Origin: Thermoflexales bacterium | GTDB lineage: Bacteria; Chloroflexota; Anaerolineae; Fen-1058 | Length of the DNA stretch: 64,000 bases | Assembly (NCBI GenBank): GCA_041740315.1 | Contig: JBGSMF010000337.1 | Coordinates: forward strand, 5,961-69,960 | Direction: 5' to 3' | Shown: positions 1 to 64,000 of the stretch, piece by piece | Position numbering within the stretch: position 1 is the first letter of the stretch | How the letters are laid out: every line of letters starts with the position of its first letter | Made by a program: the position numbers and the translations under genes | The notes under the pieces: generated by a model | What the model saw: the letters and a program-made list of their open reading frames with translations, nothing else | The model's database searches: none | What the model was told of the DNA's origin: nothing

Positions 1-1229
1 CCTAGTGTAGGCAAGGGATGCCACCAGTGATGTGCGCCGCCATCGGCGAATTGGTGGCGGGCGTGCAGGCGTATTTGCGCCAACGTCCGCTCGGGTTGCC
101 CTAATAGCAAATAGATGAGACTATCCTGCAGTTGATCGCGAAAGCCAAGTGCGCCCCCCGTCTGATAGTTGGCCGTGCGCCCCCACAGGCGGCATGCAAT
201 CGTCTGATACGCCAGCCAGTGATTAGTCATCAGATTCATGGCTGGATCGGGAGTCATTACTTGCAAACGTTGTGTTTGTTCCAGCCAGCCTGCCTGTGTT
301 TGTGCCAGTGACTGCTCGGCTGCCTCGCGTTGAGTGAAGCGCTGGGATAGCACGAGCGCTTGGTCACGGTCGTCCGCCGCTCCCAGGACAAAATGGACCG
401 TCTCGGTGGCTCCCGGCTCGAGACACAGAGTTACCCGCAGGCTGGCGATGGCGTCTCCCCAGCGTCCGAGTGTGCCTTGTAAATGGCCCTGGCGTAGGGC
501 GTGGGGACTAGCCGGCGAACCGTACTGGCCTAGAAAGGCCTGCTTGTCGGTTTCGTACGCATCTGGCATCGGTGAAGCGGCGTGAAAAGCGACGTAAGGC
601 CAGTCGGTGTTCCAATGGGCGCGAGTTTGCACAGGTGGTTCCCAGTTGCACTTGGTTGCCAGGACGGCGCCTGCGCCATGGTCGTAGGCAGTGTGGATAA
701 ACGTCTTGTGAAACTCGCGGTGCCAATCGGGGGCGGCGCCCAACAACCATTCGAGATAACTATAGAGGCCAAGGCGGCGCGGCCGTGAATCCAGGTTGTG
801 AAGCGTCACGCTCCACACTTCCACGGGCGCATCCGGGGGAACGACGAGCGTCCACCGCGCCTCTAGTCCAGCCCGGCGGGTGATAAACAGCGTATACCCC
901 TGGCCGTGCCGGCATTCAAAGTAATCGTAATGGGGCTGAGTGGGCATCCAGGCCAATGACCAGAACTCGCCGCTCTCATTGTCGCGCAAGTAGAGATAGC
1001 GCCCACAATCGTCGCGCACCAGATCCTGGTTCCAGCGGGTTAGGCGGCTTAGGTTTGCATGCGAGCGCCAAGAGTAACCGCCGCCGGCCTGCGATATCAC
1101 AAAACCATAGTCACCGTTGGAAACGACATTCACCCAAGGCTTGGGTGTGTCGGGGCGGGTAATCACGTACTCGCGCCCATCATCGGCAAAGTGCCCATAC
1201 GTTGTATCGAACATAGTATTTGAGTTCAT
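1..1229 (-). CDS. GH94-family glycoside phosphorylase (cellobiose/cellodextrin/beta-1,2-oligoglucan phosphorylase family), N-terminal ~409 codons; continues beyond window edge
   Basis: Absent from ORF track (no stop in window). Own translation of minus strand from ATG 1227-1229 (alt ATG 1212-1214): MNSNTMFDTTYGHFADDGREYVITRPDTPKPWVNVVSNGDYGFVISQAGGGYSWRSHANLSRLTRWNQD...GFRDQLQD...HQFADGGAHHWWHP, open to position 1. These motifs are typical of GH94. Confidence 0.7.
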   Translation of the reverse strand, partial: MNSNTMFDTTYGHFADDGREYVITRPDTPKPWVNVVSNGDYGFVISQAGGGYSWRSHANLSRLTRWNQDLVRDDCGRYLYLRDNESGEFWSLAWMPTQPHYDYFECRHGQGYTLFITRRAGLEARWTLVVPPDAPVEVWSVTLHNLDSRPRRLGLYSYLEWLLGAAPDWHREFHKTFIHTAYDHGAGAVLATKCNWEPPVQTRAHWNTDWPYVAFHAASPMPDAYETDKQAFLGQYGSPASPHALRQGHLQGTLGRWGDAIASLRVTLCLEPGATETVHFVLGAADDRDQALVLSQRFTQREAAEQSLAQTQAGWLEQTQRLQVMTPDPAMNLMTNHWLAYQTIACRLWGRTANYQTGGALGFRDQLQDSLIYLLLGQPERTLAQIRLHARHQFADGGAHHWWHPLPTL

Positions 1230-1278
1230 AGAAAATACCTGGTCGAGAACGGTTCAATGCTCTTTCTTAAAGTTAACA

Positions 1279-1318
1279 CTGGCTCCTGCCAGGGCTTTTT
1301 CGCCCTGGCAGGAGCCAG
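1279..1318 (-). promoter_or_regulatory. Intercistronic 17-bp perfect stem-loop between the secreted glycanase gene and the GH94 gene
   Basis: CTGGCTCCTGCCAGGGC tttttc GCCCTGGCAGGAGCCAG. No clean U-run on the minus strand, so attenuator/mRNA-stabiliser rather than a clear terminator. Confidence 0.4.
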
Positions 1319-1330
1319 CTTGTCATTATC

Positions 1331-3319
1331 CTAAGAGTTGCGTAGCAACACCGGCAGATAAATCCTCAGAGGACTGACCAGGGTTGTGTCAGTTGAGGTC
1401 ATTTGCACGGTGGGGCTGCTTGTCGAAGTTGCCGTGATCGTCAACGTGTCGGTCACATTGTCGAGCAAGCTCGGGATAGTGAGGGTGACAATGACCATCT
1501 GGAAGTGGTCGAGCGGCAACGTGGTTGTGACATTGCTCAACTGAACCGGCCAACCGTGGGCCGAGGCTGCCTCTATCTCATAAGTATCGTCAGCGCGGCC
1601 AACATTGCGGAGCACGTGCGTGTACACCACTTGCGAGTTTGGTCGGGCGCTCGCAGTGCGTCCGGGCGCCAGTTTGAGCGCATAGTCAGGGTTCAGGCCA
1701 GCAGTGAACTTTTCGCGGGCCATCAAGGGACGCATGGCAGCCTCAATCTCTTGGGCGAAATAGTTGCGGAACTGGTTAGGAGGCAACAAATAGTTCGCCA
1801 GAGCGGCCATAATCATTCCCTGATCCAGGGTGTAAAAGTGCTCGGACAGGACATGTCCACCGACGCCATCGTTGACCTGGACAGCATCGTAAAAGCCATA
1901 GTCGTCGTTATAGGCGCCAAGGTTAGTCGCTAACTTGGCCAAATTGCTAAAGACCTCGGTTGCGGCGAACTCGAGCGCCAAGAAGGAGGCATGGGGTGTG
2001 ACGACGCCGCTGATGTAATCGGTGGGAGCAGGCAGCGGCTTGGGGTCGCGTCCCAGACAGCCGGCAAAGCCATAGTCCACCGTGGTCTGGGCCACGTTGG
2101 AGGTGTAGCCAACATCCCACATGCCGAGGGCATCTACGCCATATTCACGATAGCCGCTCGGCGGCTGGCTGGCAGGCGAAAAGCCCCAGTAACCGTATTG
2201 CGCATCTTCCAGACCGTGCTCGATTTGAGCCTGGACGTACAGCGGGTGATTGAGGCCCCAGCTATCGGGCCCCCAGTCTGCTTCCGGCACCAGCAAGTTG
2301 GGCATCAATGCCTCAAACATGCTCCCCCCCCACGAGGGAACAAGGCGCATCCCGCGGTAGATATAGTGTCCTTCATAACGTGTCATGCTGATGACGGTAG
2401 GTGTGATGATCGGCCCGGGCGTAAAGTGCGTGGCGGTATAGGTCACGTTTGTCCCATAGGGCCGCATTTCGTGCCAACTCCAGTCGCACGTGTCAGGAAA
2501 CATGCGCCAATACCTGTAAAAATGCGAGGGCGGCACCTGGCCCTTGGCAATGCCAATGTAACCGGCAATGCGCGGCTCAGAATTGAAAATGTCATAGTGA
2601 TGTCCGGTGTAACCCGTGGGGCAACTTGGCGGTTGTGCGTCAGGCGGCCAGTAGCCGCCGTACATCAGGCCTACGTTAGCATCATAAAAAAGACCAAAGT
2701 CCATCGAGTTGACCAGTGTCTGCGCCGCGCTCACAATGTCGGTCTCGGTCAAGGCGTTTGTCACCATCATGAGTGAGGCCGCCAGCCAACTGTTGTCCAC
2801 TGTGGATAGAAACGGGCAAACAGTGTTCCCATTCTCCGGCCAGATCGTCAGCAGGTCTCCCGTCTCGGGATCGTACCAGTTGTAGAACTGACCGCTTTCT
2901 ACGTGACGGGTCAGCACCTGGAGGACGCTGAGTGTGGCGGAAATGCGCAGGTTAGCGCTGATAGGCGTGATGATTCCCAGGTCGCGCGCGGCAATCGTGC
3001 TCCAGATATAGCTGCCGATGTTGGTGGGCGAAGTATATTTCGCCAAGAGTCCGTCAGTGCTAGTCATGTGGTCAGTTGGCAATAACCGGCCGGGCGGCAT
3101 CATCGCCACAAAGGAATTCCACGTGTCACGCGCGTATTCCATTGCCGTGGTAAAGTGGTCCGAAGCGCGCAGCAGCGATTGAGGCGTGGCGGTGTCTGCA
3201 TCTGGAAAAGCAAGGCGTTGGTCGGCTGCCTGCGCTTGGGCCATAGGGAAGATGACCAAGCCTGCCAACAGCAGACCAAGCAGCAGCGCGCAAGTGAGTA
3301 ACCAGATACGATTGAACAT
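1331..3319 (-). CDS. Secreted glucoamylase-like (alpha/alpha)6 glycoside hydrolase (DUF3131 / putative endo-beta-1,2-glucanase-like) with C-terminal beta-sandwich domain
   Basis: 662-aa ORF; N-terminal signal peptide (MFNRIWLLTCALLLGLLLAGLVIFPMAQA). Motifs TSPTNIGSYIWSTIAARDLG, GQFYNWYDPETG and FLSTVDNSWLA are shared with the putative-glucoamylase/cyclic-glucan-synthase glycan-binding domain family. Confidence 0.6.
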   Translation of the reverse strand: MFNRIWLLTCALLLGLLLAGLVIFPMAQAQAADQRLAFPDADTATPQSLLRASDHFTTAMEYARDTWNSFVAMMPPGRLLPTDHMTSTDGLLAKYTSPTNIGSYIWSTIAARDLGIITPISANLRISATLSVLQVLTRHVESGQFYNWYDPETGDLLTIWPENGNTVCPFLSTVDNSWLAASLMMVTNALTETDIVSAAQTLVNSMDFGLFYDANVGLMYGGYWPPDAQPPSCPTGYTGHHYDIFNSEPRIAGYIGIAKGQVPPSHFYRYWRMFPDTCDWSWHEMRPYGTNVTYTATHFTPGPIITPTVISMTRYEGHYIYRGMRLVPSWGGSMFEALMPNLLVPEADWGPDSWGLNHPLYVQAQIEHGLEDAQYGYWGFSPASQPPSGYREYGVDALGMWDVGYTSNVAQTTVDYGFAGCLGRDPKPLPAPTDYISGVVTPHASFLALEFAATEVFSNLAKLATNLGAYNDDYGFYDAVQVNDGVGGHVLSEHFYTLDQGMIMAALANYLLPPNQFRNYFAQEIEAAMRPLMAREKFTAGLNPDYALKLAPGRTASARPNSQVVYTHVLRNVGRADDTYEIEAASAHGWPVQLSNVTTTLPLDHFQMVIVTLTIPSLLDNVTDTLTITATSTSSPTVQMTSTDTTLVSPLRIYLPVLLRNS

Positions 3320-3441
3320 TATTCATCTCCTTTAAAAGGGTAGTTACTAGTTAGGACTAAATTGCTAATGTTACAATGTGGCAGATGGATTAAACGAGCA
3401 TACCATCACCTCCTAAATTCAAGCGAGTTTGCCTTCCTTGT

Positions 3442-3978
3442 TCAGGGTTGAGCTCCCAGCCGGGTCAGGTGGTCGCTCGCTGCGCTGATGAGGTCGGCCC
3501 GGTTAGGGAACAAATCTATGACATCGCGGTAAATCTCGGTGGCCGCGCGGGGGTCGCCGCTTTCTTCGTACAACTCGCCGAGACGCAGATACACGTCGCC
3601 AAAGTAGGGATTGTTCAATCCGGTGTTCTCTTGAACGAACCGCTCGCCGTCGGCGATGGTTAGCCGGTTGGCCACAATCTCCCGAATATGCTCGTCTGCC
3701 CGGCGGGCAAAAGCGGGGCGAGGCCAGGCAAAGGGATCGCGCCACACATTGGCAGCCTGGTAATACCCCCCATATTTGACGCGCTGGCCTGTAACCGGCT
3801 GGATCTCTGTGTACCCTATAAAGGCATTGAGGTATTCGCCGCGCTGGTATGCGGCGTCCGCCGCATTCATGAAACGGTTCGATAGGCGGTAGGCTTCGCT
3901 CCAGGAAAGGACATAACCGACTGCGAACAAGCCCACAATTAGCGCGCCAACGATCAGGATGCGTTTACTTGAAGGCAT
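3442..3978 (-). CDS. Hypothetical single-pass membrane protein, TPR-like helical repeats
   Basis: 178-aa ORF, N-terminal TM helix (ILIVGALIVGLFAVGYVL), helical repeat-like remainder; no recognisable catalytic motif. Confidence 0.45.
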   Translation of the reverse strand: MPSSKRILIVGALIVGLFAVGYVLSWSEAYRLSNRFMNAADAAYQRGEYLNAFIGYTEIQPVTGQRVKYGGYYQAANVWRDPFAWPRPAFARRADEHIREIVANRLTIADGERFVQENTGLNNPYFGDVYLRLGELYEESGDPRAATEIYRDVIDLFPNRADLISAASDHLTRLGAQP

Positions 3979-4018
3979 AAGAGATTCTCCGTTTCGGCCT
4001 ATCTACCTACAGGCCAAG

Positions 4019-4858
4019 TTATTTGAATTTGACGTTGGCGAATGCGGCCATAAACTGGTCTTGCAAGAAAAAGTAAATGACCAGCAGGGGAGTGGTGATT
4101 ACAGCAATGGCAGCCCAGATTTTTTCGGCGTTCTCGCCCGGGATAGAGGTCTGGAACTGGTGCAAGCCTAGCTGGAGTGTCCATAGCTCAGGCTTGTTCA
4201 AATAGAGCAATGGGCCAAAAAAATCGTTCCAGCTCCCCATAAAGGTTAGAATAGCAACGGTTGCCAACGCCGGCCGAACCATGGGCACAATCACTTGCAA
4301 GAAGATAGTCGGCTCGCTGGCTCCATCCATGCGGGCCGCCTCGATCACTTCGTCGGGAATCTGGGACATGAATTGGCGCAGCAGGAAAATATTATAGATG
4401 CTGACGGCGCCGGGAATGATCAAAGACTGAAAGTGCCCCACCCAGCCCAGGCGATACAGGACGACATACGTAGGAATCAAAAACAAGATGCTGGGAATCA
4501 TCATCGTGCCCAGCATAAATGTGAAAATCTGTTGCCGCCCTGGAAAGGGGATTTTGGCCAAAGCATAGGCTACCAATGAGTCAAAGACCAGGTTGAGCAG
4601 CGTCACGCCGACGGCCAGGATGAGCGAGTTGCGAAAGAGCAGCGGGATGTTGAGCTCTGTGAACAAGGCCTGATACCCGGTCAGTACCCAGCGGCTGGGC
4701 AGATTCATGGGTTCGTGGAGGATTTCCGGGCCTGGCTTGAACGAGTTGATGACGATCAGAAAGAAGGGGTAAACCACCACTATCGCCCCAATAATCAAAA
4801 CCACATACATGAGCGCCTGAACCCCAAGAGATCGGCCGACGGGTTTCGATTGTTGCAT
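4019..4858 (-). CDS. Carbohydrate ABC transporter permease (CUT1, MalG-like)
   Basis: 279 aa, multi-TM, EAA-type loop (EAARMDGASEPTIFLQVIVP). Confidence 0.85.
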   Translation of the reverse strand: MQQSKPVGRSLGVQALMYVVLIIGAIVVVYPFFLIVINSFKPGPEILHEPMNLPSRWVLTGYQALFTELNIPLLFRNSLILAVGVTLLNLVFDSLVAYALAKIPFPGRQQIFTFMLGTMMIPSILFLIPTYVVLYRLGWVGHFQSLIIPGAVSIYNIFLLRQFMSQIPDEVIEAARMDGASEPTIFLQVIVPMVRPALATVAILTFMGSWNDFFGPLLYLNKPELWTLQLGLHQFQTSIPGENAEKIWAAIAVITTPLLVIYFFLQDQFMAAFANVKFK

Positions 4859-4873
4859 AATTTTTCTCCTGAT

Positions 4874-5767
4874 TTACTCGACATCCCGCTGGACAAAGCG
4901 GAACTGTAGGACGGTGGCGATTAAAATGATCACGGCCAGGCTTAGCCCTATTGCTGAAGCGTACCCCATGTTTGAGCGGTCGAACGCAGTGGCGTAAATG
5001 TACAGCACCGGCGTCAGCCCCTGGTGATACAATCCACCATACAAGTCAAAGACCATAAACGGCTCGGTGAACATTTGCAGACCATTGATGACATTCATGA
5101 CCAGCAGGAAAAGGATCTGCGGGTTGAGCTGGGGCAGGGTGATAGACCGAAATTGGTGCCAGCCGCTGGCCCCATCCAGGCTGGCAGCTTCGTAGAGTTG
5201 GGGGTCAATAGAATACAACCCCGCCAGCAGGATGACGGTCTGAATGCCAAACCACTTCCAGGTGTTGATCAAAGCCAATATCGGCATGGCCAGCCACTTT
5301 TGAAAAGCCCAAAAGACCGGCTCTGCCATGATCCCCAACTTGACCAAGGACATTTGAACAGGTCCCTGCGGACTGGCAATATAACCGCCGATGGACATGA
5401 CCACCACCACAGAAACAACGGTAGGAATGAAATAGATGGTGCGGAAAAGGCGGGCGCCCCAGCGAACTTCTTTCAGCAACACCGCCGTCCCCAATCCAAT
5501 GGACATTGAGAGGAAAATAAAAATGGCCTGATTGTAAACAATGTTGAACAGGCTGCGCAGAAACATGGGGTCGGTCAAGACCCTGACCCAGTTGCCCAAC
5601 CCCACAAAACTCATGCTTTCAGGTTGAACAAAATTGTAATTCAGAAAAGTCAAATAGAACGAGAGAACGAGGGGATAGATGCCAAACGCCGCGTAGAGAA
5701 TAACCCAGGGCGAGACAAAGATGTATCCCCAGCGGGCGCGGAAGACATGTTTCCAGAATTGGGTCAT
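4874..5767 (-). CDS. Carbohydrate ABC transporter permease (CUT1, MalF-like)
   Basis: 297 aa, multi-TM, EAA loop (EAASLDGASGWHQFRSITLPQL). Confidence 0.85.
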   Translation of the reverse strand: MTQFWKHVFRARWGYIFVSPWVILYAAFGIYPLVLSFYLTFLNYNFVQPESMSFVGLGNWVRVLTDPMFLRSLFNIVYNQAIFIFLSMSIGLGTAVLLKEVRWGARLFRTIYFIPTVVSVVVVMSIGGYIASPQGPVQMSLVKLGIMAEPVFWAFQKWLAMPILALINTWKWFGIQTVILLAGLYSIDPQLYEAASLDGASGWHQFRSITLPQLNPQILFLLVMNVINGLQMFTEPFMVFDLYGGLYHQGLTPVLYIYATAFDRSNMGYASAIGLSLAVIILIATVLQFRFVQRDVE

Positions 5768-5785
5768 TGGAGTGGTCTCCTGGAA

Positions 5786-5821
5786 AAGGCCTGGCAGGCC
5801 GTAGAGACCCTGCCAGGCCTT
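5786..5821 (-). promoter_or_regulatory. 13-bp stem-loop between binding-protein gene and first permease gene
   Basis: AAGGCCTGGCAGG ccgtagagac CCTGCCAGGCCTT. Position is typical of SBP-mRNA stabilising/attenuating hairpins. Confidence 0.45.
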
Positions 5822-5826
5822 TGCAG

Positions 5827-7221
5827 TTATTTGCTCAATACGTCTCGGGCATTCTTGGCGGCCAGTGTCACACCCTCTTCGGGTGTTAACTTTCCTTCCA
5901 CCACCACCTGGGCATAAACTTTTAAGATTTCGTTGGCAGCAGCGTCAAACTTGGCAAACGCCTGTGGGAAGACCGCGTAAGGCAGCATATCCACAAAGGG
6001 TTTGTGCACCGCATCGGTAAAGAAGGGATCGTTCTTCAGAGACAACTTGACAGGCAGGTAGCCCAAATCCTTGCAGAAAGCCAGACTGTTCTCGTCGGTC
6101 ATGAGGAACTTGATAAATTCCCACGCCAACCGCTCGCGCTCTGGAGTGGACTTGAGGATCATGTAGGGGCGACCTCCCAGGGTCGTATAGGGCTGCATCC
6201 CCGCCTCGGGTACCGGCACGGGCGCAACCCCCACATCCTCGCCGATCACCATCGGCTTGCCTTTGGCGTCCTTCAAATTTGGCTGCCACGAGTAGCCATA
6301 TTGCAGCCACATGCCGATAGAGCGGCTGAAAAAGTTTTGCGACATGTCGGGCGGAGCGAATTTCTGGGCTTGTTGAGAAAACGCGAGGTATTCCTTCATC
6401 TTGCACTCGGCTTGATCAAAGGTGACATCGGTGCCAATCCGATTCAATAGGGCGCAGGCATTCTTGTTGTTGCTCAGGTAAATTGGCTGAAGCATGTTCC
6501 AATACCACCCGCCCCAGGTCAGCGCCTCGTTCCAAAACACTGTGCCGTACACCTTGGCGCCACCCTCGCGGGCGGGCAGGGCCGAAATTTTCTCGGCAGC
6601 GGCCAGAAATTCCGCCTGAGTTTTGGGCGGCTTGTCCGGATCCAGGCCAGCTTCTTTAAAGAGGTCTTTATTGTAGATCATCATGGTGATATCAATGCCG
6701 GCTGGCACATAGTATTTGTGGCCATAGTATTCCTGCACGGTGTTCGGGTCTAGTTCGGCAAACAACTCTTTGGAGCCGGGGAGGTTTTCCAATGGCAACA
6801 GAGCATCCATGGCGGCATATTTGGCAGGCATGTAGCCAAAGGAGCCTGTCATAATGTCAGGTTGGTTGCCGGCCGCGATCAGAGCTTCAAAAGCTCCGCC
6901 GGAAGGCTCCTCTTCAACGAGCACCTTGGTGCCTGGGTGGGCATCCATAAACTTTTTGGCTATCGGCCCCATGAATTCCATCATTGCGCCGCGCACCACG
7001 GCAATACGAATCTCGCCGGTGAGTGGTTCAGCCGTGGGTTCGGGCGCCGGTGTGGGGGTCACAACAACCTGAACGGTTTGCTTGACTTCTACTGGTTTGG
7101 TCACCACGACGGTTTCTTTGATGATTTCCGGCGTGGACACCGTCGCTTGCCCGCAGGCACTGAGCAGCAGGCTGATCATGATCAGCCCCACAAATACGTA
7201 ATACGCTCTAGAGCTTTTCAT
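5827..7221 (-). CDS. ABC transporter extracellular solute-binding lipoprotein (family 1, sugar)
   Basis: 464 aa, lipoprotein signal (LLLSACG), Thr/Pro/Val-rich linker, SBP_bac_1-like body. Confidence 0.8.
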   Translation of the reverse strand: MKSSRAYYVFVGLIMISLLLSACGQATVSTPEIIKETVVVTKPVEVKQTVQVVVTPTPAPEPTAEPLTGEIRIAVVRGAMMEFMGPIAKKFMDAHPGTKVLVEEEPSGGAFEALIAAGNQPDIMTGSFGYMPAKYAAMDALLPLENLPGSKELFAELDPNTVQEYYGHKYYVPAGIDITMMIYNKDLFKEAGLDPDKPPKTQAEFLAAAEKISALPAREGGAKVYGTVFWNEALTWGGWYWNMLQPIYLSNNKNACALLNRIGTDVTFDQAECKMKEYLAFSQQAQKFAPPDMSQNFFSRSIGMWLQYGYSWQPNLKDAKGKPMVIGEDVGVAPVPVPEAGMQPYTTLGGRPYMILKSTPERERLAWEFIKFLMTDENSLAFCKDLGYLPVKLSLKNDPFFTDAVHKPFVDMLPYAVFPQAFAKFDAAANEILKVYAQVVVEGKLTPEEGVTLAAKNARDVLSK

Positions 7222-7310
7222 TTTTTCCTCCTACACTGATAGAGATTTAAGCTTGGGGAAATGAGTATGCATTGGTTTGTTTTGAACTCAATATCTAACC
7301 TCCTGATATG

Positions 7311-7326
7311 ATGTAAGCCCTTACAT
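7311..7326. promoter_or_regulatory. LacI-type palindromic operator upstream of the ABC operon
   Basis: ATGTAAGCCCTTACAT, near-perfect 16-bp palindrome of the TGNAANCGNTTNCA class, overlapping a weak minus-strand promoter (TTGTAA-17-CATCAT). Confidence 0.55.
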
Positions 7327-7385
7327 TTACTTACAAAATTGTATCCTATTAAAAAGGATTACTGGTAGTTAACCTGAGAATATGT

Positions 7386-8423
7386 TCATGCGCTCTTGTC
7401 AGGCCAGGTGGGGCACCCGCAGGATTGCCGTATCATCAAGCTGGTTGCCAGTCTCTCATGGCGGAAGGGCGCATCCGGATTTTGCAGCCGGTCAAATAGC
7501 AACCTCACAGCTATTTCTCCCAGTAACTGCATTGGCTGGTGCACAGTGGTCAAGGTGGGGTGAACCAGAGCAGCCACTTGGATGTCGTCAAAGCCAATGA
7601 CTGCCAGGTCTTGCGGTATCAAGCGCCCCTTCTGTTGCGCCGCATCTATTGCGCCTACCGCCATTTCATCGTTGGCTGCCAAAATCGCAGTAGGGGGTGA
7701 CGCAGCTTCCAAAAGCTGTATTGCCGCAATTCGGCCCCCTTCATACTGGAATCTGCCAGAAATCGTCAATTCTTTGAGCTGGGCGAGTTTGGCATCTTGA
7801 AGGGCGGTCTGATAGCCTTGCATCCGCTCCATGTTGTCAGGAGAGTTAGCTGGTCCAGAGATAATGGCTATCCGTTGGTGTCCATGTGCGATCAAATGGG
7901 CAGCAGCTTCGTATGCGCCGGCGCGGTTATCTACGACGATAGTGTCACATAGGATAGCATTGCTGGGCCGGCTTAGGAGGACAGATGGAACACCTTGGTT
8001 ATGCAGTGACCAGAGTGTTTCATCGTCAACGCTGCGCGCCATGATGATGAGGCCATCCACCTTGCTGGTCAGCTTACGCAAGAAACGCCCACTGCTTTCT
8101 TTGCCATGGGTGCCATAGATCAGGACGTTGTTGTTATAGCGCCCAGCTTCCTGCTCTACACCCCGAATGACCGTTGAATAAAATGGCCCGGATATATCAG
8201 GGAATACCAGGGCAATCGTATCAGTTTTTTGGCAAGCTAATCGGCGCGCTGATGGATTGGGCTCAAAATGTAATGCTTCAACTGCCAGCATTACCTTCTG
8301 GCGAGTTTCCGGCGCCACGTTGGGGCTGCCAGCCATGGCACGGGACACGGTTGCAATAGAAACTCCAGCGTGTTGAGCGACGGTATAAACTGTTGCCTTC
8401 TTTTTTGACATTGTGTTTCGCAT
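7386..8423 (-). CDS. LacI-family transcriptional repressor
   Basis: 345 aa; N-terminal HTH (ATVYTVAQHAGVSIATVSRAM) plus periplasmic-binding-protein-like sugar-binding domain. Confidence 0.9.
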   Translation of the reverse strand: MRNTMSKKKATVYTVAQHAGVSIATVSRAMAGSPNVAPETRQKVMLAVEALHFEPNPSARRLACQKTDTIALVFPDISGPFYSTVIRGVEQEAGRYNNNVLIYGTHGKESSGRFLRKLTSKVDGLIIMARSVDDETLWSLHNQGVPSVLLSRPSNAILCDTIVVDNRAGAYEAAAHLIAHGHQRIAIISGPANSPDNMERMQGYQTALQDAKLAQLKELTISGRFQYEGGRIAAIQLLEAASPPTAILAANDEMAVGAIDAAQQKGRLIPQDLAVIGFDDIQVAALVHPTLTTVHQPMQLLGEIAVRLLFDRLQNPDAPFRHERLATSLMIRQSCGCPTWPDKSA

Positions 8424-8562
8424 GTGGTCAGCGTTCAGCTATCAGCCGCCAGCTTTCAGCTTTTCTCTGCTGTGCAAGCGTTTTGTCCAGGTAGAGGGGG
8501 CGCTTGGACCCCAGGCCATGATGAGCCGAAAACCAGATCTGATGGCTGAACACTTACCGCTT

Positions 8563-8578
8563 ATGTAAGAGCTTACAT
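8563..8578. promoter_or_regulatory. Second copy of the LacI-type operator (autoregulatory site)
   Basis: ATGTAAGAGCTTACAT, same half-sites as 7311-7326, located immediately downstream of the -10 of the promoter at 8580-8608. Confidence 0.55.
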
Positions 8579-8579
8579 T

Positions 8580-8608
8580 GTTATACACCCAATTCCTGTA
8601 TTTGTCAA
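8580..8608 (-). promoter_or_regulatory. Sigma70-type promoter for the LacI gene
   Basis: Minus strand reads TTGACA-17 nt-TATAAC. Confidence 0.5.
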
Positions 8609-8639
8609 TACTGCGTTTTGACTTGTTACTCAAACTTGA

Positions 8640-9139
8640 AAAGGGTTTCGGATAGGCCCTTGGCTTGTGGAGCGAATATCGCTCGAGCAGTTCAATCGTC
8701 CCGAAGGGCGCACGGTCGTCTGCGCACTGCCACGACCGAACGCGGCGGCCGAAATGTTCTGCACGGCCATTGTGGGGAAAAGCCCAGACCCTTTGAGGAT
8801 CGCTGCCGGGATGTGGACGATGTGAGCAATTATACCCTGTATTCTTCGCTAGAGCCTTGCCCCATGTGCTTGACCCGGCTCATCGCTGCCGGCATAGGCA
8901 CAGTGAAATTTGTTGCTCAAGATCAATCGGGTGCCATGAGCCAATTTCTACTGAACCTCTCTGGCAATTGGCATAGTTTAGCCAAATCCCAAAGCTTTCG
9001 GCAGGCAGAGGCTTCCCCCAGCCTACGGCAACTGGCCTACGACATCTTTGCGCTCACTCTGCCCGACTCGCGCAGCAAGCTTTTTAGGCGAAGAGGTCGG
9101 CCTGTTATTGGGTCGCGCAGCGACCCACCTAGTAATTGA
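8640..9139 (+). pseudogene. Decayed CMP/dCMP-type (cytidine/tRNA-adenosine/guanine) deaminase
   Basis: C-terminal Zn motif YTLYSSLEPCPMCLTRLIAAG is in the frame of ORF 8618-9139. The expected upstream HAE motif region reads ...PRPNAAAEMFCTAIV... in a different frame and stops at TGA about 8809-8811. His is replaced by Ala and one frameshift is needed. Confidence 0.45.
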
Positions 9140-10574
9140 GCCCCAACAAATGACCAGTGGCCGAAAACAACTTGATCAGCAGCGGCCAGGTCAACACCAG
9201 GTCGTAGCCCCAATTAGCCAGTGTCAGGGCAATGAGCGCCGCCACCGTAATCTTTTGCCATCGGCTGTGCCAGTGTGGCGCGCCGGCCAGGACAGCCATA
9301 AAGGGCACCAATGTCAGGTGAAAACGCTCCTCGGCCATGGTCAGCATGTGGACGGCAATGTAATAGCCGATGAACAGCGCCACCAGGGCCTTGGCCTTGT
9401 TCCACGGCGTGTTGCATGTGCCTGCAATCGCCAGGGGCAGCAAAAACGCCAGCGGCAGGCACAACGCCAGCAGAACGATTGCCAGTAGCCAGGCAGGCCA
9501 ATGCCCAAGAATGTTGTTGCTGTAAAAGTACATGGGCACACGTTTTTCCAGCGCCCAAAAATGACCCAGTTTGCGCAGGGCCAGGTAAGGCACGCGGGCG
9601 GGGTCGGCCTGGATAAATTCCAGCGCCTTTTGTCGCCCAATCGCATCTCGCTCCATATCGTCCATAATTGTCAGCAAGTCGAGCGAGATGCCATATTGAA
9701 ATGTGCCACTACCCTGCGGGTGATAGCCCAGGTACAGGTTATAGCCCAGGCTGGTTTCAACAAAAGTCAGCTTGCCGTGCAGTAGGGTGTTGCGCACCGA
9801 CCAGGGAATGACGACCACAGCAAAGCTTGTCAGCAATATCGCAGCAGACTGTAGCCTCTTGGAGCGCCACACCCATAGCGCAGCGATAAGCGCAAATCCC
9901 ACCACAATTGAGCGCGTCAGTGTTGCGGCCCCCAGCAGCAAGCCGGCCAAGGCGAAATCGCGCCTTTGTTTGGCCCGCGCCAAGGCTAGCACCGAATAAA
10001 GCAATAGCGGCCAAAACAGATTCTCGCTTGCCAGCCCAAGCGGGTACATTGCCAGAGTTGGGTACACCGCCACAACCAGCGATGCGATGCGGCTGGCACG
10101 CTGGCTGCGGCCCAGGCGGCGCGCCAACAAATAGCTGCCTGGCGCCAGCAGCGCGCCCAGAATCGCCTGGATATAGCGAGCTGCAAAAAAGCGCCCCGGC
10201 AGGCCGCTGAGCAGGTACACGCCGGCCAAAAAAAATGGGTACAGTGGAGCGCGAAAAGAAGTGAGCACGCCGCGCGGGTCGTAATCGGGCGGTACAGGGA
10301 TAGATATATAGCGTGTGATGAGGTCTAAATCGGGCTGGGCATACCAGCGATAGCCTTGGCCGGCGATTAGGCTGCGCGCCAGCATGTCGTACTGGAACAT
10401 GTCATCCAGTCCAATGCCCAGGTGCCGCGTTGCCACCACTGGAGCCAGGCGCACAACCAAGGCGAGGATAAATATCCACCAACCCGTTTTATACAGTTTC
10501 ACCGTCACCTGATTGATTCTTGGTAACTGCTCACCCTCCCGCAGGTTTGAATGTTTTTGGATGTGCATGGACAC
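9129..10574 (-). CDS. GT-C fold membrane glycosyltransferase (GT39/ArnT/PMT-like)
   Basis: 481 aa, about 11 TM segments, N-terminal loop GIGLDDMFQYDMLARSLIAGQGY typical of PMT_2/ArnT-like enzymes. The first 17 codons lie inside a MITE (10523-10644); an alternative native start is GTG at 10508. Confidence 0.65.
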   Translation of the reverse strand: MSMHIQKHSNLREGEQLPRINQVTVKLYKTGWWIFILALVVRLAPVVATRHLGIGLDDMFQYDMLARSLIAGQGYRWYAQPDLDLITRYISIPVPPDYDPRGVLTSFRAPLYPFFLAGVYLLSGLPGRFFAARYIQAILGALLAPGSYLLARRLGRSQRASRIASLVVAVYPTLAMYPLGLASENLFWPLLLYSVLALARAKQRRDFALAGLLLGAATLTRSIVVGFALIAALWVWRSKRLQSAAILLTSFAVVVIPWSVRNTLLHGKLTFVETSLGYNLYLGYHPQGSGTFQYGISLDLLTIMDDMERDAIGRQKALEFIQADPARVPYLALRKLGHFWALEKRVPMYFYSNNILGHWPAWLLAIVLLALCLPLAFLLPLAIAGTCNTPWNKAKALVALFIGYYIAVHMLTMAEERFHLTLVPFMAVLAGAPHWHSRWQKITVAALIALTLANWGYDLVLTWPLLIKLFSATGHLLGLNY

Positions 10575-10644
10575 TTGACCAGGATCGCCGGCCCGCCCAG
10601 GCAGCCAATTTTGTAACCTGCGGGAGGGTAGGCTGAGTAATTAC
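10523..10644. mobile_element. MITE copy 3 (GTAACTNCTCAG-terminus family)
   Basis: Termini GTAACTGCTCAC... and ...GGCTGAGTAATTAC, extended imperfect inverted repeats (CACCCTCCCGCAGGTT / AACCTGCGGGAGGGTA). Flanked by GATTCTTG (10515-10522) and GATTTTTG (10645-10652), 7/8 identical. Confidence 0.6.
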
Positions 10645-10984
10645 GATTTTTGATTGCTCTTGTGACTGACAATGTGGGCATGATAGCACATAACACTGGG
10701 ATTGGGCAGCGGTGCACCGTTCGATACACCACAGATTTCCAAACCCTCTACATGGGTACTAGGGTTGTATAATAGTTTCTTCAGCCTGGATTTTGCTGTT
10801 CGAGCATAGGAATACGCGAACGTCCTCAACAATCGGCTTGCATGGGGATGCAGACCTACGGATGCGGAAAATGAGCTTGGCTGTTGCACACCATAGCGAG
10901 AACCCTCCACTTGCACACCAATGTTGTAAAATGAATGTGTGCATGATAGATGAATAAAGGACAAGATTAAAGGACAAAACATAA

Positions 10985-13522
10985 ATGCAAGACAAAATCA
11001 GTATCAAGGGCGCGCGCCTACATAATCTGAAAAATATTACTTTGGACATTCCCAAAAACAAACTGGTTGTTTTGACCGGCCTATCCGGGTCAGGCAAATC
11101 TACGCTGGCCTTTGACACGCTGCACAAAGAAGGTCAGCGGCAATACATGGAATCGCTGGGGCTGGTCACAGGTGGGTTGAGCAAGCCACCGATGGATTCC
11201 ATTGAAGGGCTGTCTCCGTCCATTTGCATTGACCAGCATCTCACCAATCGCAGTCCGCGCTCAACCGTCGGCACAGCGACAGAAGTGTTTACCTATCTGC
11301 GTGTGCTTTATGCTCGGGCCGGCCACCGGCAGTGTCCGGCTTGCGCGGCAGATATACCGCCATCTCACGCTGTCAATGGCGAAGCGTGGGATGACGAACC
11401 GGGCCAAGCCAGCGAAGCGGAGGCTGACACTTATCCTTGCCCTGCCTGTGGCGCGCCAGTGCCCGAAATGGGCATGGCGACTTTTTCTTTTAATAAACCG
11501 GCCGGGGCGTGCCCCACTTGCACCGGATTGGGCGTGATATACACACCCAATCTAGCCCAGTTGATTGACGCAGAGCAGAGCATCTTGACGGGGGCGGTCA
11601 ACGGCTGGGATATTTATACCATCAAACGAAACTCGGAGACTCTACAAGCCGCCGGCAAGCATTATGGATTTACCTTTGACCCTGCCCAGCCCATCAAGAG
11701 TCTGGATCCAGTGCAGCAGGATTTGCTATTGCACGGTGTAAATAGCCCACAGTTTCGCCGTCATTACCCAGATGTCAAACTGCCCGAAACAGTCAGCCGA
11801 GGGTATTTTGAGGGCGTCGTCACCAACCTTTTGCGTCGGTACGCAGAACACATTCAAGATCCCGATTACCTCGAAAAGATGGATCGGTTTTTGTACCAGC
11901 AAATTTGTCCGGACTGCGGCGGAACCCGCCTGCGCCCGGCCAGCCGCCAGGTGCGAGTGGCCGGCCAGTCCATCGTTGACATATCGCGGCTGCCGCTGGT
12001 TGATCTGGCAGAGTGGCTCGCGCGCCTGACGGGTAACCTGTCACCCGAAGAACAGTGCATCGCCGAACCTGTTTTGGCCGACTTGCATAGCCGGGTTCAA
12101 CGCTTGGTGGATGTCGGCGTGGGCTATCTGACGCTGGAACGTTCTTCGCCCACTCTATCCGCCGGCGAAGCGCACCGCCTGCGCCTGGCGGCGTTATTGG
12201 GGTCTGGCCTGACAGGCGTTTTGTATGTTCTCGATGAGCCAACCATCGGACTGCACCCTTGCGATACCATGCGGCTCATCAAGGTACTGCGCCAACTGCG
12301 CGATTTAGGCAACACGGTATTGGTCATCGAACACGATTTGGACATGCTGCGCGCAGCCGACCATGTTGTAGATATTGGCCCGGGTGCTGGCCGTGCCGGC
12401 GGGCAGGTGGTGGTAGCCGGCTCGCCCCAGGCTGTGGCCGACTGTCCCAATTCCATCACTGGCGATTATTTGTCTGGTCGTTCGTACATTCCGCTGCCCC
12501 CCACTCGGCGCGCTGGCAACGGCAAGCAATTGACGATCAAGGGCGCGCGCGCCCATAATTTGAAAAATATTACGGTCAACTTGCCATTGGGCAAGTTGAT
12601 TGCCATCACCGGAGCATCTGGATCGGGCAAGTCTTCGTTAATGTTTGATATTCTTGACTGTGCAGCCCGCCAGCGTTTCTACGGCGCCCGCGATGTTCCA
12701 GGCGAGCACGATGCCATTGAAGGCTGGGAACACCTGGACAAAATTGTCACCATAGATCAAAGCGCCATTGGGCGCTCGCCCCGCTCCAATGCGGCCACAT
12801 ACACCGACGCCTTTACACCCATTCGCGCCGCATTCGCGGACACGCCTGAGGCGCGTCACCGTAAACTGACCCCCCGGCACTTTTCTTTCAACGTGCCGGG
12901 GGGGCGCTGCGAAAGATGCGAAGGCGCTGGTGTATTGGCAGTCGAGATGCACTTTTTGCCAGACGTCCAGGTGCGCTGCCCAGCCTGCCACGGGCGGCGT
13001 TTCACGCGTAAAGTGTTGGCGGCGCAGTATCGCGGGCGCGACATTGCCCAGGTGCTCGACATGACAATCGAAGAATCGCTGGCATTATTCCAAGATGTGC
13101 CGGCAGCGGCGGATAGGTTGGCCTTGATGGTTGACGTCGGTCTGGGTTATTTGCAATTGGGACAACCGGCAACAACGCTCTCTGGCGGCGAAGCGCAACG
13201 CGTCAAGCTGGCAAAAGAATTGAGCCGCCGCGCCACCGGCCGCACGCTCTACCTGCTGGATGAGCCGACCACCGGGCTGCATGTGGCCGATACAGCCCGC
13301 TTGCTGACTTTGCTGCATCGCCTGGTGGAAATAGGCAACACTGTCATCGTCATAGAGCATAACCTGGATGTGATCAAAGCCGCCGATTGGATCATTGACC
13401 TGGGGCCGGAGGGGGGACAGGCTGGCGGCCAGCTTGTGGCAGAGGGAACGCCGGAGCAGGTAGCGCAAGTGGGGCTTTCACGCACAGGATCGTTTTTGCG
13501 CCAGATATTTGTGCTATCCTAG
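10985..13522 (+). CDS. UvrA-family ABC ATPase, class II-like paralogue lacking the UvrB-binding domain
   Basis: 845 aa; ISIKGARLHNLKNITLDIPKNKLVVLTGLSGSGKSTLAFDTL, two ABC modules, Zn modules. Only about 35 residues lie between CPAC and CPAC preceding FSFNKPAGACPTCTGLG, where canonical UvrA carries a ~130-aa UvrB-binding insert. Confidence 0.8.
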   Translation: MQDKISIKGARLHNLKNITLDIPKNKLVVLTGLSGSGKSTLAFDTLHKEGQRQYMESLGLVTGGLSKPPMDSIEGLSPSICIDQHLTNRSPRSTVGTATEVFTYLRVLYARAGHRQCPACAADIPPSHAVNGEAWDDEPGQASEAEADTYPCPACGAPVPEMGMATFSFNKPAGACPTCTGLGVIYTPNLAQLIDAEQSILTGAVNGWDIYTIKRNSETLQAAGKHYGFTFDPAQPIKSLDPVQQDLLLHGVNSPQFRRHYPDVKLPETVSRGYFEGVVTNLLRRYAEHIQDPDYLEKMDRFLYQQICPDCGGTRLRPASRQVRVAGQSIVDISRLPLVDLAEWLARLTGNLSPEEQCIAEPVLADLHSRVQRLVDVGVGYLTLERSSPTLSAGEAHRLRLAALLGSGLTGVLYVLDEPTIGLHPCDTMRLIKVLRQLRDLGNTVLVIEHDLDMLRAADHVVDIGPGAGRAGGQVVVAGSPQAVADCPNSITGDYLSGRSYIPLPPTRRAGNGKQLTIKGARAHNLKNITVNLPLGKLIAITGASGSGKSSLMFDILDCAARQRFYGARDVPGEHDAIEGWEHLDKIVTIDQSAIGRSPRSNAATYTDAFTPIRAAFADTPEARHRKLTPRHFSFNVPGGRCERCEGAGVLAVEMHFLPDVQVRCPACHGRRFTRKVLAAQYRGRDIAQVLDMTIEESLALFQDVPAAADRLALMVDVGLGYLQLGQPATTLSGGEAQRVKLAKELSRRATGRTLYLLDEPTTGLHVADTARLLTLLHRLVEIGNTVIVIEHNLDVIKAADWIIDLGPEGGQAGGQLVAEGTPEQVAQVGLSRTGSFLRQIFVLS

Positions 13523-15385
13523 ATGCGCCTTGAGGCTCTCGGCCACTTTGCGCGGCACTACCTGGGCCAGCTCGTCCACACTGGCCGCGCGAATGCCGTC
13601 TAGCGAGCCAAATCGCTTGAGCAACACCAAGCGCCGCGCGTGACCAATGCCGGGGATGCTATCGAGTTGGCTGGCCAGCCCCTTTTTGGCGCGCAGGGTG
13701 CGATGGGCCGTAATGGCAAAGCGGTGGGCCTCATCCCGGATGCGCTGAAAGAGAAACAGCCCCTGCGACCGGCGCGGCAGCAGGATGGGTTTGGATCGGC
13801 CCGGCGCAAAGATTTCTTCTTGTTGCTTGGCCAACCCGACGACGGGCACCTTGTCTAGCAGGTCAAATTCGCGCAGCACCTCTACCGCCACGCCCAATTG
13901 TCCCTTGCCGCCATCCACAATCAACAGGTCGGGCAACATGGCAAAGCTCGAATCGCGCTTGCGCCCTGGGGCGCGGCTGGCCTCGCCTTGTTCTTTAGAG
14001 TAATGTTTAAAGCGCCGACACAATACTTCGCGCATCGAGGCATAATCATCCGGCGCGCCAGAAACGGTCTTGATGTTAAACTTGCGGTAATCGGCCTTGC
14101 GCGGCACCCCCTTGACAAAGACCACCATCGAGCCAACGATAGCCGTGCCTTGGGTGTTGCTGATGTCGTAGCACTCGACGCGCGAGGGGGGGGCGCTCAG
14201 CCCCAGTGCTTCTGCAACTTCTTGCAGGGCCTGTTCGTGCTTGTGCTCGTCGGCTTGCCACTGTGCCCGCAGCGAGGCCAGCATCTCGGCGGCGTTCTCG
14301 GCGGCCATGGCCACCAGATCGGCCGAGCTTCCTTCGTTGGGCACATCTAGCGCCACGCTGCTGCCGCGCTTTTGCCTCAGCCACTGTTCGATGATGAGCG
14401 TTTCTTCGACCTCGGTTTGCAACAGCACCTCGGGTGGAATGGCCGCCGCCTCTTCGTAAAACTGCTTGAGGAATCCACCCACAATGTCGCGCGGCTCGGC
14501 GTCTTCAGTGCCCTCTAGCACAAAATACTCGCGCCCAATCAGCTTGCCCTGGCGGATGAAAAATACCTGCACGCAGGCATCGCCATCTTCCCTGGCAAAC
14601 GCCACCACGTCCTGATCTTTAAAGGTCGTGCTGACTACCTTTTGCCGTTCGGCAATGTGCTGCAATGCCTTTAATTGGTCACGGTACCACGCGGCGCGTT
14701 CGTACTGCATGTTGTCAGAGGCGGCTTGCATCCGCTCGCGCAGGTAGCTTTCTACCACCTCGGTGCGGCCTTCCAAAAAGTTGCACAATTGCTCAATCGT
14801 CGCGCGATATTCTTCCTGGCTGGCTGCCCCAATGCACGGCGCGCTGCAGCGCTTGATGTCGTAATACAGGCAGGCGCGCGGGTCGTGGCCCGTAATTTCG
14901 CGGTCGCACGTCAGGTAGGGGAAAACTTTGCGCAGTGTGTCCATAGTTTGGTAGACCGCGCCGGCGTTGGTATAGGGGCCAAAGTAGCGCGCGCCGCTTG
15001 GCTCCATGCGGCGGGTGACCTCGACTTTGGGAAAGGGGTTTTGCCAGTTGACCTTGATATAAGGGTAGCGCTTGTCGTCTTTGAGCCGCACGTTAAAGCG
15101 CGGGCGGTAACGCTTGATGAGATTACACTCCAAGACTAGCGCTTCCAGCTCGCTTTCGGTGATAATCCATTCCAGGTCGGCCATTTCGCCCAACAGCCGG
15201 GCTGTCTTGAGGTTTTCTTCGACGCTCGCGTGAAAGTACGAGCGCACCCGGTTGCGCAAATTGATGGCCTTGCCCACATAGATCACCGCGCCGCGCGCGT
15301 CGCGGTAAAGGTACACGCCTGGCTTGGTGGGCAAGCTGTCTAGCTTCTCACGGATGGTGGGTGAAATGTCCATATGATCTGGCAA
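13514..15385 (-). CDS. uvrC: Excinuclease ABC subunit C
   Basis: 623 aa; N-terminal GIY-YIG (PGVYLYRDARGAVIYVGKAINLRNRVRSY), UVR domain, C-terminal RNase H-like endonuclease and (HhH)2. Confidence 0.9.
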   Translation of the reverse strand: MPDHMDISPTIREKLDSLPTKPGVYLYRDARGAVIYVGKAINLRNRVRSYFHASVEENLKTARLLGEMADLEWIITESELEALVLECNLIKRYRPRFNVRLKDDKRYPYIKVNWQNPFPKVEVTRRMEPSGARYFGPYTNAGAVYQTMDTLRKVFPYLTCDREITGHDPRACLYYDIKRCSAPCIGAASQEEYRATIEQLCNFLEGRTEVVESYLRERMQAASDNMQYERAAWYRDQLKALQHIAERQKVVSTTFKDQDVVAFAREDGDACVQVFFIRQGKLIGREYFVLEGTEDAEPRDIVGGFLKQFYEEAAAIPPEVLLQTEVEETLIIEQWLRQKRGSSVALDVPNEGSSADLVAMAAENAAEMLASLRAQWQADEHKHEQALQEVAEALGLSAPPSRVECYDISNTQGTAIVGSMVVFVKGVPRKADYRKFNIKTVSGAPDDYASMREVLCRRFKHYSKEQGEASRAPGRKRDSSFAMLPDLLIVDGGKGQLGVAVEVLREFDLLDKVPVVGLAKQQEEIFAPGRSKPILLPRRSQGLFLFQRIRDEAHRFAITAHRTLRAKKGLASQLDSIPGIGHARRLVLLKRFGSLDGIRAASVDELAQVVPRKVAESLKAHLG

Positions 15386-15449
15386 CAGTTATTCAAGTTA
15401 GCATGAATAAGCCTGGTTGTTATTATAGCATAAGCCAGAAAGCCTTGAT

Positions 15450-15477
15450 TTGACATTGTGCTAGGGCGCGGTATAAT
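15450..15477 (+). promoter_or_regulatory. Consensus sigma70-type promoter of the serS leader
   Basis: TTGACA-16 nt-TATAAT. Confidence 0.6.
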
Positions 15478-15483
15478 TTGCCC

Positions 15484-15724
15484 AACGACGACGACGGAGA
15501 CAAGTAGGCATTTGCCTGACCTCAGCAAGTTGCCGGGTGATGCAAGGCAATGGCAGGCCCGCCCAAATCCACTCTATCAGTCGGTGGCAAAGAGCCAACC
15601 CGGTTGCTCCCGTTATCGAGCCTGATGAGGTCACTCAGTGGAGCGGCATCCCCATGCTGCGCTGGGTGGCGAATCCAGGTGGCACCACGAGCGCCCCTCG
15701 TCCTGGCAATGGCGGGGGGTTTTT
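15484..15724 (+). promoter_or_regulatory. T-box riboswitch leader (tRNA-Ser responsive) with intrinsic terminator
   Basis: T-box core AATCCAGGTGGCACCACGAG (15672-15691). Terminator stem CCCCTCG/CGGGGGG (15694-15719) followed by TTTTTAATTT. K-turn-like UGAUG elements and a GGUGGCAAAGAG distal-loop-like segment lie upstream. Sits directly upstream of serS. Confidence 0.65.
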
Positions 15725-15787
15725 AATTTAAGATCCCAAATTCAAGATTGCAAATTTAAAATTTCAGATTCGAGATTGGAGGGAAAA

Positions 15788-17056
15788 ATGTTGGACCTGA
15801 ATTATATCCGTGAACATCCCGAACAAGTCAAAGAAGCGATGAAAAAGCTGTATGCCGAAGCGCCGATTGACGACATCCTGGCGCTAGACGCGCGGCGGCG
15901 CGGCTTGCTGAGTGAGGTGGAACGGCTCAAAGCCGAGCGCAACGCCGTCAGCAAAGAAATTGGCAAAATGAAGGCTGCCGCCGAGCGCGAGGCCAAGATT
16001 GCGGCGATGAAGGAGGTGGGCAAGCGCATTGACGAGCTTGACGCGCAGGTGCGCGAGACTGAGGCCAGTCTCAACGAGTTGATGTTGACCGTGCCCAACT
16101 TGCCCGATGCCAGCGTGCCGGTCGCGCCGGATGAAAGCCACAATCTAATCACGGCGCAAGAAGGCGAAGCAACTCGCCAAGACTGGCACAGCCCGCACTG
16201 GGACCTGGGGCCGATGCTGGGACTGATTTGGTTTGATCGTGGGGTCAAAATCAGCGGCACGCGCTTTTACGTGCTGCATGGCGCCGGCGCGCGCCTGCAG
16301 CGGGCGCTCATCACGTGGATGCTGGATGCGCACATTGCGCAAGGCTACACCGAAGTTTGCCCACCGTCCCTCGTGCGTGGCGAGTGCCTGGTGGGCACGG
16401 GGCAACTGCCCAAGTTTGGCGAAAACCTGTACCGCGATGCCGAAGAAGATTTGTGGCTCATTCCCACCGCCGAAGTGCCGGTGACAAACATGTATCGCGA
16501 CGAAATTTTGGACGGCGACAAGTTGCCCATTCACCACGTAGCTTATACGCAGTGCTTTCGCAGAGAAAAGATGAGCGCCGGGCGCGACGTGCGCGGCATC
16601 AAGCGCGGGCACGAGTTTGCAAAAGTCGAGATGGTCAAGTTCTGCAAGCCAGAAGACAGCATGAAGGAACTGGAAACGCTCGTCGAAAACGCGCGCGAGG
16701 TGTGCAGATTGCTTCGGATCCCCCACCGGGTAGTAATGATGTGCACGGGAGATTTGAGCTTTACGGCTGCCGCCAAGTACGACGTGGAAATGTGGGCGCC
16801 GGGCTGTAATGAGTGGTTAGAGGTATCAAGCTGTAGTAGTTTTGGAACGTTTCAGGCCAGGCGCGCTAACATAAGATTTCGCAGAGAGAAAGGTGGCAAA
16901 CCTGAGTATGTAGCGACGCTCAATGGCTCAGGTTTGGGCTTGCCACGCACGCTGATTGCCGTGCTGGAAAATTACCAGCAAAAAGATGGTAGCGTTGTTG
17001 TGCCAGAGGTGCTGCGACCGTATATGGGCGGGATAGACGTTATACGCGGAGCATAA
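15788..17056 (+). CDS. serS: Seryl-tRNA synthetase
   Basis: MLDLNYIREHPEQVKEAMKK..., coiled-coil tRNA-binding arm, class II motifs (FRRE, GSGLGLPR). The track start 15638 runs through the T-box leader, so the internal ATG 15788 preceded by GGAGGG was chosen. Confidence 0.9.
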   Translation: MLDLNYIREHPEQVKEAMKKLYAEAPIDDILALDARRRGLLSEVERLKAERNAVSKEIGKMKAAAEREAKIAAMKEVGKRIDELDAQVRETEASLNELMLTVPNLPDASVPVAPDESHNLITAQEGEATRQDWHSPHWDLGPMLGLIWFDRGVKISGTRFYVLHGAGARLQRALITWMLDAHIAQGYTEVCPPSLVRGECLVGTGQLPKFGENLYRDAEEDLWLIPTAEVPVTNMYRDEILDGDKLPIHHVAYTQCFRREKMSAGRDVRGIKRGHEFAKVEMVKFCKPEDSMKELETLVENAREVCRLLRIPHRVVMMCTGDLSFTAAAKYDVEMWAPGCNEWLEVSSCSSFGTFQARRANIRFRREKGGKPEYVATLNGSGLGLPRTLIAVLENYQQKDGSVVVPEVLRPYMGGIDVIRGA

Positions 17057-17333
17057 AAGAGAAAAGCAGGCGCGCCAAGTTTGGCTTGAAAGGATGCTGT
17101 TCAAAGTTTTTCGTTCGCGTTGTGCCGGATGCAGTCATGCATAGCGCATTTATTGTGCCGCTTTGCGCGGCGATTAATCGCCGCGCTACACAGGTGCGCC
17201 CGATCAATCGGGCTTGCAAGCCCCGTTCACAGGACGTGGCCCATAGCTCGAACATTGATGTTCGAGCGAATGCGCAAGCGTCTAGCGCGCAAAAACGTGA
17301 ACCGCTGCGGCGCGGGCGCTTGAAAATTCCCTA

Positions 17334-17362
17334 TTGACATTTGCCCTAAATTGTGGCACAAT
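17334..17362 (+). promoter_or_regulatory. Sigma70-type promoter (extended -10)
   Basis: TTGACA-17 nt-CACAAT with TGG immediately upstream of the -10. Confidence 0.45.
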
Positions 17363-17369
17363 TGTTCTG

Positions 17370-17557
17370 TAGATAGAACCTTATCAAATTAAGCGCGGGG
17401 CACAGGTGTTTCGACCACCTGCACCCCACTGACCAGGAACGGCGTTCAACCCGCCGCGCCAGGCTGATGGCATGATAACAGTTGCTCAAGATTTTGCAAC
17501 TTTCAGTTTTTGCACTCATCAGTTTTGCAGGCAGCGCGCCGTTTGCGCTGCTTTTTA
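17370..17557 (+). ncRNA. Candidate ~190-nt small structured RNA or leader of unknown class, ending in an intrinsic terminator
   Basis: Promoter at 17334-17362. Internal helices GCGCGG...CCGCGC enclosing GGGGCACAGGTG/CACCTGCACCCC. Three spaced TTTTGCA repeats. Terminator GCAGCGC gccgttt GCGCTGC TTTTT (17531-17556). Confidence 0.35.
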
Positions 17558-17738
17558 TTTAACCTCTCGCTATCCCTTGCCCTTTCCCTTCAGGAGAGAG
17601 AAGGAGTTGGGGGTAGGTGAGGACGTGGGGCCACAAGCAAAATGCCGAAAGTGGTCGGCCCACTTTCGGCGGCGGGCCGGCGAGTTGCCTTCCGGCCCGT
17701 GAGCCAATCATAGCATAAGCAGAAAGGAGTTGCAAGAA

Positions 17739-18035
17739 ATGAGTGGTCTAACTTTATCCGAGGCGGGGCGTTCGGCGCAATTGCACGCCAGGCTGGCGGA
17801 AAATCCTCAGGTGGCTGCAATGTCATTGAGCGCATTGCTGGCCGAGTTTCGGCAGTGGATGGAGCGCGAGTTGGAGGTGAACACATTGGCAAATTGCCAG
17901 CTAGACGCCGGGCTATTCTTGAACGACCTATGCGAGTTTCTGGAATTGGGCGATGCGCAGCGGCTTCAAGTGGTCGGCCCGGCTGTTTTTGAATGTATCG
18001 GCGATCCACTGCCGAGCAAGTCGCTAGTGATGTAA
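17739..18035 (+). CDS. Hypothetical protein
   Basis: 98 aa from ATG 17739 (GGAG 9 nt upstream); no recognisable domain. Confidence 0.4.
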   Translation: MSGLTLSEAGRSAQLHARLAENPQVAAMSLSALLAEFRQWMERELEVNTLANCQLDAGLFLNDLCEFLELGDAQRLQVVGPAVFECIGDPLPSKSLVM

Positions 18036-18123
18036 ATGGTAAAACAGGCTGGCCCGGAAGGTGTGGCCCCGCGCCGGGCCAGCTTTGCGGTTTCAGATTC
18101 AAAATTTCAGACAGGGTAAAGTT

Positions 18124-19452
18124 ATGGCTAAAGATATTCCCGTTACTCGTGAAGAACTTGACGATCTGTATAACCGGCAACGGTTGAGCATAGGTCAAAT
18201 TGCCAAGCAGCTAAATGTTTCGAACTGGACTGTTTGGGGTTGGATGAGCCACTTTAATTTGCCACGCCGCAAAAATGGTGAGTCTCATTACTTGCGGCTA
18301 GATGATGAAGAGATAGTACGATTATACACAGTCAAGCGATTAGGGGTGCCCGAGATCGCTCAGAGCTTCAGTGTGAACACGTCAACCATCTACGAACGGT
18401 TGCGCGCGTGTGGCATACCAATCCGCAGCAAGTCTGAGGCGCTTCGTTTAACATTGGATGATGATGAAATTGTAAGATTGTATACTATTGAACGGTTAAG
18501 CTTGGCTGAGGTTGCGCAGCAATTTGGTGTGAGTATTCCCACTATTTGCAGCCGATTAGAAGCGCGTGGAATAGCACGCCGCAGCATTTCGGAGGCGCAG
18601 CGGTTGAAGCTCGATGATAATGAGATTGAGCGGCTGTATATTATCGAGCGGTTGCCTATGGCTGAAATCGCACGACAGTTTGGAGTAAAGGCCCAGACCA
18701 TACTCAGACGACTGGAGGCGCGTGGCGTGTCACGGCGAAATAAGGCCGAGGCAAATCAGATCTATCCGCGACAAGATTTTTCCGGTGACCCACTAGAGAA
18801 AGCTTATCTGCAAGGTTTTCGACTTGGTGATTTGAGTGTCAAAATGAGCACTGGCGGGATGGGAAGTGCTACAATCGTGATCAGTTGTAGCTCAACGCGC
18901 ATTGCACAGATCAACTTGATTAACGATCTATTTAGCCCTTATGGGCATGTTCACCTGACACCTAGCCGGGAAAGTGAATACGCTATAACGAGTTATTTGA
19001 ATCCAAGTTTTGACTTTTTATTGCCCAAGCAAGATAGCATTCCAGAATGGATTTTGGTTGCTGCTCAGGAAGGCGATGTACAGCCGTTTACAGCCTTTTT
19101 TGCTGGTTACACCGATGCCGAGGGCTGTTTCTGTGTGCCTGTTGATAACTATGCACGTTTTGTGTTGGGTTCCTATGATGTGGGCGTCTTGCGCCAAGCG
19201 CAAGTCATACTTAATGAACAGCTAGGTGTCAAGTGTCCACCGATTCGCTTGGCAAAGGTGAAGGGTACGCTTTTTATAGCTCCCAACAACAAACAGTATT
19301 TTAACAACGAAGATTATTGGCAGTTGTGGGTAAACCGTAAAGCATCGCTAAATCGGTTGTGTGCGTCATTAAGTCCATACTTGAAGCATGCCGAGAAGCG
19401 CCAAGCCATGTACGCGGTTTGGGCCAATGTGATTGCGCGCGGCGTGGATTAA
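18124..19452 (+). CDS. Free-standing LAGLIDADG-family homing-endonuclease-like protein with four N-terminal tandem HTH modules
   Basis: MAKDIPVTREELDDLYNRQRLSIGQIAKQL..., then three ~47-aa repeats (L.LDD.EI.RLY..ERL...E.A..FGV...T...RLEARG..RR). C-terminal half carries two LAGLIDADG-like motifs (YLQGFRLGDLSV; FFAGYTDAEGCF). Visibly lower GC than its neighbours. Confidence 0.7.
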   Translation: MAKDIPVTREELDDLYNRQRLSIGQIAKQLNVSNWTVWGWMSHFNLPRRKNGESHYLRLDDEEIVRLYTVKRLGVPEIAQSFSVNTSTIYERLRACGIPIRSKSEALRLTLDDDEIVRLYTIERLSLAEVAQQFGVSIPTICSRLEARGIARRSISEAQRLKLDDNEIERLYIIERLPMAEIARQFGVKAQTILRRLEARGVSRRNKAEANQIYPRQDFSGDPLEKAYLQGFRLGDLSVKMSTGGMGSATIVISCSSTRIAQINLINDLFSPYGHVHLTPSRESEYAITSYLNPSFDFLLPKQDSIPEWILVAAQEGDVQPFTAFFAGYTDAEGCFCVPVDNYARFVLGSYDVGVLRQAQVILNEQLGVKCPPIRLAKVKGTLFIAPNNKQYFNNEDYWQLWVNRKASLNRLCASLSPYLKHAEKRQAMYAVWANVIARGVD

Positions 19453-19511
19453 CAGCAACCGACCAACGATCCTCAATGGTCGTTGGTCGGTCGTCTTTGG
19501 TCGGTCATCGT

Positions 19512-20771
19512 CTACTGAGCCTGCACCGCAAAGTCGAGGGGGAGTAACTCAAAGAATGAAGCACCCCTCTTGAGTGGTATTGTGCTGCCATCCTCAAAGT
19601 AAAACGTGAGCATATCAGAAGGCTGGGCGCGCTTCCAGTAGCCCTCAAACATTTGCCCATCACGGAAAATTTGCACCTTGCCGCCGGGCACGTTGGGGTC
19701 TATCTGCCACAGTTGGATTTGCCGGCTAAAGTGCCCGCTCTTGTTGCAAGCTGCCTCAAAGCCAACGAGGTCTTCTTGGACATGACAGTCAATGATATGC
19801 GGCGCGTAGACCAAAATTACATTTGAAAAGGCCAATTGCCCGCCGCTGGCGGCGTCGGTGTGGGGCACGCCACTGATTGAGCGCAAATACTTGGCGCTGG
19901 CGGCATCAAAGGTCCATTCCACTTGTTCGGCCCAATCGCCGGCAGAGACTGGAATGACGAGCTTGGCGGCCGCTTGCCCTGGCTTGACCGGCGCATCAGA
20001 AAAGGCCATCCCTTTCAGGTCCTGGCGGCTATTATCCATGCCGTGTGTTTCGGCCCACTTCCACAACAAGGCTGGCTTGGCAAACAAGGTATGCTCGAAG
20101 GGTTTGTTGTCACCCTGAGGAATGCGGGCAAATGGATCGCCGCCCTCTGGCACGCCGAAATCGGGCGAGAGGATGCGGTTGAAAAAGTTGGCCTCTTGAA
20201 ACTTTATTTTTAGCCCCGCGCTCGACCCAGAATAAGCAAAAAACGCTTTGTACATTTGGGGAATCTCCAGGTCAAGGTAGCGTCCACTGCGCACCGATCC
20301 GGCCAATTCGGGCGTTTTTCCATAAAACAAGGCCGTAAAGCGCGTCACGCCGCCCTCGGCGGGATGCTCAAATACCAGGTCGGCTTGCCCCAGCCCTTGC
20401 TGCGGGCGGACAAGCGGCGGGTAGTTGGAAATCTTTACCGCCAATGGCCGGCGATTGAGCACCGTTGGGTCGTCTACCTTTTCGCCAGTCAAGGGGTTGA
20501 CCTCGGGTGGAAATTCGGTTTGAACCCGCGCGTCGGGCGTGGCGGTGGGTGGGTTTGCCACCACCGGCGTGGGCGAGGCCACCTGGATAGGCGCAGGAGT
20601 GGTGGGGTTGACGGGGCGCGGTGTGCGGGTAGGGGTGGGCGTAACCTGAGGAGGGGGTGATTGGCAGGCCGGCAGCAAGTACAACAAGACGATCAGAACG
20701 CCAACGGCAGGAATCAGCCAGCGACCGGGCTGTTTGAGAGAGCGCATGTTCATACCAAGACCTCCAGGCAA
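19512..20771 (-). CDS. DUF3048-family lipoprotein (YerB-like)
   Basis: 419 aa, lipobox LLPAC, Pro/Thr linker, NPLTGEKVDDPTVLNRRPLAVKISNYPPLVRPQQGLGQADLVFEHPAEGGVTRFTALFY. Confidence 0.6.
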   Translation of the reverse strand: MPGGLGMNMRSLKQPGRWLIPAVGVLIVLLYLLPACQSPPPQVTPTPTRTPRPVNPTTPAPIQVASPTPVVANPPTATPDARVQTEFPPEVNPLTGEKVDDPTVLNRRPLAVKISNYPPLVRPQQGLGQADLVFEHPAEGGVTRFTALFYGKTPELAGSVRSGRYLDLEIPQMYKAFFAYSGSSAGLKIKFQEANFFNRILSPDFGVPEGGDPFARIPQGDNKPFEHTLFAKPALLWKWAETHGMDNSRQDLKGMAFSDAPVKPGQAAAKLVIPVSAGDWAEQVEWTFDAASAKYLRSISGVPHTDAASGGQLAFSNVILVYAPHIIDCHVQEDLVGFEAACNKSGHFSRQIQLWQIDPNVPGGKVQIFRDGQMFEGYWKRAQPSDMLTFYFEDGSTIPLKRGASFFELLPLDFAVQAQ

Positions 20772-20829
20772 AGTGTCGCCGTTATTATAGCACTGTTACA
20801 TCATCCATGCGATTGTAACCTGAGTTAAT

Positions 20830-20932
20830 CCATAGGACGGCTCTGGCCGTAGGAATTTCCTTTTCGACCTTGCTACCGTCAACTTGTGCAAGGCTGCAGT
20901 GCAGCTAAAATCCCGGCGAAGCTGGGATAACT
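20830..20932 (+). repeat. ~95-nt structured intergenic repeat, copy A
   Basis: Aligns with 38880-38976 and 43493-43584. Conserved hairpins CGGCtctgGCCG, CCTTGC-taccgtcaactt-GCAAGG, and GCTAAAATCCCGGCgaaGCTGGGATAAC. Confidence 0.75.
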
Positions 20933-20936
20933 TGTA

Positions 20937-21018
20937 TAAGAATTCCCTTTTGGATTGCGCTAGTGTCAATTTGCGCCACGTTGATACAGCTAAAATCCCG
21001 GCGAAGCTGGGATAATCT
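20937..21018 (+). repeat. ~95-nt structured intergenic repeat, copy B (5'-truncated, tandem to A)
   Basis: agaattcccttttggattGCGCtagtgtcaatttGCGCcacgttgatacagctaaaatcccggcgaagctgggataatctg. Confidence 0.7.
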
Positions 21019-21059
21019 GCGGGTTAATGTGCATATTTTTTAGTATCAGGCTAATTGGT

Positions 21060-21088
21060 TTGACTTGCACCCAGAGACAGAGTATAAT
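21060..21088 (+). promoter_or_regulatory. Near-consensus sigma70 promoter of the DUF4388/GTPase operon
   Basis: TTGACT-17 nt-TATAAT, about 115 nt upstream of ATG 21203. Confidence 0.6.
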
Positions 21089-21202
21089 TCTTTAACTGGG
21101 AGCTAGCCTCCAGTTGTTTTGGTGCGCCTATAGTGTTATTTGGGGTCTTGCGCCATAACGTCGGGTTGGGTAAAAGATAGCATAGAGTAAAAGGCGGGGC
21201 AC

Positions 21203-22027
21203 ATGGCTTTAAAAGGCAATTTACGTGATTTTAGTACCACGCAACTGCTCAACCTGGTCAATCTGGCCCGTAAAACGGGCACATTGATCATCGAGGCCCA
21301 GAGTTCGGCGGTGCAGGTTTGTTTTAAGGAAGGCAAGCTGATCTATGCCACCACTGGGCACAATGGCCATTTGGCTCAGATTCTCCAAAAGGCCAACAAG
21401 TTGACCGAAGAGCAGACACGCATTATCCGCGATCGGGCCAATACCAAAGATGACAAGACCTTGGCCGTCATGCTGATGCAGGCCGGCTATGTGACGCAAA
21501 ACGATATTGTCAAAAGCGTGCGCGATTACACGCTGGATATCGTTTATCGGCTGTTTGGCTGGTCAGATGGCGTCTTTCGTTTCGAGCCTACTCTGTCGCC
21601 GGCAGAAGACCGCATCACCGTTCCGATTGATCTGGAAAATGTCATCATGGAAGGTAGCCGTCGGCTCAAAGAGTTTGAGCGGCTGCAAGAAGAGTTGCCC
21701 GATTTGGATAGAGCGCTTCGCTTTACCGACCGGCCCGATGCCCGCTTGCGCAATATCAGCCTGAGCGTAGAGGAATGGCGGGTGATTTCTTTTATCAATC
21801 CGCGCAATTCCATCCGGCAAATTGCTCAATCCAACAACATGAGCGAATTTCAGATTCGCAAAATTGTCTACGGTATGCTCCAGGCTGGCCTGGTCGAACT
21901 GATCCAGCCTGAGGGTGTATCTAGGCAGCAGCCCAAACCGGGTGAGCCAGCGCCACGATTGCCGGCCGCACCGGCAGTCAAACGTTCGGTGGTTACACGG
22001 TTAATTGATCGAATCAAGCAGTTGTAA
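21203..22027 (+). CDS. DUF4388 (PATAN-type) domain protein with C-terminal winged-helix/DUF742-like region
   Basis: N-terminus MALKGNLRDFSTTQLLNLVNLARKTGTLIIE...VCFKEGKLIYA is characteristic of DUF4388. C-terminus LSVEEWRVISFINPRNSIRQIAQSNNMSEFQIRKIVYGMLQAGLVELI is wHTH-like. Confidence 0.6.
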   Translation: MALKGNLRDFSTTQLLNLVNLARKTGTLIIEAQSSAVQVCFKEGKLIYATTGHNGHLAQILQKANKLTEEQTRIIRDRANTKDDKTLAVMLMQAGYVTQNDIVKSVRDYTLDIVYRLFGWSDGVFRFEPTLSPAEDRITVPIDLENVIMEGSRRLKEFERLQEELPDLDRALRFTDRPDARLRNISLSVEEWRVISFINPRNSIRQIAQSNNMSEFQIRKIVYGMLQAGLVELIQPEGVSRQQPKPGEPAPRLPAAPAVKRSVVTRLIDRIKQL

Positions 22028-22073
22028 CCCCCATACACGGGCAAGAGTTCTACGACGGAGGCAATGGAGAGTT

Positions 22074-22613
22074 ATGCAAACAGTAAAGATTGTGGTGACT
22101 GGCCCATTTTCGGCTGGCAAGACAGAGTTTATCCGTACCATTAGCGAGATTGACGTGGTGTCAACCGAGCGCAAAATTTCGAGCGAAGCAGAAAAGATCA
22201 AAGACTCTACAACCGTGGCAATGGATTTTGGGCGTATTACGGTAGACGAAGATTTGGTCCTTTACTTGTTCGGCACGCCTGGGCAGCGGCGGTTTGATTT
22301 TATGTGGGAAATCCTGTCCGAGGGCATGCTGGGGTTCGTGGTTGTGGTAGATAGCACGCGGCCCGAGACCTTTCGAGAAGCTCGCAGCATCCTAGATACC
22401 TTCCGTGGCTATGCCGCCACCCCCTATGTGGTTGCGGCCAACAAGCAGGATTTTGAAGACGCTTGGGAGCCAGAAGATTTGCGGATTGCCCTCAAAGTAG
22501 ACGGCAATATCAAGCTCTTGCCTTGCGTGGCGGTGGATAAAGAGAGCGTAAAAACCGTCTTGCTAGAGTTGCTGTATTCCATCTTGGAACGGATGGACGA
22601 GCAATCGGCTTGA
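22074..22613 (+). CDS. Small Ras-like GTPase (COG2229 / CvnD-MglA-like)
   Basis: MQTVKIVVTGPFSAGKTEF (P-loop), LFGTPGQRRF (switch II), ANKQD (NKxD). The track start 22005 is over-extended; ATG 22074 is preceded by GGAG. Confidence 0.75.
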   Translation: MQTVKIVVTGPFSAGKTEFIRTISEIDVVSTERKISSEAEKIKDSTTVAMDFGRITVDEDLVLYLFGTPGQRRFDFMWEILSEGMLGFVVVVDSTRPETFREARSILDTFRGYAATPYVVAANKQDFEDAWEPEDLRIALKVDGNIKLLPCVAVDKESVKTVLLELLYSILERMDEQSA

Positions 22614-22762
22614 GAAAGCGGGCCAGGGGTGTTGAAATAATTACATTTTCGTGTCCAAAGTGTAACCAAACGGAACTAGACTTTGCGTTACAATTCGTTA
22701 GGGAGGCGTTTGCCCAAGGGCGGTCCGGCGCGCCGACTGGCTTGGGCAAGAATCAATTAGGG

Positions 22763-22851
22763 CTAAGGATTAAATAACTTGCTCATCTGTAGTTCGTTTT
22801 ACCTGTATTTCGGCGTCATTGTGGAAAAGTTATTTAATTTCCAATCCTTAG
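22763..22851. repeat. AT-rich long-range inverted repeat in the GTPase-Roadblock intergenic region
   Basis: CTAAGGATTAAATAACTT (22763-22780) pairs with AAGTTATTTAATttccaATCCTTAG (22827-22851). Confidence 0.6.
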
Positions 22852-22878
22852 AGGGTCTCTATTGGGTAGGGAGATGCT

Positions 22879-23250
22879 ATGCCGCGCAAGTTTAAACAAA
22901 GTGCGCTTGAACAAGTGCTGAGAGACCTGCGCAAACGCGGAAACTTTCGGGCTACGGCCGTCGCTTCTGCGAATGGCTTGTTGGTCGCCAGCGCTGGCCC
23001 CGAAGTTGAAATGATGGCGGCGGTGGCGGCTACCCTACCCACCATGGTAGAACGCCTGCCGCGCCTGGCCCCAGTGCAAGAAATTGTCATTCGTGGTCAC
23101 ACAGGCGATCGCTTGGTGTGCCATTATTTCACCAGTCGGGGTGATGCGCTCATTTTGATTGTTCTGTCGCGAGATGAGGCGGCTTATCAGCGTCACCTTG
23201 GTTGGGCTGTGCGCCATCTCCAAGCGGTTTGGGAAAAGCCGTTGTCTTAA
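22879..23250 (+). CDS. Roadblock/LC7 (MglB/CvnB-like) domain protein
   Basis: 123 aa; LEQVLRDLRKRGNFRATAVASANGLLVASAG...QEIVIRGHTGDRLVCHYF...ALILIVLS pattern typical of Robl_LC7. Confidence 0.65.
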   Translation: MPRKFKQSALEQVLRDLRKRGNFRATAVASANGLLVASAGPEVEMMAAVAATLPTMVERLPRLAPVQEIVIRGHTGDRLVCHYFTSRGDALILIVLSRDEAAYQRHLGWAVRHLQAVWEKPLS

Positions 23251-23378
23251 AGCCTATCCTAAAATTAGCCTTTTCGCATTAGAAAGAGTGGATTTTGGGG
23301 TGGGGCCTTAGTCGAAAGCGGGTGATTTGTTTGATTGAACGGATCGGGCGCCATGCCGTTTGAGATGATGAGGATGCA

Positions 23379-24164
23379 GTGAGTTCGATTGTCACTCCAC
23401 AGGGTATTGTGCATTATGAAGCCTATGGGCGTGGGCAGCCGGTGATCTTGTTGCACGGCTGGATTAACTCGTGGGGTGTGTGGCAAGACTCGATGGTCTA
23501 TATCGCCGAAAACGGGCGCTACAAGGTTTATGCGCTCGATTTCTGGGGTTTTGGCGAATCGGCCAAGTCTACAACAGTTCCTTTCCAAGTTTCTTCTTAT
23601 GTCCAGATGGTTGACCAGTTTATGGAAACACTCGGCATCTTGGAAGCCCCCGTATTTGGCCATTCCATGGGGGGCACCGTGGCGCTGAGCTTGGCGCTAG
23701 AGCGCCCAGACCGCTTGCCCAAGGTGGCGGTGGTCGGCTCGCCTATTGATGGCCGCTCGCTGCACCTTTTCCTCAAGTTGGGAGGGGTTGGGTGGATCGC
23801 CCGTATGTTGTGGCGCTTGCCTTTGATTCTCAATTTGGTAATTCATATGGTGCTGATCAATGATTCGCAGCGAACTAAAAAGATGATTTTGCACGATGTT
23901 TCTAGAACCAGCACCGAATCATTCTTTAGGAGCATTGGCGATTTGCACCATACCGACCTGCGCCTTCGTGTGGGACATTTGCGGATGCCCACCCTGGGCA
24001 TATTTGGCGAAAAGGATATCGTTGTTGATCCCAGGCAATCGCAAGTTCTAGTCGCTGGGGTGCCGCATGCGCGAGTGCTCATGTTTAAAAAGTCGGGACA
24101 CTTTCCAATGCTGGATGAGCCAGAGGCCTTTAACACGGCATTAATGGATTTTCTCAAGGGGTGA
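23379..24164 (+). CDS. Alpha/beta-fold hydrolase (intact Ser-Asp-His triad)
   Basis: 261 aa; HGW oxyanion region, nucleophile elbow GHSMGG, GEKDIVVD, SGHFPMLDEP. Confidence 0.8.
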   Translation: MSSIVTPQGIVHYEAYGRGQPVILLHGWINSWGVWQDSMVYIAENGRYKVYALDFWGFGESAKSTTVPFQVSSYVQMVDQFMETLGILEAPVFGHSMGGTVALSLALERPDRLPKVAVVGSPIDGRSLHLFLKLGGVGWIARMLWRLPLILNLVIHMVLINDSQRTKKMILHDVSRTSTESFFRSIGDLHHTDLRLRVGHLRMPTLGIFGEKDIVVDPRQSQVLVAGVPHARVLMFKKSGHFPMLDEPEAFNTALMDFLKG

Positions 24165-24316
24165 CTGTTTAGCCCATCGGCGTGATTTGCGCTGTGATGG
24201 GCAAGTTGCACAAGCGCTGCCGCGCCCAAGCAGTTGCCTTGATTGATTCCGTGGATCAGGCTGCTTTGCGGGGGTGATGCTATGGGTGAATCTTGTTCTG
24301 AAAAAGTTGGGGCTAC

Positions 24317-24940
24317 ATGAGTGACAATGTCTACTATTATCCCAATAAAATGGGGCGCATCATCCTCCTGGCAATGGAAGAAGTCATGGGGCGCAACGGC
24401 GTCAACGCGGTTCTGAACCTGGCGCACTTGAAGCATATCATCAATAATTACCCCCCCAACAATTTCGATCGCCAAGTCTCTTTTGAAGAGATTGCCGGCA
24501 TTCAACAAGCCCTGGAAAACATGTATGGCCCGCGTGGCTCGCGGGGGTTGGCTCTGCGCGCCGGACGCGCTTGTTTCAAGTATGGATTGCGCGAGTTCGG
24601 CCCGGTTTTGGGCATTTCCGACCTGGCTGTGCGGATGATGCCTTTTTCGACCAAGATGAAGGTGGGGATCGAAGTCTTTGCCGAAACTTTTAACAAGTTT
24701 AGCGACCAGGTGGTGCGGTTGAGCGAGGATGCAGACAGTTTTATTTGGGTCAATGAGCGTTGCCCGGTTTGTTGGCAGCGCCACGCTGCCGAGCCATGTT
24801 GCCACCTGGCGGTAGGCATTTTGCAAGAGGCGGCCTATTGGGTGAGCGGCGGGAAAAATTTTCAGGTCGAAGAGACGCGCTGCATCGCCAAGGGCGACCC
24901 GATGTGCATGTTTAACATTAGCAGGCGTCCATTGGACTAG
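24317..24940 (+). CDS. V4R (4-vinyl reductase-like) ligand-binding domain protein
   Basis: 207 aa; C-terminal ERCPVCWQRHAAEPCCHLAVGILQEAAYWVSGGKNFQVEETRCIAKGDPMCMFNI is typical of V4R. Confidence 0.6.
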   Translation: MSDNVYYYPNKMGRIILLAMEEVMGRNGVNAVLNLAHLKHIINNYPPNNFDRQVSFEEIAGIQQALENMYGPRGSRGLALRAGRACFKYGLREFGPVLGISDLAVRMMPFSTKMKVGIEVFAETFNKFSDQVVRLSEDADSFIWVNERCPVCWQRHAAEPCCHLAVGILQEAAYWVSGGKNFQVEETRCIAKGDPMCMFNISRRPLD

Positions 24941-24942
24941 GC

Positions 24943-24991
24943 GGGTCGGCTCAGCCGACCCGAAGCAGTTTCGGGCTCTGCCCGAAACTGC
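24943..24991 (+). terminator. Two tandem GC-rich perfect hairpins after the V4R gene (terminator-like, no U-tract)
   Basis: GGGTCGGC tca GCCGACCC and GCAGTTTCGGG ctctg CCCGAAACTGC. Confidence 0.35.
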
Positions 24992-25063
24992 GACCAGGAT
25001 AGCGGGATTAAAACTTGTTTCAGGCTATATAGATGTCTAGGGGTATATTGGGTCTAGCTCAGT

Positions 25064-26344
25064 ATGCGCAAAATTGTCATTCGCGATAAAAAGAATATCT
25101 CACCTTTCAATGAGCCTGCCCGCGAGCTGCGCGTTATGAACAAGCCCTTGTGGCTGAATCAGCGCGATGTCTTGTCTTCCTATTGCGAGCAGGAGCTAGA
25201 GATTTCGGACTTGGCGCAGATGCCCGATGACCGGGTAGAGACGATTATCTATCGCGATAATCTGTATTTTGATCAAGAGTTTGTTGACGTTTTCATTGAA
25301 AGGGCCAGGAAGCTGGGCAAAGCTTGCCGGGCGGCCTTTTCATCTGAAGACAAAGCCATCAGCACCCACGCGCTCTTGCTGCAGCGCGGCATTCGCCGCG
25401 AGCATGAGCACGAAGATGAGCCTTATGTGGCCGATCTGTGGTACTTGCCATTTGGCAAGGACCCCAATGTCAGGCCGCTGATTATAGACACGGAACCCAA
25501 AGAGCACGGCTATTATCGCGTGCCCAGTTACATGGCTAATGAATCAGGTGACTTGACCTACTGGATCCCGGTTAGAGGCTCGTTCATGTCAATCGAGCAC
25601 TGGGTGCATTTGTATGAGGCCAATTGCATTTTTGGGTTGTTTGCCCGTGGCGTGCGCACCGAACAGCGCATGGCGCGCGACCTGGGGTTCAAGATGCGCG
25701 GCCTGTGGCGCGCCATGCTGGAGCGCCGCCATGTGCTGCGCAGCTCGGTAGCGGTGACGGTGGGCAAGGGCACCATCATTGACCCGGCCGCCACAATTAT
25801 TGGCCGCACAACCATTGGCGAAAACTGTTTTATCAACGCCGGGGTGGTGATTGACAACTGTGTGATTGGCAACAATGTCAACCTGGGCCAGGATGTGCAA
25901 TTGTCGCTCTCGGTGGTATGTGATCGCTGCTTTTTGCCGTTCCGCGCATCACTGTTCATGACGACCTTGATGGAAAATTCGATTGTCGCCCAGAACACAT
26001 GCTTGCAAATGTGCGTGATTGGGCGCGATACCTTTATCGGCGCTGGTAATACGTTTACAGATTATAACCTGCTGTCCGACCCGGTCAAAGTGTTTAACCG
26101 TGACGAGCTGGTCAGTCTGGATATGCCGGTTCTGGGTGGATGTGTGGGCCACAATTGCCGTTTGGGTTCGGGCCTGATCATTTACCCCGCCCGCACGATT
26201 GAATCCGACTCGATTTTGTTTGCTACGCCTGAGCGCATGGTTGTTCCCAAAAATATCAATTATGAAGATAGCGACCATCTCAAACTCAAGGATGGCGCAA
26301 AGAAACACCCGCGCAAATATGGGGCGGCTCAGAATGAATGGTGA
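25064..26344 (+). CDS. Left-handed beta-helix (hexapeptide-repeat) protein of unknown function
   Basis: 426 aa; GKGTIIDPAATIIGRTTIGENCFINAGVVIDNCVIGNNVNLGQDVQL repeats. The N-terminal ~230 aa have no recognisable nucleotidyltransferase G-x-G-x-R motif. Confidence 0.5.
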   Translation: MRKIVIRDKKNISPFNEPARELRVMNKPLWLNQRDVLSSYCEQELEISDLAQMPDDRVETIIYRDNLYFDQEFVDVFIERARKLGKACRAAFSSEDKAISTHALLLQRGIRREHEHEDEPYVADLWYLPFGKDPNVRPLIIDTEPKEHGYYRVPSYMANESGDLTYWIPVRGSFMSIEHWVHLYEANCIFGLFARGVRTEQRMARDLGFKMRGLWRAMLERRHVLRSSVAVTVGKGTIIDPAATIIGRTTIGENCFINAGVVIDNCVIGNNVNLGQDVQLSLSVVCDRCFLPFRASLFMTTLMENSIVAQNTCLQMCVIGRDTFIGAGNTFTDYNLLSDPVKVFNRDELVSLDMPVLGGCVGHNCRLGSGLIIYPARTIESDSILFATPERMVVPKNINYEDSDHLKLKDGAKKHPRKYGAAQNEW

Positions 26345-26351
26345 GGGGTGA

Positions 26352-27425
26352 ATGGATAATTTTGCTTTCATCATTCACCCTATTGACCCCAAGCGTGATG
26401 TAGAGCGCAAGTATCCTTTGCTGGGCAAGGTATTGCCCACGCCGCTCGTCAATCTATTCTCAGGATACTGGCCGCCGGTCTACATTTCGCACATTACGGG
26501 CGTCCAATCGGCGGCTACAGGCAAAGAAATTGAAGGCTGGTTTGTAGCCTGCCCCTACACACCACAGCGAATGTTGACGCTGCCCATACAAAAGGTGTAC
26601 AACAAAATTATTCAGACCGGCCGGCTGGCTGAAAAGCTCGGCGCCAAACTGCTTGGTTTGGGCGCCTTTACATCGGTAGTGGGTGATGGCGGTGTGACAA
26701 TCAGCCGAGGCCTGACTATCCCAGTGACCACCGGCGACAGCTATACAGTGGCTGTGGCAGTGATGGCGGCCAAAGCTGCCGCCTGCCAAATGGGTATCGA
26801 GTTGCGCGCTGCCACGGCGGCTGTGGTAGGGGCGTCGGGAGCCATTGGGTCGGTGTGCGCAGAACTGCTGGCCGCTGATGTGCATGACATGGTTCTGATT
26901 GGCCGCCGCTTGGAGCGGCTAGAGCAGGTCAAAGCCAAGGTAGAGGCGGCGGGCGCGCGGGCGCGGCTGACCACCGACATGATGGCGTTGCGTCAGGCCG
27001 ATTTGGTCATCACCGTCACCAATGCGCTAGAGGCGATCATTGCGCCACAGCATCTCAAGTCTGGCGCAGTGGTCTGCGATGTGGCCCGCCCGCGCGATGT
27101 GGCGCGCTCGGTGGCCTGCGAACGAGCGGATGTGTTGGTTATTGAGGGGGGAATGGTTCAGGCCCCTGGCGAGGTGGACTATGGCTTTAACTTTGGCTTT
27201 CCACCTCGCATGGCCTATGCGTGTATGGCCGAAACGATGACCCTGGCATTAGAGGGCCGGTTCGAAAGCTATACGATGGGCAAGCACATAAAGATCGAAA
27301 AGGTGCGAGAAATCACTGCCATGGCGCAGAAACATGGCTTTCAATTGGGCGGCTTGAGAAGCTTTGAACGGGCAGTGACAGACGAGCAGATCGAGCAAGT
27401 CCGGCTCAAGGCCCGGCGCACCTGA
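26352..27425 (+). CDS. Acyl-ACP reductase (AAR)-like NAD(P)-dependent oxidoreductase
   Basis: 357 aa. Alignable by eye, from recalled sequence, to cyanobacterial AAR: FAFIIHP, GLGAFTSVV, VVGASGAIGSVCA (Rossmann), YACMAETMTLALEG (catalytic Cys context), IKIEKVREITAMAQKHGFQ. Confidence 0.6.
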   Translation: MDNFAFIIHPIDPKRDVERKYPLLGKVLPTPLVNLFSGYWPPVYISHITGVQSAATGKEIEGWFVACPYTPQRMLTLPIQKVYNKIIQTGRLAEKLGAKLLGLGAFTSVVGDGGVTISRGLTIPVTTGDSYTVAVAVMAAKAAACQMGIELRAATAAVVGASGAIGSVCAELLAADVHDMVLIGRRLERLEQVKAKVEAAGARARLTTDMMALRQADLVITVTNALEAIIAPQHLKSGAVVCDVARPRDVARSVACERADVLVIEGGMVQAPGEVDYGFNFGFPPRMAYACMAETMTLALEGRFESYTMGKHIKIEKVREITAMAQKHGFQLGGLRSFERAVTDEQIEQVRLKARRT

Positions 27426-27563
27426 TCGCGGTGTGGTTGTGGGGCAGCCCGCGGGCTGCATAAGTAACATTAGCAACATAAACAAATAAGAATTGAATTG
27501 GGCTTCCAAGAGAGAAAATAACTTGTCTGCACAGGCAAGCCAAATGTTCGACGGAGGTTGATT

Positions 27564-28454
27564 ATGAGTAAAGGTCGCATCCTGGTCGTGGAAGACGACG
27601 TAGACATCTCCAATATGCTGCGCATCTACTTTTCTTCGCAAGGCTACGAGACAACCGTAGCCGGGCGCGGGCGCGAAGCACTCGACAGGTGCAAGCAGCA
27701 ACTCCCGCATGTCATTGTGCTGGACATTATGCTGCCAGACATTGACGGCTACGAAGTGTGCACCCAACTGCGCACCAACCTGAGGACCAGCCACATCCCC
27801 ATCATTTTCTTGACCCAGAAGGATGAGCGATCCGACAAGATTGCCGGGCTGGAGCTGGGCGCAGACGATTACATCACCAAGCCGTTTGACATCGAGGAGC
27901 TGCGGCTGCGCGTGCAGGGGGCCATCCGCCGCGCCGAGCGCGAAAGCTTGACCAACCCCACCACAGGGTTGCCGAGCGGCAAGCTCATCGAAGAGCAATT
28001 GCGTTTGTTGATGCGCAAAAAAGGCTGGGGGCTGTTGTATGCAGGCATCAGTAACCTCGGATCGTTCAATGACAAGTACGGCTTTGTGGCGGGTGATGAA
28101 GTCTTGCGCTTTACGGCTTTGCTGATGGGCGAAACGGTAGATCAGCTTGGCACCCCAGAGGACTTTATCGGCCATATTGGGGGCGATAATTTCCTTATCA
28201 TCACACCCATTGAACGAGTCAATCAAATAGCCGACGCATTGTCCAAACGCTTTAACGCAGAGGTGGGCACCCACTATGATTTCAAAGATCGCCAGAGTGG
28301 GGTCTTGACCTTTAATGGCAAGCAGCACCCGTTCATGAGCATGGCCATAGGCATTGTAACCTCTGAGGGGCAGCAGTTCTCTGATATTCGCGAGATCACT
28401 GAGGTGGCTGCCGATGCGCGCCGTCTGGCGGGCCAGCCCGCAGAGCAGAAATAA
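27564..28454 (+). CDS. Response regulator: receiver + degenerate GGDEF domain (GGDNF)
   Basis: ILVVEDDVDISNML...DIMLPDIDGYEV receiver; GGDEF fold with HIGGDNFLI in place of GG(D/E)EF and no RxxD I-site. Confidence 0.8.
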   Translation: MSKGRILVVEDDVDISNMLRIYFSSQGYETTVAGRGREALDRCKQQLPHVIVLDIMLPDIDGYEVCTQLRTNLRTSHIPIIFLTQKDERSDKIAGLELGADDYITKPFDIEELRLRVQGAIRRAERESLTNPTTGLPSGKLIEEQLRLLMRKKGWGLLYAGISNLGSFNDKYGFVAGDEVLRFTALLMGETVDQLGTPEDFIGHIGGDNFLIITPIERVNQIADALSKRFNAEVGTHYDFKDRQSGVLTFNGKQHPFMSMAIGIVTSEGQQFSDIREITEVAADARRLAGQPAEQK

Positions 28455-28475
28455 AGCTATGCTTTCAGGCTGCCA

Positions 28476-29720
28476 ATGTCATGCAAGAGTAGCCAGGAGT
28501 CTGCGGTGAACAATCTAGGGCACAAGTGGCTGGTAATTTTCCTGATCGTTGGCCTGGTGGCAGCGAGCTGCTTGCCTGCCTGCAGCGCGCAACAGTCTAC
28601 GCTCAAGATTGTGATCAGCGCGCCGCTGCAAGGCGTGGCGGGGGGCAAGTCGGTTGTAGAGGCAATCGAACTGGCGCTGGCAGAAGAAAATGGGCAGATT
28701 GCGGGCCACTCCATCGAACTGCTCAAGCTGGATGACGGCAATGAGAAAGGGCAGTGGCAGGCCGATTTGGAAAAAGCCAATGTCACGAAAGCCATAACAG
28801 ATTCTGCGGTGATTGCGTATATCGGCCCGCTCAATTCTGGCGCGGCCCAGATTAGCATTCCTGAGGCCAGTCGAGCTGGGTTATTGCAGATTAGCCCCGG
28901 CGCAACATGGCCTGGCCTGACCAAGGTGGGATTTTTGCCCGGCGAGCCGGCCAAGTTTTACCCCACCGGCCAACGCAACTTTTATCGCACCTGCCCCACC
29001 GATGATGTGCAGGCGCTGGCGGCTGTGCGCTGGGCCAGGGAATTGGGGTTTGAGGGTGTTTATATTATTGACGATGGCGAGCCTGAGGGGAAGGGCATGG
29101 CCTATCTGTTTGAGCAGCGCGCCCAGGCTTTTGGCCTGAAAATAAGCGGGCACGAAACGATTAACAAGACCGCGACCGATTTCATTGTCACAATGTCGAA
29201 CTTGTGGCGCTGGAAGCCCGATGTGGTTTACTTTAGCGGCTATGCCCCCAATGGGGTCGTTCCATTGCTCAAGCAGATGCGCACGGTCAAGCCTTCCATC
29301 ACGGCCGCTTTTATGACGACAAATGCAGCGATAGACGACGCTTTTTTGCAAGGAGCGGGCGCGCTGGCCGAAGGCTCGTATGCCACTCTGGCTGGTATGC
29401 CTCCCAGTCAATTGAGCGGCGATGGGCAGGCGTTTGTGCGAGCCTACACGGCCAGATACGGCCACGAGCCAGAAGCCGTGGCCGCGTATGCCTATGATGC
29501 GGCCAAGGCCGTCATTGAGGCGCTCAAGAACGCCAAGACCAAAGACCGCACCGGCGTACTGCAAGCTATGGCCTCACTGGCCTCGCTGCCACCCATTAAG
29601 GGAGCAATGGGGGAGTTTAGCTTTGATCAAAATGGCGATACCACGCTAATTCTGTTTAGTGGCGTCCAGGTCAAGGACGGCCAATTTCAATTTGTCAAAC
29701 CGTTGGATGTGAAGCAATAG
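28476..29720 (+). CDS. LivJ-like type I periplasmic binding protein (Peripla_BP_6), lipoprotein
   Basis: 414 aa; signal/lipobox (LPACS); IAYIGPLNSGAAQISIPEASRAGLLQISPGAT pattern. Confidence 0.7.
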   Translation: MSCKSSQESAVNNLGHKWLVIFLIVGLVAASCLPACSAQQSTLKIVISAPLQGVAGGKSVVEAIELALAEENGQIAGHSIELLKLDDGNEKGQWQADLEKANVTKAITDSAVIAYIGPLNSGAAQISIPEASRAGLLQISPGATWPGLTKVGFLPGEPAKFYPTGQRNFYRTCPTDDVQALAAVRWARELGFEGVYIIDDGEPEGKGMAYLFEQRAQAFGLKISGHETINKTATDFIVTMSNLWRWKPDVVYFSGYAPNGVVPLLKQMRTVKPSITAAFMTTNAAIDDAFLQGAGALAEGSYATLAGMPPSQLSGDGQAFVRAYTARYGHEPEAVAAYAYDAAKAVIEALKNAKTKDRTGVLQAMASLASLPPIKGAMGEFSFDQNGDTTLILFSGVQVKDGQFQFVKPLDVKQ

Positions 29721-29768
29721 GGCAAATCTTTGCCAGGGCAAATCTTTGCCGTATTGGGCAGTTAGATA

Positions 29769-32700
29769 ATGGCGACCAAGTCTGGTTCTAACCGACAACA
29801 CAAGACATTTCTGGGCCTCAAGCTGGGCTTGCCTTTCCTGCTGATGATTACCATCGTTGCAGCGGTGGTGGGCTTTATGATCTGGAATAGCTATCGGCTT
29901 CAGCGGCAGACGGCTATAGAGAGCCAACGCCAGGCGTCAATCCAGGCCAGTATCCAGGTGTCCAGCTATGTCAGCCAGTTCCAGTCCCAGCTGGATGATG
30001 CCGCCCGCGGCCTGACTTATGCCGGGGCCGACCCTGCCCAACAGCGCAATTTTCTCATTGCAGTGCGTGGAGTGCACAGCCATTTTTATGCCCTGGCGGT
30101 TACGGACCATTTGGGACAGGAAACAGCGCGGGTGGTGGGAACCGATCCAGAGTATCTAACCCCATTGCGCTCGCAAGGCGGCACGATTGCCGTAAACACG
30201 GCGCTCGAAGGTTCGTTTTACCTGGGGCGCGTTTATCTTGATAACGAGTTTAATGCGCCCTTTGTAGAGATGTCTGCGCCCATTCTAGATGCCAACGCGC
30301 AAGTGACGGGCACCTTGGTAGCCGAGGTTGACCTGGGAAACCTGTGGGACATTGTCAGTAAAATCCAGGTGGGGCGGAGCGGTGAGGTCTATCAGCGAGG
30401 GAAGAGTGGCTATGCCTATATTGTAGATGGCGAAGGCCGACTGATTGCCTACCGCGAGAACGAGTGGGTTGTTGGGTCGCAGGAAAAGCTGATAAAGCCT
30501 TTGCAACCTTACCTGACCTGGGTTGTGCAAAGTTATCTTAAAAAGCGGGCCGGCTATTTGGAGGATACCCAACGGGTTCTGGAAAGTTCGGTTGATGACA
30601 AGGACCAATTGCTCGGTGAAACGCCTGCTTTGATATGCTCGCTGCGCGAACCGCAGGAACTGGGCGAACGGTGCACTATTAATGTCTTGAGCTACTATCG
30701 CTCCATTCCAGGGACGGATTGGGCCGTAATTGTCGAGCAGCCAACCTCCGAGGTCTATGCCGACGTGGACACTTTGCAGTATTTGGCGCTGGGCCTGGGC
30801 GCAATTATCCTGGTCATTGTCATGGGCCTGGCCTGGTTTATTCAGCGCAACGTGTTGCGCCCCATCGGCTTGTTGGGCGAGGGAGCCTCGGCGTTGGCCA
30901 GCGGCCAGTTCTCGCGGCGCCTCAGAATCAGCACCGGCGATGAAATTGAAGCGCTGGCCGACGAGTTTAACGCCATGGCCGAAAGCCTGCAGCGCTCGCA
31001 ATCCCAATTGGAAGCCTTTGCGCTGGAAAAGAGCCAGCAAGCAGAGACGGCCCAGTCGCGCGTGCGCGAAATGACAATGCTGGTCGAATCTGGCCGGGCC
31101 ATTACCTCGCTCGACCTGGAAAACGTGCTCGACAGCCTGGCGTCTGAATCGGCCCGAGTGACCAAGGCCGACCAATGCTTGATTTATTTGAGAGACAAAC
31201 GCACCGGTGACCTGGTGGCGCGGGGGGTGTGGGGCATGGGCGAAGTAGAATATGCCGCTCCCCTCAAATGGGGCGAAAGCGCCGCCGGCTGGGTAGCCAG
31301 CGAGGGCAGAGAGTTGTTCTTGCCCAGCGTTCAATCCGACCGGCGTTTTGCGCCCAAGACTCCCACCGATCTTTTGTTGGGCAGCCTGCTGGCGCTGCCG
31401 CTGGTATCAGATGGGCAGGCGATTGGCGTTTTGCAAGTGGCAACTCGCACCGGCAAGGTCAAGCTTGCCGCCGAAGAAAAACGCCTGATCGAGCCGTTTG
31501 CGCGCCAGGCGGCGGTGGCCTATAAAAATTCGCAACTGTACGAGGAAGAGCGGCGGCGCGCGCGCGAGATGACGATTATTGCAGAAATTACGCGCACCAT
31601 CAGCGCCAGCCTCGACCCAGACAAGACGCTTGACCTCATTTTGCAATCGGTGCGCGAGTTGGTGCCTTATGACGCCGGCGAGGTCAACCTGTGGGATCCG
31701 CGCGCCAAGCTGCTCTACACACGTGGACGGGGCGGCAGCCGGGTAGAGCAGGTCTCGGCCGGTGTCTATGGGCTGGATGAGGGTTATACAGGCTGGATAG
31801 CTCGCAACCGCCAGCCTTTGCTGATTACAGATGTTCAGGCCAGAACAGAGGTTCTGCCCAAGATAGACTTGCAGCAGTTCCCGGTTCGCGCCTATGTTGG
31901 GGTGCCGCTGCTCATCGGCAATGAGTTGGTGGGCACTTTGGAGCTGTCCAGCTATCAGGCGGACGCTTTTAACGACCGGCATGTCGAGACGCTGCAAACC
32001 ATTGCCAGCCAAGCGGCCGTGACAATTCAGAACGCCCGCCTGTATGAAGAAACCCGCCGGGGCGCGGAAGAAATGGCGGCCCTGCGCGAGGCGGCGGTTG
32101 AGATCACCAGTCATCTCGAATCTGAACGCATCTTGATCGCCATTGTCCAGCGGGCCACAGCGCTGCTCAAGGGCCAAAGTGGCGCGCTGTACCGGGTGGA
32201 TGTTGACCGGCAAACCCTGACGGTGGTGGTTGGCTACAACATGCCCCGCGATGTTACCGGTTCAACCATCCGCTTTGGCGAGGGGCTGGCCGGGCGGGTG
32301 GCGCACAAACGCCAGCCGATGATTGTCAACGACTATCGCAACTGGGAAGGGCGCGCTTCTCGCTATGCCGACGATCCTTTTACGGCCGTGATTGGCGTGC
32401 CGCTGATTTGGCAAGACGAGCTGATTGGCGTGTTGGATGTTTTGGCCGATGTCGAGCAGCGCAAATTTGACGAAGACGATACTCGCCTGATTACCCTGTT
32501 TGCAGGCCAGGCCGCGGTGGCGCTGCAGAACGCTACTCTGTACGAGCAACTGATACGCCGCATGGAGGAAATGTCGGCCCTCCATGAGACGGCGGTGGAT
32601 ATTGCCAGCCAGCTTGATTCGGACCAGTTGCTAGAGACGATTGTTCGCCGGGCGGTGGATTTGCTGCACGCCAAGGGCGGCAGCCTGCACCGTTACAATC

Positions 32701-35700
32701 TTGCCGACCAGACGGCGCGCTTGATCATCAGCTACAACATGGGGCGAGACTATCGCGGCTTGGTCGTCAAAAAAGGTGAAGGGCTGGCCGGGCAGGTGTT
32801 GCAAACCGGGCAGCCGTTAATTGTCAACGATTACAAGAATTGGTCTGGCCGCTCGGCGCAGTTCGACCAAGCCAACTTTACGGCTGCCATGGGCGCTCCG
32901 CTGATCTGGCAGGATCGAATGTTAGGCATGTTGGTGGTAGTAGACGAGGCAGAGCGGCGCGTCTTTAATTTGAACGATCTGCGCTTGCTCACCTTGTTTG
33001 CCAGCCAGGCCGTGGTGGCGTTGCAAAACGCCGACCTGTTTGCCGAGGCCCAGCGCCGCCTCGTCGAGCTGGATACACTGGCCGATATTGGGCGCTTGTT
33101 TTCGTCTACGCTGGATATGGACGAGTTGATGGAGACTATCTATCGCCAATTGCAGCGCGTGATGGATGCCCCCAACTTTTACATTGCATTGTACGACCAC
33201 GACAAAAAAGAGACCAGCTTTGTCTTTGAGTTGGATGCGGGCAAGCGCGTTCCGCCCAACAAGCGGCAGGGCGTCTATGGGTTGTCGGAGCATGTGATTG
33301 CGACCCGCAACCCCCTTTTGGTGCGCGGCGATAGGGAAACCCTATTGCAGGGATTGAACATTGAATATGTTGGCCCCACCAGCCGCATTTGGATGGGCGC
33401 GCCGATGATTGCCGGGCAGCAAGTGATTGGCATGATGGCCGTGCAGCACTACCAGGATGCTTCCGTTTACGATGATCACCATCTGAGCTTGTTGGAAAGC
33501 ATTGCCAACCAGGCCGCCATTGCGCTAGAGAACGCTCGGCTGTTTGCCGAAACCGGCCGCCGCGTGACCGAGCTGGATACGCTGGCCGATATTGGGCGGG
33601 CGCTGTCGGCCACGCTAGAGGTGCATGGCCTGCTGGAAGTCATTGCCGAGCAGACAGCGCGCGTGATGTATGCCGGGAACTTGTATATTGCGCTGTATTA
33701 CCCCAAGACGGATGAGATTGAATTCGCGCTCGATACCCGCTCGGACATGCCGCGCACGGGGCGCCGGCGCAAGCTCATGCATGGAATGACCGAACAGGTC
33801 ATCCAGATACGCGCGCCGCTCTTTATGCGCGGCGATGTGTCTAAGCAGATGGCCGAACTGGGCATCGAAATGTTTGGCACGCCGGCCGCCGCCTGGATTG
33901 GAGTGCCCCTGTTGATTGGCGAGCGTGTGTTGGGGGTGCTCTCGGTGCAACACTATACTGATTCCGATGCTTATGATCAGGGGCATGTCTCGCTATTGCA
34001 ATCCATTGCCAACCAGGCGGCTATTGCGCTGGAAAATGCCCGGCTGTTTAGCGAGACTCAGCGCCGCTTGGCCGAGCTGGCTACCCTGACCGATATCGGC
34101 CAGGCCCTGTCGTCTACCTTGCAGGTTGATCAGTTGTTGCAGCTTATCTACGAGCAAACGCGGCGCGTGATGTATGCCGAAAAAATGTTTGTTGCGTTGT
34201 ACGATGCGGCCCGCCACGAGGTTGAATTTCCCTTTAGCCGAATTCCCGACGAGATTCCTCCCGGCTCGCGGCGGGCGGCTGATGTTGGCGTGACGGGGTA
34301 TATCATCCGAAATCGCAAATCTGTCTTGATGCGCTCAGACGCGGCCCTAGTGGCCGAGCAGATGGGCATCAAAGATTCGGGGCCGCCCTCTAGCTCGTGG
34401 CTGGGTGTGCCAATGCTGATAGGCGAGCGGATGTTGGGCGTGATTGCGGTGCAGCATTATACCGATCCCGATATGTACGACGAATCACACCGCGTGTTGC
34501 TAGAAACTATTGCCAGCCAGGCGGCCTTTGCCCTGGAGAACGCGCGCCTGTACCAGGTAACCGATGTGCGCTTGCAGCAGCGGGTAGATGAGCTGACCGG
34601 CTTGGCCAAGATCAGCCAGGAAATCAATGCCACCTTTGACGACAAACGCATCTTTGAGCTGGTGCTGGATGAAGCTGTGCGGGCCACCCGCGCTCAGTAT
34701 GGCACAATCCATTTGCTGGATGTTGGCACAGGCGATCTTGTCGTGGGCGCTGCCTTGGGCTACGAGCCAGAAGCGGCCGAGACGATTGCAGGCGCCCGGG
34801 CGCGCTATGGCGTGGGCATCATTGGCCGTGTGGTCGAAACCGGCAAGCCGGCCCTGGTGAACGATGTGAGCCAGGATCCCCATTACTTGCGCGTGCTGCC
34901 CGATAGCCAGTCGGAGCTGTGCGTGCCAATCAGCTATGCCGGCTCTGTGGTGGGCGCGATCAACCTGGAAAGCGCCGAGGCGGGCCACTTTACTTCCGAG
35001 CAGCTCGAGTATTTGCAAGCACTCGCTTCGCAAGCGGCCATCGCCATTGGCAATGCCCAGCGCTATGAGGAGCAAAAGCAGGCCGCTGTTTTGCTGCGCC
35101 GTCGCGCAGAGCAATTGGGCACCTTGTTCGAGATCAGCCAGGCTTTCCGCAGCGATCGGCCCCTAGAGGAAATTTTGGATGAGGTGGCGTATGCCATCCA
35201 GGAGGCGGTTGGTTTTGACATTGTGATGATTAGCGTGGTCGAAGGCGACCCGCCAACGCAGCGACGGGTGGCCGCCGCCGGCGTCCCCATCGCCGCGTTT
35301 GAGCAACTCAAGACCGTTCGCCAGCCATGGCGTTTCATCGAGGATTTATTGCGGGACGAGTTCCGAATCAGCCAGAGTTATTACGTCCCGGTGGAAAGAC
35401 GCGAGGCCCGGGCCGCGCTCGATGTGTATGACTCGTCTGGCAGCGATGCGCGCGCGCTGCGCGAACCTGGCCGCTGGCATCCGCATGACATGCTCTTTAT
35501 TCCATTGCGCGGCGCGCAGGAGCGCATCTTGGGCATGATGTCGGTTGATGCGCCCCGCGATGGCGCCGTGCCCAGCCGCGCCACCATTGAGACTTTGGAG
35601 GTGTTTGCTAACCAAGCGGCGGTCGCCATTGAAAATGCCCAGTTGTACGCCGATTTGCGGCAGCGCGTCAATGAATTGATGCTGTTCAATGAAGTCAGCC

Positions 35701-38700
35701 GCTCGATCAGCGGCAAACTAGAGATGGAGTCGCTGCTCGCCACATTGGTCGAAGCTGCCGCAGCCTTGCTGCACAGCAAGCACAGCACCATCTTTTTATT
35801 TGAAGAAGCTGAAAATGTCTTGGTGCCGCGCAAGGCCCATGGCTTTGCCCTCGAACAAATTGCCCACCTGCGCTTTGCCCCGGGCGAGGGGGTGGCGGGT
35901 TGGGTAGCAGCCGAGAAGCGTGGGGTGGTGGTGTCCGATGCGTCCAGCGATCCGCGCTTTGTGTACGATCCCACCGCTGCTGATGTACGCTCAATCGTGG
36001 CGGCTCCCTTGATGGTGGGAGAGAATGTCATCGGCGCGATTGCAGCGGATAAGGAAGAGGTGGGCGGGTTCACAGAAACGGATTTGGTTCTCCTTTCAAC
36101 CTTGGGCGATCAGGCCGCCATTGCCCTCGAAAATGCTCGCCTCTACCAAGAGACTCAGCAGCGGGTGAATGAGCTATCTTTGCTATACAAGACGGGCGAG
36201 GCGGTCTCGGCTACGCTGGAGATTGAAGGAACTCTTGACGTGGCGCTGGAGGGAGTTAGCGAGGGGCTAGACTTTGACTTTGTGGTGATCTCGCTGGTGG
36301 ATGAACGCGCGGGCGAAGTGAGGGCCGTCCGTGGCGTTGGTGTGTCAGAAGATCAGTTGCGCCAGGCCCGGCGTCGCTTGGACGACACAGATATTATGGC
36401 CGATATTATCCGCACCGGCAAAACAGAAGTGATTGAAGGCTGGGACGAGCGCTTTGACCGCGAGATGTTTGAGCGAGAAGGGCACGCCGCTTTGGTGCGG
36501 GTGTTCACCCCCCTGGTGGCGCACAACCACAATATTGGCCTGGTTGAGGCAGGCTATCGGCGCGAGCGGCGCGAGCGCGTGGCAGAACACGAAATTCGCC
36601 TGCTGCGCGCCTTGACCGACCGCATCGCGGCGGCTATCGAAAACGCCCAACTCTACAAAGAAACCCTGGATCGCACCAGAGAGTTGTCGGCCTTGCTCGA
36701 TGCCAGTTCGGCTATTGCGGCTTCACTTGAATTGACCGATGTGCTGACTGCGCTGGCAGACCACCTGACCCAGGTTGTGGGGGTTGAAGGCTGCACGCTC
36801 TCTCGGTGGGATCGCGACAAAAGAGGTGTGGTTACCCTGGTAGATCGTTCCGCCCACATGGCCGGGCCTGACGCAAGCGGCACACTCTATCGCCTGCAAG
36901 ACTATCCTCTCACGGCCCGCGTGCTCGAAGTTCGCCAGCCGGCCATTGTTTATGTGGATGACCCGCAGGCAGACCAGCGAGAGGTCGCATTTCTCAAGCA
37001 GGAAGGGTCCGAGGCGTTGCTCATGCTGCCGCTCGTCGCTCGCGACGAGGTGTTTGGCCTGATCGAGTTGTCTAGCAACGCGCCGGGCCATCGCTTCAGC
37101 GAGGCCAATATCCGCATGGCGCAGACCTTGGCCGACCAGGCCGGGGTGGCTATTTCGAACGCCGGACTATATGAAGAGATTCGCGGCTTTACCCAACAAC
37201 TGGAGCGGCGCGTGCAAGAGCGCACCGAGGATTTGCGTCAGGCGCTAGACCAGCTCACGGTGGAGCGCGACCGGGTGGAAACCCTGTTCCGCATCACCAG
37301 CGAACTGCAAGCCAGCCTCGACCTCGACCGCGTTCTCAACCGGGCGCTGACTTTGGTCAATGAGAACATACACGCCACCCGCGCCCAGGTCTTGTTGATA
37401 GACCAGCAAACCGATGCGCTGATTTGTCGCGCGGCGATTGACCCAGAGCGAACCATTCCACCCGGCGGCGCGCAGACGCTTCTCCGGCGCAACGAAGGGC
37501 TGGTAGGCTGGGCCATTCGCCGGCGCAAGTCGGCCATTGTGCCAGATGTGCATAAAGACCCCTACTGGGTGCGAGAAGAAGCTGGCCCCAGAGCCGAGGC
37601 CAGCTCGGCGCTGGTGGTGCCCTTGATGGTGGCCGACGACGTGCTGGGGACACTGTTGATGACTCACCCTGAACTGGCGCACTTTAATGAAGCGCACTTG
37701 CGGCTGGTTGAAGCCGCTGCGGCGCAGGTGGCTACGGCCATCAATAACTCGGAATTGTATCGCATGATCCGCGAATCAGCCGAGCGACTGGGACAGATGT
37801 TGCGCTCGCAGCAAGAGGAGGCTTCCAAGAGCCAGTCTATCTTGGAGGCGGTGGCCGATGGCGTGATGGTGGCCGACCGCCGTGGTCGGGTGATCTTGTT
37901 CAATGCAGCCGCCGAGCGCATTTTGAGCTTGAAGCGCGACGAGCTGGTGGGGCGTCCCACCGATGACTTGTTGGGATTGTATGGCGCGGCTGGCGGCGCT
38001 TGGGCCAACGTGTTGCGTGACTGGTCAACTTCGGCCAGGACCCGCACAGAAATGCCTTCTTTGGAGCAGCGCTTGCAGATTGAAGACCGCCACGTGCGCG
38101 TCCACGTGGCGCCGGTGATGATGGGCGATGAGTATTTGGGCACGGTCTCGGTCTTTCGTGATGTGACCAAAGAAGTGGAAGTTGATCGCGCCAAGAGCGA
38201 CTTTGTCTCCACTGTGTCACACGAACTGCGCACGCCGATGACTTCTATTAAAGGCTATGCGGATTTGCTGATGTTGGGAGCCGCCGGCGCAATGTCAGAT
38301 GACCAGCGGCACTTTTTGAACATCATTAAATCTAATGCCGACCGTTTGTCGGAGCTGGTCAGAGACCTGCTAAACATCTCGCGCATCGAGTCGGGCCGCG
38401 TCGAGTTGGATATCAAGCCGTTGCGCCTGGATGCATTGATTGACCAGGTGGTGACAAGCCTGCGTGGCAAGATGGAAGAAAAAGGTCTGTCGCTTTCGGT
38501 TGATGTGCCGCCAGATTTGCCGGCCGTCAATGGAGACAACGATCGCGTCATTCAAATTTTGACCAACCTGGTGAGCAATGCCTATCAATATACTCAGCCC
38601 GGGGGAGCAATCACCGTGGCGGCTCGAGTGGCCGGTGATATGGTGCAGACTGATGTTATTGACACCGGCGTTGGCATTGCGCCGGAGGACCAGGCCAAAG

Positions 38701-38873
38701 TATTCGATCGCTTCTTTCGCTCTGATGATGATTATGTGCAAGAATTTGCCGGCACAGGGCTGGGGCTGGCGATTGTCAAACAATTGGTGCAGATGCTTCA
38801 TGGCCAGATTTGGCTGCAAAGCGAGGTGGGTGTGGGCACTACCTTTAGCTTCACTTTGCCGATAGTAGATTGA
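29769..38873 (+). CDS. Giant sensor histidine kinase: TM-Cache-like-TM-HAMP-13xGAF-PAS-HisKA-HATPase_c
   Basis: 3034 aa. HAMP near nt 30835-31010. 13 GAF units, each ending in a (A/N)QAA(V/I)A(I/L)(E/Q)NA(R/Q)LY-type helix. PAS (SILEAVADGVMVAD...). H-box SHELRTPMTSI near nt 38218. G2 box GTGLGLAIV. Confidence 0.9.
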   Translation: MATKSGSNRQHKTFLGLKLGLPFLLMITIVAAVVGFMIWNSYRLQRQTAIESQRQASIQASIQVSSYVSQFQSQLDDAARGLTYAGADPAQQRNFLIAVRGVHSHFYALAVTDHLGQETARVVGTDPEYLTPLRSQGGTIAVNTALEGSFYLGRVYLDNEFNAPFVEMSAPILDANAQVTGTLVAEVDLGNLWDIVSKIQVGRSGEVYQRGKSGYAYIVDGEGRLIAYRENEWVVGSQEKLIKPLQPYLTWVVQSYLKKRAGYLEDTQRVLESSVDDKDQLLGETPALICSLREPQELGERCTINVLSYYRSIPGTDWAVIVEQPTSEVYADVDTLQYLALGLGAIILVIVMGLAWFIQRNVLRPIGLLGEGASALASGQFSRRLRISTGDEIEALADEFNAMAESLQRSQSQLEAFALEKSQQAETAQSRVREMTMLVESGRAITSLDLENVLDSLASESARVTKADQCLIYLRDKRTGDLVARGVWGMGEVEYAAPLKWGESAAGWVASEGRELFLPSVQSDRRFAPKTPTDLLLGSLLALPLVSDGQAIGVLQVATRTGKVKLAAEEKRLIEPFARQAAVAYKNSQLYEEERRRAREMTIIAEITRTISASLDPDKTLDLILQSVRELVPYDAGEVNLWDPRAKLLYTRGRGGSRVEQVSAGVYGLDEGYTGWIARNRQPLLITDVQARTEVLPKIDLQQFPVRAYVGVPLLIGNELVGTLELSSYQADAFNDRHVETLQTIASQAAVTIQNARLYEETRRGAEEMAALREAAVEITSHLESERILIAIVQRATALLKGQSGALYRVDVDRQTLTVVVGYNMPRDVTGSTIRFGEGLAGRVAHKRQPMIVNDYRNWEGRASRYADDPFTAVIGVPLIWQDELIGVLDVLADVEQRKFDEDDTRLITLFAGQAAVALQNATLYEQLIRRMEEMSALHETAVDIASQLDSDQLLETIVRRAVDLLHAKGGSLHRYNLADQTARLIISYNMGRDYRGLVVKKGEGLAGQVLQTGQPLIVNDYKNWSGRSAQFDQANFTAAMGAPLIWQDRMLGMLVVVDEAERRVFNLNDLRLLTLFASQAVVALQNADLFAEAQRRLVELDTLADIGRLFSSTLDMDELMETIYRQLQRVMDAPNFYIALYDHDKKETSFVFELDAGKRVPPNKRQGVYGLSEHVIATRNPLLVRGDRETLLQGLNIEYVGPTSRIWMGAPMIAGQQVIGMMAVQHYQDASVYDDHHLSLLESIANQAAIALENARLFAETGRRVTELDTLADIGRALSATLEVHGLLEVIAEQTARVMYAGNLYIALYYPKTDEIEFALDTRSDMPRTGRRRKLMHGMTEQVIQIRAPLFMRGDVSKQMAELGIEMFGTPAAAWIGVPLLIGERVLGVLSVQHYTDSDAYDQGHVSLLQSIANQAAIALENARLFSETQRRLAELATLTDIGQALSSTLQVDQLLQLIYEQTRRVMYAEKMFVALYDAARHEVEFPFSRIPDEIPPGSRRAADVGVTGYIIRNRKSVLMRSDAALVAEQMGIKDSGPPSSSWLGVPMLIGERMLGVIAVQHYTDPDMYDESHRVLLETIASQAAFALENARLYQVTDVRLQQRVDELTGLAKISQEINATFDDKRIFELVLDEAVRATRAQYGTIHLLDVGTGDLVVGAALGYEPEAAETIAGARARYGVGIIGRVVETGKPALVNDVSQDPHYLRVLPDSQSELCVPISYAGSVVGAINLESAEAGHFTSEQLEYLQALASQAAIAIGNAQRYEEQKQAAVLLRRRAEQLGTLFEISQAFRSDRPLEEILDEVAYAIQEAVGFDIVMISVVEGDPPTQRRVAAAGVPIAAFEQLKTVRQPWRFIEDLLRDEFRISQSYYVPVERREARAALDVYDSSGSDARALREPGRWHPHDMLFIPLRGAQERILGMMSVDAPRDGAVPSRATIETLEVFANQAAVAIENAQLYADLRQRVNELMLFNEVSRSISGKLEMESLLATLVEAAAALLHSKHSTIFLFEEAENVLVPRKAHGFALEQIAHLRFAPGEGVAGWVAAEKRGVVVSDASSDPRFVYDPTAADVRSIVAAPLMVGENVIGAIAADKEEVGGFTETDLVLLSTLGDQAAIALENARLYQETQQRVNELSLLYKTGEAVSATLEIEGTLDVALEGVSEGLDFDFVVISLVDERAGEVRAVRGVGVSEDQLRQARRRLDDTDIMADIIRTGKTEVIEGWDERFDREMFEREGHAALVRVFTPLVAHNHNIGLVEAGYRRERRERVAEHEIRLLRALTDRIAAAIENAQLYKETLDRTRELSALLDASSAIAASLELTDVLTALADHLTQVVGVEGCTLSRWDRDKRGVVTLVDRSAHMAGPDASGTLYRLQDYPLTARVLEVRQPAIVYVDDPQADQREVAFLKQEGSEALLMLPLVARDEVFGLIELSSNAPGHRFSEANIRMAQTLADQAGVAISNAGLYEEIRGFTQQLERRVQERTEDLRQALDQLTVERDRVETLFRITSELQASLDLDRVLNRALTLVNENIHATRAQVLLIDQQTDALICRAAIDPERTIPPGGAQTLLRRNEGLVGWAIRRRKSAIVPDVHKDPYWVREEAGPRAEASSALVVPLMVADDVLGTLLMTHPELAHFNEAHLRLVEAAAAQVATAINNSELYRMIRESAERLGQMLRSQQEEASKSQSILEAVADGVMVADRRGRVILFNAAAERILSLKRDELVGRPTDDLLGLYGAAGGAWANVLRDWSTSARTRTEMPSLEQRLQIEDRHVRVHVAPVMMGDEYLGTVSVFRDVTKEVEVDRAKSDFVSTVSHELRTPMTSIKGYADLLMLGAAGAMSDDQRHFLNIIKSNADRLSELVRDLLNISRIESGRVELDIKPLRLDALIDQVVTSLRGKMEEKGLSLSVDVPPDLPAVNGDNDRVIQILTNLVSNAYQYTQPGGAITVAARVAGDMVQTDVIDTGVGIAPEDQAKVFDRFFRSDDDYVQEFAGTGLGLAIVKQLVQMLHGQIWLQSEVGVGTTFSFTLPIVD

Positions 38874-38879
38874 TATTGT

Positions 38880-38976
38880 CCATAGGACGGCTATGGCCGC
38901 GGGAATTTTCTTTTCGGCCTTGCTACCGCCAACTTGCAGGGCCTGGGTGCGGCTAAAATCCCGAAGCCGGGATAAC
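38880..38976 (+). repeat. ~95-nt structured intergenic repeat, copy C
   Basis: Fills the kinase/anti-sigma-like-kinase intergenic gap. Hairpins keep pairing through changed bases (GGCCTTGC...GCAGGGCC; ATCCCGaagcCGGGAT). Confidence 0.75.
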
Positions 38977-39471
38977 ATGAGGGCATCTTTCGCCGGAGTA
39001 ATAGTGGAATCAAAGGTTAAAGAGACCGAAACTTTGCTGGTGCAAAGCGAAGCAGATATTTATGCGGCAATTGGTCAGGGCCGGTTGCTGGCTGGCAAGA
39101 TTGGATTTGAGCATATTGACCAGACTAGGCTAGAGACGATTATTGCCGAATTGGCGCGCAATGCGTTGATGCATGGCGGCGGCGGCACTGTCACTTTGCG
39201 ATGGATAGAGCGCAATACTTTGTCCAAGGGCAAAGTTCAGGTTGGCCTTGAGATTGTAGTTGAAGATTACGGCTCCGGCATTGCAGACTTGGCCCAGGCA
39301 CTGGCTGGTGGGCATAGCACCGTGGGGGGATTGGGCGTAGGCATTCCCTCGGTGCGCCGGCTGGCTGATGAATTTGCCATTGACAGTGCGCCAGGGCGAG
39401 GGACGCGGGTGCGCACGTGCAAATGGGTGCGCGTGTCACGCTCTTGCGAAGCTGGTGATCAATCGCGATAA
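38977..39471 (+). CDS. RsbT/RsbW-like serine protein kinase (HATPase_c_2), extra paralogue
   Basis: LLVQSEADIYAAIGQGRLLAGKIGF...ELARNALMHGGGG...DYGSGIADL...GGLGVGIPSVRRLADEF. Start uncertain: ATG 38977 abuts the repeat, while GTG 39004 has GGAG 5 nt upstream. Confidence 0.7.
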   Translation: MRASFAGVIVESKVKETETLLVQSEADIYAAIGQGRLLAGKIGFEHIDQTRLETIIAELARNALMHGGGGTVTLRWIERNTLSKGKVQVGLEIVVEDYGSGIADLAQALAGGHSTVGGLGVGIPSVRRLADEFAIDSAPGRGTRVRTCKWVRVSRSCEAGDQSR

Positions 39472-39513
39472 GCGAGGGCCATCGGCGCTAATCAAACGGC
39501 AAGTGATAGACAA

Positions 39514-41601
39514 GTGATGAAGGCAAAACGTTCGAGTTCGGCAGATATATCCAGCGCCAATGTGCAGCCCGAAGGGCAGTTGGAGCGGCGCTTGGACATG
39601 CTGGAAAGCATGGCCAGTATATTTGGCGTGATGCATCGCGGGCAAGATATTTACGAGCATATTTGCCATGAGGTGGTTGACTGGTTAGGCGTAGAGATGT
39701 GCGCTGTCTTGCTCTACGATCCGGTTCGGCAAGGCCTGGCGGGCCATGTGTCGGCTATCGGCGTGAGTGACGACGATTTGCAGAGTTATTTCATACCGCT
39801 AGGCCCTAATAGCCCGGTGCGCCAGTTGTGGGAAAGTGGCGCCTCTTACAAATCAGATAACGTGCTCACCGACCCGATAGTGCATGCTTTGGGGTTAGAC
39901 GAATTTGCTCGTAAGGTGGGCGTGCGCCAGACGATGCTGGTTGGCATCAAGCTGGAAGATGATCTAATTGGAGCAATCCAGCCATCGAACAAGTGTGATG
40001 GGTCGCCGTTTACTGATAGCGACGTGCGCCTGTTGAGCATTTATGCCAGTCAGGTGGCGGTAGCTATTGCGAACCAGCGTTTGTATCAGGGCACACTGGC
40101 AGAGCGTGACAAACTGAGCCGCTTGCACCAAGTGGCCTTGGCTGTGCAGCGGGCCCCGTCGCTCATCGAAAAGCTGCGCCGAATCGCCGAGGGTATTCGC
40201 GAGACTGGTTGGCGGCGTGTGGTTATTTCATTGTGCGATGAGAACCTGGATATGACTGAAATGATTTCGGCGGGGTTATCGCCCGATGAAGAGCAGTCGT
40301 TGCGCCACAGCGCAACGTTGATGGAACATTGGCGGCGTTGGTTGAGCGGACGGCTGGAATCGGCCCGGATGGGCCAGAGTTATTTTGTGCCGTTCCAATC
40401 ACAGGGCGAAGCAGAGCGCGCCGGCGGGGGAGATGATTCTTGGGCGGAAGGAGATGTGTTATTCATTCCAGTGCGTGACCAGATGGGGCGGGTAGCTTGC
40501 ATTATCAATTTGGACGCCCCGCTGGATGGATGCCGCCCAACCTTGGAAAGTCTGCGGATGGTCGAGTTGTTTGCTCAGGAGGCAGCGGCGAATATTGAAA
40601 CGGCCCAATTGTACCAGGCATTGCAAGACCAAATCATTGTGTTGGGTGATCGCGCTCAGCGCCTGGCTTTGCTCAATCGCATCTCGGGTATGGTGGGGGC
40701 AACCCTGGATTTGCGCGCTATGCTGTCGAATGTCAGCGAGCAGGTGACCGAGGCCTTTGCGATTGATCACTGCACAGTTGTGCTGTACGATCACGATAAC
40801 CGGGTGGGCAGCTGTGTGGCCGAGTATCCTGAACGCGGCATGGCCGGTTTTTCAATGTCGCTGGCGGATAGCTTGGTCATTCAAGATTTGTATGCATCGG
40901 CGGCGCCTGTGCTGGTCAACTTGTTGACGAGCGGGGCTGTGCTGGGAGCCGAGATGCAACGCTGGCTGGGGCGATGGGGCGTGGAATCGGTCTTGTTGGT
41001 GCCTTTGATGTCGCCCGGCCGCCTGGCGGGTTGGTTTGGATTGAACTTTATCAATCGCCAGCGCATGTTCTCGGCTGACCAGGTGGAGCTATGTCAAACC
41101 ATCGCCAACCAAACCGCCGCCGCGGTTGAGAATGCCCGCCTGTTCGAACGAGTGCAGAGCGCCTTGCACGAATTAGAGGCCACCAACCGCACCCAGGCTC
41201 AATTATTGGCCACAGTGCAGGAACTCTCTACGCCGGTCGTGCCGGTGCTAGATGATATTTTGATCTTGCCATTGATTGGGTTCATTGACAGCGACCGTGC
41301 CCAACGCGTGATGGAGGGTTTGCTGGCTGGCCTCGAACAGACGCGCGCCCAGGTGGTATTGTTGGATGTGACGGGGGTGCCGGTGGTAGACAGCGGCGTG
41401 GCCGACCACCTCATGCGCGCCGCGCGCGCCGCGCAGTTATTGGGCGCGCACCTGGTGCTGGTGGGCATCCGGCCCGAAGTCGCCCAGACCATTGTGGGCC
41501 TTGGGGTGCACATGAGCGATATTGCCACGCGCAGCGATTTGCGGAGCGGGCTAGAATATGCCCTGGCCATCACCCGGCGCAAGATTGTGCCGGTGGGCTA
41601 G
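39514..41601 (+). CDS. rsbR: RsbR-like stressosome sensor: multiple GAF domains + C-terminal STAS
   Basis: 695 aa; GAF-type ...ASQVAVAIANQRLY and ...IANQTAAAVENARLF helices. C-terminal STAS LSTPVVPVLDDILILPLIGFIDSDRAQRVME...VLLDVTGVPVVDSGVADHLMRAARAAQLLGAHLVLVGIRPEVAQTIV. Confidence 0.7.
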   Translation: MMKAKRSSSADISSANVQPEGQLERRLDMLESMASIFGVMHRGQDIYEHICHEVVDWLGVEMCAVLLYDPVRQGLAGHVSAIGVSDDDLQSYFIPLGPNSPVRQLWESGASYKSDNVLTDPIVHALGLDEFARKVGVRQTMLVGIKLEDDLIGAIQPSNKCDGSPFTDSDVRLLSIYASQVAVAIANQRLYQGTLAERDKLSRLHQVALAVQRAPSLIEKLRRIAEGIRETGWRRVVISLCDENLDMTEMISAGLSPDEEQSLRHSATLMEHWRRWLSGRLESARMGQSYFVPFQSQGEAERAGGGDDSWAEGDVLFIPVRDQMGRVACIINLDAPLDGCRPTLESLRMVELFAQEAAANIETAQLYQALQDQIIVLGDRAQRLALLNRISGMVGATLDLRAMLSNVSEQVTEAFAIDHCTVVLYDHDNRVGSCVAEYPERGMAGFSMSLADSLVIQDLYASAAPVLVNLLTSGAVLGAEMQRWLGRWGVESVLLVPLMSPGRLAGWFGLNFINRQRMFSADQVELCQTIANQTAAAVENARLFERVQSALHELEATNRTQAQLLATVQELSTPVVPVLDDILILPLIGFIDSDRAQRVMEGLLAGLEQTRAQVVLLDVTGVPVVDSGVADHLMRAARAAQLLGAHLVLVGIRPEVAQTIVGLGVHMSDIATRSDLRSGLEYALAITRRKIVPVG

Positions 41602-41655
41602 CCAGGGGCGAGTTTGAAGGGGCTTGCTATCCGGAAAGATTGAGGCAGTGCAGAG

Positions 41656-42030
41656 ATGGAATTGGTGCGTATCCCGATCTTGCAAATTGAAGATTATCTG
41701 GTGGCTTCTATCCAAATGCCACTGCACGACACGCAGGCCGAGCAATTTAAGGACGATTTGTTGCAGCGTATCTACGACACCAAATCGCGCGGCCTGGTGC
41801 TAGATTTGACCGCCATTGATATAGTGGATTCGTTTATGGCGCGCATTGTGGGTGATGTGGCCGAGATGGCCGGCTTGATGGGCGCGCGCGTGGTGGTGAC
41901 CGGGCTGCAGCCGGCGGTAGCCATCACCTTGGTGGAATTGGGCGTCGAGTTGCGTAACGTGGTCACAGCGTTGAATCTTGAACGCGGCATCTTGGCGCTA
42001 CGCAAGCAAAGAGTGGCGGAGCAGGGTTAA
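41656..42030 (+). CDS. rsbS: RsbS-like STAS-domain stressosome scaffold protein
   Basis: 124 aa; full-length resemblance to B. subtilis RsbS (recalled sequence), including the phospho-Ser context DLTAIDIVDSFMARIVGDV and VVVTGLQPAVAITLVELG. Confidence 0.8.
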   Translation: MELVRIPILQIEDYLVASIQMPLHDTQAEQFKDDLLQRIYDTKSRGLVLDLTAIDIVDSFMARIVGDVAEMAGLMGARVVVTGLQPAVAITLVELGVELRNVVTALNLERGILALRKQRVAEQG

Positions 42031-42431
42031 TGCCTGAGGCCAGACAGATCGTCATCAACAATGATCTGGATATTGTGACGGCCCGCGTGGAGGGTCGCAA
42101 CTTGGCCCGCATGCTTGGCTTTGGAGTGATTGATCAGGCGCGCATTGCCACGGCTATTTCAGAGCTGGCGCGCAACATTGTCTTGTACGCCAAATCTGGC
42201 ACCCTGCTGGTGCGCCTGGCTGACAACGAACGCCAGCGGGGCATCGAGATTATTTGTAGCGATAACGGGCCGGGCATTGCCGATGTTGCGCTGGTCATGC
42301 GAGATGGGTACAGCTCGCACCGCGGCTTGGGAATGGGCTTGCCTGGCACCAAGCGCCTGATGGATGAATTTGAGATCGAGTCGCGTCCCGGGATTGGCAC
42401 AACGGTAACGGTGCGCAAGTGGTTGAGATAA
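42030..42431 (+). CDS. rsbT: RsbT-like serine kinase
   Basis: 133 aa; start overlaps the rsbS stop (TAATG); ISELARNIVLYAKSG...DNGPGIADV...GLGMGLPGTKRLMDEFEI. Confidence 0.8.
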   Translation: MPEARQIVINNDLDIVTARVEGRNLARMLGFGVIDQARIATAISELARNIVLYAKSGTLLVRLADNERQRGIEIICSDNGPGIADVALVMRDGYSSHRGLGMGLPGTKRLMDEFEIESRPGIGTTVTVRKWLR

Positions 42432-42464
42432 ATCCAGGCCCAGCGCCAGATGTGAAATGAGCTG

Positions 42465-43034
42465 TTGATGCAGTATGGAATAGTGTTTCGTCCAAAGCGA
42501 GGACAAGATATTTCAGGCGATGCCTATCTGATTGTAGAGGTGTATGGAGCGCATTTGATAGCGGTGGCAGATGGGTTGGGGTCGGGTGAAGAAGCCGCCC
42601 AGGCAGCACGCTTGGCCATGGCGACAGTGGGCGAGCATGCCTGGGCCAATTTGCCAGATATCTTGCAGTGGTGCCACCTGGCGCTGCGCGGCACGCGGGG
42701 GGCGGTGATGGGCTTGTTAAAAATTGAAACTGAGGGTCGGCAAGTGAGCTATGCGGGCGTTGGCAATATTGACCTTCGTAGCCACAGCGCCAGCGGGTTT
42801 CGTCCCTTCAATGCCTATGGGATTATCGGCAGTCGGCTGCCCGATGTGCGCACCTTTGTGGGGGACTATGAACCTGGCGATTTGTTTGTGCTGAGCACTG
42901 ATGGGATTACCCGTCAGTTCAATCTGGACAAATTGCCAGCAGTGCGTGGTCAATCACCACAATCGTTGGCTCAACAGATCGTGGCGAGCTTTGGCCGCCA
43001 AGAAGATGATATGACGGTTTTGGTGATTGCTTGA
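42465..43034 (+). CDS. rsbX: RsbX-like PP2C/SpoIIE-family serine phosphatase
   Basis: 189 aa; ISGDAYL...IAVADGLGSGEEAAQAA...YAGVGNI...LSTDGI..., resembling RsbX (recalled sequence). Confidence 0.75.
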   Translation: MMQYGIVFRPKRGQDISGDAYLIVEVYGAHLIAVADGLGSGEEAAQAARLAMATVGEHAWANLPDILQWCHLALRGTRGAVMGLLKIETEGRQVSYAGVGNIDLRSHSASGFRPFNAYGIIGSRLPDVRTFVGDYEPGDLFVLSTDGITRQFNLDKLPAVRGQSPQSLAQQIVASFGRQEDDMTVLVIA

Positions 43035-43092
43035 TTGCGCATGATGGCAGCCCCAGGCAGTTGTCATGCAATCTGTGACGAAAGAGGTGAGT

Positions 43093-43473
43093 ATGGCCAA
43101 GATATTAATTGCAGAAGATGAAAAGGACATCCGCGAGTTGGTAACTTTTACTTTGCGTGGCCTGGGCAAATACGAGGTGGTGCAAGCAGTGAATGGCGCT
43201 GACGCAGTTGAAAAGGCCCAGGCTGAAAAGCCCGATCTTATTTTGATGGATGGGCGCATGCCGCGCATGACGGGCTATGAGGCGTGCGCCAAGCTCAAGG
43301 AGATTGAGGCGACCAAGGATATCCCGGTGATTTTTCTGTCGGCCAAAGGCCAAGAGTCGGAAATTCAACAAGGCATGGCAGTGGGCGCTTTCGAGTATAT
43401 TCTCAAGCCATTTGCTCCCGATGAACTGGTAACCCGCGTGCGAGAGATTTTAAAGCAGCATGGCATCAGTTGA
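43093..43473 (+). CDS. Stand-alone CheY-like response-regulator receiver
   Basis: MAKILIAEDEKDIRELV...DLILMDGRMPRMTGYE...PVIFLSAKG; track start 43066 is over-extended (GAGGTG RBS before ATG 43093). Confidence 0.85.
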   Translation: MAKILIAEDEKDIRELVTFTLRGLGKYEVVQAVNGADAVEKAQAEKPDLILMDGRMPRMTGYEACAKLKEIEATKDIPVIFLSAKGQESEIQQGMAVGAFEYILKPFAPDELVTRVREILKQHGIS

Positions 43474-43492
43474 TCTTGGGTTGGGTAACTTG

Positions 43493-43584
43493 TGGCTATA
43501 GCCGTAGGAATTTACTTTTTGGCCTTGCTGCCGTCAACTTGCAAGGTTGGAGCGCAGCTAAAATCCTGGTGGAGCTGGGATAAC
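43493..43584 (+). repeat. ~95-nt structured intergenic repeat, copy D
   Basis: ggctatagccgtaggaatttactttttggCCTTGCtgccgtcaacttGCAAGGttggagcgcagctaaaATCCTGGtggagCTGGGATaac. Preceded by ttgggtaacttgt, which resembles the 3' end of another copy. Confidence 0.75.
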
Positions 43585-43627
43585 TTGTCCTGCCAAGGCG
43601 GCGGGGCGGATAGTAAAGGGATAGAGT

Positions 43628-44416
43628 ATGAGCGCGATTATCATTGACAGCGGATTAGTACACTATGAAGCTCTAGGTCGCGGCAAGCCGGTGATTTTCG
43701 TGCACGGTTGGCTGGGGTCGTGGCGGTATTGGATGCCGACGATGGAAGTGGCTTCCGATAGATACCGCACCTACGCGTTAGACCTGTGGGGGTTTGGCGA
43801 CAGTGACAAGTCGCCCAGTCGCTACGACATTGATGCCTATGTCAACCTGCTGGGCGCTTTCATGGATAGCCTGGGTATTGTCCGTGCGCCGATTGTCGGC
43901 CATGCGCTGGGCGCTATTGCGGCTGTGTTGCTGGCAGAGCGACAGCCAGAGAAGGTAGATCGCCTGATGGCAGTGAGTTTGCCTGTGGTGGGCACTGCCG
44001 TTAACCGCAAACTATCTACCGGCAACGATAATGTGCTAGATCGCATGATTGGCCGCCGCCAGGCCCAGGCCAGCTATCCCGATGTGGCGGTAGAGGCCGA
44101 CAAGGCCGATATCAACGCGGTGACGCTCAGCGCCCGCGCGTCGGGCGCGCTTGACTTGCGCGCTACTCTGGAATCGAGAGAGATTTCCACCCTGATTGTC
44201 CACGGCGAAAAGGACCCCATCATTACATCGCCGCAAAACGAGTGGTTGCAAAATATGGATGAAGAATTTGTGCGGCCCATACTCTTGAAAGACTCGCTGC
44301 ATTTCCCAATGATTGACGAGGCCAACAAGTTTCAACGCCTGTTGAAGGATTTCTTGGAAATGGCCGACCTGAATGCGCTGGAATTGAAGGAGGAGTGGCG
44401 CAGGCGCAGCCATTAG
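43628..44416 (+). CDS. Alpha/beta-fold hydrolase paralogue lacking the nucleophile serine (GHALGA)
   Basis: 262 aa, alignable along its length with 23379-24164. The nucleophile elbow reads VGHALGAIA (codon GCG = Ala) where the paralogue has GHSMGG; His context LHFPMIDEA is retained. Confidence 0.8.
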   Translation: MSAIIIDSGLVHYEALGRGKPVIFVHGWLGSWRYWMPTMEVASDRYRTYALDLWGFGDSDKSPSRYDIDAYVNLLGAFMDSLGIVRAPIVGHALGAIAAVLLAERQPEKVDRLMAVSLPVVGTAVNRKLSTGNDNVLDRMIGRRQAQASYPDVAVEADKADINAVTLSARASGALDLRATLESREISTLIVHGEKDPIITSPQNEWLQNMDEEFVRPILLKDSLHFPMIDEANKFQRLLKDFLEMADLNALELKEEWRRRSH

Positions 44417-44445
44417 GTTGTAGGTTGGCCGCAAGGGCATCCCCC

Positions 44446-44495
44446 AAACCCGTTTTTTTCCTGGTGGAGCAGGCTGAGAAAACGGGTTTCTTTTT
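44446..44495 (+). terminator. Intrinsic terminator
   Basis: AAACCCGTTTT...AAAACGGGTTT 11-bp stem followed by CTTTTT. Confidence 0.6.
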
Positions 44496-44512
44496 GGTCA
44501 AAAGGCAGCACG

Positions 44513-45127
44513 ATGACAATGACAATGATGGCGAGAGCAGTTATTTTTGATTGGGGCGGCGTGCTGATGCGCACGGTTGATGAGCAGCCGCGCCGCGCGC
44601 TTGAAGCGCAGTATGGCCTGGCACAAGGCAGTGTAGAAAAGCTGGTTTTTGGCAGCCCGCTGTGGGGACGTTGCCAAAAGGGCGAATTGAGCGATGAGGA
44701 ATTTTGGGCCAAGTGGGGACAGCAGCGCGGTCTTGCCTCTGAAGCAACAACCGACTTGCGCCGCCGATTTTTTATTGGTGACCAATTGGATGAGGCGCTG
44801 GTGGTCTTTATCCGCTCGCTGCGCCCCAGGCTCAAGACAGCCTTGTTATCCAACTTTTCAGCCTGCCTGCGAGACTTGCTGGCAGAATACAACCTGGGCG
44901 ATGCCTTTGACGCGGTTGTTATCTCGGCAGAAGAGGGCGTGGTCAAGCCAGAGGCGCGCATTTACCAGATTGCCTGCCAGCGCCTGAATGTGCTGCCCAG
45001 CCAGGCGGTGTTGGTGGATGATTTTATAGAAAACGTCGAGGGTGCGCGGCGGGCCGGGCTGGGCGCTATCCACTTTGTGTCTGCCGCGCAGGCAATTGCG
45101 GCACTGCGGCAAATGTTTGACATGTAA
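44513..45127 (+). CDS. HAD-superfamily hydrolase (subfamily IA-like)
   Basis: 204 aa; AVIFDWGGVLM motif I region, SNFS, DDFIENVEGARRAGL motif IV region. Confidence 0.6.
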   Translation: MTMTMMARAVIFDWGGVLMRTVDEQPRRALEAQYGLAQGSVEKLVFGSPLWGRCQKGELSDEEFWAKWGQQRGLASEATTDLRRRFFIGDQLDEALVVFIRSLRPRLKTALLSNFSACLRDLLAEYNLGDAFDAVVISAEEGVVKPEARIYQIACQRLNVLPSQAVLVDDFIENVEGARRAGLGAIHFVSAAQAIAALRQMFDM

Positions 45128-45183
45128 GGTGCTTGCTGTAAGCGGGGTGAGCGGTTATAATACGTTTGAAAGGTGAGGCAGAG

Positions 45184-45684
45184 ATGAGTATTTTAGATAT
45201 TGGGTTTATCGCGCGTACCCGGCGCAACCATGCGCTCGAGCACGCCACCATTCACGTTTTGTCGCAGCGCCACCCTGGCATCAGCCTGGTGGGCCGTTCA
45301 ACGCCGTTTGGATATTACATCTATGGCGAGGTCACCACCGATCAAGTTGCTGCGGGGGCGAACGAAGCCTTGCGCCGCCTCAAGGCGGGCGAGCGCCGGC
45401 TGGCCATTCACCCGGGTTGCGGCACCAATCTGGTTACCTCGGGCATGCTGGCTGGCGGTGGAGCCTTTGTTGCAATGGGCGGGCGGAGCAAGAAATGGAG
45501 TTGGGATCGCCTGCCGGTGGTGCTTTCGGTGACAATGATTGCTTTGGTTTTGGCGCAACCGCTAGGCCCAATCGTTCAAGAGCGCATCACCACTTTGCCC
45601 GATGTGGGCGAACTGGGCATCACCGGCGTGCAAGATGTCTCGCGCGGCGGGATCAAGGCTCATAGGATAAGCACGCAGAGCTAA
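45184..45684 (+). CDS. Conserved hypothetical protein (possible metal-binding NHALEH...HPGCGTN motifs, C-terminal TM segments)
   Basis: 166 aa from ATG 45184; no family recognised with confidence. Confidence 0.45.
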   Translation: MSILDIGFIARTRRNHALEHATIHVLSQRHPGISLVGRSTPFGYYIYGEVTTDQVAAGANEALRRLKAGERRLAIHPGCGTNLVTSGMLAGGGAFVAMGGRSKKWSWDRLPVVLSVTMIALVLAQPLGPIVQERITTLPDVGELGITGVQDVSRGGIKAHRISTQS

Positions 45685-45708
45685 CGCCCATACTCCTTTC
45701 TACAAGCC

Positions 45709-46713
45709 ATGTTTTACATTTTCCACGGCGACGACGAGTTGGCCCGCGCAGAGCAGGTGGCCGCATTCAAGACCAGGGTCGGAGATGCCACCGTGCGCGA
45801 CTTGAATATCACTGTGCTAGAAGGCCGCAAGGTGACACTGTCAGAGCTGCGCTTTGCGTGCGATAGCGTGCCTTTCTTGGCCGACAAGCGGCTGGTGATT
45901 GTGCAGGATCTGTTGAGTGGGTTGGTAGCCCGCCGTGGCAAAAAGGGCGGCGCCGAAACGGACGCATCAGTTGCGCAAAAGGCTTTTTTGGATGAGCTGT
46001 TGGCCTATTTGCCCACTCTTCCTGAAACCACTCGCCTGATTTTTGTAGAAGCTCGCCCGCTGCCTGCCCATCACCCCGTCATCAAGCTGGCTGCCTCGAT
46101 AGACAAGCGCACCGTGCACCAGTTCCAATTGCCGCCGCCCGGCCAATTGGCCCATTGGGTTGTTGACCGCGCCAAGCATCACGGCGGGCAGCTTGCGCCG
46201 GCAGCCGCCACGCTGCTGGCCGAGTTTTCTGGCGGCGACTTGCGCGCGCTGGATCAAAATATCGTCAAGCTGCTGACTTTTGTCAATTGGTCCAGGCCGG
46301 TAAGCGCCGACGATGTGCGGCTGCTGGTGCACGATGTTCACCAGGGCGATGTGTTTGCGATGGTTGACGCGCTGGCGCAGGGCAACGGTCAGGTGGCGGC
46401 GCGCGAGCTGCATCGCTTGCTCGATTCGGGCGAGGCGGCCCTGAGCTTGATGGCGATGATCATTCGCCAGTTTCGGCTGTTGATTTTGCTCAAAGAGCTG
46501 GATGGGCAAAATATCACCGGCGATGCGGCCGCGGCCAAGCTGGGCCTTCACCCTTATGTGGCCAAAAAACTGGGAGCGCAGACGCGCGCGTTTACCATGG
46601 ATCAACTGGAGGCGGTTTACCGCCGCCTGCAAGAGATTGACTTTGAAATCAAGACTGGCCAGACCGAGGACATTGTGGCGTTGGATGTGCTGGTAGCAGG
46701 CCTGTCTATCTAA
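45709..46713 (+). CDS. holA: DNA polymerase III delta subunit
   Basis: 334 aa; MFYIFHGDDELARAEQV start and overall clamp-loader delta layout. Confidence 0.7.
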   Translation: MFYIFHGDDELARAEQVAAFKTRVGDATVRDLNITVLEGRKVTLSELRFACDSVPFLADKRLVIVQDLLSGLVARRGKKGGAETDASVAQKAFLDELLAYLPTLPETTRLIFVEARPLPAHHPVIKLAASIDKRTVHQFQLPPPGQLAHWVVDRAKHHGGQLAPAAATLLAEFSGGDLRALDQNIVKLLTFVNWSRPVSADDVRLLVHDVHQGDVFAMVDALAQGNGQVAARELHRLLDSGEAALSLMAMIIRQFRLLILLKELDGQNITGDAAAAKLGLHPYVAKKLGAQTRAFTMDQLEAVYRRLQEIDFEIKTGQTEDIVALDVLVAGLSI

Positions 46714-46815
46714 TTCTTGTTGGGAAACCCCGTAAAAGCGGCACGCTTTGCGCCATGCCGCTTGGCATAGGCTGACATGACGCAAAGCGTGTCAACCTAC
46801 TTTCCCGACAAAAAC

Positions 46816-46940
46816 GTAACTACTCAGCCGGCACCCTTCGACCTGTCTGCCGACAGAGCAGGCTACGCGCCGCGCATCCTGAGCGAAGTGAAACGCAGTC
46901 GAAGGAGCGCGGCGCTCCGCTCAGGATGCTGAGTAGTTAC
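46816..46940. mobile_element. MITE copy 1 (GTAACTNCTCAG-terminus family)
   Basis: 13-bp perfect terminal inverted repeats GTAACTACTCAGC / GCTGAGTAGTTAC. Flanked on both sides by the 8-bp direct repeat ACAAAAAC (46808-46815, 46941-46948). Interior has nested palindromes (GCATCCTGAGCG 46874-46885 / CGCTCAGGATGC 46918-46929). Confidence 0.7.
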
Positions 46941-46951
46941 ACAAAAACTAT

Positions 46952-48040
46952 CTATGCCAGCGGTTTGGCTCTATTGCGGTTGAGGCGCAAAAAAGGTTCT
47001 TCACCCTCCAGGCTGCCGTAGCAGACCTGAGCAGAAGCTTTGCAGCCCCCCTGGCACTCGTTGCGCAGCGCGCAGGGCGCGCAAAAGGCCGGCACAGCGG
47101 CGACAAAACCTGCCAGGCGAGCGGGGGCGATGATGTGGGCGAATGGCTCGTCCCAGGCATTGCCCAAGATGGTGGGCGTGTGATTGCACGGGCGCACATT
47201 GCCCGCCGTGTCAAGCGTGTAATAGGCGCGGCTGGAACCGGCGGCGCAAAACCCAAAGCCCAGGTGCGGGTAAGCCGAGTTGTCTATCAGGCAGGGCTGA
47301 ATGGGGATGGAGCACGCCACCGATAGCTTGAACTCTTGGGTGGCGGCCTCGGCCACCTCTAACGCGGCGCGCATTTCTTCCACAGTCGGCAGCAATTCTT
47401 CAATATTCCCCGCCCCTCGCCCTCCAGGGTTGAAACGGTTTAGCATCACCCCGCGCACGCCAAAAGCAAAGGCCAGTTTGAGCGTATCGTGCAGGTGGGC
47501 AATGTTATGGCGGGTGGCCACAAATACGGCCACGGCCTGCCCCTGATGATAGCGAATGTGCGCCAGCGCCGCCAGCACCGCGTCGAACGCGCCCGTAGCG
47601 CCAGACAGCGCATCGTGCGCCTCGCGGCGAAAGCTGAGCAGCGGCAGCTCAAACAACCCCACCCCGCGCTCAATCAACTCGGCTGCCAACTCGTCGGTGA
47701 GGAGATGGCCGTTGCTGATGAGGTTGACGCGCGCGCCACGCTCGGCCAGAAAGCTGACAATGTCCGGCAGGTCGGGGCGCAGCAGCGGCTCGCCGCCGGT
47801 CAGCGTGACGTGAGTGCAGTCTATCTGGTCGAGGACGTGAGCCAGCAGCGGACGCACGTCGGACCTCTCTTTCCCCCTAGGCCCCCCTTCCTCTTTCGGC
47901 GAGAGAGGAAGGGGAGCAGTGGAAAGCGCAGAGGGGGTGGCGGGGTCAGGGTGGTTCCAATAGTTGTAGCAATGCAGGCAGGCGTGATTGCAGGCCGGGG
48001 TGACTTCGAGAATGATGGTTTGCAGGCGCGGGCGGGTCAT
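46952..48040 (-). CDS. Radical SAM / SPASM-domain protein-modifying enzyme (anSME/QhpD-like architecture, no RRE domain)
   Basis: 362 aa; CNHACLHCYN (CxxxCxxC) at residues 17-24, GGEPLL, C-terminal SPASM cysteines (CAAG...RPC...CAPCALRNECQGGC). The start codon overlaps the stop of the upstream gene (ATGA). Confidence 0.85.
   Translation of the reverse strand: MTRPRLQTIILEVTPACNHACLHCYNYWNHPDPATPSALSTAPLPLSPKEEGGPRGKERSDVRPLLAHVLDQIDCTHVTLTGGEPLLRPDLPDIVSFLAERGARVNLISNGHLLTDELAAELIERGVGLFELPLLSFRREAHDALSGATGAFDAVLAALAHIRYHQGQAVAVFVATRHNIAHLHDTLKLAFAFGVRGVMLNRFNPGGRGAGNIEELLPTVEEMRAALEVAEAATQEFKLSVACSIPIQPCLIDNSAYPHLGFGFCAAGSSRAYYTLDTAGNVRPCNHTPTILGNAWDEPFAHIIAPARLAGFVAAVPAFCAPCALRNECQGGCKASAQVCYGSLEGEEPFLRLNRNRAKPLA
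47884..47914. repeat. Intragenic pyrimidine-run/purine-run hairpin inside the radical SAM ORF
   Basis: CCCCTTCCTCT ttcggcgag AGAGGAAGGGG. It encodes part of ...PLPLSPKEEGGPRGKERS... between the CxxxCxxC and GGEPLL motifs. Confidence 0.6.
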
Positions 48041-48726
48041 TTTTGCTCCACTAGCAGCCTGGCCAAAAGGCGCGCTGCCTCAGCCGATTCGGGCGGGATA
48101 TCCATCTCCAGTTCGGGCCACTGGGGATAAGCTTGAGCAGCCTGCCCTGCTTGCAGCACGGCGTCAATAAAAGCCTGCTCTTCCTCGTCGGACATTGCCA
48201 GGAAGGCAATGTCTCGCTCGATGGCAGCCTGGGCCTGGGCAACGACGGCCGGGTCAAGGCTGCTGCGCTGCGACATTTCGATGAGCGCCTGGGCCTGTTG
48301 GGCCAGCTCGTCGCTGCTTTGAGAGCCATAGACGGGGCCGGGCGAGGGTTTGTAACAAGTGACGCCCGAATTGAGCATCCAGATGTGGTGGGCCGCCGCT
48401 TCAAAAGCGGCTTGCATATCTTGGGCCACAGCAGAGTCGAGCTGCCCGGCTTGCGCCAGCTTGTCTAGCGCCGCGCGGTGGTTGGCGATCAGGCTTTCCA
48501 GCGTCTTTTGGCCAAGCTCACCTTTGGGGGCATCTTGGGCCAACTGCTTTAGCCCCACCCACTGCGCGCGCACGCTGGCCCAATCGTCGCCTTGGCTGCC
48601 TTTTGCTGGGGTGGGCTCAGAGGTCACCGCTGCATAGCAGGTTGTCTGGGGTTGGCAGCTAGCCAGCGCCAGCGATGCCAGCAGCACTCCCGTATTGCGA
48701 AGAAATTCTCGCCGACTAGGTTTCAT
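48037..48726 (-). CDS. Tat-signal (lipo)protein, T-C-Y motif family, paralogue 1
   Basis: 229 aa; MKPSRREFLRNTGVLLASLALASC (SRRxFL twin-arginine motif + lipobox). TCY at Cys30 and Cys124. Helical A/Q/E/L-rich body; C-terminal DIPPESAEAARLLARLL. Confidence 0.75.
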   Translation of the reverse strand: MKPSRREFLRNTGVLLASLALASCQPQTTCYAAVTSEPTPAKGSQGDDWASVRAQWVGLKQLAQDAPKGELGQKTLESLIANHRAALDKLAQAGQLDSAVAQDMQAAFEAAAHHIWMLNSGVTCYKPSPGPVYGSQSSDELAQQAQALIEMSQRSSLDPAVVAQAQAAIERDIAFLAMSDEEEQAFIDAVLQAGQAAQAYPQWPELEMDIPPESAEAARLLARLLVEQK

Positions 48727-48737
48727 TTGGCCTCCTT

Positions 48738-49382
48738 TTACTTGTCCAGCAACAAATCTACCAGCAGGCGCGCCGCCTCGGCAGATTCGGGAGGAATATC
48801 CAGATCAATTTCGGTGAGGGAGGGAAACTTTAACGAATCGCCAGCGGCATCCCTCACGGCTTTGGTGAGCGAGGTCTTTTCGCTCTCTGGCATAGCCAGG
48901 AAGGCAATGTCGCGCTCGATGGCGGTTTGGGCCTGAGCGACGGTGGCGTTGTCAATGTTGCTGCGCTCAGACATCTCTAGCAGCGCCTCGGCCTGTTTAG
49001 CCAAGTTGCTGCTGCTCTCGACCTGATACTCGGGCCCTATCATCGGCTCGTAGCAGGTGATGGGGGCGTTGGCCCGCCAGACGTGGTAAGCGGCGCCGTC
49101 AAAGGCGGCTTGCATATCCTCGGCCACGGCAGAATCCAGCTTGCCGGCGGCCACCAGCCGGTCTAACGCGGCGCGATGTTCGGCGGCTAGGCGCTGGCGT
49201 GTCTTGTCGCCACGGTCGGCATCTTGGGCGTCTTGGGCCAGGCCTTCCAGCCCGGCCCACTGTTGGCGCAGGTCGTCCCAATCGTCGCCCTGGCTGCCGC
49301 CTGGGATGGCGCAGCGCGCTGCGGCCAGAGCTGCCAGCGCAATGCCAAGGCGCTGAAGAAATTCACGGCGGGTGGTAGACAT
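48738..49382 (-). CDS. Tat-signal protein, T-C-Y motif family, paralogue 2
   Basis: 214 aa; MSTTRREFLQRLGIALAALAAARC; TCY at Cys110; the same conserved blocks (AVAEDMQAAF, AQAQTAIERDIAFLAM, DIPPESAEAARLL). Confidence 0.75.
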   Translation of the reverse strand: MSTTRREFLQRLGIALAALAAARCAIPGGSQGDDWDDLRQQWAGLEGLAQDAQDADRGDKTRQRLAAEHRAALDRLVAAGKLDSAVAEDMQAAFDGAAYHVWRANAPITCYEPMIGPEYQVESSSNLAKQAEALLEMSERSNIDNATVAQAQTAIERDIAFLAMPESEKTSLTKAVRDAAGDSLKFPSLTEIDLDIPPESAEAARLLVDLLLDK

Positions 49383-49392
49383 ATTCTTATCC

Positions 49393-50067
49393 TCACTGTT
49401 TCAGCAATAGCCACACCAAGATGCGCGCGGCCTCGATTTCTTCTGGCGCAGCCTGGATAGTTTCTAGCTCGTCAGGCTGTTGGCCCGCGCCAAATTGCGA
49501 TAGCCAGGCAATATCACGTTCGAGCGCGGCCTGGGCCTGGGCAATCGTGGCCGATTCGAGATTGCTTTGGCCGGCCATCTCGGTCAGCGCGGCGGCCTGC
49601 TGCGTCAGATCCTCGCGTGGGTTGAATTCGGGTGGCAGGGCGATGTAGCAGGTGGCCATTTGGCGTTGGATGTGGGCGATGGCCTGCTCGAACGCCACGC
49701 CGATTTCTTGGGCCACGGCGGCCTCTAGCTCGCCGCCGGCAACCAAAGCGTCAAGCGCCTGGGTATGCCGTTGGCGCAGCTCACGGGAGAAATCCGTCTC
49801 TTCGTAAGATTGGAGCTGCTTGTTTTTCAGGCTCAGCCAACAATCTCTAAGCGTGCCCCAGTGTGGGCTTGCGCCCAGGGCAGGGGTGGGTGTAGGTGGC
49901 ATGGCTGTGTAGCACGTCATGGGCGCTGTAGGGGTAGGTTCGACCATTTCATAGCACGTGACAAATGGCGTTGGGGTCAGCCGGCGCGTCAATCCGCAGC
50001 CTGTGGTCAACAGGGCTGCCAGCGTGACGCCAAAAGCGCGGATAAACTCGCGGCGGGTGGGTTCCAT
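49393..50067 (-). CDS. Tat-signal (lipo)protein, T-C-Y motif family, paralogue 3
   Basis: 224 aa from ATG 50065-50067 (GGAG 6 nt upstream); MEPTRREFIRAFGVTLAALLTTGC; TCY at Cys38, Cys52 and Cys140. The track start 50103 lies inside a MITE. Confidence 0.75.
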   Translation of the reverse strand: MEPTRREFIRAFGVTLAALLTTGCGLTRRLTPTPFVTCYEMVEPTPTAPMTCYTAMPPTPTPALGASPHWGTLRDCWLSLKNKQLQSYEETDFSRELRQRHTQALDALVAGGELEAAVAQEIGVAFEQAIAHIQRQMATCYIALPPEFNPREDLTQQAAALTEMAGQSNLESATIAQAQAALERDIAWLSQFGAGQQPDELETIQAAPEEIEAARILVWLLLKQ

Positions 50068-50081
50068 TTTCTTCTCCTTTG

Positions 50082-50202
50082 GTAACTGCTCAGGCATGTG
50101 CATTTATCTCACCACTAAGGACACCAAGGACACTAAGTAGATTTCCTTTGTGTACTTTGTGCCCTTTGTGGTAAAAAAAATGAGCTATGGCTGAGTAGTT
50201 AC
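50082..50202. mobile_element. MITE copy 2 (GTAACTNCTCAG-terminus family)
   Basis: Termini GTAACTGCTCAGGC / GGCTGAGTAGTTAC (12/14 complementary). Flanked by the perfect 8-bp direct repeat CTCCTTTG (50074-50081 and 50203-50210). Interior is a long imperfect palindrome (ccactaaggacaccaaggacactaag / ctttgtgtactttgtgccctttgtgg). Confidence 0.7.
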
Positions 50203-50288
50203 CTCCTTTGAAAATTCAGCGATTGGCGTGCCAATTTGACGCCAGGTAGTGGAGAAATGTTCCGCAAAGTGATTGTAGCGCAAAAGCG

Positions 50289-50324
50289 CCAAAATAAAAA
50301 ACGCCGGGGAGAATGCCCCGGCGT
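50289..50324 (-). terminator. Intrinsic terminator of the FtsK-like operon
   Basis: Minus strand: ACGCCGGGG cattct CCCCGGCGT followed by TTTTTATTTT. Confidence 0.65.
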
Positions 50325-50397
50325 CGCACTTTTAACGCAAGCGGGTAGCCTGCGTGTGCGCATTATGTTTTGAACTGCCTGGTTACAAACTGCCTGC

Positions 50398-50634
50398 TCA
50401 CAAGCCGCTTGCTTCCATCACGCCCAGCCAAAAATGATTGGGCAGCACATTGTGCGCGGCCACCAAGCGAAGCGCGCCCAGCTTGGCTTCTTGGTTGCCG
50501 ATCATGGTTGGATGAACATAACAGACATTTGGCACATGACCGTATTTTTGCCGATAACGGTTGGCGGCGCGTTCTATTTTGTCTAGCAGGCTGCGGCCTG
50601 CATTGTCATCGAACCACAATAGCCCTTCTCGCAT
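50398..50634 (-). CDS. Hypothetical small protein
   Basis: 78 aa, coding-like composition, last gene before the terminator. Confidence 0.4.
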   Translation of the reverse strand: MREGLLWFDDNAGRSLLDKIERAANRYRQKYGHVPNVCYVHPTMIGNQEAKLGALRLVAAHNVLPNHFWLGVMEASGL

Positions 50635-50687
50635 AGTCTTGCCCCGTTTCCCTGCAAGATTGCAGACCCTAGCAAGATTGCTAGGTC

Positions 50688-50996
50688 CTAATCACGCTCG
50701 AAATATTCGACATGCCAGGAATTCTTTTTGACGTCTTGGTAAAGCTCAAAGCGGCCCTCTGCGCAGCGCACGCGGAAGCAATGCCGCTCTACCTCCCACA
50801 GCCAGCGATGCGATACCGTCCAACATCGCTCGACAGCGTGCACATCGTAACGCCTTCCCCGCCAGATAAAGCACTGTGGGAAATAGCCAAAACGCTTGGC
50901 TTCCATTCTGATTTTTTCACCCTGTGGACGCCGTCGCCGAGCATGCGAGCGGGCGCCAGACTGTTTGCTGTTTTGTCTAAATAATGTGATGCTCAT
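50688..50996 (-). CDS. Hypothetical basic, Trp/Arg-rich small protein
   Basis: 102 aa (FGYFPQCFIWRGRRYDVHAVERCWTVSHRWLWEVERHCFRVRC), 17 nt downstream of the FtsK-like gene. Confidence 0.4.
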   Translation of the reverse strand: MSITLFRQNSKQSGARSHARRRRPQGEKIRMEAKRFGYFPQCFIWRGRRYDVHAVERCWTVSHRWLWEVERHCFRVRCAEGRFELYQDVKKNSWHVEYFERD

Positions 50997-51013
50997 GGGT
51001 TATGATCTCCTCT

Positions 51014-52045
51014 TTAATGAGAAACTAGATTCCAACTGCGCATTCCGTTGTTCAATTGCTCAACCAATTGCCTGCCTTCGGCGGGTGTGGCAAAAGCGGC
51101 CTGAAAACGCCACAGCGCGCCTTGAGCTATGCCAATAAAATCGCCGCGCCCCTTGAGCTTTTCTGCGCCGCTTTCTGCCAGGCCGGTTGCAGCATAGGCT
51201 TCATCCGAGTTGCCAACTTTGCCTACCAAACGCACCGGAAAAGCGGTTTGCGCCAGCGCCTCCGATGATGTTATGGTTATGGGCGGCTTTTGGGCGCAGG
51301 CAATGACGTGGATGCCGGCCCATCGCCCACGCTGGGTCAGGCGCGCCAGGGCCTGGGGCACATGGTCGCCAGCTATTTGCAACAATGGGTCTGTTTCATC
51401 TATAACAACAACAATGCGAGGCGCGCGGGTTTGGGTGCGCTCGCGTGTTTCTACCAAGCGCACCAGTTCATCTAGCGCGTCAAGCGCGTCGTTGACATTT
51501 TGGATTACAGGCCATAGCAGATGAGCAAGTTGGCCCAAATGGCCAAGCGCACGCTGCTTGGGATCAATAAGGACGAACATCAACTGGCTGCGGCGATGTG
51601 ATAGCGCCAGGCTAAGAATGATGGTTTGAGCCAGGGTTGTCTTGCCTGAACCCAGTGTGCCGAGGATATGAATGTGGCCAACCACTGGGCTGGGTAGGCG
51701 AACCAGCAATGGCGCGCCATCGTCAACGATGCCCAGCAAAGCCGTGAAAGAGGGTATTGGGTGACCAAGCCGCAAATAGGATTGCAGCAACTCAACCAGG
51801 CGAGTTGGCAAGTTGTGCGCAGTATGCCTTGGTTTGGACAAAAGGGTGAATGATGCGCCAGCGATCATTGCCAATTCTTTTGCCAGCCTTTGCACTCTAT
51901 TGGATGGGGCAGTGAGATGTGGGAACAAGCTCAGGTTGGCAGCATGAGATGATAAATAGCTCACCATGCGAGTGGGTTCGCTATATGGCTGCCGCGATAA
52001 TTCTGTACAAGTTGAATTTGTTTGAAACAATTGAGGTGCTTGCAT
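51014..52045 (-). CDS. FtsK/SpoIIIE-family ATPase domain protein without membrane anchor
   Basis: 343 aa; Walker A GTLGSGKTT, Walker B IVVVIDETD, GRWAGIHVIACAQKP, GRGDF; the start may be an internal Met. Confidence 0.65.
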   Translation of the reverse strand: MQAPQLFQTNSTCTELSRQPYSEPTRMVSYLSSHAANLSLFPHLTAPSNRVQRLAKELAMIAGASFTLLSKPRHTAHNLPTRLVELLQSYLRLGHPIPSFTALLGIVDDGAPLLVRLPSPVVGHIHILGTLGSGKTTLAQTIILSLALSHRRSQLMFVLIDPKQRALGHLGQLAHLLWPVIQNVNDALDALDELVRLVETRERTQTRAPRIVVVIDETDPLLQIAGDHVPQALARLTQRGRWAGIHVIACAQKPPITITSSEALAQTAFPVRLVGKVGNSDEAYAATGLAESGAEKLKGRGDFIGIAQGALWRFQAAFATPAEGRQLVEQLNNGMRSWNLVSH

Positions 52046-52155
52046 GGCATTTATTAACCACCAGAACTATTGATCTGATTAACCCAATTATACAGAACTT
52101 TTGTTCTGTTGTCAAGAAAACACAGCAAAAAGGCAAAAATTTAAGGAAAAGGGTC

Positions 52156-52184
52156 TTGACAATGCAAGCGGTTGCATTTATAAT
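52156..52184 (+). promoter_or_regulatory. Perfect-consensus sigma70 promoter of the second LacI-family gene
   Basis: TTGACA-17 nt-TATAAT. Confidence 0.65.
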
Positions 52185-52226
52185 GCATTGTGCAAGCGGT
52201 TGCATAAAATCAATGCAAAAGTTGCA
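52163..52226. promoter_or_regulatory. Three LacI-type operator palindromes
   Basis: TGCAAGCGGTTGCA (52163-52176, inside the promoter spacer), TGCAAGCGGTTGCA (52191-52204), TGCAAAAGTTGCA (52214-52226). Confidence 0.6.
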
Positions 52227-52244
52227 AGGGTACCCTGGGTGTGT

Positions 52245-53288
52245 ATGAGAACAACTATCAAAGATGTTGCTGAGCTTGCCCGAGTACATCCTTCCACAGT
52301 GTCAAGGGTCTTTTCAGGCAGCGCCAAAATCAGTGAAGAGACACGCTCACGGGTGATTCAGGCGGCTGGGCAGCTCAATTTTCATCCCAATGCCATTGCG
52401 CGTTCTTTGAGCATGCAGCGCGCCTATACTCTGGGCATGATTATCCCTCACAAGCAAGAGGAATTTTTCCTGGATCCGTTTTTCCCCCAGGTCTTGCGCG
52501 GCATTATGGCCATTATTTATCCCGAAGGGCTACGGCTTGTCATTGCCGGCACCGAGAATTTTGAAGATGAAGCCAATCTGGCCTTTAACCTGATTCGCTC
52601 TCGTCAGGTGGATGGCGTGCTAGTTCAGGCATCGCGGGTAGATGTTGACACCACGATGGCATTGTTGTCTGAGCGTTTGCCCTTTGTGTTGTTGGGGCGG
52701 CCGATCAAGGATGTGCCCAATCTGTGGTGGGTAGAAGTAGATGCCATGCGGGCGACGGCCGAAGCGATTACCTATTTGATCAATCTGGGCCATCGGCGGA
52801 TTGGGTTCATTGGCGGACATTCTACTCTGGTGGTCACATTAGACCGGTTGCAAGGTTACCGGCAAGCCTTGCGGCGCGCCAGGTTGCCTTTTGACAAGCG
52901 GCTGGTTAGCTATGGCGGGTTTCGGCAAGAGGGTGGTGGGCAAGCCATGCAAGGGTTTCTGTCCTTGGGGGGTGAACGTCCCACGGCAATTTATACTGCC
53001 AACGACCTGATGGCCATCGGCGCGATGCAAGCCTTGGAATCGGTTGGGCTGCAAGTGCCTCGCGATTGTTCGATAGTCAGCAGCAACGATAGTGAAGCAG
53101 CTTCTTGGGTTGTTCCGCATCTGACGACAAGCCATGCTCCCTATTACACCTTGGGATGCGAAGCGGCGCAGGCTTTGTTGGCGCAACTGCAGAATCCAGA
53201 TAGCCCGGCGGTTAAAAAGCTCATCCCATGCCCGTTGATTATTCGCTCGTCTACAGCGCCGCCGCCAAACAGCAGGCGTGAGGGTTGA
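52245..53288 (+). CDS. LacI-family transcriptional repressor
   Basis: MRTTIKDVAELARVHPSTVSRVFSG HTH plus sugar-binding domain; the track start 52101 runs through the promoter/operators. Confidence 0.9.
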   Translation: MRTTIKDVAELARVHPSTVSRVFSGSAKISEETRSRVIQAAGQLNFHPNAIARSLSMQRAYTLGMIIPHKQEEFFLDPFFPQVLRGIMAIIYPEGLRLVIAGTENFEDEANLAFNLIRSRQVDGVLVQASRVDVDTTMALLSERLPFVLLGRPIKDVPNLWWVEVDAMRATAEAITYLINLGHRRIGFIGGHSTLVVTLDRLQGYRQALRRARLPFDKRLVSYGGFRQEGGGQAMQGFLSLGGERPTAIYTANDLMAIGAMQALESVGLQVPRDCSIVSSNDSEAASWVVPHLTTSHAPYYTLGCEAAQALLAQLQNPDSPAVKKLIPCPLIIRSSTAPPPNSRREG

Positions 53289-53313
53289 CAGAGGCTATTT
53301 TCAGTAGTATTAT
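53285..53313 (+). promoter_or_regulatory. Sigma70-type promoter of the sugar ABC operon
   Basis: TTGACA-17 nt-TATTAT, overlapping the lacI-family stop codon. Confidence 0.5.
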
Positions 53314-53502
53314 GCCAAACGGCACATTCGAGTAGGCCGTTTTCATAGCGGGTCTCGAATAATGACCTATTTTGAAAATAGGTAATGATATCAGGAAGGA
53401 GGTGGGAGGTATCGCGAATAAAAACGCTCATTATGGGCAACAACAAATGTTGGTAACAAAACCCCGTATTCTCAAAAATATCAAATTGGAGGAATCTAGA
53501 AA

Positions 53503-54690
53503 ATGAAGAAGAACGTGTTTGCTGTACTCGCCCTGTTGGTTGTGGCAGGCATGCTGTTGAGCGCCTGCGGGACCGCTGCAACCCCAACCGCAGCCCCTGA
53601 GGCCAAGAAGGTTACCCTGTCGCTCTGGCATTCGTATCACACTGGCGGTTCGGAAGAGCAGGCCATCACTCAAATCGTTGAGGCGTACAAGGTAGCCAAT
53701 CCGAACGTGACCGTTGACATGCAGAATATCCCGTTCGATCAGATCTTTAACAAGTGGAAGACCGACGCTGCTTCGGGCGGCGCGGCGGCCGACATGTTCA
53801 CCGCCCCCAACGACGACCTGGGCAACTGGGTGCGCGCCGGCTTGGTTCTGCCGCTGGATGACCTGCTGGCTGGCAAGCTGGACAAGGTTTCTACGGCCGG
53901 CGTTAACGGCGTAAAGGTAGACGGCAAGATTTATGCGGTGCCGGGCATCATCAAGGCCGTGGCGCTGTACTATAACAAAGACAAGGTGCCCACCCCGCCC
54001 AAGACCACCGATGAATTGCTCCAAATGGTCAAGGATGGCAAGGTGCTCGTTTTGAACCAGAACGCTTACCACAACTTTGGTTTCTTTGGCGCGTTCGGCG
54101 GCAAGTTGATGGACGATACTGGCAAGTGCATCGCCGACCAGGCTGGTTTTACCGAAGCGATGCAATACCTGGTTGACTTGAAGGCGGCCGGGGCCAAGTT
54201 CGAGACTGATGGCGGCAAGGCCGACACAATGTTCCGCCAGGGCCAGGCCGACATGATCGTCAACGGCCCGTGGGTGTTGGGCGATTACAAGAAGGACCTG
54301 GGCGACAAGTTGGGCGTTGCCCCGATTCCGGCTGGCAAGGCTCCCGCTTCGCCATTGGCCGGCATTGATGGCTTTTATATCAACCCGAACAGCAAGAATG
54401 CCAAGGAAGCCGTTGACCTGGCGCTGTACATCTTTAGCGCCGAGGGATTAAAGATCTATGCCGATGTGGCTGGCGATCCGCCCGTGATGGACATTACGCT
54501 GGCTGACCCATTGGTCAAGGCTTTTGCCGATGCTGCGGCGACCGGCTTCCCTCGCCCGCAGAGCGCAGAGTTTGGCAATTACTGGGGTCCATTTGGTGAT
54601 ATGGTCACCAAAGTCTTGGAAGGCAAGGCTTCGCCCGCCGATGGTGTGAAAGAGGCTTGCGCCGCCATGAACACGGCGAACAAAAAGTAG
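53503..54690 (+). CDS. Maltose/maltodextrin-type (MalE-like) solute-binding lipoprotein
   Basis: 395 aa; lipobox LLSACG; WHSY...QIFNKWKTDAASGGAAADMF...GPWVLGDYKK pattern of MalE-like SBPs. Confidence 0.8.
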   Translation: MKKNVFAVLALLVVAGMLLSACGTAATPTAAPEAKKVTLSLWHSYHTGGSEEQAITQIVEAYKVANPNVTVDMQNIPFDQIFNKWKTDAASGGAAADMFTAPNDDLGNWVRAGLVLPLDDLLAGKLDKVSTAGVNGVKVDGKIYAVPGIIKAVALYYNKDKVPTPPKTTDELLQMVKDGKVLVLNQNAYHNFGFFGAFGGKLMDDTGKCIADQAGFTEAMQYLVDLKAAGAKFETDGGKADTMFRQGQADMIVNGPWVLGDYKKDLGDKLGVAPIPAGKAPASPLAGIDGFYINPNSKNAKEAVDLALYIFSAEGLKIYADVAGDPPVMDITLADPLVKAFADAAATGFPRPQSAEFGNYWGPFGDMVTKVLEGKASPADGVKEACAAMNTANKK

Positions 54691-54703
54691 TTTAACTCTG
54701 TCT

Positions 54704-54740
54704 AAAGGGGAGCGTTGCCAAGCAACGCCCCCCTTTTCTT
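54704..54740 (+). terminator. Stem-loop plus T-run after the binding-protein gene (attenuator/terminator)
   Basis: GGGGAGCGTTGC caa GCAACGCCCCCC followed by TTTTCTT. Confidence 0.5.
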
Positions 54741-54795
54741 AACTGGCCTTGCTTGGCCTCCGCTGGCTAAGCAGCGCAATGTTGGGAGATAGATT

Positions 54796-55797
54796 ATGGC
54801 CGCACAAACAAGAGCTATGGGTGAATCGAGAGCCTGGCAGCGCATTCGCAAAAAGGCAACCCCTTATGTCTATCTGATTCCTGCCTTTATCGTGATGGGA
54901 ATCATTACTTTTTACCCATTGGGGTTTCAGGTATGGATGTCGTTTACGGATTATGGCCTGGCCAATCTCAGGATCACCGCGCCCGCGCCAAACTGGGTGG
55001 GGCTGGCCAATTACATTGACATATTCAAGAACAACCTGCCTACCATCCCCAACTTTGATTTTTGGCACATGTTGGCCTTTAACCTGTTTTGGACCTTTTC
55101 CAATGTCATCGTCCACGTGGCGTTGGGCATCTTGATTGCCGTGATTCTCAACACTGAGGGCCTGTGGTTCAGGGGGATTTATCGCGCCATTTACATTTTG
55201 CCCATGGTCATTCCGCCGATCATTATTGCCAATGTTTGGAGGAATATGTACGATCGGGACTATGGCGCAATCAACCAGATGATCAATGCGGTTCTAGGGC
55301 TTTTTGGCGCGGGGCCGGCCCAGATCCGGTGGATTGACCAGATTGATCCGCCTATTTCATTTATCCCGCTCACACTCTCCTATTATGCGTTGCTGATCAC
55401 CAACATCTGGTTGGGCTGGCCGTTTATGACCATTGTGGCAACCGGGGCATTGCAGAGTATTCCCAAAGAACTGTACGAGGCGGCCTCGATTGATGGGGCC
55501 AGCCACCCGCAACAGTTGTGGGGCATCACGCTGCCGCTGCTGCGTCCTGCGATGGTGCCCGCCGCCGTGTTGGGCGTGATCACGACTTTTAACCTGTTCC
55601 ACCTGATTTACTTTTTGTCAGGAGGTGGGCCGTTGCGCCAGACCGAAATCTTGGTGACGACGGCTTTCCGCCTGGTCAACGAGAATCAGTTGTACGGCAT
55701 GGCGGCGGCATTTTGTGTGTATATTTTCTTTATCTTGTTGGGCCTGACCATGGTGGTCAACCGCGTTACGCGCGCGACGGAGAGTTACGATGTCTAG
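54796..55797 (+). CDS. Carbohydrate ABC permease (MalF-like)
   Basis: 333 aa, EAA loop EAASIDGASHPQQLWGITLPLL. Confidence 0.85.
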   Translation: MAAQTRAMGESRAWQRIRKKATPYVYLIPAFIVMGIITFYPLGFQVWMSFTDYGLANLRITAPAPNWVGLANYIDIFKNNLPTIPNFDFWHMLAFNLFWTFSNVIVHVALGILIAVILNTEGLWFRGIYRAIYILPMVIPPIIIANVWRNMYDRDYGAINQMINAVLGLFGAGPAQIRWIDQIDPPISFIPLTLSYYALLITNIWLGWPFMTIVATGALQSIPKELYEAASIDGASHPQQLWGITLPLLRPAMVPAAVLGVITTFNLFHLIYFLSGGGPLRQTEILVTTAFRLVNENQLYGMAAAFCVYIFFILLGLTMVVNRVTRATESYDV

Positions 55798-56740
55798 ACT
55801 AGCTAATCTATTCAATCGCAAATCCAGGGCGGGCGAGTTGATGCCTTCTGGGCGGCAACTAGGGCTGATCCAACAATTGTTGCTACAGGCGCTGCTGATT
55901 TTTATTGCCTTTACGGTGATTTTTCCGATTTTGTGGGTGGTGAGCCTGTCGCTCGACCCACGCGACATCTCGCGCCCGACCGAGTTGGCGCTGATTCCGC
56001 CGGGGGCGTCTTTCACGGCTTATGCTCAGGTGCTCGAACGCCCGACCAATAACAACATTAGTTTTGCCGCGCTGGCTTTTAATAGCTTTCGACTAGCCTT
56101 TGGCACTTCGGTGGGGGCGGTCTTGATTGGCGTGCTGGCGGCTTATTCCTTTTCGCGCTTTCGCTTTGCGGGCCGCGAGTTGTTGATGCTGGGCATTGTG
56201 GCTGTGTTGATGTTGCCTTCCATCGCCTCTTTGCCGGCGTTGTACGTGCTGTTGAACAAGTTCCAGGTAGCCGACCCGGAAACCGGCAGGGCCATTTTCA
56301 ACTTGCGCGACTCGCTGGCCGGGGTGGGCCTGGCGATTATATCGGGCATGTTGCCGTTTTCAATCTGGAACCTCAAGGGCTATCTGGACACTATACCCAA
56401 AGACCTGGAAGAGGCCGCCATTATTGACGGCGCTTCGGCCAACCAGGTGTTTTTGTCCGTGATCTTGCCGCTGGCCACGCCGGCGCTGGCCGTGACGGCT
56501 TTTCTGGGCTTTATGAGCGGCTGGACTGAATTTGGCATTTCGTGGCAGTTCTTGACCAAAGTGTCGGATCACACCCTCATTATGGAACTGTACAACATGG
56601 TGGGGCAGTATGCTGATAACACCCCCTGGGCCAAGTTTGCGGCCATGTCTATCTTGGTGGCTTTCCCGGTGTCGGCTGTTTACATGAGCTTGCAGCGCTA
56701 TATCGTCGGCGGCCTGACGGTAGGTGGCACCAAAGGCTAG
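55790..56740 (+). CDS. Carbohydrate ABC permease (MalG-like)
   Basis: 316 aa, EAAIIDGASANQVFLSVILPL; 8-nt overlap with the upstream gene. Confidence 0.85.
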   Translation: MSRLANLFNRKSRAGELMPSGRQLGLIQQLLLQALLIFIAFTVIFPILWVVSLSLDPRDISRPTELALIPPGASFTAYAQVLERPTNNNISFAALAFNSFRLAFGTSVGAVLIGVLAAYSFSRFRFAGRELLMLGIVAVLMLPSIASLPALYVLLNKFQVADPETGRAIFNLRDSLAGVGLAIISGMLPFSIWNLKGYLDTIPKDLEEAAIIDGASANQVFLSVILPLATPALAVTAFLGFMSGWTEFGISWQFLTKVSDHTLIMELYNMVGQYADNTPWAKFAAMSILVAFPVSAVYMSLQRYIVGGLTVGGTKG

Positions 56741-56884
56741 GTGGGTTGCTGCGCGACCTGCGCCTGGCAGCCCGCCGGCGTGTAGCGCCGGACACGGGCA
56801 AGCAGTTTCGGGCCAAGCCCTGCAAAAAAATAGCAGCAAAAGTTAGCCGCCGGCGCCTCCAACGGTTTCCGGCGGCTCGCTGGT

Positions 56885-59344
56885 TTGAAGGCAATGATGA
56901 ACTCTATGATTCCCCCTCGTTTCAAGATCAATTCCCAACCTTTGGCGCAGCCTGAAGCGATTGTAAATGGCCCTCACGTTCGTTTTACGGTATTGACCTC
57001 GCGCCTGATCCGGCTGGAATATTCGCCGCAGGACTGCTTTGAAGACCGCGCCAGCCAGGTTTTTTGGCATCGCCGGCAGCCCGCGCCTGATTTTAGAGTT
57101 GTTCAATCGCCGGACCAGCTAGAAATCATCACCGAGCATTTGCATTTGCGCTATGTGCTTGCCCCGGGTGGCTTTAGAGATTCGCTGTCAATCGAGCTGA
57201 GGCAATTGGGCGCGCGCTGGCGCTATGGCGAGCGCGATTGGCATAATCTATTGGGCACGGCCCGCACGCTCGACGGGACCAATGGCCCCATCCACATCGA
57301 GCCAGGGTTGATGTCTCGCCGAGGCTGGGCGGTGGTGGATGATTCGAGCCGCTTGGTTTTTAGTGAGGCGGGTTGGTTAGAGCCACAGGTGGCCCCTGGC
57401 AAGCTTGATTTGTACTTTTTCGGCTATGGGCACGACTATGTGGCCTGCCTGCGCGATTTTTGCCAGGTAGCCGGGCCAATGCCGCTTGTGCCGCGGTGGG
57501 TGTTGGGAAACTGGTGGTCGCGTTATTGGGCATATTCGCAAGATGAGCTGATAGAGTTGATGCAAGACTTTGAAAGGCATGACGCGCCGCTGGCCGTGTG
57601 CGTGATAGATATGGACTGGCACATTACCCAAACAGGCAACGCCTCTAGTGGTTGGACTGGCTATACTTGGAACAGGAAGCTGTTTCCCGATCCGAAGGGG
57701 TTATTACACTGGCTGCACGAGCGGGGCCTCAAGGTCACGCTCAACTTGCACCCTGCCGATGGCGTGCATCCGCACGAAGCGCGTTATCAAGCCATGGCGC
57801 GCCGGATGGGTGTGAACCCGGCCAGCGGCCAGCCGGTGCTGTTTGATATTGCCAACCCTGAATTTGCGGCGGCTTATTTTGACATCTTGCACCATCCACT
57901 GGAAGAACAAGGGGTAGACTTTTGGTGGATTGACTGGCAGCAGGGCGAAAGGACCAATGTATCTGGGCTTGACCCATTGTGGTGGCTGAATCACTTGCAC
58001 TATAACGATTTGGCCCGCGCCGAGGAAAAGCGTCCCTTTATCTTTTCACGCTGGGGCGGCCTGGGCAACCATCGCTACCCGATTGGTTTTTCTGGCGACA
58101 CCTTTGTGACGTGGGAAACGTTGGCGTTTCAGCCTTATTTTACGGCGACGGCGGCCAATGTGGGTTATGGCTGGTGGAGTCACGACATTGGCGGCCACCA
58201 GCGTGGCATTGAAGACCACGAGCTGTACACGCGCTGGGTGCAGTTTGGCGTGTTTAGCCCGGTGCTGCGCCTGCACAGCACCAGCAATTCGTACCACGAG
58301 CGCCGCCCGTGGGGATACGACGCGGAAACCTTGCGCATCACTCGCAGTGCGCTGCAACTGCGGCATGCGCTTTTACCCTATTTGTATTCGATGGCCTGGA
58401 GATGCCATGTAGACGCTCGCCCTTTGGTTTTGCCCATGTATTACCTTGACCCTGAGGCGGAGGATGCCTACTGTTGCCCGAACCAGTATTATTTTGGCAG
58501 CGAGTTGATTGCCGCGCCCTTTGTTTCGCCGGCTGATCCCGATACGCGGCTCAGCCGCCAGGCGATTTGGCTGCCACAAGGGGACTGGTTCAATTTCTTT
58601 AGCGGCGAACACTACCAAGGCGGGCGATGGCTTGCCATGTATGGAACGCTTGAAGAGATTCCAGTGTTGGCCAAGGCTGGCGGCATTATTCCGCTTGGCC
58701 CGCAGGTGGGGTGGGGCGGCCTGACGAATCCAGACGAGCTGACGCTTTGCATTTTCCCCGGCGCAGATAACACCTTTGAATTGTACGAAGATGATGGCGA
58801 GACACAAGCCTATGTAAATGGCAAATACGCTGTCACCAGGTTCTCGCAAGCCTGGGGCGGAACTAGTTTGCAGTTCACCATTGCGCCGGTTGAGGGTGAC
58901 TTGGCGCTTGTCCCGGCGCGGCGCACTTTTAAGCTGGTGGTCCGCGGGGTGAGCTTGCCAGATAGGGTGAGCTTGACTATTAACAATGCCGAGCATAACC
59001 TCGATCGCAAGCTCGAACGTAAACTGGACAGGGTTTTACCTAGTTCTGGCCAGGATTTCTCTTACGATGAGCAGACCGAGACCCTGGCTGTGCAGGGTGT
59101 TGTTTTAGGCCCGGCTGACAAGCTGGCGCTAGAATTGGCCGTAGGCTCTGGGATGTTGCTCGCCAAGCGAGATCGCCGGCTGGAAACCTGCCGCAAGCTG
59201 CTGCGCGCGTTTCGGCTGGATACGGGCATCAAGCAGCAAATTGATGACGACCTGGTAAACATTCTTCAAGGACACTCGTCACTGATAAAGCACAGCCGCA
59301 CTCTTGGAGACGCGCACTTGAACGCGTTGCAAAGTGTACTATGA
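56885..59344 (+). CDS. GH31-family glycoside hydrolase
   Basis: 819 aa; VCVIDMDWH, VDFWWIDWQQGE (nucleophile region), PIGFSGDT, GYGWWSHDIGGH. Confidence 0.8.
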   Translation: MKAMMNSMIPPRFKINSQPLAQPEAIVNGPHVRFTVLTSRLIRLEYSPQDCFEDRASQVFWHRRQPAPDFRVVQSPDQLEIITEHLHLRYVLAPGGFRDSLSIELRQLGARWRYGERDWHNLLGTARTLDGTNGPIHIEPGLMSRRGWAVVDDSSRLVFSEAGWLEPQVAPGKLDLYFFGYGHDYVACLRDFCQVAGPMPLVPRWVLGNWWSRYWAYSQDELIELMQDFERHDAPLAVCVIDMDWHITQTGNASSGWTGYTWNRKLFPDPKGLLHWLHERGLKVTLNLHPADGVHPHEARYQAMARRMGVNPASGQPVLFDIANPEFAAAYFDILHHPLEEQGVDFWWIDWQQGERTNVSGLDPLWWLNHLHYNDLARAEEKRPFIFSRWGGLGNHRYPIGFSGDTFVTWETLAFQPYFTATAANVGYGWWSHDIGGHQRGIEDHELYTRWVQFGVFSPVLRLHSTSNSYHERRPWGYDAETLRITRSALQLRHALLPYLYSMAWRCHVDARPLVLPMYYLDPEAEDAYCCPNQYYFGSELIAAPFVSPADPDTRLSRQAIWLPQGDWFNFFSGEHYQGGRWLAMYGTLEEIPVLAKAGGIIPLGPQVGWGGLTNPDELTLCIFPGADNTFELYEDDGETQAYVNGKYAVTRFSQAWGGTSLQFTIAPVEGDLALVPARRTFKLVVRGVSLPDRVSLTINNAEHNLDRKLERKLDRVLPSSGQDFSYDEQTETLAVQGVVLGPADKLALELAVGSGMLLAKRDRRLETCRKLLRAFRLDTGIKQQIDDDLVNILQGHSSLIKHSRTLGDAHLNALQSVL

Positions 59345-61470
59345 AGCAATCACGCTGGATTCGCATTGTCGCTATTCTGGCTGTCACGCTGGTTGCCCTA
59401 TTGTTGCGACTGCGGGCGGTCGAGTTGTTGCCTATTGACTATGATGAAGACGACTATATGCGCGCAGGGCAGCAATATGCCACGGGTCTCAAGGCAGGTG
59501 ACCTGGGTGTGGTGACGCGCGAGAATTATCGCACCGAGCATCCCCCGCTCACCAAGCTGGCCACTGGTGTGGCGCTGGCCTTTTTGCCGCCCGTGTCCGA
59601 AATCCCCGACCGGCCTACCACGGCTAGCCCGGCGGGGTCACTGCCGCAGCCGCACCTTACCGTTGCGCGCTGGCTGCAAGCGGCTTGTGGCGTCTTGGCG
59701 GTTTTGGCCTTGGCCATCCTCAATCCATTGGCGGGGCTTGCGCTTGGCATTTTTACCTGGCAGATCAAGTACACCAGCCAGGTGATGCTCGAATCGCTGC
59801 CTGCGCTGACCAGCCTGTTGGTGGTGCTGTGCCATCAACGCTCTCAAGGCAAGTGGAATGTCTGGCTGGCGCTCTCGGCGGTGGCGTTGGGGCTGACGGT
59901 GGCGGGCAAATATCCGTATGTTTTTGCGGGCGTAGCTGTGGCTGCCTATTGGCTGTGGAGCACCTATCCGCGCCAGTCGCCCCGCACTGCCGCGGCGCTG
60001 GCTGGCTGGCTGTGGCCGGTGGCGGCCTGGGGGGCGCTGGCGCTAATTACGTTCTTTGCGGCTGATCCGTATTTGTGGCCCGACCCAATTAACCGCCTAA
60101 AAGAGTCTGTCCTTTATCACGGTGGTTATGCCCAAAGCGAGCACGTGCGCGAGGCGGGTTTCCCGGCATGGCAGCCGTTGGTCTGGCTTTTTGGATCGGT
60201 CCCATGGCACCCCGGCGTGTTTGTTGTGAGCCTAGACCCCTTTATCACGCTGCTGGCTGTGCTAGGGCTGCCGCGCCTGTGGCGGCAGCAGCGCGTGTTT
60301 GCGCTGTGGCTGATGTTGGAATTGGGCTTTTTGCTGGTGTGGCCCACAAAGTGGCCGCAGTACATCTTGATGCTCACGGTTCCCCTCTGCCTGAGCGCCG
60401 GGCTGGGTCTTGAAAAAGTTTGGCCAACCTTGGTGAGCTGGCTCAAGCAAACACGCCTGGCCTGGGCACGGGCCAAAGCGCCCAACCGGCGCACGTGGAT
60501 TGAAACATTGCATGCGTTGCCCTGGCTGCTGCCTGGCTTGCTTGCTCTGAGCTTGATTGTATTGTTCCCACTGGCTTACCAGTTGGCAATGTCGCTGACC
60601 GATTTCAACACCATCTCGATCCGCGATGGTATTCAGGGGGGCATTTGGCGGGCTGTGTGGCAAGGCTTGACCAGGCAAGTAGAACCAGTGCCGGCAGAGT
60701 TGTTTTCAACCGACACGAGCGCGGCGACGCGCGAGGTGCACTATGCCGGATTTGCTCTGTTGGAGCAATTGTTTTCCGGCACGGCGGCTTCGGTGCTGGT
60801 CTTTAACGTCGCTTGGACTGCGCTATCGGTGGGTTTGCAGACGGCGCTGGGGGTGGCTATTGCGCTGCTGTTGAACAAGCGTGGGGTGCGCTTTAGAGGC
60901 TGGTGGCGAGCGCTCTTTATTTTGCCCTGGGCGCTGCCCGAGTTTGTGGGAGCCATGGTGTGGATGAACATCTTTGAGCCGACGAATGGCTGGTTGAGCC
61001 TGGCGCTGCGCACGCCGATCCGGTGGGGAGAAAACCCCCTGCTGGCGCTGGGGGTGCTGCTTGTGGCTGCCACCTGGATGGGTTGGCCGCTCATCATGCT
61101 GGCGGCGACAGCCGGGCTAAAGATGATCCCGGCCGACGTGTACGATGCAGCGGCGGTGGACGGCGCAAGCGCCTGGACCAGGTTCAGGTACATCACCTGG
61201 CCGATGCTATTGCCATTGCTGGCGCCGGCATTGATTTTACGCATCATTTTTGCGTTCAACCAATTTTACCTGTTTTACGTCATGGAGCCGCCTTTTGGGC
61301 TCTATACCTTTGCGTCGGTATCGTTTTTCTTTTTTGATGCCAACAACTATTTTGGCGGCCAGTTTGCCGTTTCAGCGGCGCTCAATGTGTTCACCGTAAT
61401 CGTGTTGATTGCGCTGGTGCTATGGTTCAGCCGCTGGAGCAAGGCAGCGGAGGGCGTGACCTATGCATAA
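59341..61470 (+). CDS. Fusion protein: N-terminal GT-C/GT39-like multi-TM domain + C-terminal MalF-like ABC permease domain
   Basis: 709 aa. The first ~380 aa resemble PMT_2/ArnT-like proteins (LLPIDYDEDDYMRAGQQYA...EHPPLTKL). From about aa 385 it is a typical permease (LPWLLPGLLALSLIVLFPLAYQLAMSLTDF...AAAVDGASAWTRFRYITWPML). Confidence 0.7.
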   Translation: MKQSRWIRIVAILAVTLVALLLRLRAVELLPIDYDEDDYMRAGQQYATGLKAGDLGVVTRENYRTEHPPLTKLATGVALAFLPPVSEIPDRPTTASPAGSLPQPHLTVARWLQAACGVLAVLALAILNPLAGLALGIFTWQIKYTSQVMLESLPALTSLLVVLCHQRSQGKWNVWLALSAVALGLTVAGKYPYVFAGVAVAAYWLWSTYPRQSPRTAAALAGWLWPVAAWGALALITFFAADPYLWPDPINRLKESVLYHGGYAQSEHVREAGFPAWQPLVWLFGSVPWHPGVFVVSLDPFITLLAVLGLPRLWRQQRVFALWLMLELGFLLVWPTKWPQYILMLTVPLCLSAGLGLEKVWPTLVSWLKQTRLAWARAKAPNRRTWIETLHALPWLLPGLLALSLIVLFPLAYQLAMSLTDFNTISIRDGIQGGIWRAVWQGLTRQVEPVPAELFSTDTSAATREVHYAGFALLEQLFSGTAASVLVFNVAWTALSVGLQTALGVAIALLLNKRGVRFRGWWRALFILPWALPEFVGAMVWMNIFEPTNGWLSLALRTPIRWGENPLLALGVLLVAATWMGWPLIMLAATAGLKMIPADVYDAAAVDGASAWTRFRYITWPMLLPLLAPALILRIIFAFNQFYLFYVMEPPFGLYTFASVSFFFFDANNYFGGQFAVSAALNVFTVIVLIALVLWFSRWSKAAEGVTYA

Positions 61471-62326
61471 AGTGGCCGGGTGGAAGCAGGTTGTGTATCA
61501 ACTCACCCTGGTGCTGGTGGCGCTGTTTGTGCTGTTGCCGCTATGGGGGCTGGCTTTTATGGCGCTCGACGATGCTATCCAGGGATGGCCGCTCGAGTTT
61601 CGGCTGTGGCCCAAAGAGCTGACGCTGTCGGTCTTGCAGCGCATGTGGGAAAAGCCCGGGCAGACGCTGTCTTTTCTGGGGCTGTTGCGCAACAGCCTGA
61701 TTGTGGCCGGTGGAGCGGCGGCGCTTTCGGTGGTGTTTGGGGCAAGCATGGCCTATGCTTTTGCGCGGCTGCGCTTTCCGGGGCAAAAGCCGGGTCTGTT
61801 TGGCTTGTTGGTGGGCGCGCTGCTGCCGCCGGTGGCGCTAATGACGCCGCTGTACGTGCTGCTGACGGCGCTGCAATTGCGCGCGTCGTTGTTTGGCTTG
61901 ATGATTGTTTATATGGCCATGAGCATGCCATTTTGCGTGTGGAATATGCGCGCGTCCTTTCAAGCTGTGCCGCTGGAACTGGAGGAATCGGCCTTTTTGG
62001 ATGGGGCTTCTCGGCTGGTGGCTTTTTTGCGTGTCACGCTGCCGTTGGCTTTGCCCTCGATTGCGGTTGCGGCGCTGATTGCCTTTCTAATCGGCTATTC
62101 CGAATTTGCGCTGGGATGGTTGTTTGTGGCCAAGCCCGATAACGTGACGGTGGCGATGGCGGTTTCGGGCATGCTGCGGCAAACCCACTTTGGGGCGTCG
62201 GCTTCTTGGAATGAGCTGGCGGCGCTGGCCTTGCTGATGAGCCTGCCAGTAGTCGTTATCTTTATACTCTTGCAGCGTTATCTGTTGAGTGGCTTGCTGC
62301 TGGGCGGGGTTGAGGTTGAGGATTGA
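61463..62326 (+). CDS. Carbohydrate ABC permease (MalG-like)
   Basis: 287 aa, ESAFLDGASRLVAFLRVTLPL. Confidence 0.85.
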   Translation: MHKVAGWKQVVYQLTLVLVALFVLLPLWGLAFMALDDAIQGWPLEFRLWPKELTLSVLQRMWEKPGQTLSFLGLLRNSLIVAGGAAALSVVFGASMAYAFARLRFPGQKPGLFGLLVGALLPPVALMTPLYVLLTALQLRASLFGLMIVYMAMSMPFCVWNMRASFQAVPLELEESAFLDGASRLVAFLRVTLPLALPSIAVAALIAFLIGYSEFALGWLFVAKPDNVTVAMAVSGMLRQTHFGASASWNELAALALLMSLPVVVIFILLQRYLLSGLLLGGVEVED

Positions 62327-62370
62327 GGTTGGGGTTAAGGCTGAGGGTTAAGGTTAAGGGAGATGATGAA

Positions 62371-63408
62371 ATGACACATCCATTGGTAAAGCGAGCAAGG
62401 GAAGAGGGCACGCCTATCATTGAGGGGGAGCAAAGCACTTTTGTGTGGCATGGCAGAGGCCCCGTGAAATTGGCGGGTGATTTTGATGATTGGGATTTGG
62501 AAAGTTCCCCCATGTTGAGCGAGATTGAGCCAAAGCTATGGACGCATACAATGACCTGGCCCCGCGATAGCTATATGGAATATGCTTTTGTGGTGGATGG
62601 CGAGCGCGCACTCGACCCGCTCAACCCGCGCACCATACCAAGTGGCCTCGGGCATATTAACAACTTTTTTTACATGCCAGAGGCTGCCCCCACCCCGCTG
62701 ATCAGACGCCAGCGTGGCGTTCCGCGTGGCTTGGTGAGCCGGCACACGCTTGAGACTGATGGGATTGTGGTGGGCAAAAAACGCGCGGTGTACTTGTATC
62801 AACCGCCTACGTCAGAACCATGTCCATTGGTGGTGGTGTATGACGGCACAGACTATATGCGGCGGGCCAAATTGCCCGATATGGTTGATAATCTGATTGC
62901 GCAAAAGCGCATTCGCCCGGTGGCGCTGGCGATGGTAGCCAATGGCGGCAAAGCGCGGATGATTGAATATGCTTGCAGCGAGATGACGGTGGACTATGTG
63001 GTGATGAACGTGCTGCCCTTGGCATACGAAAGGCTAAACTTGCTCGATCCACAAGACTCGCCGGGCGCTTTTGGTGTGCTGGGCGCTTCGATGGGCGGGC
63101 TGATGGCGCTGTATACCGCCATGCGCGCTCCACAAATCTTTGGGCGCGCGCTCAGCCAATCGGGCGCGTTTATGGTGGAGCACGAGTATGTTGTCTGTGA
63201 CCTTGTGCGACACATGCCGATGCAGCCGATCAAGATATGGATGGATGTGGGACGCTTTGAAATGTTGCTGTCGGCTAACCAGCACATGCGCGATCTGCTG
63301 GTGGGCCGCGACTATGATGTGGCGTACCGCGAGTTTAATGCCGGGCACAATTACCCGGCCTGGCGCAATGATGTGTGGCGCGGGCTTGAAGCGCTGTTTG
63401 GCGTCTAG
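62371..63408 (+). CDS. Esterase-family alpha/beta hydrolase with N-terminal E-set/CBM48-like domain
   Basis: MTHPLVKRAREEGTPIIEGEQSTFVWHGRGPVKLAGDFDDWD..., GASMGGLMALY nucleophile elbow, NAGHNYPAWR. The track start 62323 lies in a G/T-rich micro-repeat. Confidence 0.7.
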   Translation: MTHPLVKRAREEGTPIIEGEQSTFVWHGRGPVKLAGDFDDWDLESSPMLSEIEPKLWTHTMTWPRDSYMEYAFVVDGERALDPLNPRTIPSGLGHINNFFYMPEAAPTPLIRRQRGVPRGLVSRHTLETDGIVVGKKRAVYLYQPPTSEPCPLVVVYDGTDYMRRAKLPDMVDNLIAQKRIRPVALAMVANGGKARMIEYACSEMTVDYVVMNVLPLAYERLNLLDPQDSPGAFGVLGASMGGLMALYTAMRAPQIFGRALSQSGAFMVEHEYVVCDLVRHMPMQPIKIWMDVGRFEMLLSANQHMRDLLVGRDYDVAYREFNAGHNYPAWRNDVWRGLEALFGV

Positions 63409-63506
63409 TTGGCGGACTGGCTTGGGGATGCCAGTCTTCCCCAAGCCAATTGCATGAAAGGATTCATTGAAAAAACCACAGTGGTTTCCCTTTTTTTAGG
63501 AGGGTC

Positions 63507-64000
63507 ATGAAAGACAAACGTTATCTTTGGATTGTTGCCATCGTCGTAATCATACTCGCCGTTGGCGTGGGGCTGGTGATCAAGTTTGCGCTAACCAGAG
63601 ATCAACGCATCATCAAGTACAAGGCGGGCAATGCTTATCTGGCGATAGAAATACTGGATGACGACCTGGCGCATTTTGAGTTTGGCGCAGGAGCCGGGCC
63701 TGATGCCAGCTTGCCACTTTATACCACGCCCATGGTGTGCAAGACCGATTACGCCGGCCCTGCTCGCCTGAGCAACAATGGCCGGGGAGTCTTGGAAACG
63801 GAGGCGCTAAAGTTGACCGTGGAGGCCGGCAGCCTGTGCATTTCCCTGACAGACACAACCAAACAGCCAGCCGTTGCACTGGCCCAGCTATGCCCTCAAG
63901 ATTTAGAGGCCCAGTCGTTCACACTTGCGCCGAATGACATCAGGCATGTCTATGGCCTGGGGGAGCATTTCCCGGCTCCCAACACTGCCAATGGTGATTG
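63507..64000 (+). CDS. Membrane-anchored protein, probably the N-terminus of a second GH31-like glycosidase; truncated by the window edge
   Basis: Absent from the track. ATG 63507 is preceded by AGGAGG. MKDKRYLWIVAIVVIILAVGVGLVI... is open to 64000 and ends ...IRHVYGLGEHFPAPNTANGD (YGLGE is typical of GH31 N-terminal regions). Confidence 0.55.
   Translation, partial: MKDKRYLWIVAIVVIILAVGVGLVIKFALTRDQRIIKYKAGNAYLAIEILDDDLAHFEFGAGAGPDASLPLYTTPMVCKTDYAGPARLSNNGRGVLETEALKLTVEAGSLCISLTDTTKQPAVALAQLCPQDLEAQSFTLAPNDIRHVYGLGEHFPAPNTANGD

What the first reader, a model, noticed from the sequence alone, without database searches (positions are those of the whole stretch)
20830..21018. Dispersed ~95-nt structured repeat family with base-pair-preserving changes, all copies in one orientation upstream of signalling operons
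Four copies are present: A 20830-20932, B 20937-21018 (in tandem with A), C 38880-38976 and D 43493-43584. All are on the plus strand and directly upstream of plus-strand genes.

The conserved core is GGAATTTnCTTTTcGnCCTTGCtaCCGTCAACTTGCAAGG...GCTAAAATCCCGGcGAAGCTGGGATAAC.

Two hairpins keep pairing although the bases differ between copies:
- CCTTGC/GCAAGG versus GGCCTTGC/GCAGGGCC versus GCGC/GCGC.
- ATCCCGGC/GCTGGGAT versus ATCCCG/CGGGAT versus ATCCTGG/CTGGGAT.

This argues for selection on an RNA or cruciform structure rather than plain repeat decay. There are no terminal inverted repeats or flanking duplications, so it does not look like a MITE.

At the A/B locus the copies lie upstream of a consensus promoter (21060-21088). 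They are therefore either independently transcribed or act at the DNA level.
Basis: partly seen in the sequence, partly recalled or inferred. Interest (0 to 1): 0.65.

Follow-up and report, generated by a model that had tools for sequence, protein, structure and literature searches.

The report
Miniature IS91-family transposon copies
The four ~85-112-nt "structured repeats" are miniature, gene-less copies of a rolling-circle (IS91-family) insertion sequence that recently landed between genes in one Chloroflexota lineage; they are not a conserved regulatory RNA of the signalling operons, so the finding is a modestly interesting mobile-DNA case.

Summary
The four copies exist as described, all on the + strand, and are far beyond chance. 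They are not a known Rfam RNA.

They are not conserved regulators. Relatives with the same operons have empty sites. Near-identical strains in other metagenomes carry 0, 1 or 2 units at the A/B site, with precise joints.

Each unit starts with a CTTG-like tetranucleotide, ends in ...GGGATAA, and is followed by another CTTG-like tetranucleotide. There are no terminal inverted repeats.

In a related contig (L076) the same 5' module and a related 3' end flank a 443-aa IS91-family transposase (NF033538, 250 bits; HUH and YxxxY motifs). A unit follows that element head-to-tail.

In the metagenome that holds this organism, the transposase gene has about 6-8x the flank depth. The unit modules have about 8-60x.

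Best explanation (confidence about 0.8): these are non-autonomous mini-IS91 elements (terIS + oriIS). Their hairpins are the subterminal palindromes of the transposon ends. Mobilisation in trans by rolling-circle transposition is inferred, not shown.

Covariation is not significant with the five copies available. The link to signalling operons is incidental.

The parts
20819..20930 (+). Unit A (112 nt). CCTG tetranucleotide 20819-22; AGTTAAT 20823-29; P1 hairpin 20837-50; AGGAATTTCCT palindrome 20851-61; P2 20868-73/20888-93; GCTAAAATCC 20904-13; P3 20910-17/20921-28; terminal AA 20929-30. The register can shift by 3 nt (TAA), giving 20816-20927.
   Evidence: Boundaries come from the empty-site joint 20815->21013 in runs X2 and X5.
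20931..21015 (+). Unit B (85 nt), head-to-tail behind A. It has no P1 and a degenerate P2 (GCGC/GCGC in a shifted register). P3 is 20995-21002/21006-13. It starts with CTTG (20931-34) and is followed by TCTG (21016-19).
   Evidence: Run X4 has exactly one unit fewer here (joint 20931->21017, skips 85).
38869..38975 (+). Unit C (107 nt), between the 3034-aa histidine kinase (stop codon 38871-73, inside the unit's first letters) and the RsbW-like gene (likely start GTG 39004). P1 38888-99; P2 38916-23/38936-43; P3 38958-63/38968-73; followed by CATG.
   Evidence: Empty site in X4 (joint 38867->39004 with 26 ancestral letters). Gaps of 11-20 nt in L109 and L110.
43489..43583 (+). Unit D (95 nt), between the response regulator (stop 43471-73) and the alpha/beta hydrolase (ATG 43628). 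CTTG 43489-92; short P1-like palindrome 43494-503; P2 43521-28/43541-48; P3 43563-70/43574-81; followed by CTTG 43584-87.
   Evidence: Site empty in X4 (joint 43477->43622, 49 letters) and in L109 (55-nt gap).
21060..21088 (+). Host promoter TTGACT-17-TATAAT of the DUF4388/MglA-like operon. This is context, not part of the element. It is conserved, spacer included, in relatives that lack units A and B.

Best explanation
The units are miniature non-autonomous derivatives of an IS91-family (HUH, two-tyrosine, rolling-circle) insertion sequence. Each keeps only the two cis-acting ends.

- Left (terIS-like) end: a CTTG/CCTG/CTCG-type tetranucleotide, then AGTTAAT, then an optional G+C-rich hairpin (P1), then the AGGAATTTCCT palindrome.
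- Right (oriIS-like) end: two subterminal hairpins (P2, P3), ending ...GGGATAA, placed directly against a CTTG-like target tetranucleotide.

Proposed mechanism: a transposase supplied in trans by full-length copies elsewhere in the genome nicks at GATAA|CTTG. One strand is displaced as far as terIS and is inserted at TAA|YNTG-like sites.

This mechanism makes no inverted repeats and no true target duplication, and the orientation is fixed by the strand that carries the target. It allows head-to-tail arrays, because every inserted unit recreates a target at its own right junction.

On this reading the hairpins are kept because the transposase recognises them in single-stranded DNA, not because of an RNA function.

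Shown:
- homology of the unit ends to the ends of a transposase-bearing element;
- presence/absence polymorphism with exact joints;
- the target motif;
- multiple copies.

Inferred:
- mobilisation in trans;
- the rolling-circle route;
- the role of each hairpin.
For: 1. Transposase in L076. A 443-aa ORF with Pfam Y2_Tnp (3.6e-30) and Zn_Tnp_IS91 (4.8e-21) also matches NCBIfam NF033538 'IS91 family transposase' at 250 bits against a cutoff of 125. It carries HLH and YxxxY motifs.

2. Shared ends. The ORF is preceded by ...TAA|GTTAAGTTAATAGGAATTTCCTTTTTGGCC, which is 24/24 identical to the unit's 5' module. It is followed by ATCCCG..CGAAGC..GATAA|CTTG and then a full unit.

3. Independent left boundary. 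A second copy of the insertion sequence (IS), in X2, has a different left flank starting at the same TAAGTTAAGTTAAT.

4. Empty sites. X2 and X5 strains (flanks 97% identical or more) skip exactly 197 nt, which is A+B. X4 has one unit at the A site and empty C and D sites. In X2 the C site is filled. More distant relatives are empty at all three sites.

5. Right junctions. GATAA|CTTG for A and D, |TCTG for B, |CATG for C and L076. Other copies seen in X1, X4 and X5 have |CTTG, |CTCG and |CTGG. This matches the published IS91 target set CTTG/GTTC/CTCG, the absence of a target duplication, and the described architecture of an oriIS with two subterminal palindromes and a terIS with one (PMC13181058).

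6. No terminal inverted repeats.

7. Copy number in run X1, against a flank depth of 12.5-13.8: transposase gene 83-100; 5' module 540-830; P3 280-366.

8. Precedent. Miniature IS801 fragments are mobilised in vivo (PMC3189936), and a mini-IS91 of 89 + 82 bp transposes with TnpA supplied in trans (PMC13181058).
Against: - No transposase gene lies in the 64-kb window or in the relatives' loci. The physical link between IS and unit comes from one 1.7-kb contig of a related organism, plus depth data.
- The right end of the IS in L076 resembles P3 only loosely and folds poorly. The functional oriIS of that copy may in fact be the attached unit.
- Two of the four flanking tetranucleotides in the window (TCTG, CATG) lack the T at position 2 that IS91 shows.
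- The exact terminal nucleotides are ambiguous by about 3 nt. One X1 copy continues differently after ...GATAACTTGATTAA.
- The same-site pattern (X4 filled, the closer X2 and X5 empty) needs either repeated insertion at one site or precise loss.
- The orientation bias rests on only three independent loci.
Confidence: 0.8

Rival explanations
1. A structured cis-regulatory RNA or small RNA family selected upstream of signalling operons.
For: - The hairpins fold somewhat better on the + strand, through G-U pairs.
- All copies share the orientation of their flanking genes.
- C and D must be transcribed within their operons.
- One compensatory change occurs in P2.
Against: - No Rfam match, even at E <= 10.
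- Absent from the same operons in relatives, and polymorphic between near-identical strains.
- A and B lie upstream of the conserved promoter.
- Covariation is not above the shuffles.
- No RNA runs are available.
- The ends match a transposon.
Confidence: 0.04
2. The units are transposon-derived but immobile leftovers. Each site once held a full-length IS whose interior was later deleted, or the units spread only by recombination or tandem duplication rather than by transposition of the miniature form.
For: - Retrospective surveys suggest most IS801 fragments arise from rearrangements (PMC3189936).
- The L076 site shows a full-length IS next to a unit.
- Unit number at the A site varies like a tandem repeat.
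Against: - A, C, D and the L076 unit share the same internal junction (5' module joined to P2) at different loci. This points to one deletion derivative that then spread.
- The insertions are exact and lie at similar TAA|YNTG targets.
- Unit modules outnumber the transposase gene several-fold.
Confidence: 0.08
3. The units belong to another small-repeat system: a REP/BIME with a RAYT transposase, an IS200/IS605-derived palindrome element, or a classical MITE.
For: - Short, intergenic and hairpin-rich.
- Strand-biased.
- Modular, with modules at different copy numbers.
Against: - No terminal inverted repeats.
- The associated transposase is of the Y2/IS91 type, not Y1.
- The ends are identical to those of that IS.
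- The flanking tetranucleotides fit IS91 rules (PMC13181058).
Confidence: 0.03
4. In addition to being transposon-derived, some copies have been put to use by the host, for example as an operon-internal attenuator, an mRNA-stability hairpin, or a protein-binding site next to the promoter. This does not exclude the main explanation.
For: - In unit D, P1 plus the T-rich AATTTACTTTTT scores as terminator-like.
- C and D sit inside operons.
- The 5' 12-mer TAACTYGAGTTA is a near-perfect palindrome in several copies.
Against: - No promoter-like or terminator-like site in A, B or C.
- The palindrome is degenerate in C, D and B.
- Presence varies between near-identical strains.
- There are no expression data.
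Confidence: 0.1

Closest known systems
IS91 family insertion sequences (IS91, IS801, IS1294; rolling-circle HUH-Y2 transposons) and their miniature or one-ended derivatives
   Same: - No inverted repeats and no target duplication.
- The right end abuts a CTTG/GTTC/CTCG-type tetranucleotide.
- Subterminal imperfect palindromes at oriIS (two) and terIS (one).
- The transposase acts in trans.
- Short derivatives carrying only the ends can move: IS801 fragments of 229-679 nt in vivo (PMC3189936), and an engineered mini-IS91 of 89 + 82 bp (PMC13181058).
   Different: - The units here are natural, only 85-112 nt long, and amplified to tens of copies. In the cited reports miniature IS801 fragments are rare by-products.
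- The partner transposase is at most 38% identical to plasmid-borne family members.
- The host is a Chloroflexota (Anaerolineae/Thermoflexales-like) lineage.
- The target appears extended to TAA|YNTG.
- TCTG and CATG also occur as flanking tetranucleotides.
Non-autonomous Helitrons of eukaryotes
   Same: - Rolling-circle Y2 HUH logic.
- No inverted repeats or target duplications.
- A hairpin a few nucleotides before the 3' end.
- Insertion at a very short specific site.
- Gene-less copies outnumber autonomous ones.
   Different: - Helitrons are eukaryotic and use a Rep-helicase fusion protein.
- They have 5'-TC...CTRR-3' termini and an A|T target.
- They are much larger.
- No homology was tested here; the analogy rests on established knowledge.
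Classical bacterial MITEs and mosaic repeats (ERIC/IRU, Correia, BOX, REP/BIME)
   Same: - Small, non-coding and intergenic or intercistronic.
- Hairpin-forming.
- Strain-variable.
- Modular (BOX, BIME).
   Different: - Those have terminal inverted repeats and TA or other target duplications, or are single palindromes tied to RAYT.
- The units here are asymmetric, unidirectional and IS91-ended.
Chloroflexi-1 RNA motif (Rfam; Weinberg et al. 2010, PMC2864571)
   Same: A repeated structured motif reported from a Chloroflexi genome.
   Different: No cmscan match at the gathering score or at E <= 10.

Membership tests
IS91-family non-autonomous derivative | Ends homologous to those of an element that encodes an IS91-family (Y2 HUH) transposase | tested here: met
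   L076 encodes a transposase with NF033538 at 250 bits, Y2_Tnp, Zn_Tnp_IS91, and HLH plus YxxxY motifs. Its left end is 24/24 identical to the unit's 5' module. Its right end is related (ATCCCG..CGAAGC..GATAA).
IS91-family non-autonomous derivative | No terminal inverted repeats | tested here: met
   The best terminal inverted match is 6-8 of 16, no better than shuffles.
IS91-family non-autonomous derivative | No target-site duplication | tested here: inconclusive
   The empty/filled joint shows only a 3-nt ambiguity, TAA. The repeated TAA+YNTG at both ends (perfect TAACTTGT in D) fits 'terIS tetranucleotide plus target tetranucleotide', but a site-specific 7-8-nt duplication cannot be excluded.
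IS91-family non-autonomous derivative | Right (oriIS) end directly abuts a CTTG/GTTC-type target tetranucleotide | tested here: met
   CTTG for A and D, and in other copies CTTG, CTCG and CTGG (X1, X4, X5). The deviants are TCTG (B) and CATG (C, L076). The rule is taken from PMC13181058.
IS91-family non-autonomous derivative | Subterminal imperfect palindromes at oriIS (one or two) and at terIS (one) | tested here: met
   P2 and P3 precede the 3' end. P1, or the AGGAATTTCCT palindrome, follows the 5' end. These fold as ssDNA on both strands.
IS91-family non-autonomous derivative | Transposition through a single-stranded circle, dependent on TnpA supplied in trans | not testable with these tools
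   Needs a transposition assay or detection of the circle junction.
IS91-family non-autonomous derivative | Insertion polymorphism with precise boundaries | tested here: met
   Joints 20815->21013, 20931->21017, 38867->39004 and 43477->43622 in related strains.
Classical MITE | Terminal inverted repeats flanked by a target-site duplication | tested here: not met
   No inverted repeats.
Rfam structured RNA (including Chloroflexi-1) | Covariance-model match at the family's gathering score | tested here: not met
   0 matches at the gathering score over the window. At E <= 10, only chance lncRNA and HCV hits.
Conserved cis-regulatory leader or sRNA | Presence at orthologous loci of relatives, with significant covariation | tested here: not met
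   Absent at all three sites in L101, L105, L106, L109 and L110. The covariation score is reached by 56/500 shuffles.
REP/RAYT or IS200/IS605-derived palindromic element | Association with a Y1 (single-tyrosine HUH) transposase and ends that match it | tested here: not met
   The only associated transposase is of the Y2 IS91 type. No Y1 gene was seen in the window. The whole genome was not available.

The most novel reading that the evidence does not exclude
This is a naturally amplified, ~100-nt, actively trans-mobilised mini-IS91 family, a bacterial counterpart of non-autonomous Helitrons. It would define the minimal terIS + oriIS of a deep-branching IS91 clade. It inserts strand-specifically at TAA|CTTG-like sites, including inside operons, where its hairpins then become part of the mRNA.
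Probability: 0.5. Interest if true: 0.45.

Novelty: new variant of a known kind. Interest (0 to 1): 0.35.

Why it matters
IS91-family elements are studied mostly as large gene-capturing elements on proteobacterial plasmids. A recent review of prokaryotic MITEs does not mention the family at all.

A natural family of about 100 nt, in tens of copies, made only of the two ends would have three uses:
- It gives a compact natural definition of which sequences and hairpins a rolling-circle transposase needs.
- It shows that repeats without inverted repeats or target duplications, which standard MITE finders miss, can still be transposons.
- It warns that hairpin-rich, one-orientation intergenic repeats with apparent base-pair conservation can mimic structured RNAs in motif screens.

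For this genome it also corrects a gene start: the RsbW-like gene is called from inside unit C.

Tried and rejected
- **Rfam**, at gathering score and at E <= 10: nothing relevant.
- **Species-representative genomes**, scanned with the P3 pattern: 7 chance hits and no true copy.
- **Metagenome contigs**, scanned with a 5'-module...GCTAAAATCC pattern: 92 stretches, of which only L076 is real.
- **Viral contigs**: one chance hit.
- **Six-frame peptide query** built from the repeat, meant to fish spurious ORFs over other copies: no hit.
- **RNA-seq runs**: none available. A run search with the repeat alone returned only X1.
- **Outward sigma-70 promoter inside the unit** (TTGCAA...TAAAAT): the spacer is only 14-16 nt and it was not called by the scan. 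The only call is a weak minus-strand match in D.
- **Intrinsic terminator**: only D scores.
- **Xer/dif site, integron attC, or LexA-like box** as readings of the TAAC-N4-GTTA palindrome: considered from memory and dropped, because the palindrome is degenerate in most copies and the IS91 link explains the junction.
- **Ancestral hairpin at site D**: a weak resemblance in L109 was judged unconvincing.
- **5' UTR comparison of the DUF4388 operon**: the leaders diverge; not pursued.

Full report
**The observation.** Reading the three regions confirms four copies on the + strand:
- A at about 20830-20932.
- B at about 20937-21018, in tandem with A.
- C at about 38880-38976.
- D at about 43493-43584.

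An alignment shows 74-80% mean column identity, with invariant blocks GAATT..CTTTT, CAA.TTGC, GCTAAAATCC and GGGATAA. The 3' motif is found 3 times against 0.01 expected by chance. A covariance model built from the copies scores them at 76-121 bits and finds no further copy in the window. Module-by-module pattern searches also find none. Three hairpins (P1, P2, P3) fold in the copies.

**It is not a known RNA, and it is not conserved where a regulator should be.** Rfam gives no match at gathering scores and only chance hits at E <= 10, so it is not Chloroflexi-1.

Neighbouring proteins place the organism in Chloroflexota/Anaerolineae, near Thermoflexales. The window sequence is held almost completely by one hot-spring metagenome run, X1.

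The gene cluster around the copies runs as follows:
- DUF4388;
- an MglA-like GTPase;
- a GGDEF response regulator;
- a 3034-aa multi-GAF kinase;
- an RsbW/RsbR/RsbS/RsbT/phosphatase-like module;
- a response regulator;
- a hydrolase.

The cluster is syntenic in relatives. None of those relatives carries the repeat:
- The covariance model finds nothing in about 90 kb of their DNA.
- The intercistronic gaps that hold C and D are 11-55 nt in relatives, against 130-154 nt here.
- Upstream of the DUF4388 gene only the promoter TTGACTTGC...CAGAGACAGAGTATAAT is conserved. The sequence occupied by A and B is not.

The link to 'signalling operons' is therefore incidental.

**Strain-level polymorphism gives exact boundaries.** I laid assembled contigs of other metagenomes on the window.
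- *X2 and X5.* Two wetland runs, with flanks 97% identical or more, join 20815 directly to 21013. This skips 197 nt, which is A+B, and three letters (TAA) fit either side.
- *X4.* A more distant organism, about 90% identical, has exactly one unit at the A site (it skips 85 nt, 20931->21017) and lacks the 23-nt P1 module there. Its C site is empty (38867->39004, with 26 ancestral letters between). Its D site is also empty (43477->43622, 49 letters).
- *X2 at site C.* In X2 the C site is filled.

Occupancy therefore varies between close relatives as 0, 1 or 2 units.

With these joints the units are A 20819-20930, B 20931-21015, C 38869-38975 and D 43489-43583. The register is ambiguous by 3 nt. 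Each starts with a YNTG tetranucleotide (CCTG, CTTG, ATTG, CTTG). Each ends ...GGGATAA. Each is followed by CTTG, TCTG, CATG or CTTG. The empty targets read GTAA|TCTG, GTAA|CGTG and GTAA|CTTG. There are no terminal inverted repeats.

**The link to an insertion sequence.** The only true extra copy found in public metagenome contigs is L076. It sits upstream of the orthologue of the gene downstream of C.

Immediately upstream of that unit, in the same orientation, lies a 443-aa ORF:
- Pfam Y2_Tnp (3.6e-30) and Zn_Tnp_IS91 (4.8e-21).
- NCBIfam NF033538 'IS91 family transposase', 250 bits against a cutoff of 125.
- An HLH (HUH) motif and a YxxxY motif.
- At most 38% identity to plasmid-borne family members.

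Upstream of the gene is TAA|GTTAAGTTAATAGGAATTTCCTTTTTGGCC. This is identical over 24 nt to the 5' module of the adjacent unit, and it contains the AGGAATTTCCTTTT core of the window's units. Downstream of the gene is ATCCCG..CGAAGC..GATAA|CTTG, a relative of P3 plus the terminal GATAA, followed head-to-tail by the unit. An independent copy of the IS in X2 has a different left flank that begins at the same TAAGTTAAGTTAAT, which fixes the left boundary.

**Copy numbers.** In run X1 the single-copy flanks have depth 12.5-13.8. These are assembler word depths summed over collapsed contigs, so they are approximate, and other community members may contribute.

| Sequence | Depth in X1 | Approximate multiple of flank depth |
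|---|---|---|
| L076-type transposase gene (about 98% identical) | 83-100 | 6-8x |
| P1 module | about 800 | about 60x |
| GGAATTTCCTTTT | 540-600 | about 45x |
| P3 end | 280-366 | 20-28x |
| Variable P2 region | 100-130 | about 8-10x |

Contigs break at the repeat, and 34-44 contigs align to it. Other copies seen as loose ends show GATAA followed by CTTG, CTCG or CTGG. Their left sides read ...TAA|CTTG/CTCG/CTAG/CCTG AGTTAAT. A second continuation after GGAATTTCCTTTT (5 contigs in X1) suggests another variant.

**How this fits IS91 biology.** Published work on IS91, IS801 and IS1294 describes the following:
- no target duplication (PMC13181058);
- specific target tetranucleotides (CTTG, GTTC, then CTCG) adjacent to oriIS and essential for transposition (PMC13181058);
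- an oriIS with one or two imperfect subterminal palindromes, and a terIS with one palindrome next to a CTCG/GTTC cleavage site (PMC13181058);
- a transposase that acts in trans, and a mini-element of 89 + 82 bp that is sufficient for transposition (PMC13181058);
- a G+C-rich stem-loop at the left end of family members, and frequent in-vivo mobilisation of 229-679-nt IS801 fragments (PMC3189936).

The units match point by point. P2 and P3 are the two oriIS palindromes. GATAA|CTTG is the nick and target junction. The left tetranucleotide plus AGTTAAT plus P1 (G+C-rich) or AGGAATTTCCT is terIS.

Head-to-tail arrays (A/B, and IS/unit in L076) follow because each right junction recreates a target, or because termination fails.

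All units lie on the G-rich strand. GC skew is positive across the whole window. This is compatible with a strand-specific single-strand mechanism, but with only three loci it is only compatible, not shown.

**The hairpins and the 'covariation'.** On the five-copy alignment, 93% of cells pair, against 89% in shuffles (9/500 shuffles reach this). Only three pairs show double-sided changes, and two of those come from non-homologous L076 flank letters aligned into P1. The covariation score is reached by 56/500 shuffles. P3 shows only one-sided C-to-U changes.

The + strand folds a little better than the - strand, owing to G-U/G-T pairs. Only unit A is clearly more stable than shuffles (z = -2.7 as DNA). 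The hairpins are real and plausibly constrained. The constraint is better explained by transposase recognition of single-stranded ends than by an RNA function, and the data are too few to prove any constraint.

**Possible side effects on the host.**
- No sigma-70-like promoter or intrinsic terminator is predicted in A, B or C.
- D's P1 plus T-rich tract scores as terminator-like, and a weak minus-strand promoter match exists in D.
- C and D must be transcribed within their operons, so effects on mRNA processing or coupling are possible but untested.
- No RNA run holds this region.

**Rivals.**
- *A regulatory RNA.* This is contradicted by the distribution data.
- *Immobile relics of separate full-length insertions.* This is unlikely because the same internal junction recurs at different loci, and because units outnumber transposase genes.
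- *REP/RAYT, IS200/IS605 or classical MITE membership.* These fail on the transposase type and on the lack of inverted repeats.

**Remaining weaknesses.**
- The IS-unit linkage rests on one short contig of a related organism plus depth data.
- The IS right end in L076 is only loosely P3-like.
- Two flanking tetranucleotides in the window deviate from the IS91 rule.
- The exact terminal nucleotides are uncertain by a few bases.

**Verdict.** The regulatory-RNA interpretation is not supported. The element is best described as a miniature, non-autonomous IS91-family transposon, amplified to tens of copies in one Chloroflexota lineage. This is a new variant of a known kind, of moderate interest to mobile-DNA specialists, and a useful cautionary example for RNA-motif screens.

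Noticed in passing
window 21060-21088 and 21089-21202: The promoter TTGACT-17-TATAAT of the DUF4388/MglA-like operon is conserved, spacer included (..CAGAGACAGAG), in relatives with 84-89% identical protein. This hints at a regulator site overlapping the promoter. The leader has a terminator-like hairpin with a T-run (21093-21116), but the 5' UTRs of relatives diverge.
   Followed up: partly
window 38893-39471: The ORF for the RsbW-like HATPase_c protein is called from ATG 38893, inside unit C, giving 192 aa. Relatives are 148-161 aa. GTG 39004 preceded by GGAG (38995-98) is the likely true start.
   Followed up: partly
window 29769-38873: A 3034-aa dCache/HAMP/multi-GAF histidine kinase with about 504-nt internal periodicity (repeat families D1-D3, D7). 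Its orthologues vary in length from 2168 to 3005+ aa, so the number of GAF repeats is evolving.
   Followed up: no
window 39514-43473: A stressosome-like module: a GAF-STAS protein (RsbR-like), a STAS protein, an HATPase_c_2 kinase, a SpoIIE phosphatase and a response regulator. It lies directly after the giant kinase and is conserved in relatives.
   Followed up: no
window 48037-50103 (-): Three tandem paralogous ORFs of 214-236 aa with no Pfam match, next to a radical-SAM gene (46952-48040). DNA repeat family D4 links them.
   Followed up: no
L076 201-443 (-) and L076 as a whole: An 80-aa CxxC zinc-ribbon ORF overlaps the 3' end of the IS91-type transposase gene. In this organism the IS + unit replaces the giant kinase as the upstream neighbour of the RsbW-like gene, so the site may be a rearrangement breakpoint.
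   Followed up: partly
run X1 and X4 contigs aligned at window 20864: Five X1 contigs and one X4 contig share the 5' module up to GGAATTTCCTTTT and then continue differently (TCCCCAAAGAGGAAAAACGCACAAAG / TGTCCACCAAGAGCACAAAGGCGCACGAAG). These may be the interior of a P1-type full-length IS variant, or a second mini-derivative.
   Followed up: no
window 20786-20815: The left flank of unit A (ATCATCCATGCGATTG|TAA) loosely resembles the P3 + GATAA end. The left flanks of D and of the L076 unit look similar. Units may prefer to land next to relics of earlier right ends. The significance of this was not tested.
   Followed up: no

Follow-up and report, generated by a model that had tools for sequence, protein, structure and literature searches.

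The described systems that lie closest to the locus reported here are those of anSME/AtsB, PqqE and MftC, GeoRSP, and QhpD. In the C-x-P-x-R motif of sulfatases, the proline and the arginine serve as recognition determinants, while MftC acts on a tyrosine and the residue adjacent to it (Val-Tyr), providing a precedent for chemistry on an i,i+1 dyad. In GeoRSP, partner proteins of the PqqD family and of the SPASM type belong to the system. QhpD is a radical SAM enzyme whose gene shares an operon with that of its protein substrate, QhpC, in which Cys-to-Asp/Glu thioethers are made in the cytoplasm before the protein reaches the periplasm; the enzyme is used in a single-turnover, stoichiometric manner (PMC7876137). 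A 28-residue leader of QhpC is needed for QhpD binding, and maturation proceeds through cutting by the QhpE protease and export by the QhpF ABC transporter, with QhpG needed as well (PMC7876137).

The locus compared here with these systems lies on the minus strand at 46952-50067 of the window, that is, the whole stretch of 64,000 nucleotides analysed from a Thermoflexales bacterium. It is a tightly packed operon that encodes three mutually related twin-arginine-signal (Tat) proteins, P1, P2 and P3, followed by a radical SAM/SPASM enzyme.

Operon layout and sequence features

The features are given below in window coordinates.

49393..50067, minus strand: P1, TCY-family protein, 224 aa (open reading frame and translation)
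49909..49959, minus strand: two extra T-C-Y of P1, residues 37-39 and 51-53, in its Pro/Thr-rich N-terminal linker
49645..49653, minus strand: central T-C-Y codons of P1, residues 139-141, a 98% conserved family column
48738..49382, minus strand: P2, TCY-family protein, 214 aa (open reading frame and translation)
49050..49058, minus strand: central T-C-Y codons of P2, residues 109-111, a 98% conserved family column
48037..48726, minus strand: P3, TCY-family protein, 229 aa (open reading frame and translation)
48634..48642, minus strand: extra T-C-Y of P3, residues 29-31, in its N-terminal linker
48352..48360, minus strand: central T-C-Y codons of P3, residues 123-125, a 98% conserved family column
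46952..48040, minus strand: radical SAM/SPASM enzyme, 362 aa (Pfam Radical_SAM match)
46816..46940, minus strand: inverted-repeat element of 125 nt directly after the enzyme's stop codon, with arms GTAACTACTCAGC

Open reading frames, BLASTP and motifs agree with the initial annotation, which had described three Tat-signal paralogues packed together with an RRE-less enzyme. The P1/P2 and P2/P3 gaps are 10 and 11 nt, and the P3 stop overlaps the enzyme's start as ATGA, which suggests that the two genes may be translationally coupled. Shine-Dalgarno-like sequences stand ahead of the four genes (AAGGAG, GAGGA, AAGGAGG and GGAG); for P1, AAGGAG precedes the ATG at 50067 by 6 nt, and an alternative start, the ATG at 50103, lacks a Shine-Dalgarno sequence. 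Around the operon lie genes for an FtsK-like ATPase and DUF6504, a 78-aa open reading frame and holA; as had been claimed, neither a peptidase nor an exporter was found near the operon. The 125-nt element shares a 13-mer that occurs in three exact copies (0.02 expected), the third at 50190-50202, upstream of P1; its RNA fold has a dG of -72.5 kcal/mol (z=-5.1), no Rfam match was obtained for it, and it is probably a terminator, an element at the mRNA end or a small repeat.

The three products align at 43-56% identity (BLASTP E=3e-28 for P1 against P3 and E=1e-60 for P3 against P2) and share an N-terminus of the form M-x-x-(S/T)-R-R-E-F-(L/I) together with Cys24. Their Tat motifs are TRREFIR (P1), TRREFLQ (P2) and SRREFLR (P3), and they are the only strict Tat-motif open reading frames in the 64-kb window; P2 (18.0 bits) and P3 (17.1 bits) both pass the TIGR01409 Tat-signal cutoff of 16.7. 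Tat export of these proteins is predicted from sequence. The cysteines are C24, C38, C52, C76 and C140 in P1, C24 and C110 in P2, and C24, C30 and C124 in P3. As initially reported, Cys24 aside, six of seven cysteines lie in T-C-Y, which is beyond chance because threonine and tyrosine are each present at a frequency of a few percent. The odd one, P1 Cys76, does lie outside T-C-Y; yet it occupies a family position (R-x-C-W, here R-D-C-W) where 67% of members have Cys and from which P2 and P3 have lost it. Similarly, the lipobox-like appearance of Cys24 holds for P3 (LASC) and P1 (TTGC) but not for the family: P2 reads AARC, the family-wide context is mostly [LM][AT]-R-C, and because 71% of members carry Arg at -1, a canonical lipobox was rejected.

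The enzyme carries CxxxCxxC at residues 17-24 (C17/C21/C24) with no N-terminal domain ahead of it, and an RRE/PqqD domain is absent. Its SPASM cysteines are C243, C250, C265, C285, C320, C323, C329, C333 and C340, and in 85 orthologues conservation is about 100% for all of these except C243 and C340. The eight at 250, 265, 285, 320, 323, 329, 333 and 340 count as the conserved cysteines of the SPASM domain; all eight that full ligation of both auxiliary clusters needs are present, and the cysteine set described initially stands. Residues 33-57 form a variable disordered insert. The Pfam Radical_SAM match is E=4.8e-20, the AF2 model has a pLDDT of 89.6, and the architecture is anSME/PqqE-like without an RRE. 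Against NCBIfam, the best scores are 92, 86 and 86 bits (cutoffs 400, 381 and 500), led by the GeoRSP system radical SAM model (TIGR04303, 92 bits against 400); PqqE gives 86 bits against 381, MftC 76 against 265, and AhbD, NirJ1, NirJ2 and AhbC 64-86 bits. QhpD is absent from the top matches, and anSME from the best 25 (<40.7 bits). Among PDB profiles, PqqE is best at 63 bits over the full length, with anSME at 35 bits over the SPASM part only, and Foldseek TM values to SkfB, SuiB, PqqE and anSME are all 0.63-0.68 (anSMEcpe matches full length, 0.68/0.68). The enzyme is therefore outside every curated family and structurally equidistant from these four enzymes, and no clade with a known substrate claims it.

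Conservation of the Cys-Tyr dyad and gene pairing

The initial annotation did not recognise the substrate family, and searches bear this out: P1, P2 and P3 have no Pfam or NCBIfam family match and no PDB fold match, and their database relatives are all "hypothetical"; indeed, neither component of the pair has a curated model. Across 366 family members, in which mean column identity is 29-50%, the central-loop Cys and Tyr (P3 Cys124 and Tyr125) are each 98% conserved, unlike the variable Thr (85%) and Pro (55%) around them. The invariant unit in the alignment is the Cys-Tyr dyad, not the cysteine alone. The consensus is (P)-(I/M/V)-T-C-Y-x-P, and 37% of the 330 full-length members carry further T-C-Y copies in the linker (one copy, n=97; two, n=22; three, n=3). 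Since T-C-Y-x-P recurs within Pro/Thr linkers that are otherwise without conservation, it behaves as a short enzyme-recognition motif. The RR of the Tat motif is 99% conserved, and in the Chloroflexota family H83 (99%) and H114 (94%), along with W56, Q144 and D172, are conserved like the dyad. P2 is the paralogue nearest the consensus (family HMM 311.6, against 190.9 for P1). The AF2 model of P3 is all-helical (pLDDT 75.8), and its central T-C-Y is predicted to sit in a flexible inter-helix loop (residues 124-134, pLDDT <50, between confident helices).

The enzyme lies directly downstream in 34 of the 35 loci that were found through a TCY protein and had enough sequence, always on the same strand (genome loci 12/12, informative metagenome loci 20/21, contig look-ups 2/2); the exception, L111, has an unrelated gene in that position. 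Conversely, a family HMM match stands directly upstream in 73 of 79 loci found through the enzyme. One to four TCY genes occur per operon, and all-vs-all clustering of open reading frames yields two conserved families only, with no third conserved gene. FdhD and transketolase lie nearby in some lineages as extra local synteny. Adjacency, strand and stop/start overlap are kept across Chloroflexota classes and other phyla while the flanking genes all change, and the pair is still in an operon at L093, where a toxin-antitoxin insertion has occurred. The pairing is close to obligate and recurs in many uncultured bacteria, which makes this probably a new protein-modification system. Co-occurrence, conservation and clade were the three in-silico tests by which the original idea could be refuted; all were run, and none refuted it.

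Orthologues of the enzyme at 44-49% identity extend to Planctomycetota, Lentisphaerae, delta-proteobacteria and Armatimonadota. At 13 of 16 such distant loci, a neighbour carries [T/S/L]-C-Y while barely or not matching the family HMM; among these neighbours are proteins built of two repeats, each with a single C-Y, and one locus has a 33-aa open reading frame with the C-terminal end QNCYD. Outside Chloroflexota, the C-Y dyad is kept but the histidines are not conserved.

A candidate maturation scheme and its rivals

We give a probability of roughly 0.6 to the reading in which the radical SAM enzyme is a maturase that acts in the cytoplasm on the Cys-Tyr dyad, ahead of export by Tat. Gene order and conservation give good support to the more general proposal, a putative enzyme-substrate pair whose targets are intact exported proteins from an unrecognised family. 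Substrate relationship, site, timing relative to export and chemistry are what we infer in the following scheme. The locus would be a self-contained two-component protein-maturation cassette, comprising a cytoplasmic SPASM enzyme with three Fe-S clusters and no RRE, and its substrates, helical Tat-signal proteins of about 200 aa from the one to four genes just upstream. The target would be the invariant dyad in an exposed inter-helix loop, with extra dyads often located in the Pro/Thr-rich linker that follows the signal peptide; modification would come first, in the cytoplasm with its supply of SAM and reductant, and the finished protein would then be exported by Tat, requiring neither a leader peptidase nor a dedicated exporter. 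The product may be a thioether from Cys-S to Tyr, or else a small ring, in analogy with the action of MftC on adjacent Val-Tyr or to that of sacti/ranthi-synthases. If so, a rigid Cys-Tyr unit would result that may be redox-active or metal-binding.

The T-C-Y cysteines had been proposed as the target, and pairing and conservation partly support that proposal, but with the dyad as the invariant unit, tyrosine-involving chemistry is favoured over formylglycine formation, and we prefer a crosslink of both residues. The presence of PqqE and MftC, both Tyr-modifying, among the best profile matches may likewise count for the maturase reading. Thioether-forming enzymes reportedly tend to leave one auxiliary cluster I site open, as in the CteB structure; full auxiliary-cluster ligation thus mildly disfavours a sacti/ranthi-type mechanism here. 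No precedent for an i,i+1 Cys-Tyr link was found in the literature.

It is rather unlikely that the enzyme instead performs an anSME-like single-residue oxidation, turning the cysteine into C-alpha-formylglycine, dehydroalanine or D-Cys, with Thr, Tyr and Pro as recognition determinants only. The architecture (about 360 aa, no RRE, eight conserved SPASM cysteines), the full-length Foldseek match, whole signal-bearing proteins as substrates in place of leader-core peptides, as with sulfatases, and a short linear motif in a Pro-containing context would all suit such an oxidation; however, the anSME profile scores are low, the motif is T-C-Y-x-P and not C-x-P/A-x-R, and the TCY proteins are helical, with no sulfatase family match. 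Moreover, the tyrosine is as invariant as the cysteine across phyla, beyond Thr and Pro, so that tyrosine as a reactant fits better.

The conservation of H83, H114, W56, Q144 and D172 is also compatible with a site for a metal or a cofactor. The enzyme would then make or tailor a small-molecule cofactor such as a tetrapyrrole derivative, which TCY apo-proteins would bind through His83, His114 and Cys/Tyr and fold around in the cytoplasm; hence Tat, the usual route for cofactor-loaded proteins. A helical bundle with two near-invariant histidines and also Cys, Tyr, Asp and Gln does seem to offer a ligand set, and the AhbD, NirJ1, NirJ2 and AhbC matches speak for this route and against the maturase reading, yet AhbD and NirJ score no better than the peptide-modifying PqqE and GeoRSP, far below cutoffs. 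It is made unlikely by the loss of the histidines, but not of the dyad, outside Chloroflexota, by extra T-C-Y in disordered linkers where a binding pocket is impossible, by the distant locus with only the 33-aa frame ending NCYD, and by the lack of conserved cofactor-pathway genes nearby.

RiPP loci typically show a variable motif copy number and more than one paralogous 'precursor' gene in an operon, the NHLP and Nif11 classes have long leader domains, and the 33-aa frame could pass for a peptide; a classical RiPP with very long precursors, in which the helical domain is only a leader-like recognition domain and a protease encoded elsewhere cuts out modified C-Y peptides, is nevertheless quite improbable. 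About 120 loci show neither a conserved protease nor a conserved transporter, conserved positions are found all along the helical domain as far as the C-terminal helix (A217 99%, L225 94%), the main motif is mid-fold and not in a terminal core, and the Tat signal implies export of a folded protein. That the two components have no enzyme-substrate relation, the TCY proteins being accessory, regulatory or scaffold proteins or merely syntenic and the enzyme's target unlinked, is very improbable: the link is guilt by association, with one orphan locus and some extra synteny, but the pair persists while its flanks change and survived the insertion at L093, and a partner, once exported, cannot serve a cytoplasmic Fe-S enzyme.

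Comparison with known systems

The cytoplasmic maturase proposed here shares with GeoRSP and with TIGR04133 ('rSAM with lipoprotein') an uncharacterised SPASM enzyme that is recognised by the conserved target gene beside it; its score makes it a non-member of GeoRSP, whose PqqD-family and SPASM partners are absent. PqqE is the best PDB sequence match, and PqqE and MftC also act on an invariant tyrosine plus a partner residue; however, the enzyme falls far below both cutoffs, separate PqqD/MftB RRE proteins are needed there and no RRE gene occurs here, and peptides of 20-30 aa become free cofactors there, in contrast to an internal motif in exported proteins of about 200 aa.

The initial annotation had drawn an analogy with QhpD, which stands insofar as the enzyme is co-operonic with a putative protein substrate whose cysteines would be modified before the periplasm, but not for the leader, QhpE and QhpF needed there (PMC7876137). 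QhpE-, QhpF- and QhpG-type partners are absent, and the substrates here have Tat signals, are helical and about twice as long, and bear between one and four C-Y dyads where QhpC has Cys/Asp/Glu pairs.

With anSME/AtsB, the locus shares an RRE-less enzyme of about 360-370 aa, a full-length structural match (TM 0.68), and a proposed mode of action in the cytoplasm, ahead of export, on a short linear Cys motif in an intact protein with a signal peptide, for which neither a leader peptidase nor a dedicated exporter would be required. The sequence relation is remote (35 bits, SPASM part only), the substrate is a helical protein and not a sulfatase, and the motif is T-C-Y-x-P with an invariant adjacent Tyr as opposed to C/S-x-P/A-x-R; here, moreover, enzyme and substrate form an obligate operon pair, often with several substrate paralogues.

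The four-gene operon and its surroundings

Three paralogous proteins with Tat signals (P1, P2 and P3) are encoded directly upstream of a radical SAM/SPASM enzyme gene (rSAM); the relatives of the three proteins are referred to here as the TCY family, after a T-C-Y tripeptide containing an adjacent Cys-Tyr dyad, and are numbered according to P3 (Cys124/Tyr125). The features concerned are as follows.

49393-50067, minus strand: P1, ORF of 224 aa
48738-49382, minus strand: P2, ORF of 214 aa
48037-48726, minus strand: P3, ORF of 229 aa
46952-48040, minus strand: radical SAM protein (rSAM), ORF of 362 aa
49996-49998, minus strand: Cys24 codon of P1
49311-49313, minus strand: Cys24 codon of P2
48655-48657, minus strand: Cys24 codon of P3

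The tightly packed operon described in the initial annotation is borne out by these ORFs, which are co-directional, separated by gaps of 10 and 11 nt, and joined at P3 and rSAM by an ATGA stop/start overlap, with a Shine-Dalgarno-like sequence 5' of each of the four genes. Because the preceding gene closes with an intrinsic-terminator-like hairpin (50300-50325) and holA lies downstream of rSAM in convergent orientation, P1-P2-P3-rSAM forms a unit of its own. The mutual paralogy claimed for the three proteins is confirmed by BLASTP (P1 vs P3, E=3e-28; P2 vs P3, E=1e-60), as are their further described traits, namely an N-terminus of the form M-x-x-(S/T)-RREF(L/I), a Cys24 in each, and a T-C-Y context for six of the seven remaining cysteines.

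The Tat-substrate signal, defined as an N-terminal S/T-R-R-x-F-L-K followed by a hydrophobic region, is fitted by the sequences of P1-P3, which are the only ORFs of the 64-kb window with a strict Tat motif and are described here as predicted Tat substrates; P2 (18.0) and P3 (17.1) exceed the cutoff of 16.7 of the Tat-signal model TIGR01409, and P1 contains TRREFIR with no match to this HMM. The suggestion that Cys24 is lipobox-like, in contrast, does not hold for the family: measured against [LVI][ASTVI][GAS]-C closing a signal peptide, LASC of P3 fits, TTGC of P1 fits partly and AARC of P2 does not, and Arg precedes Cys24 in 71% of the members. The organism does use a standard lipobox, as is evident from a canonical lipoprotein signal (LSAC) in the ORF at 53503-54690. 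The usual Cys24 context, [LM][AT]RC, does not correspond to a lipobox or to an obvious site for signal peptidase I, and the residue is a candidate for a processing site, for anchoring, or for a further target of modification.

Several other elements were observed around the operon. Three exact copies of the 13-mer GTAACTACTCAGC are present in the window (0.02 expected), and all of them flank the operon; two copies constitute the arms of a 125-nt hairpin at 46816-46940 just 3' of the rSAM stop (RNA dG -72.5 kcal/mol, z=-5.1), where a nested inverted repeat is also present, and the third lies upstream of P1 at 50190-50202. No Rfam or tRNA match was obtained anywhere in the window, the hairpin included; the hairpin may serve as a terminator or mRNA-stability element, or alternatively represent a small mobile or REP-like repeat. 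Adjoining the operon at 50688-52045 are genes for an FtsK/SpoIIIE-like ATPase of 343 aa and for a DUF6504 protein, as well as a small ORF; a similar FtsK-like gene with three small ORFs occurs on the comparison contig L092 (10251-12501), a few genes downstream of rSAM and after FdhD and LexA, and holA is near both the window operon and this FtsK-like gene, such that the local synteny is kept.

Pairing of the two genes across genomes

Loci in other genomes and metagenomes were collected from either side of the pair. Seeding with TCY proteins, rSAM was found directly downstream at 12/12 genome loci, and it is also present at 20 of the 21 metagenome loci that reach far enough and on both long contigs looked up (L092 and L093; 2/2), which upholds the coupling of the two genes originally read from the window; the sole exception (L111) has an unrelated 205-aa gene in the place of rSAM. 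Seeding with the enzyme, a scan based on one protein yielded only 5 loci and was replaced by an alignment-based scan; in this pattern scan, which covered a single genome for each GTDB species and for which the best 80 of 316 confirmed relatives were fetched, 73 of 79 loci carry one to four TCY-family genes upstream of rSAM in the same orientation. All-vs-all clustering of the neighbouring ORFs yielded no third conserved gene at the loci, including any RRE protein (the PqqD-like recognition domain of RiPP maturases), protease or transporter. Some short MAG contigs are labeled Halioglobus, Rickettsiales or Thermoanaerobaculia; their sequences are Chloroflexota-like, and the labels may be binning errors.

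Individual loci show further arrangements. On L093, a ParE toxin and HTH antitoxin pair (6876-7501) is located between the TCY gene and rSAM, both of which are kept. A gene of the FdhD-NarQ family follows directly 3' of rSAM on L092 (8536-9315, overlapping), L093 (8664-9458), L005, L026 and L030, and a transketolase gene is found 5' of the TCY genes at 6/93 loci; since FdhD-NarQ is present at only 5/93 loci, a link to FdhD or molybdoenzyme maturation was rejected as probably reflecting lineage synteny. A TCY-rSAM fusion ORF on a long-read MAG contig (L075, 4245-5978) has a junction and a C-terminus that read frame-shifted, and an erroneous assembly is therefore much the likelier explanation than a natural fusion.

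The pairing extends to rSAM orthologues at 44-49% identity, on contigs assigned to Planctomycetota, Lentisphaerae, delta-proteobacteria, Armatimonadota and others, whose upstream partners barely score or do not score on the TCY-family HMM. In 13 of the 16 distant loci, the upstream protein retains (T/S/L)-C-Y, mostly followed by x-P or x-M, and upstream proteins composed of two repeats carry one dyad per repeat, while the two family histidines, His83 and His114, are not kept. No C-Y candidate was found at L084, and the sole candidate on the Planctomycetota contig L091 is a 33-aa ORF, MAGKLYNIRNQPAIFPPAIFEQRIEQVKQNCYD (4778-4879), which lies 80 nt upstream of rSAM, ends in QNCYD, and may represent a substrate of peptide size for this enzyme superfamily. 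Judged from the sequences compared, the adjacent Cys-Tyr is the single feature that tracks rSAM across phyla. Five of the C-Y proteins (L076, L078, L079, L082 and L083) begin with a hydrophobic helix, a K/R-R-R-F/L stretch and a second hydrophobic helix, followed by a Cys in a lipobox-like context (TGC, AGC, TAC), i.e., a two-helix N-terminus and not a plain Tat signal; those of L082 and L083 also have C-terminal HEAT-like repeats.

The enzyme and its candidate substrate family

The cluster and SPASM cysteines that the initial annotation had reported for the enzyme are all present. The CxxxCxxC motif at residues 17-24 (C17/C21/C24) is 100% conserved among 85 orthologues, and the Pfam model PF04055 matches at 72.8 bits against a cutoff of 29.5. 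The SPASM pattern for two auxiliary clusters, C-x9-15-G-x4-C ... C-x2-C-x5-C-x3-C ... C, is found as C265-x13-G-x4-C285 ... C320-x2-C323-x5-C329-x3-C333-x6-C340 with C250 upstream, the eight cysteines being 96-100% conserved in the same orthologues; Tyr273, Asp277, Arg283, Asn286 and His287 are also near-invariant. On these motifs, the protein is assigned to the SPASM subgroup of the radical SAM superfamily; PF13186 is recorded on many orthologues, and the window protein itself falls short of E<0.01. Orthologues number at least 1216 proteins at E<=1e-30, of which the best 120 are 57-100% identical. The AF2 model is confident (pLDDT 89.6), a variable insert at residues 33-57 being the exception, and its Foldseek matches are radical SAM enzymes with a probability of 1.00, the model being equidistant from SkfB, BlsE, SuiB, PqqE and anSME (TM 0.56-0.68). 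The insert (window 47870-47950) is Pro/Ser/Gly-rich, lies between the cluster motif and the remaining barrel, is disordered in the model, and varies from 0 to about 60 residues among orthologues. The best NCBIfam scores (GeoRSP 92, PqqE 86, AhbD 86, NirJ2 81 and MftC 76 bits) remain far under the cutoffs of these models (265-500 bits), and among PDB sequences PqqE matches best (63 bits, profile). As far as these profiles indicate, rSAM is a SPASM radical SAM protein outside every described family.

The TCY family is equally devoid of annotation. Pfam and NCBIfam return nothing on P1-P3 except the Tat signal, and a scan of 50 members gave weak scattered matches only (FIMAH in 17/50, best E=0.0014); the FIMAH and DUF4202 matches, scattered at E>=0.001, and a FAD-SLDH match that covers the Tat-signal region only, were rejected as noise. 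Among 5.8 billion proteins, a word-indexed search retrieved 49 relatives when run with one query sequence and 348 when run with a profile; each of the 348 is labeled 'hypothetical protein' and has no Pfam domain. When 1.84 billion cluster representatives were searched exhaustively with HMMER, 542 family clusters (50% identity) were obtained at E<=0.001. The AlphaFold2 model of P3 (pLDDT 75.8) consists entirely of helices, nine in number, and places the central T-C-Y in a low-confidence loop with a confident helix on either side; since Foldseek found no match in the PDB (best E=0.87), no fold is assigned.

Conserved residues of the TCY family (percentage of 366 unique family members)
Twin arginines (R5, R6): 99% each
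F8 of the Tat motif: 98%
Cys24: 89%
Arg53: 94%
Trp56: 99%
His83: 99%
His114: 94%
Thr123: 85%
Cys124: 98%
Tyr125: 98%
Gln144: 96%
Asp172: 94%

The T-C-Y cysteine on which the initial annotation had centered is thus conserved across homologues, together with its tyrosine, whereas the R-D-C-W cysteine of P1, previously regarded as the odd one out, proves to be a family position occupied by Cys in 67% of the members. In 37% of the full-length members, one to three extra C-Y motifs occur in the Pro/Thr-rich linker that follows the signal, with the same (T)-C-Y-x-P flanks as the central motif. The invariance of His83, His114, Asp172, Gln144 and Trp56 in Chloroflexota suggests a defined site around the dyad in the mature protein, possibly for metal binding or redox chemistry.

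Proposed chemistry, alternatives and known maturases

The simplest account of the pairing is that rSAM and the TCY proteins constitute an enzyme-substrate pair. A cytoplasmic maturase would bind a short linear motif located in flexible stretches of a TCY protein that is still nascent or loosely folded, and would modify the Cys-Tyr dyad, after which the modified protein would leave the cytoplasm by Tat. Because the Cys and the Tyr are invariant to the same degree and never separated, whereas the neighboring Thr and Pro are variable, a reaction using both residues, giving a thioether or ring within the dyad, is favored; the action of MftC on Val-Tyr is a precedent for such i,i+1 chemistry. In CteB, the substrate thiolate occupies an open site on auxiliary cluster I, and the full set of eight SPASM cysteines in rSAM argues mildly against a CteB-like mechanism. 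In its most specific form, with a probability of roughly one in five, the proposal is that rSAM installs a covalent Cys-Tyr unit (thioether-linked or ring-closed). This unit, combined with the invariant His83, His114, Asp172 and Gln144, would constitute a redox or metal center in a new family of predicted Tat-exported helical proteins, and rSAM would provide the first route to a Cys-Tyr cofactor that is enzymatic and independent of oxygen.

Formylglycine-type oxidation of the Cys alone ranks second to this dyad chemistry. It is rather improbable that rSAM makes a cofactor for which the TCY proteins are the apo-proteins: such a role would agree with the Tat signal, with the His ligands and with the similarity to AhbD/NirJ, but motif copies lie in disordered linkers, the His residues are lost outside Chloroflexota, and no other pathway genes are found at the loci. 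Still more doubtful is a classical RiPP system with very long precursors, for although the motif and gene copy numbers vary as they might in such a system, neither a protease nor an exporter is conserved and the whole helical domain is. Pure synteny is contradicted by the persistence of the pair while all of its flanks change.

A radical SAM/SPASM maturase with an adjacent target is already known as a kind of system; what appears new from the sequences is the substrate class, the motif, the probable chemistry, and the lack of every customary accessory gene. The literature searched on radical SAM, Tat, Chloroflexi, Cys-Tyr and adjacent thioethers contained no description of the pair and no precedent for chemistry at an adjacent Cys-Tyr, and neither component has a curated model or name in Pfam, NCBIfam or among the database relatives. 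Known Cys-Tyr protein cofactors are all listed as autocatalytic in a 2025 review (PMC11951088), against which an enzymatic, oxygen-independent formation, if true, would be new. If the pairing is what it seems, it represents a new post-translational modification system whose predicted substrates are sharply marked by a Tat signal together with a T-C-Y-x-P loop. The pair occurs in at least about 80 genomes at species level, from poorly studied lineages (Anaerolineae and relatives, largely uncultured Chloroflexota), and in divergent versions in other phyla, and on that reading it would provide a function for a family of unannotated, predicted extracytoplasmic proteins.

Among the named maturases, sacti- and ranthisynthases carry an N-terminal RRE and act with a short leader-core precursor and a protease/exporter, none of which the rSAM cassette has; the cluster motif begins at residue 17, leaving no N-terminal domain, the StsB model aligns to rSAM only from model position 139, and the extra domain of SuiB is unmatched by the rSAM model (TMt 0.57). 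MftC is distinguished by score (75.6 bits vs the TIGR03962 cutoff of 265) and by its partners, as MftA (C-terminal Val-Tyr) and MftB are absent beside rSAM across the clustered loci. The same is true of PqqE (86.2 bits vs the TIGR02109 cutoff of 381), with no PqqD/RRE-like or PqqA-like gene conserved beside rSAM in the ORF clustering across loci. In layout, nevertheless, PqqE and anSME resemble rSAM (~360 aa, no RRE), unlike the RRE-bearing SuiB and CteB.

Neither anSME nor QhpD is among the 25 best NCBIfam families for rSAM, which places the anSME score below 40.7 bits. The qhp operon comprises qhpA/B/C, QhpE, QhpF and QhpG, with a substrate containing Cys and Asp/Glu pairs, and QhpC requires a leader (28 residues), the QhpE protease and the QhpF ABC exporter (PMC7876137); except for these requirements, QhpD/QhpC resembles the TCY pair, whose loci hold two conserved gene families only and no qhp-type partner genes, the window neighbors being unrelated. 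With anSME, the profile match is confined to the SPASM region (anSMEcpe in the PDB, only 35 bits), and its substrate is a sulfatase with C/S-x-P/A-x-R, whereas the TCY motif is T-C-Y-x-P without the Arg, and Pfam, NCBIfam and Foldseek found no sulfatase domain or fold in the TCY proteins; its sulfatases are, however, handled as proposed for the TCY pair, in the cytoplasm and prior to export. If the proposal is true, radical SAM/SPASM maturation would extend from short leader-dependent peptides to folded, Tat-exported proteins, and only anSME and QhpD come near to such maturation without an RRE, protease or exporter.
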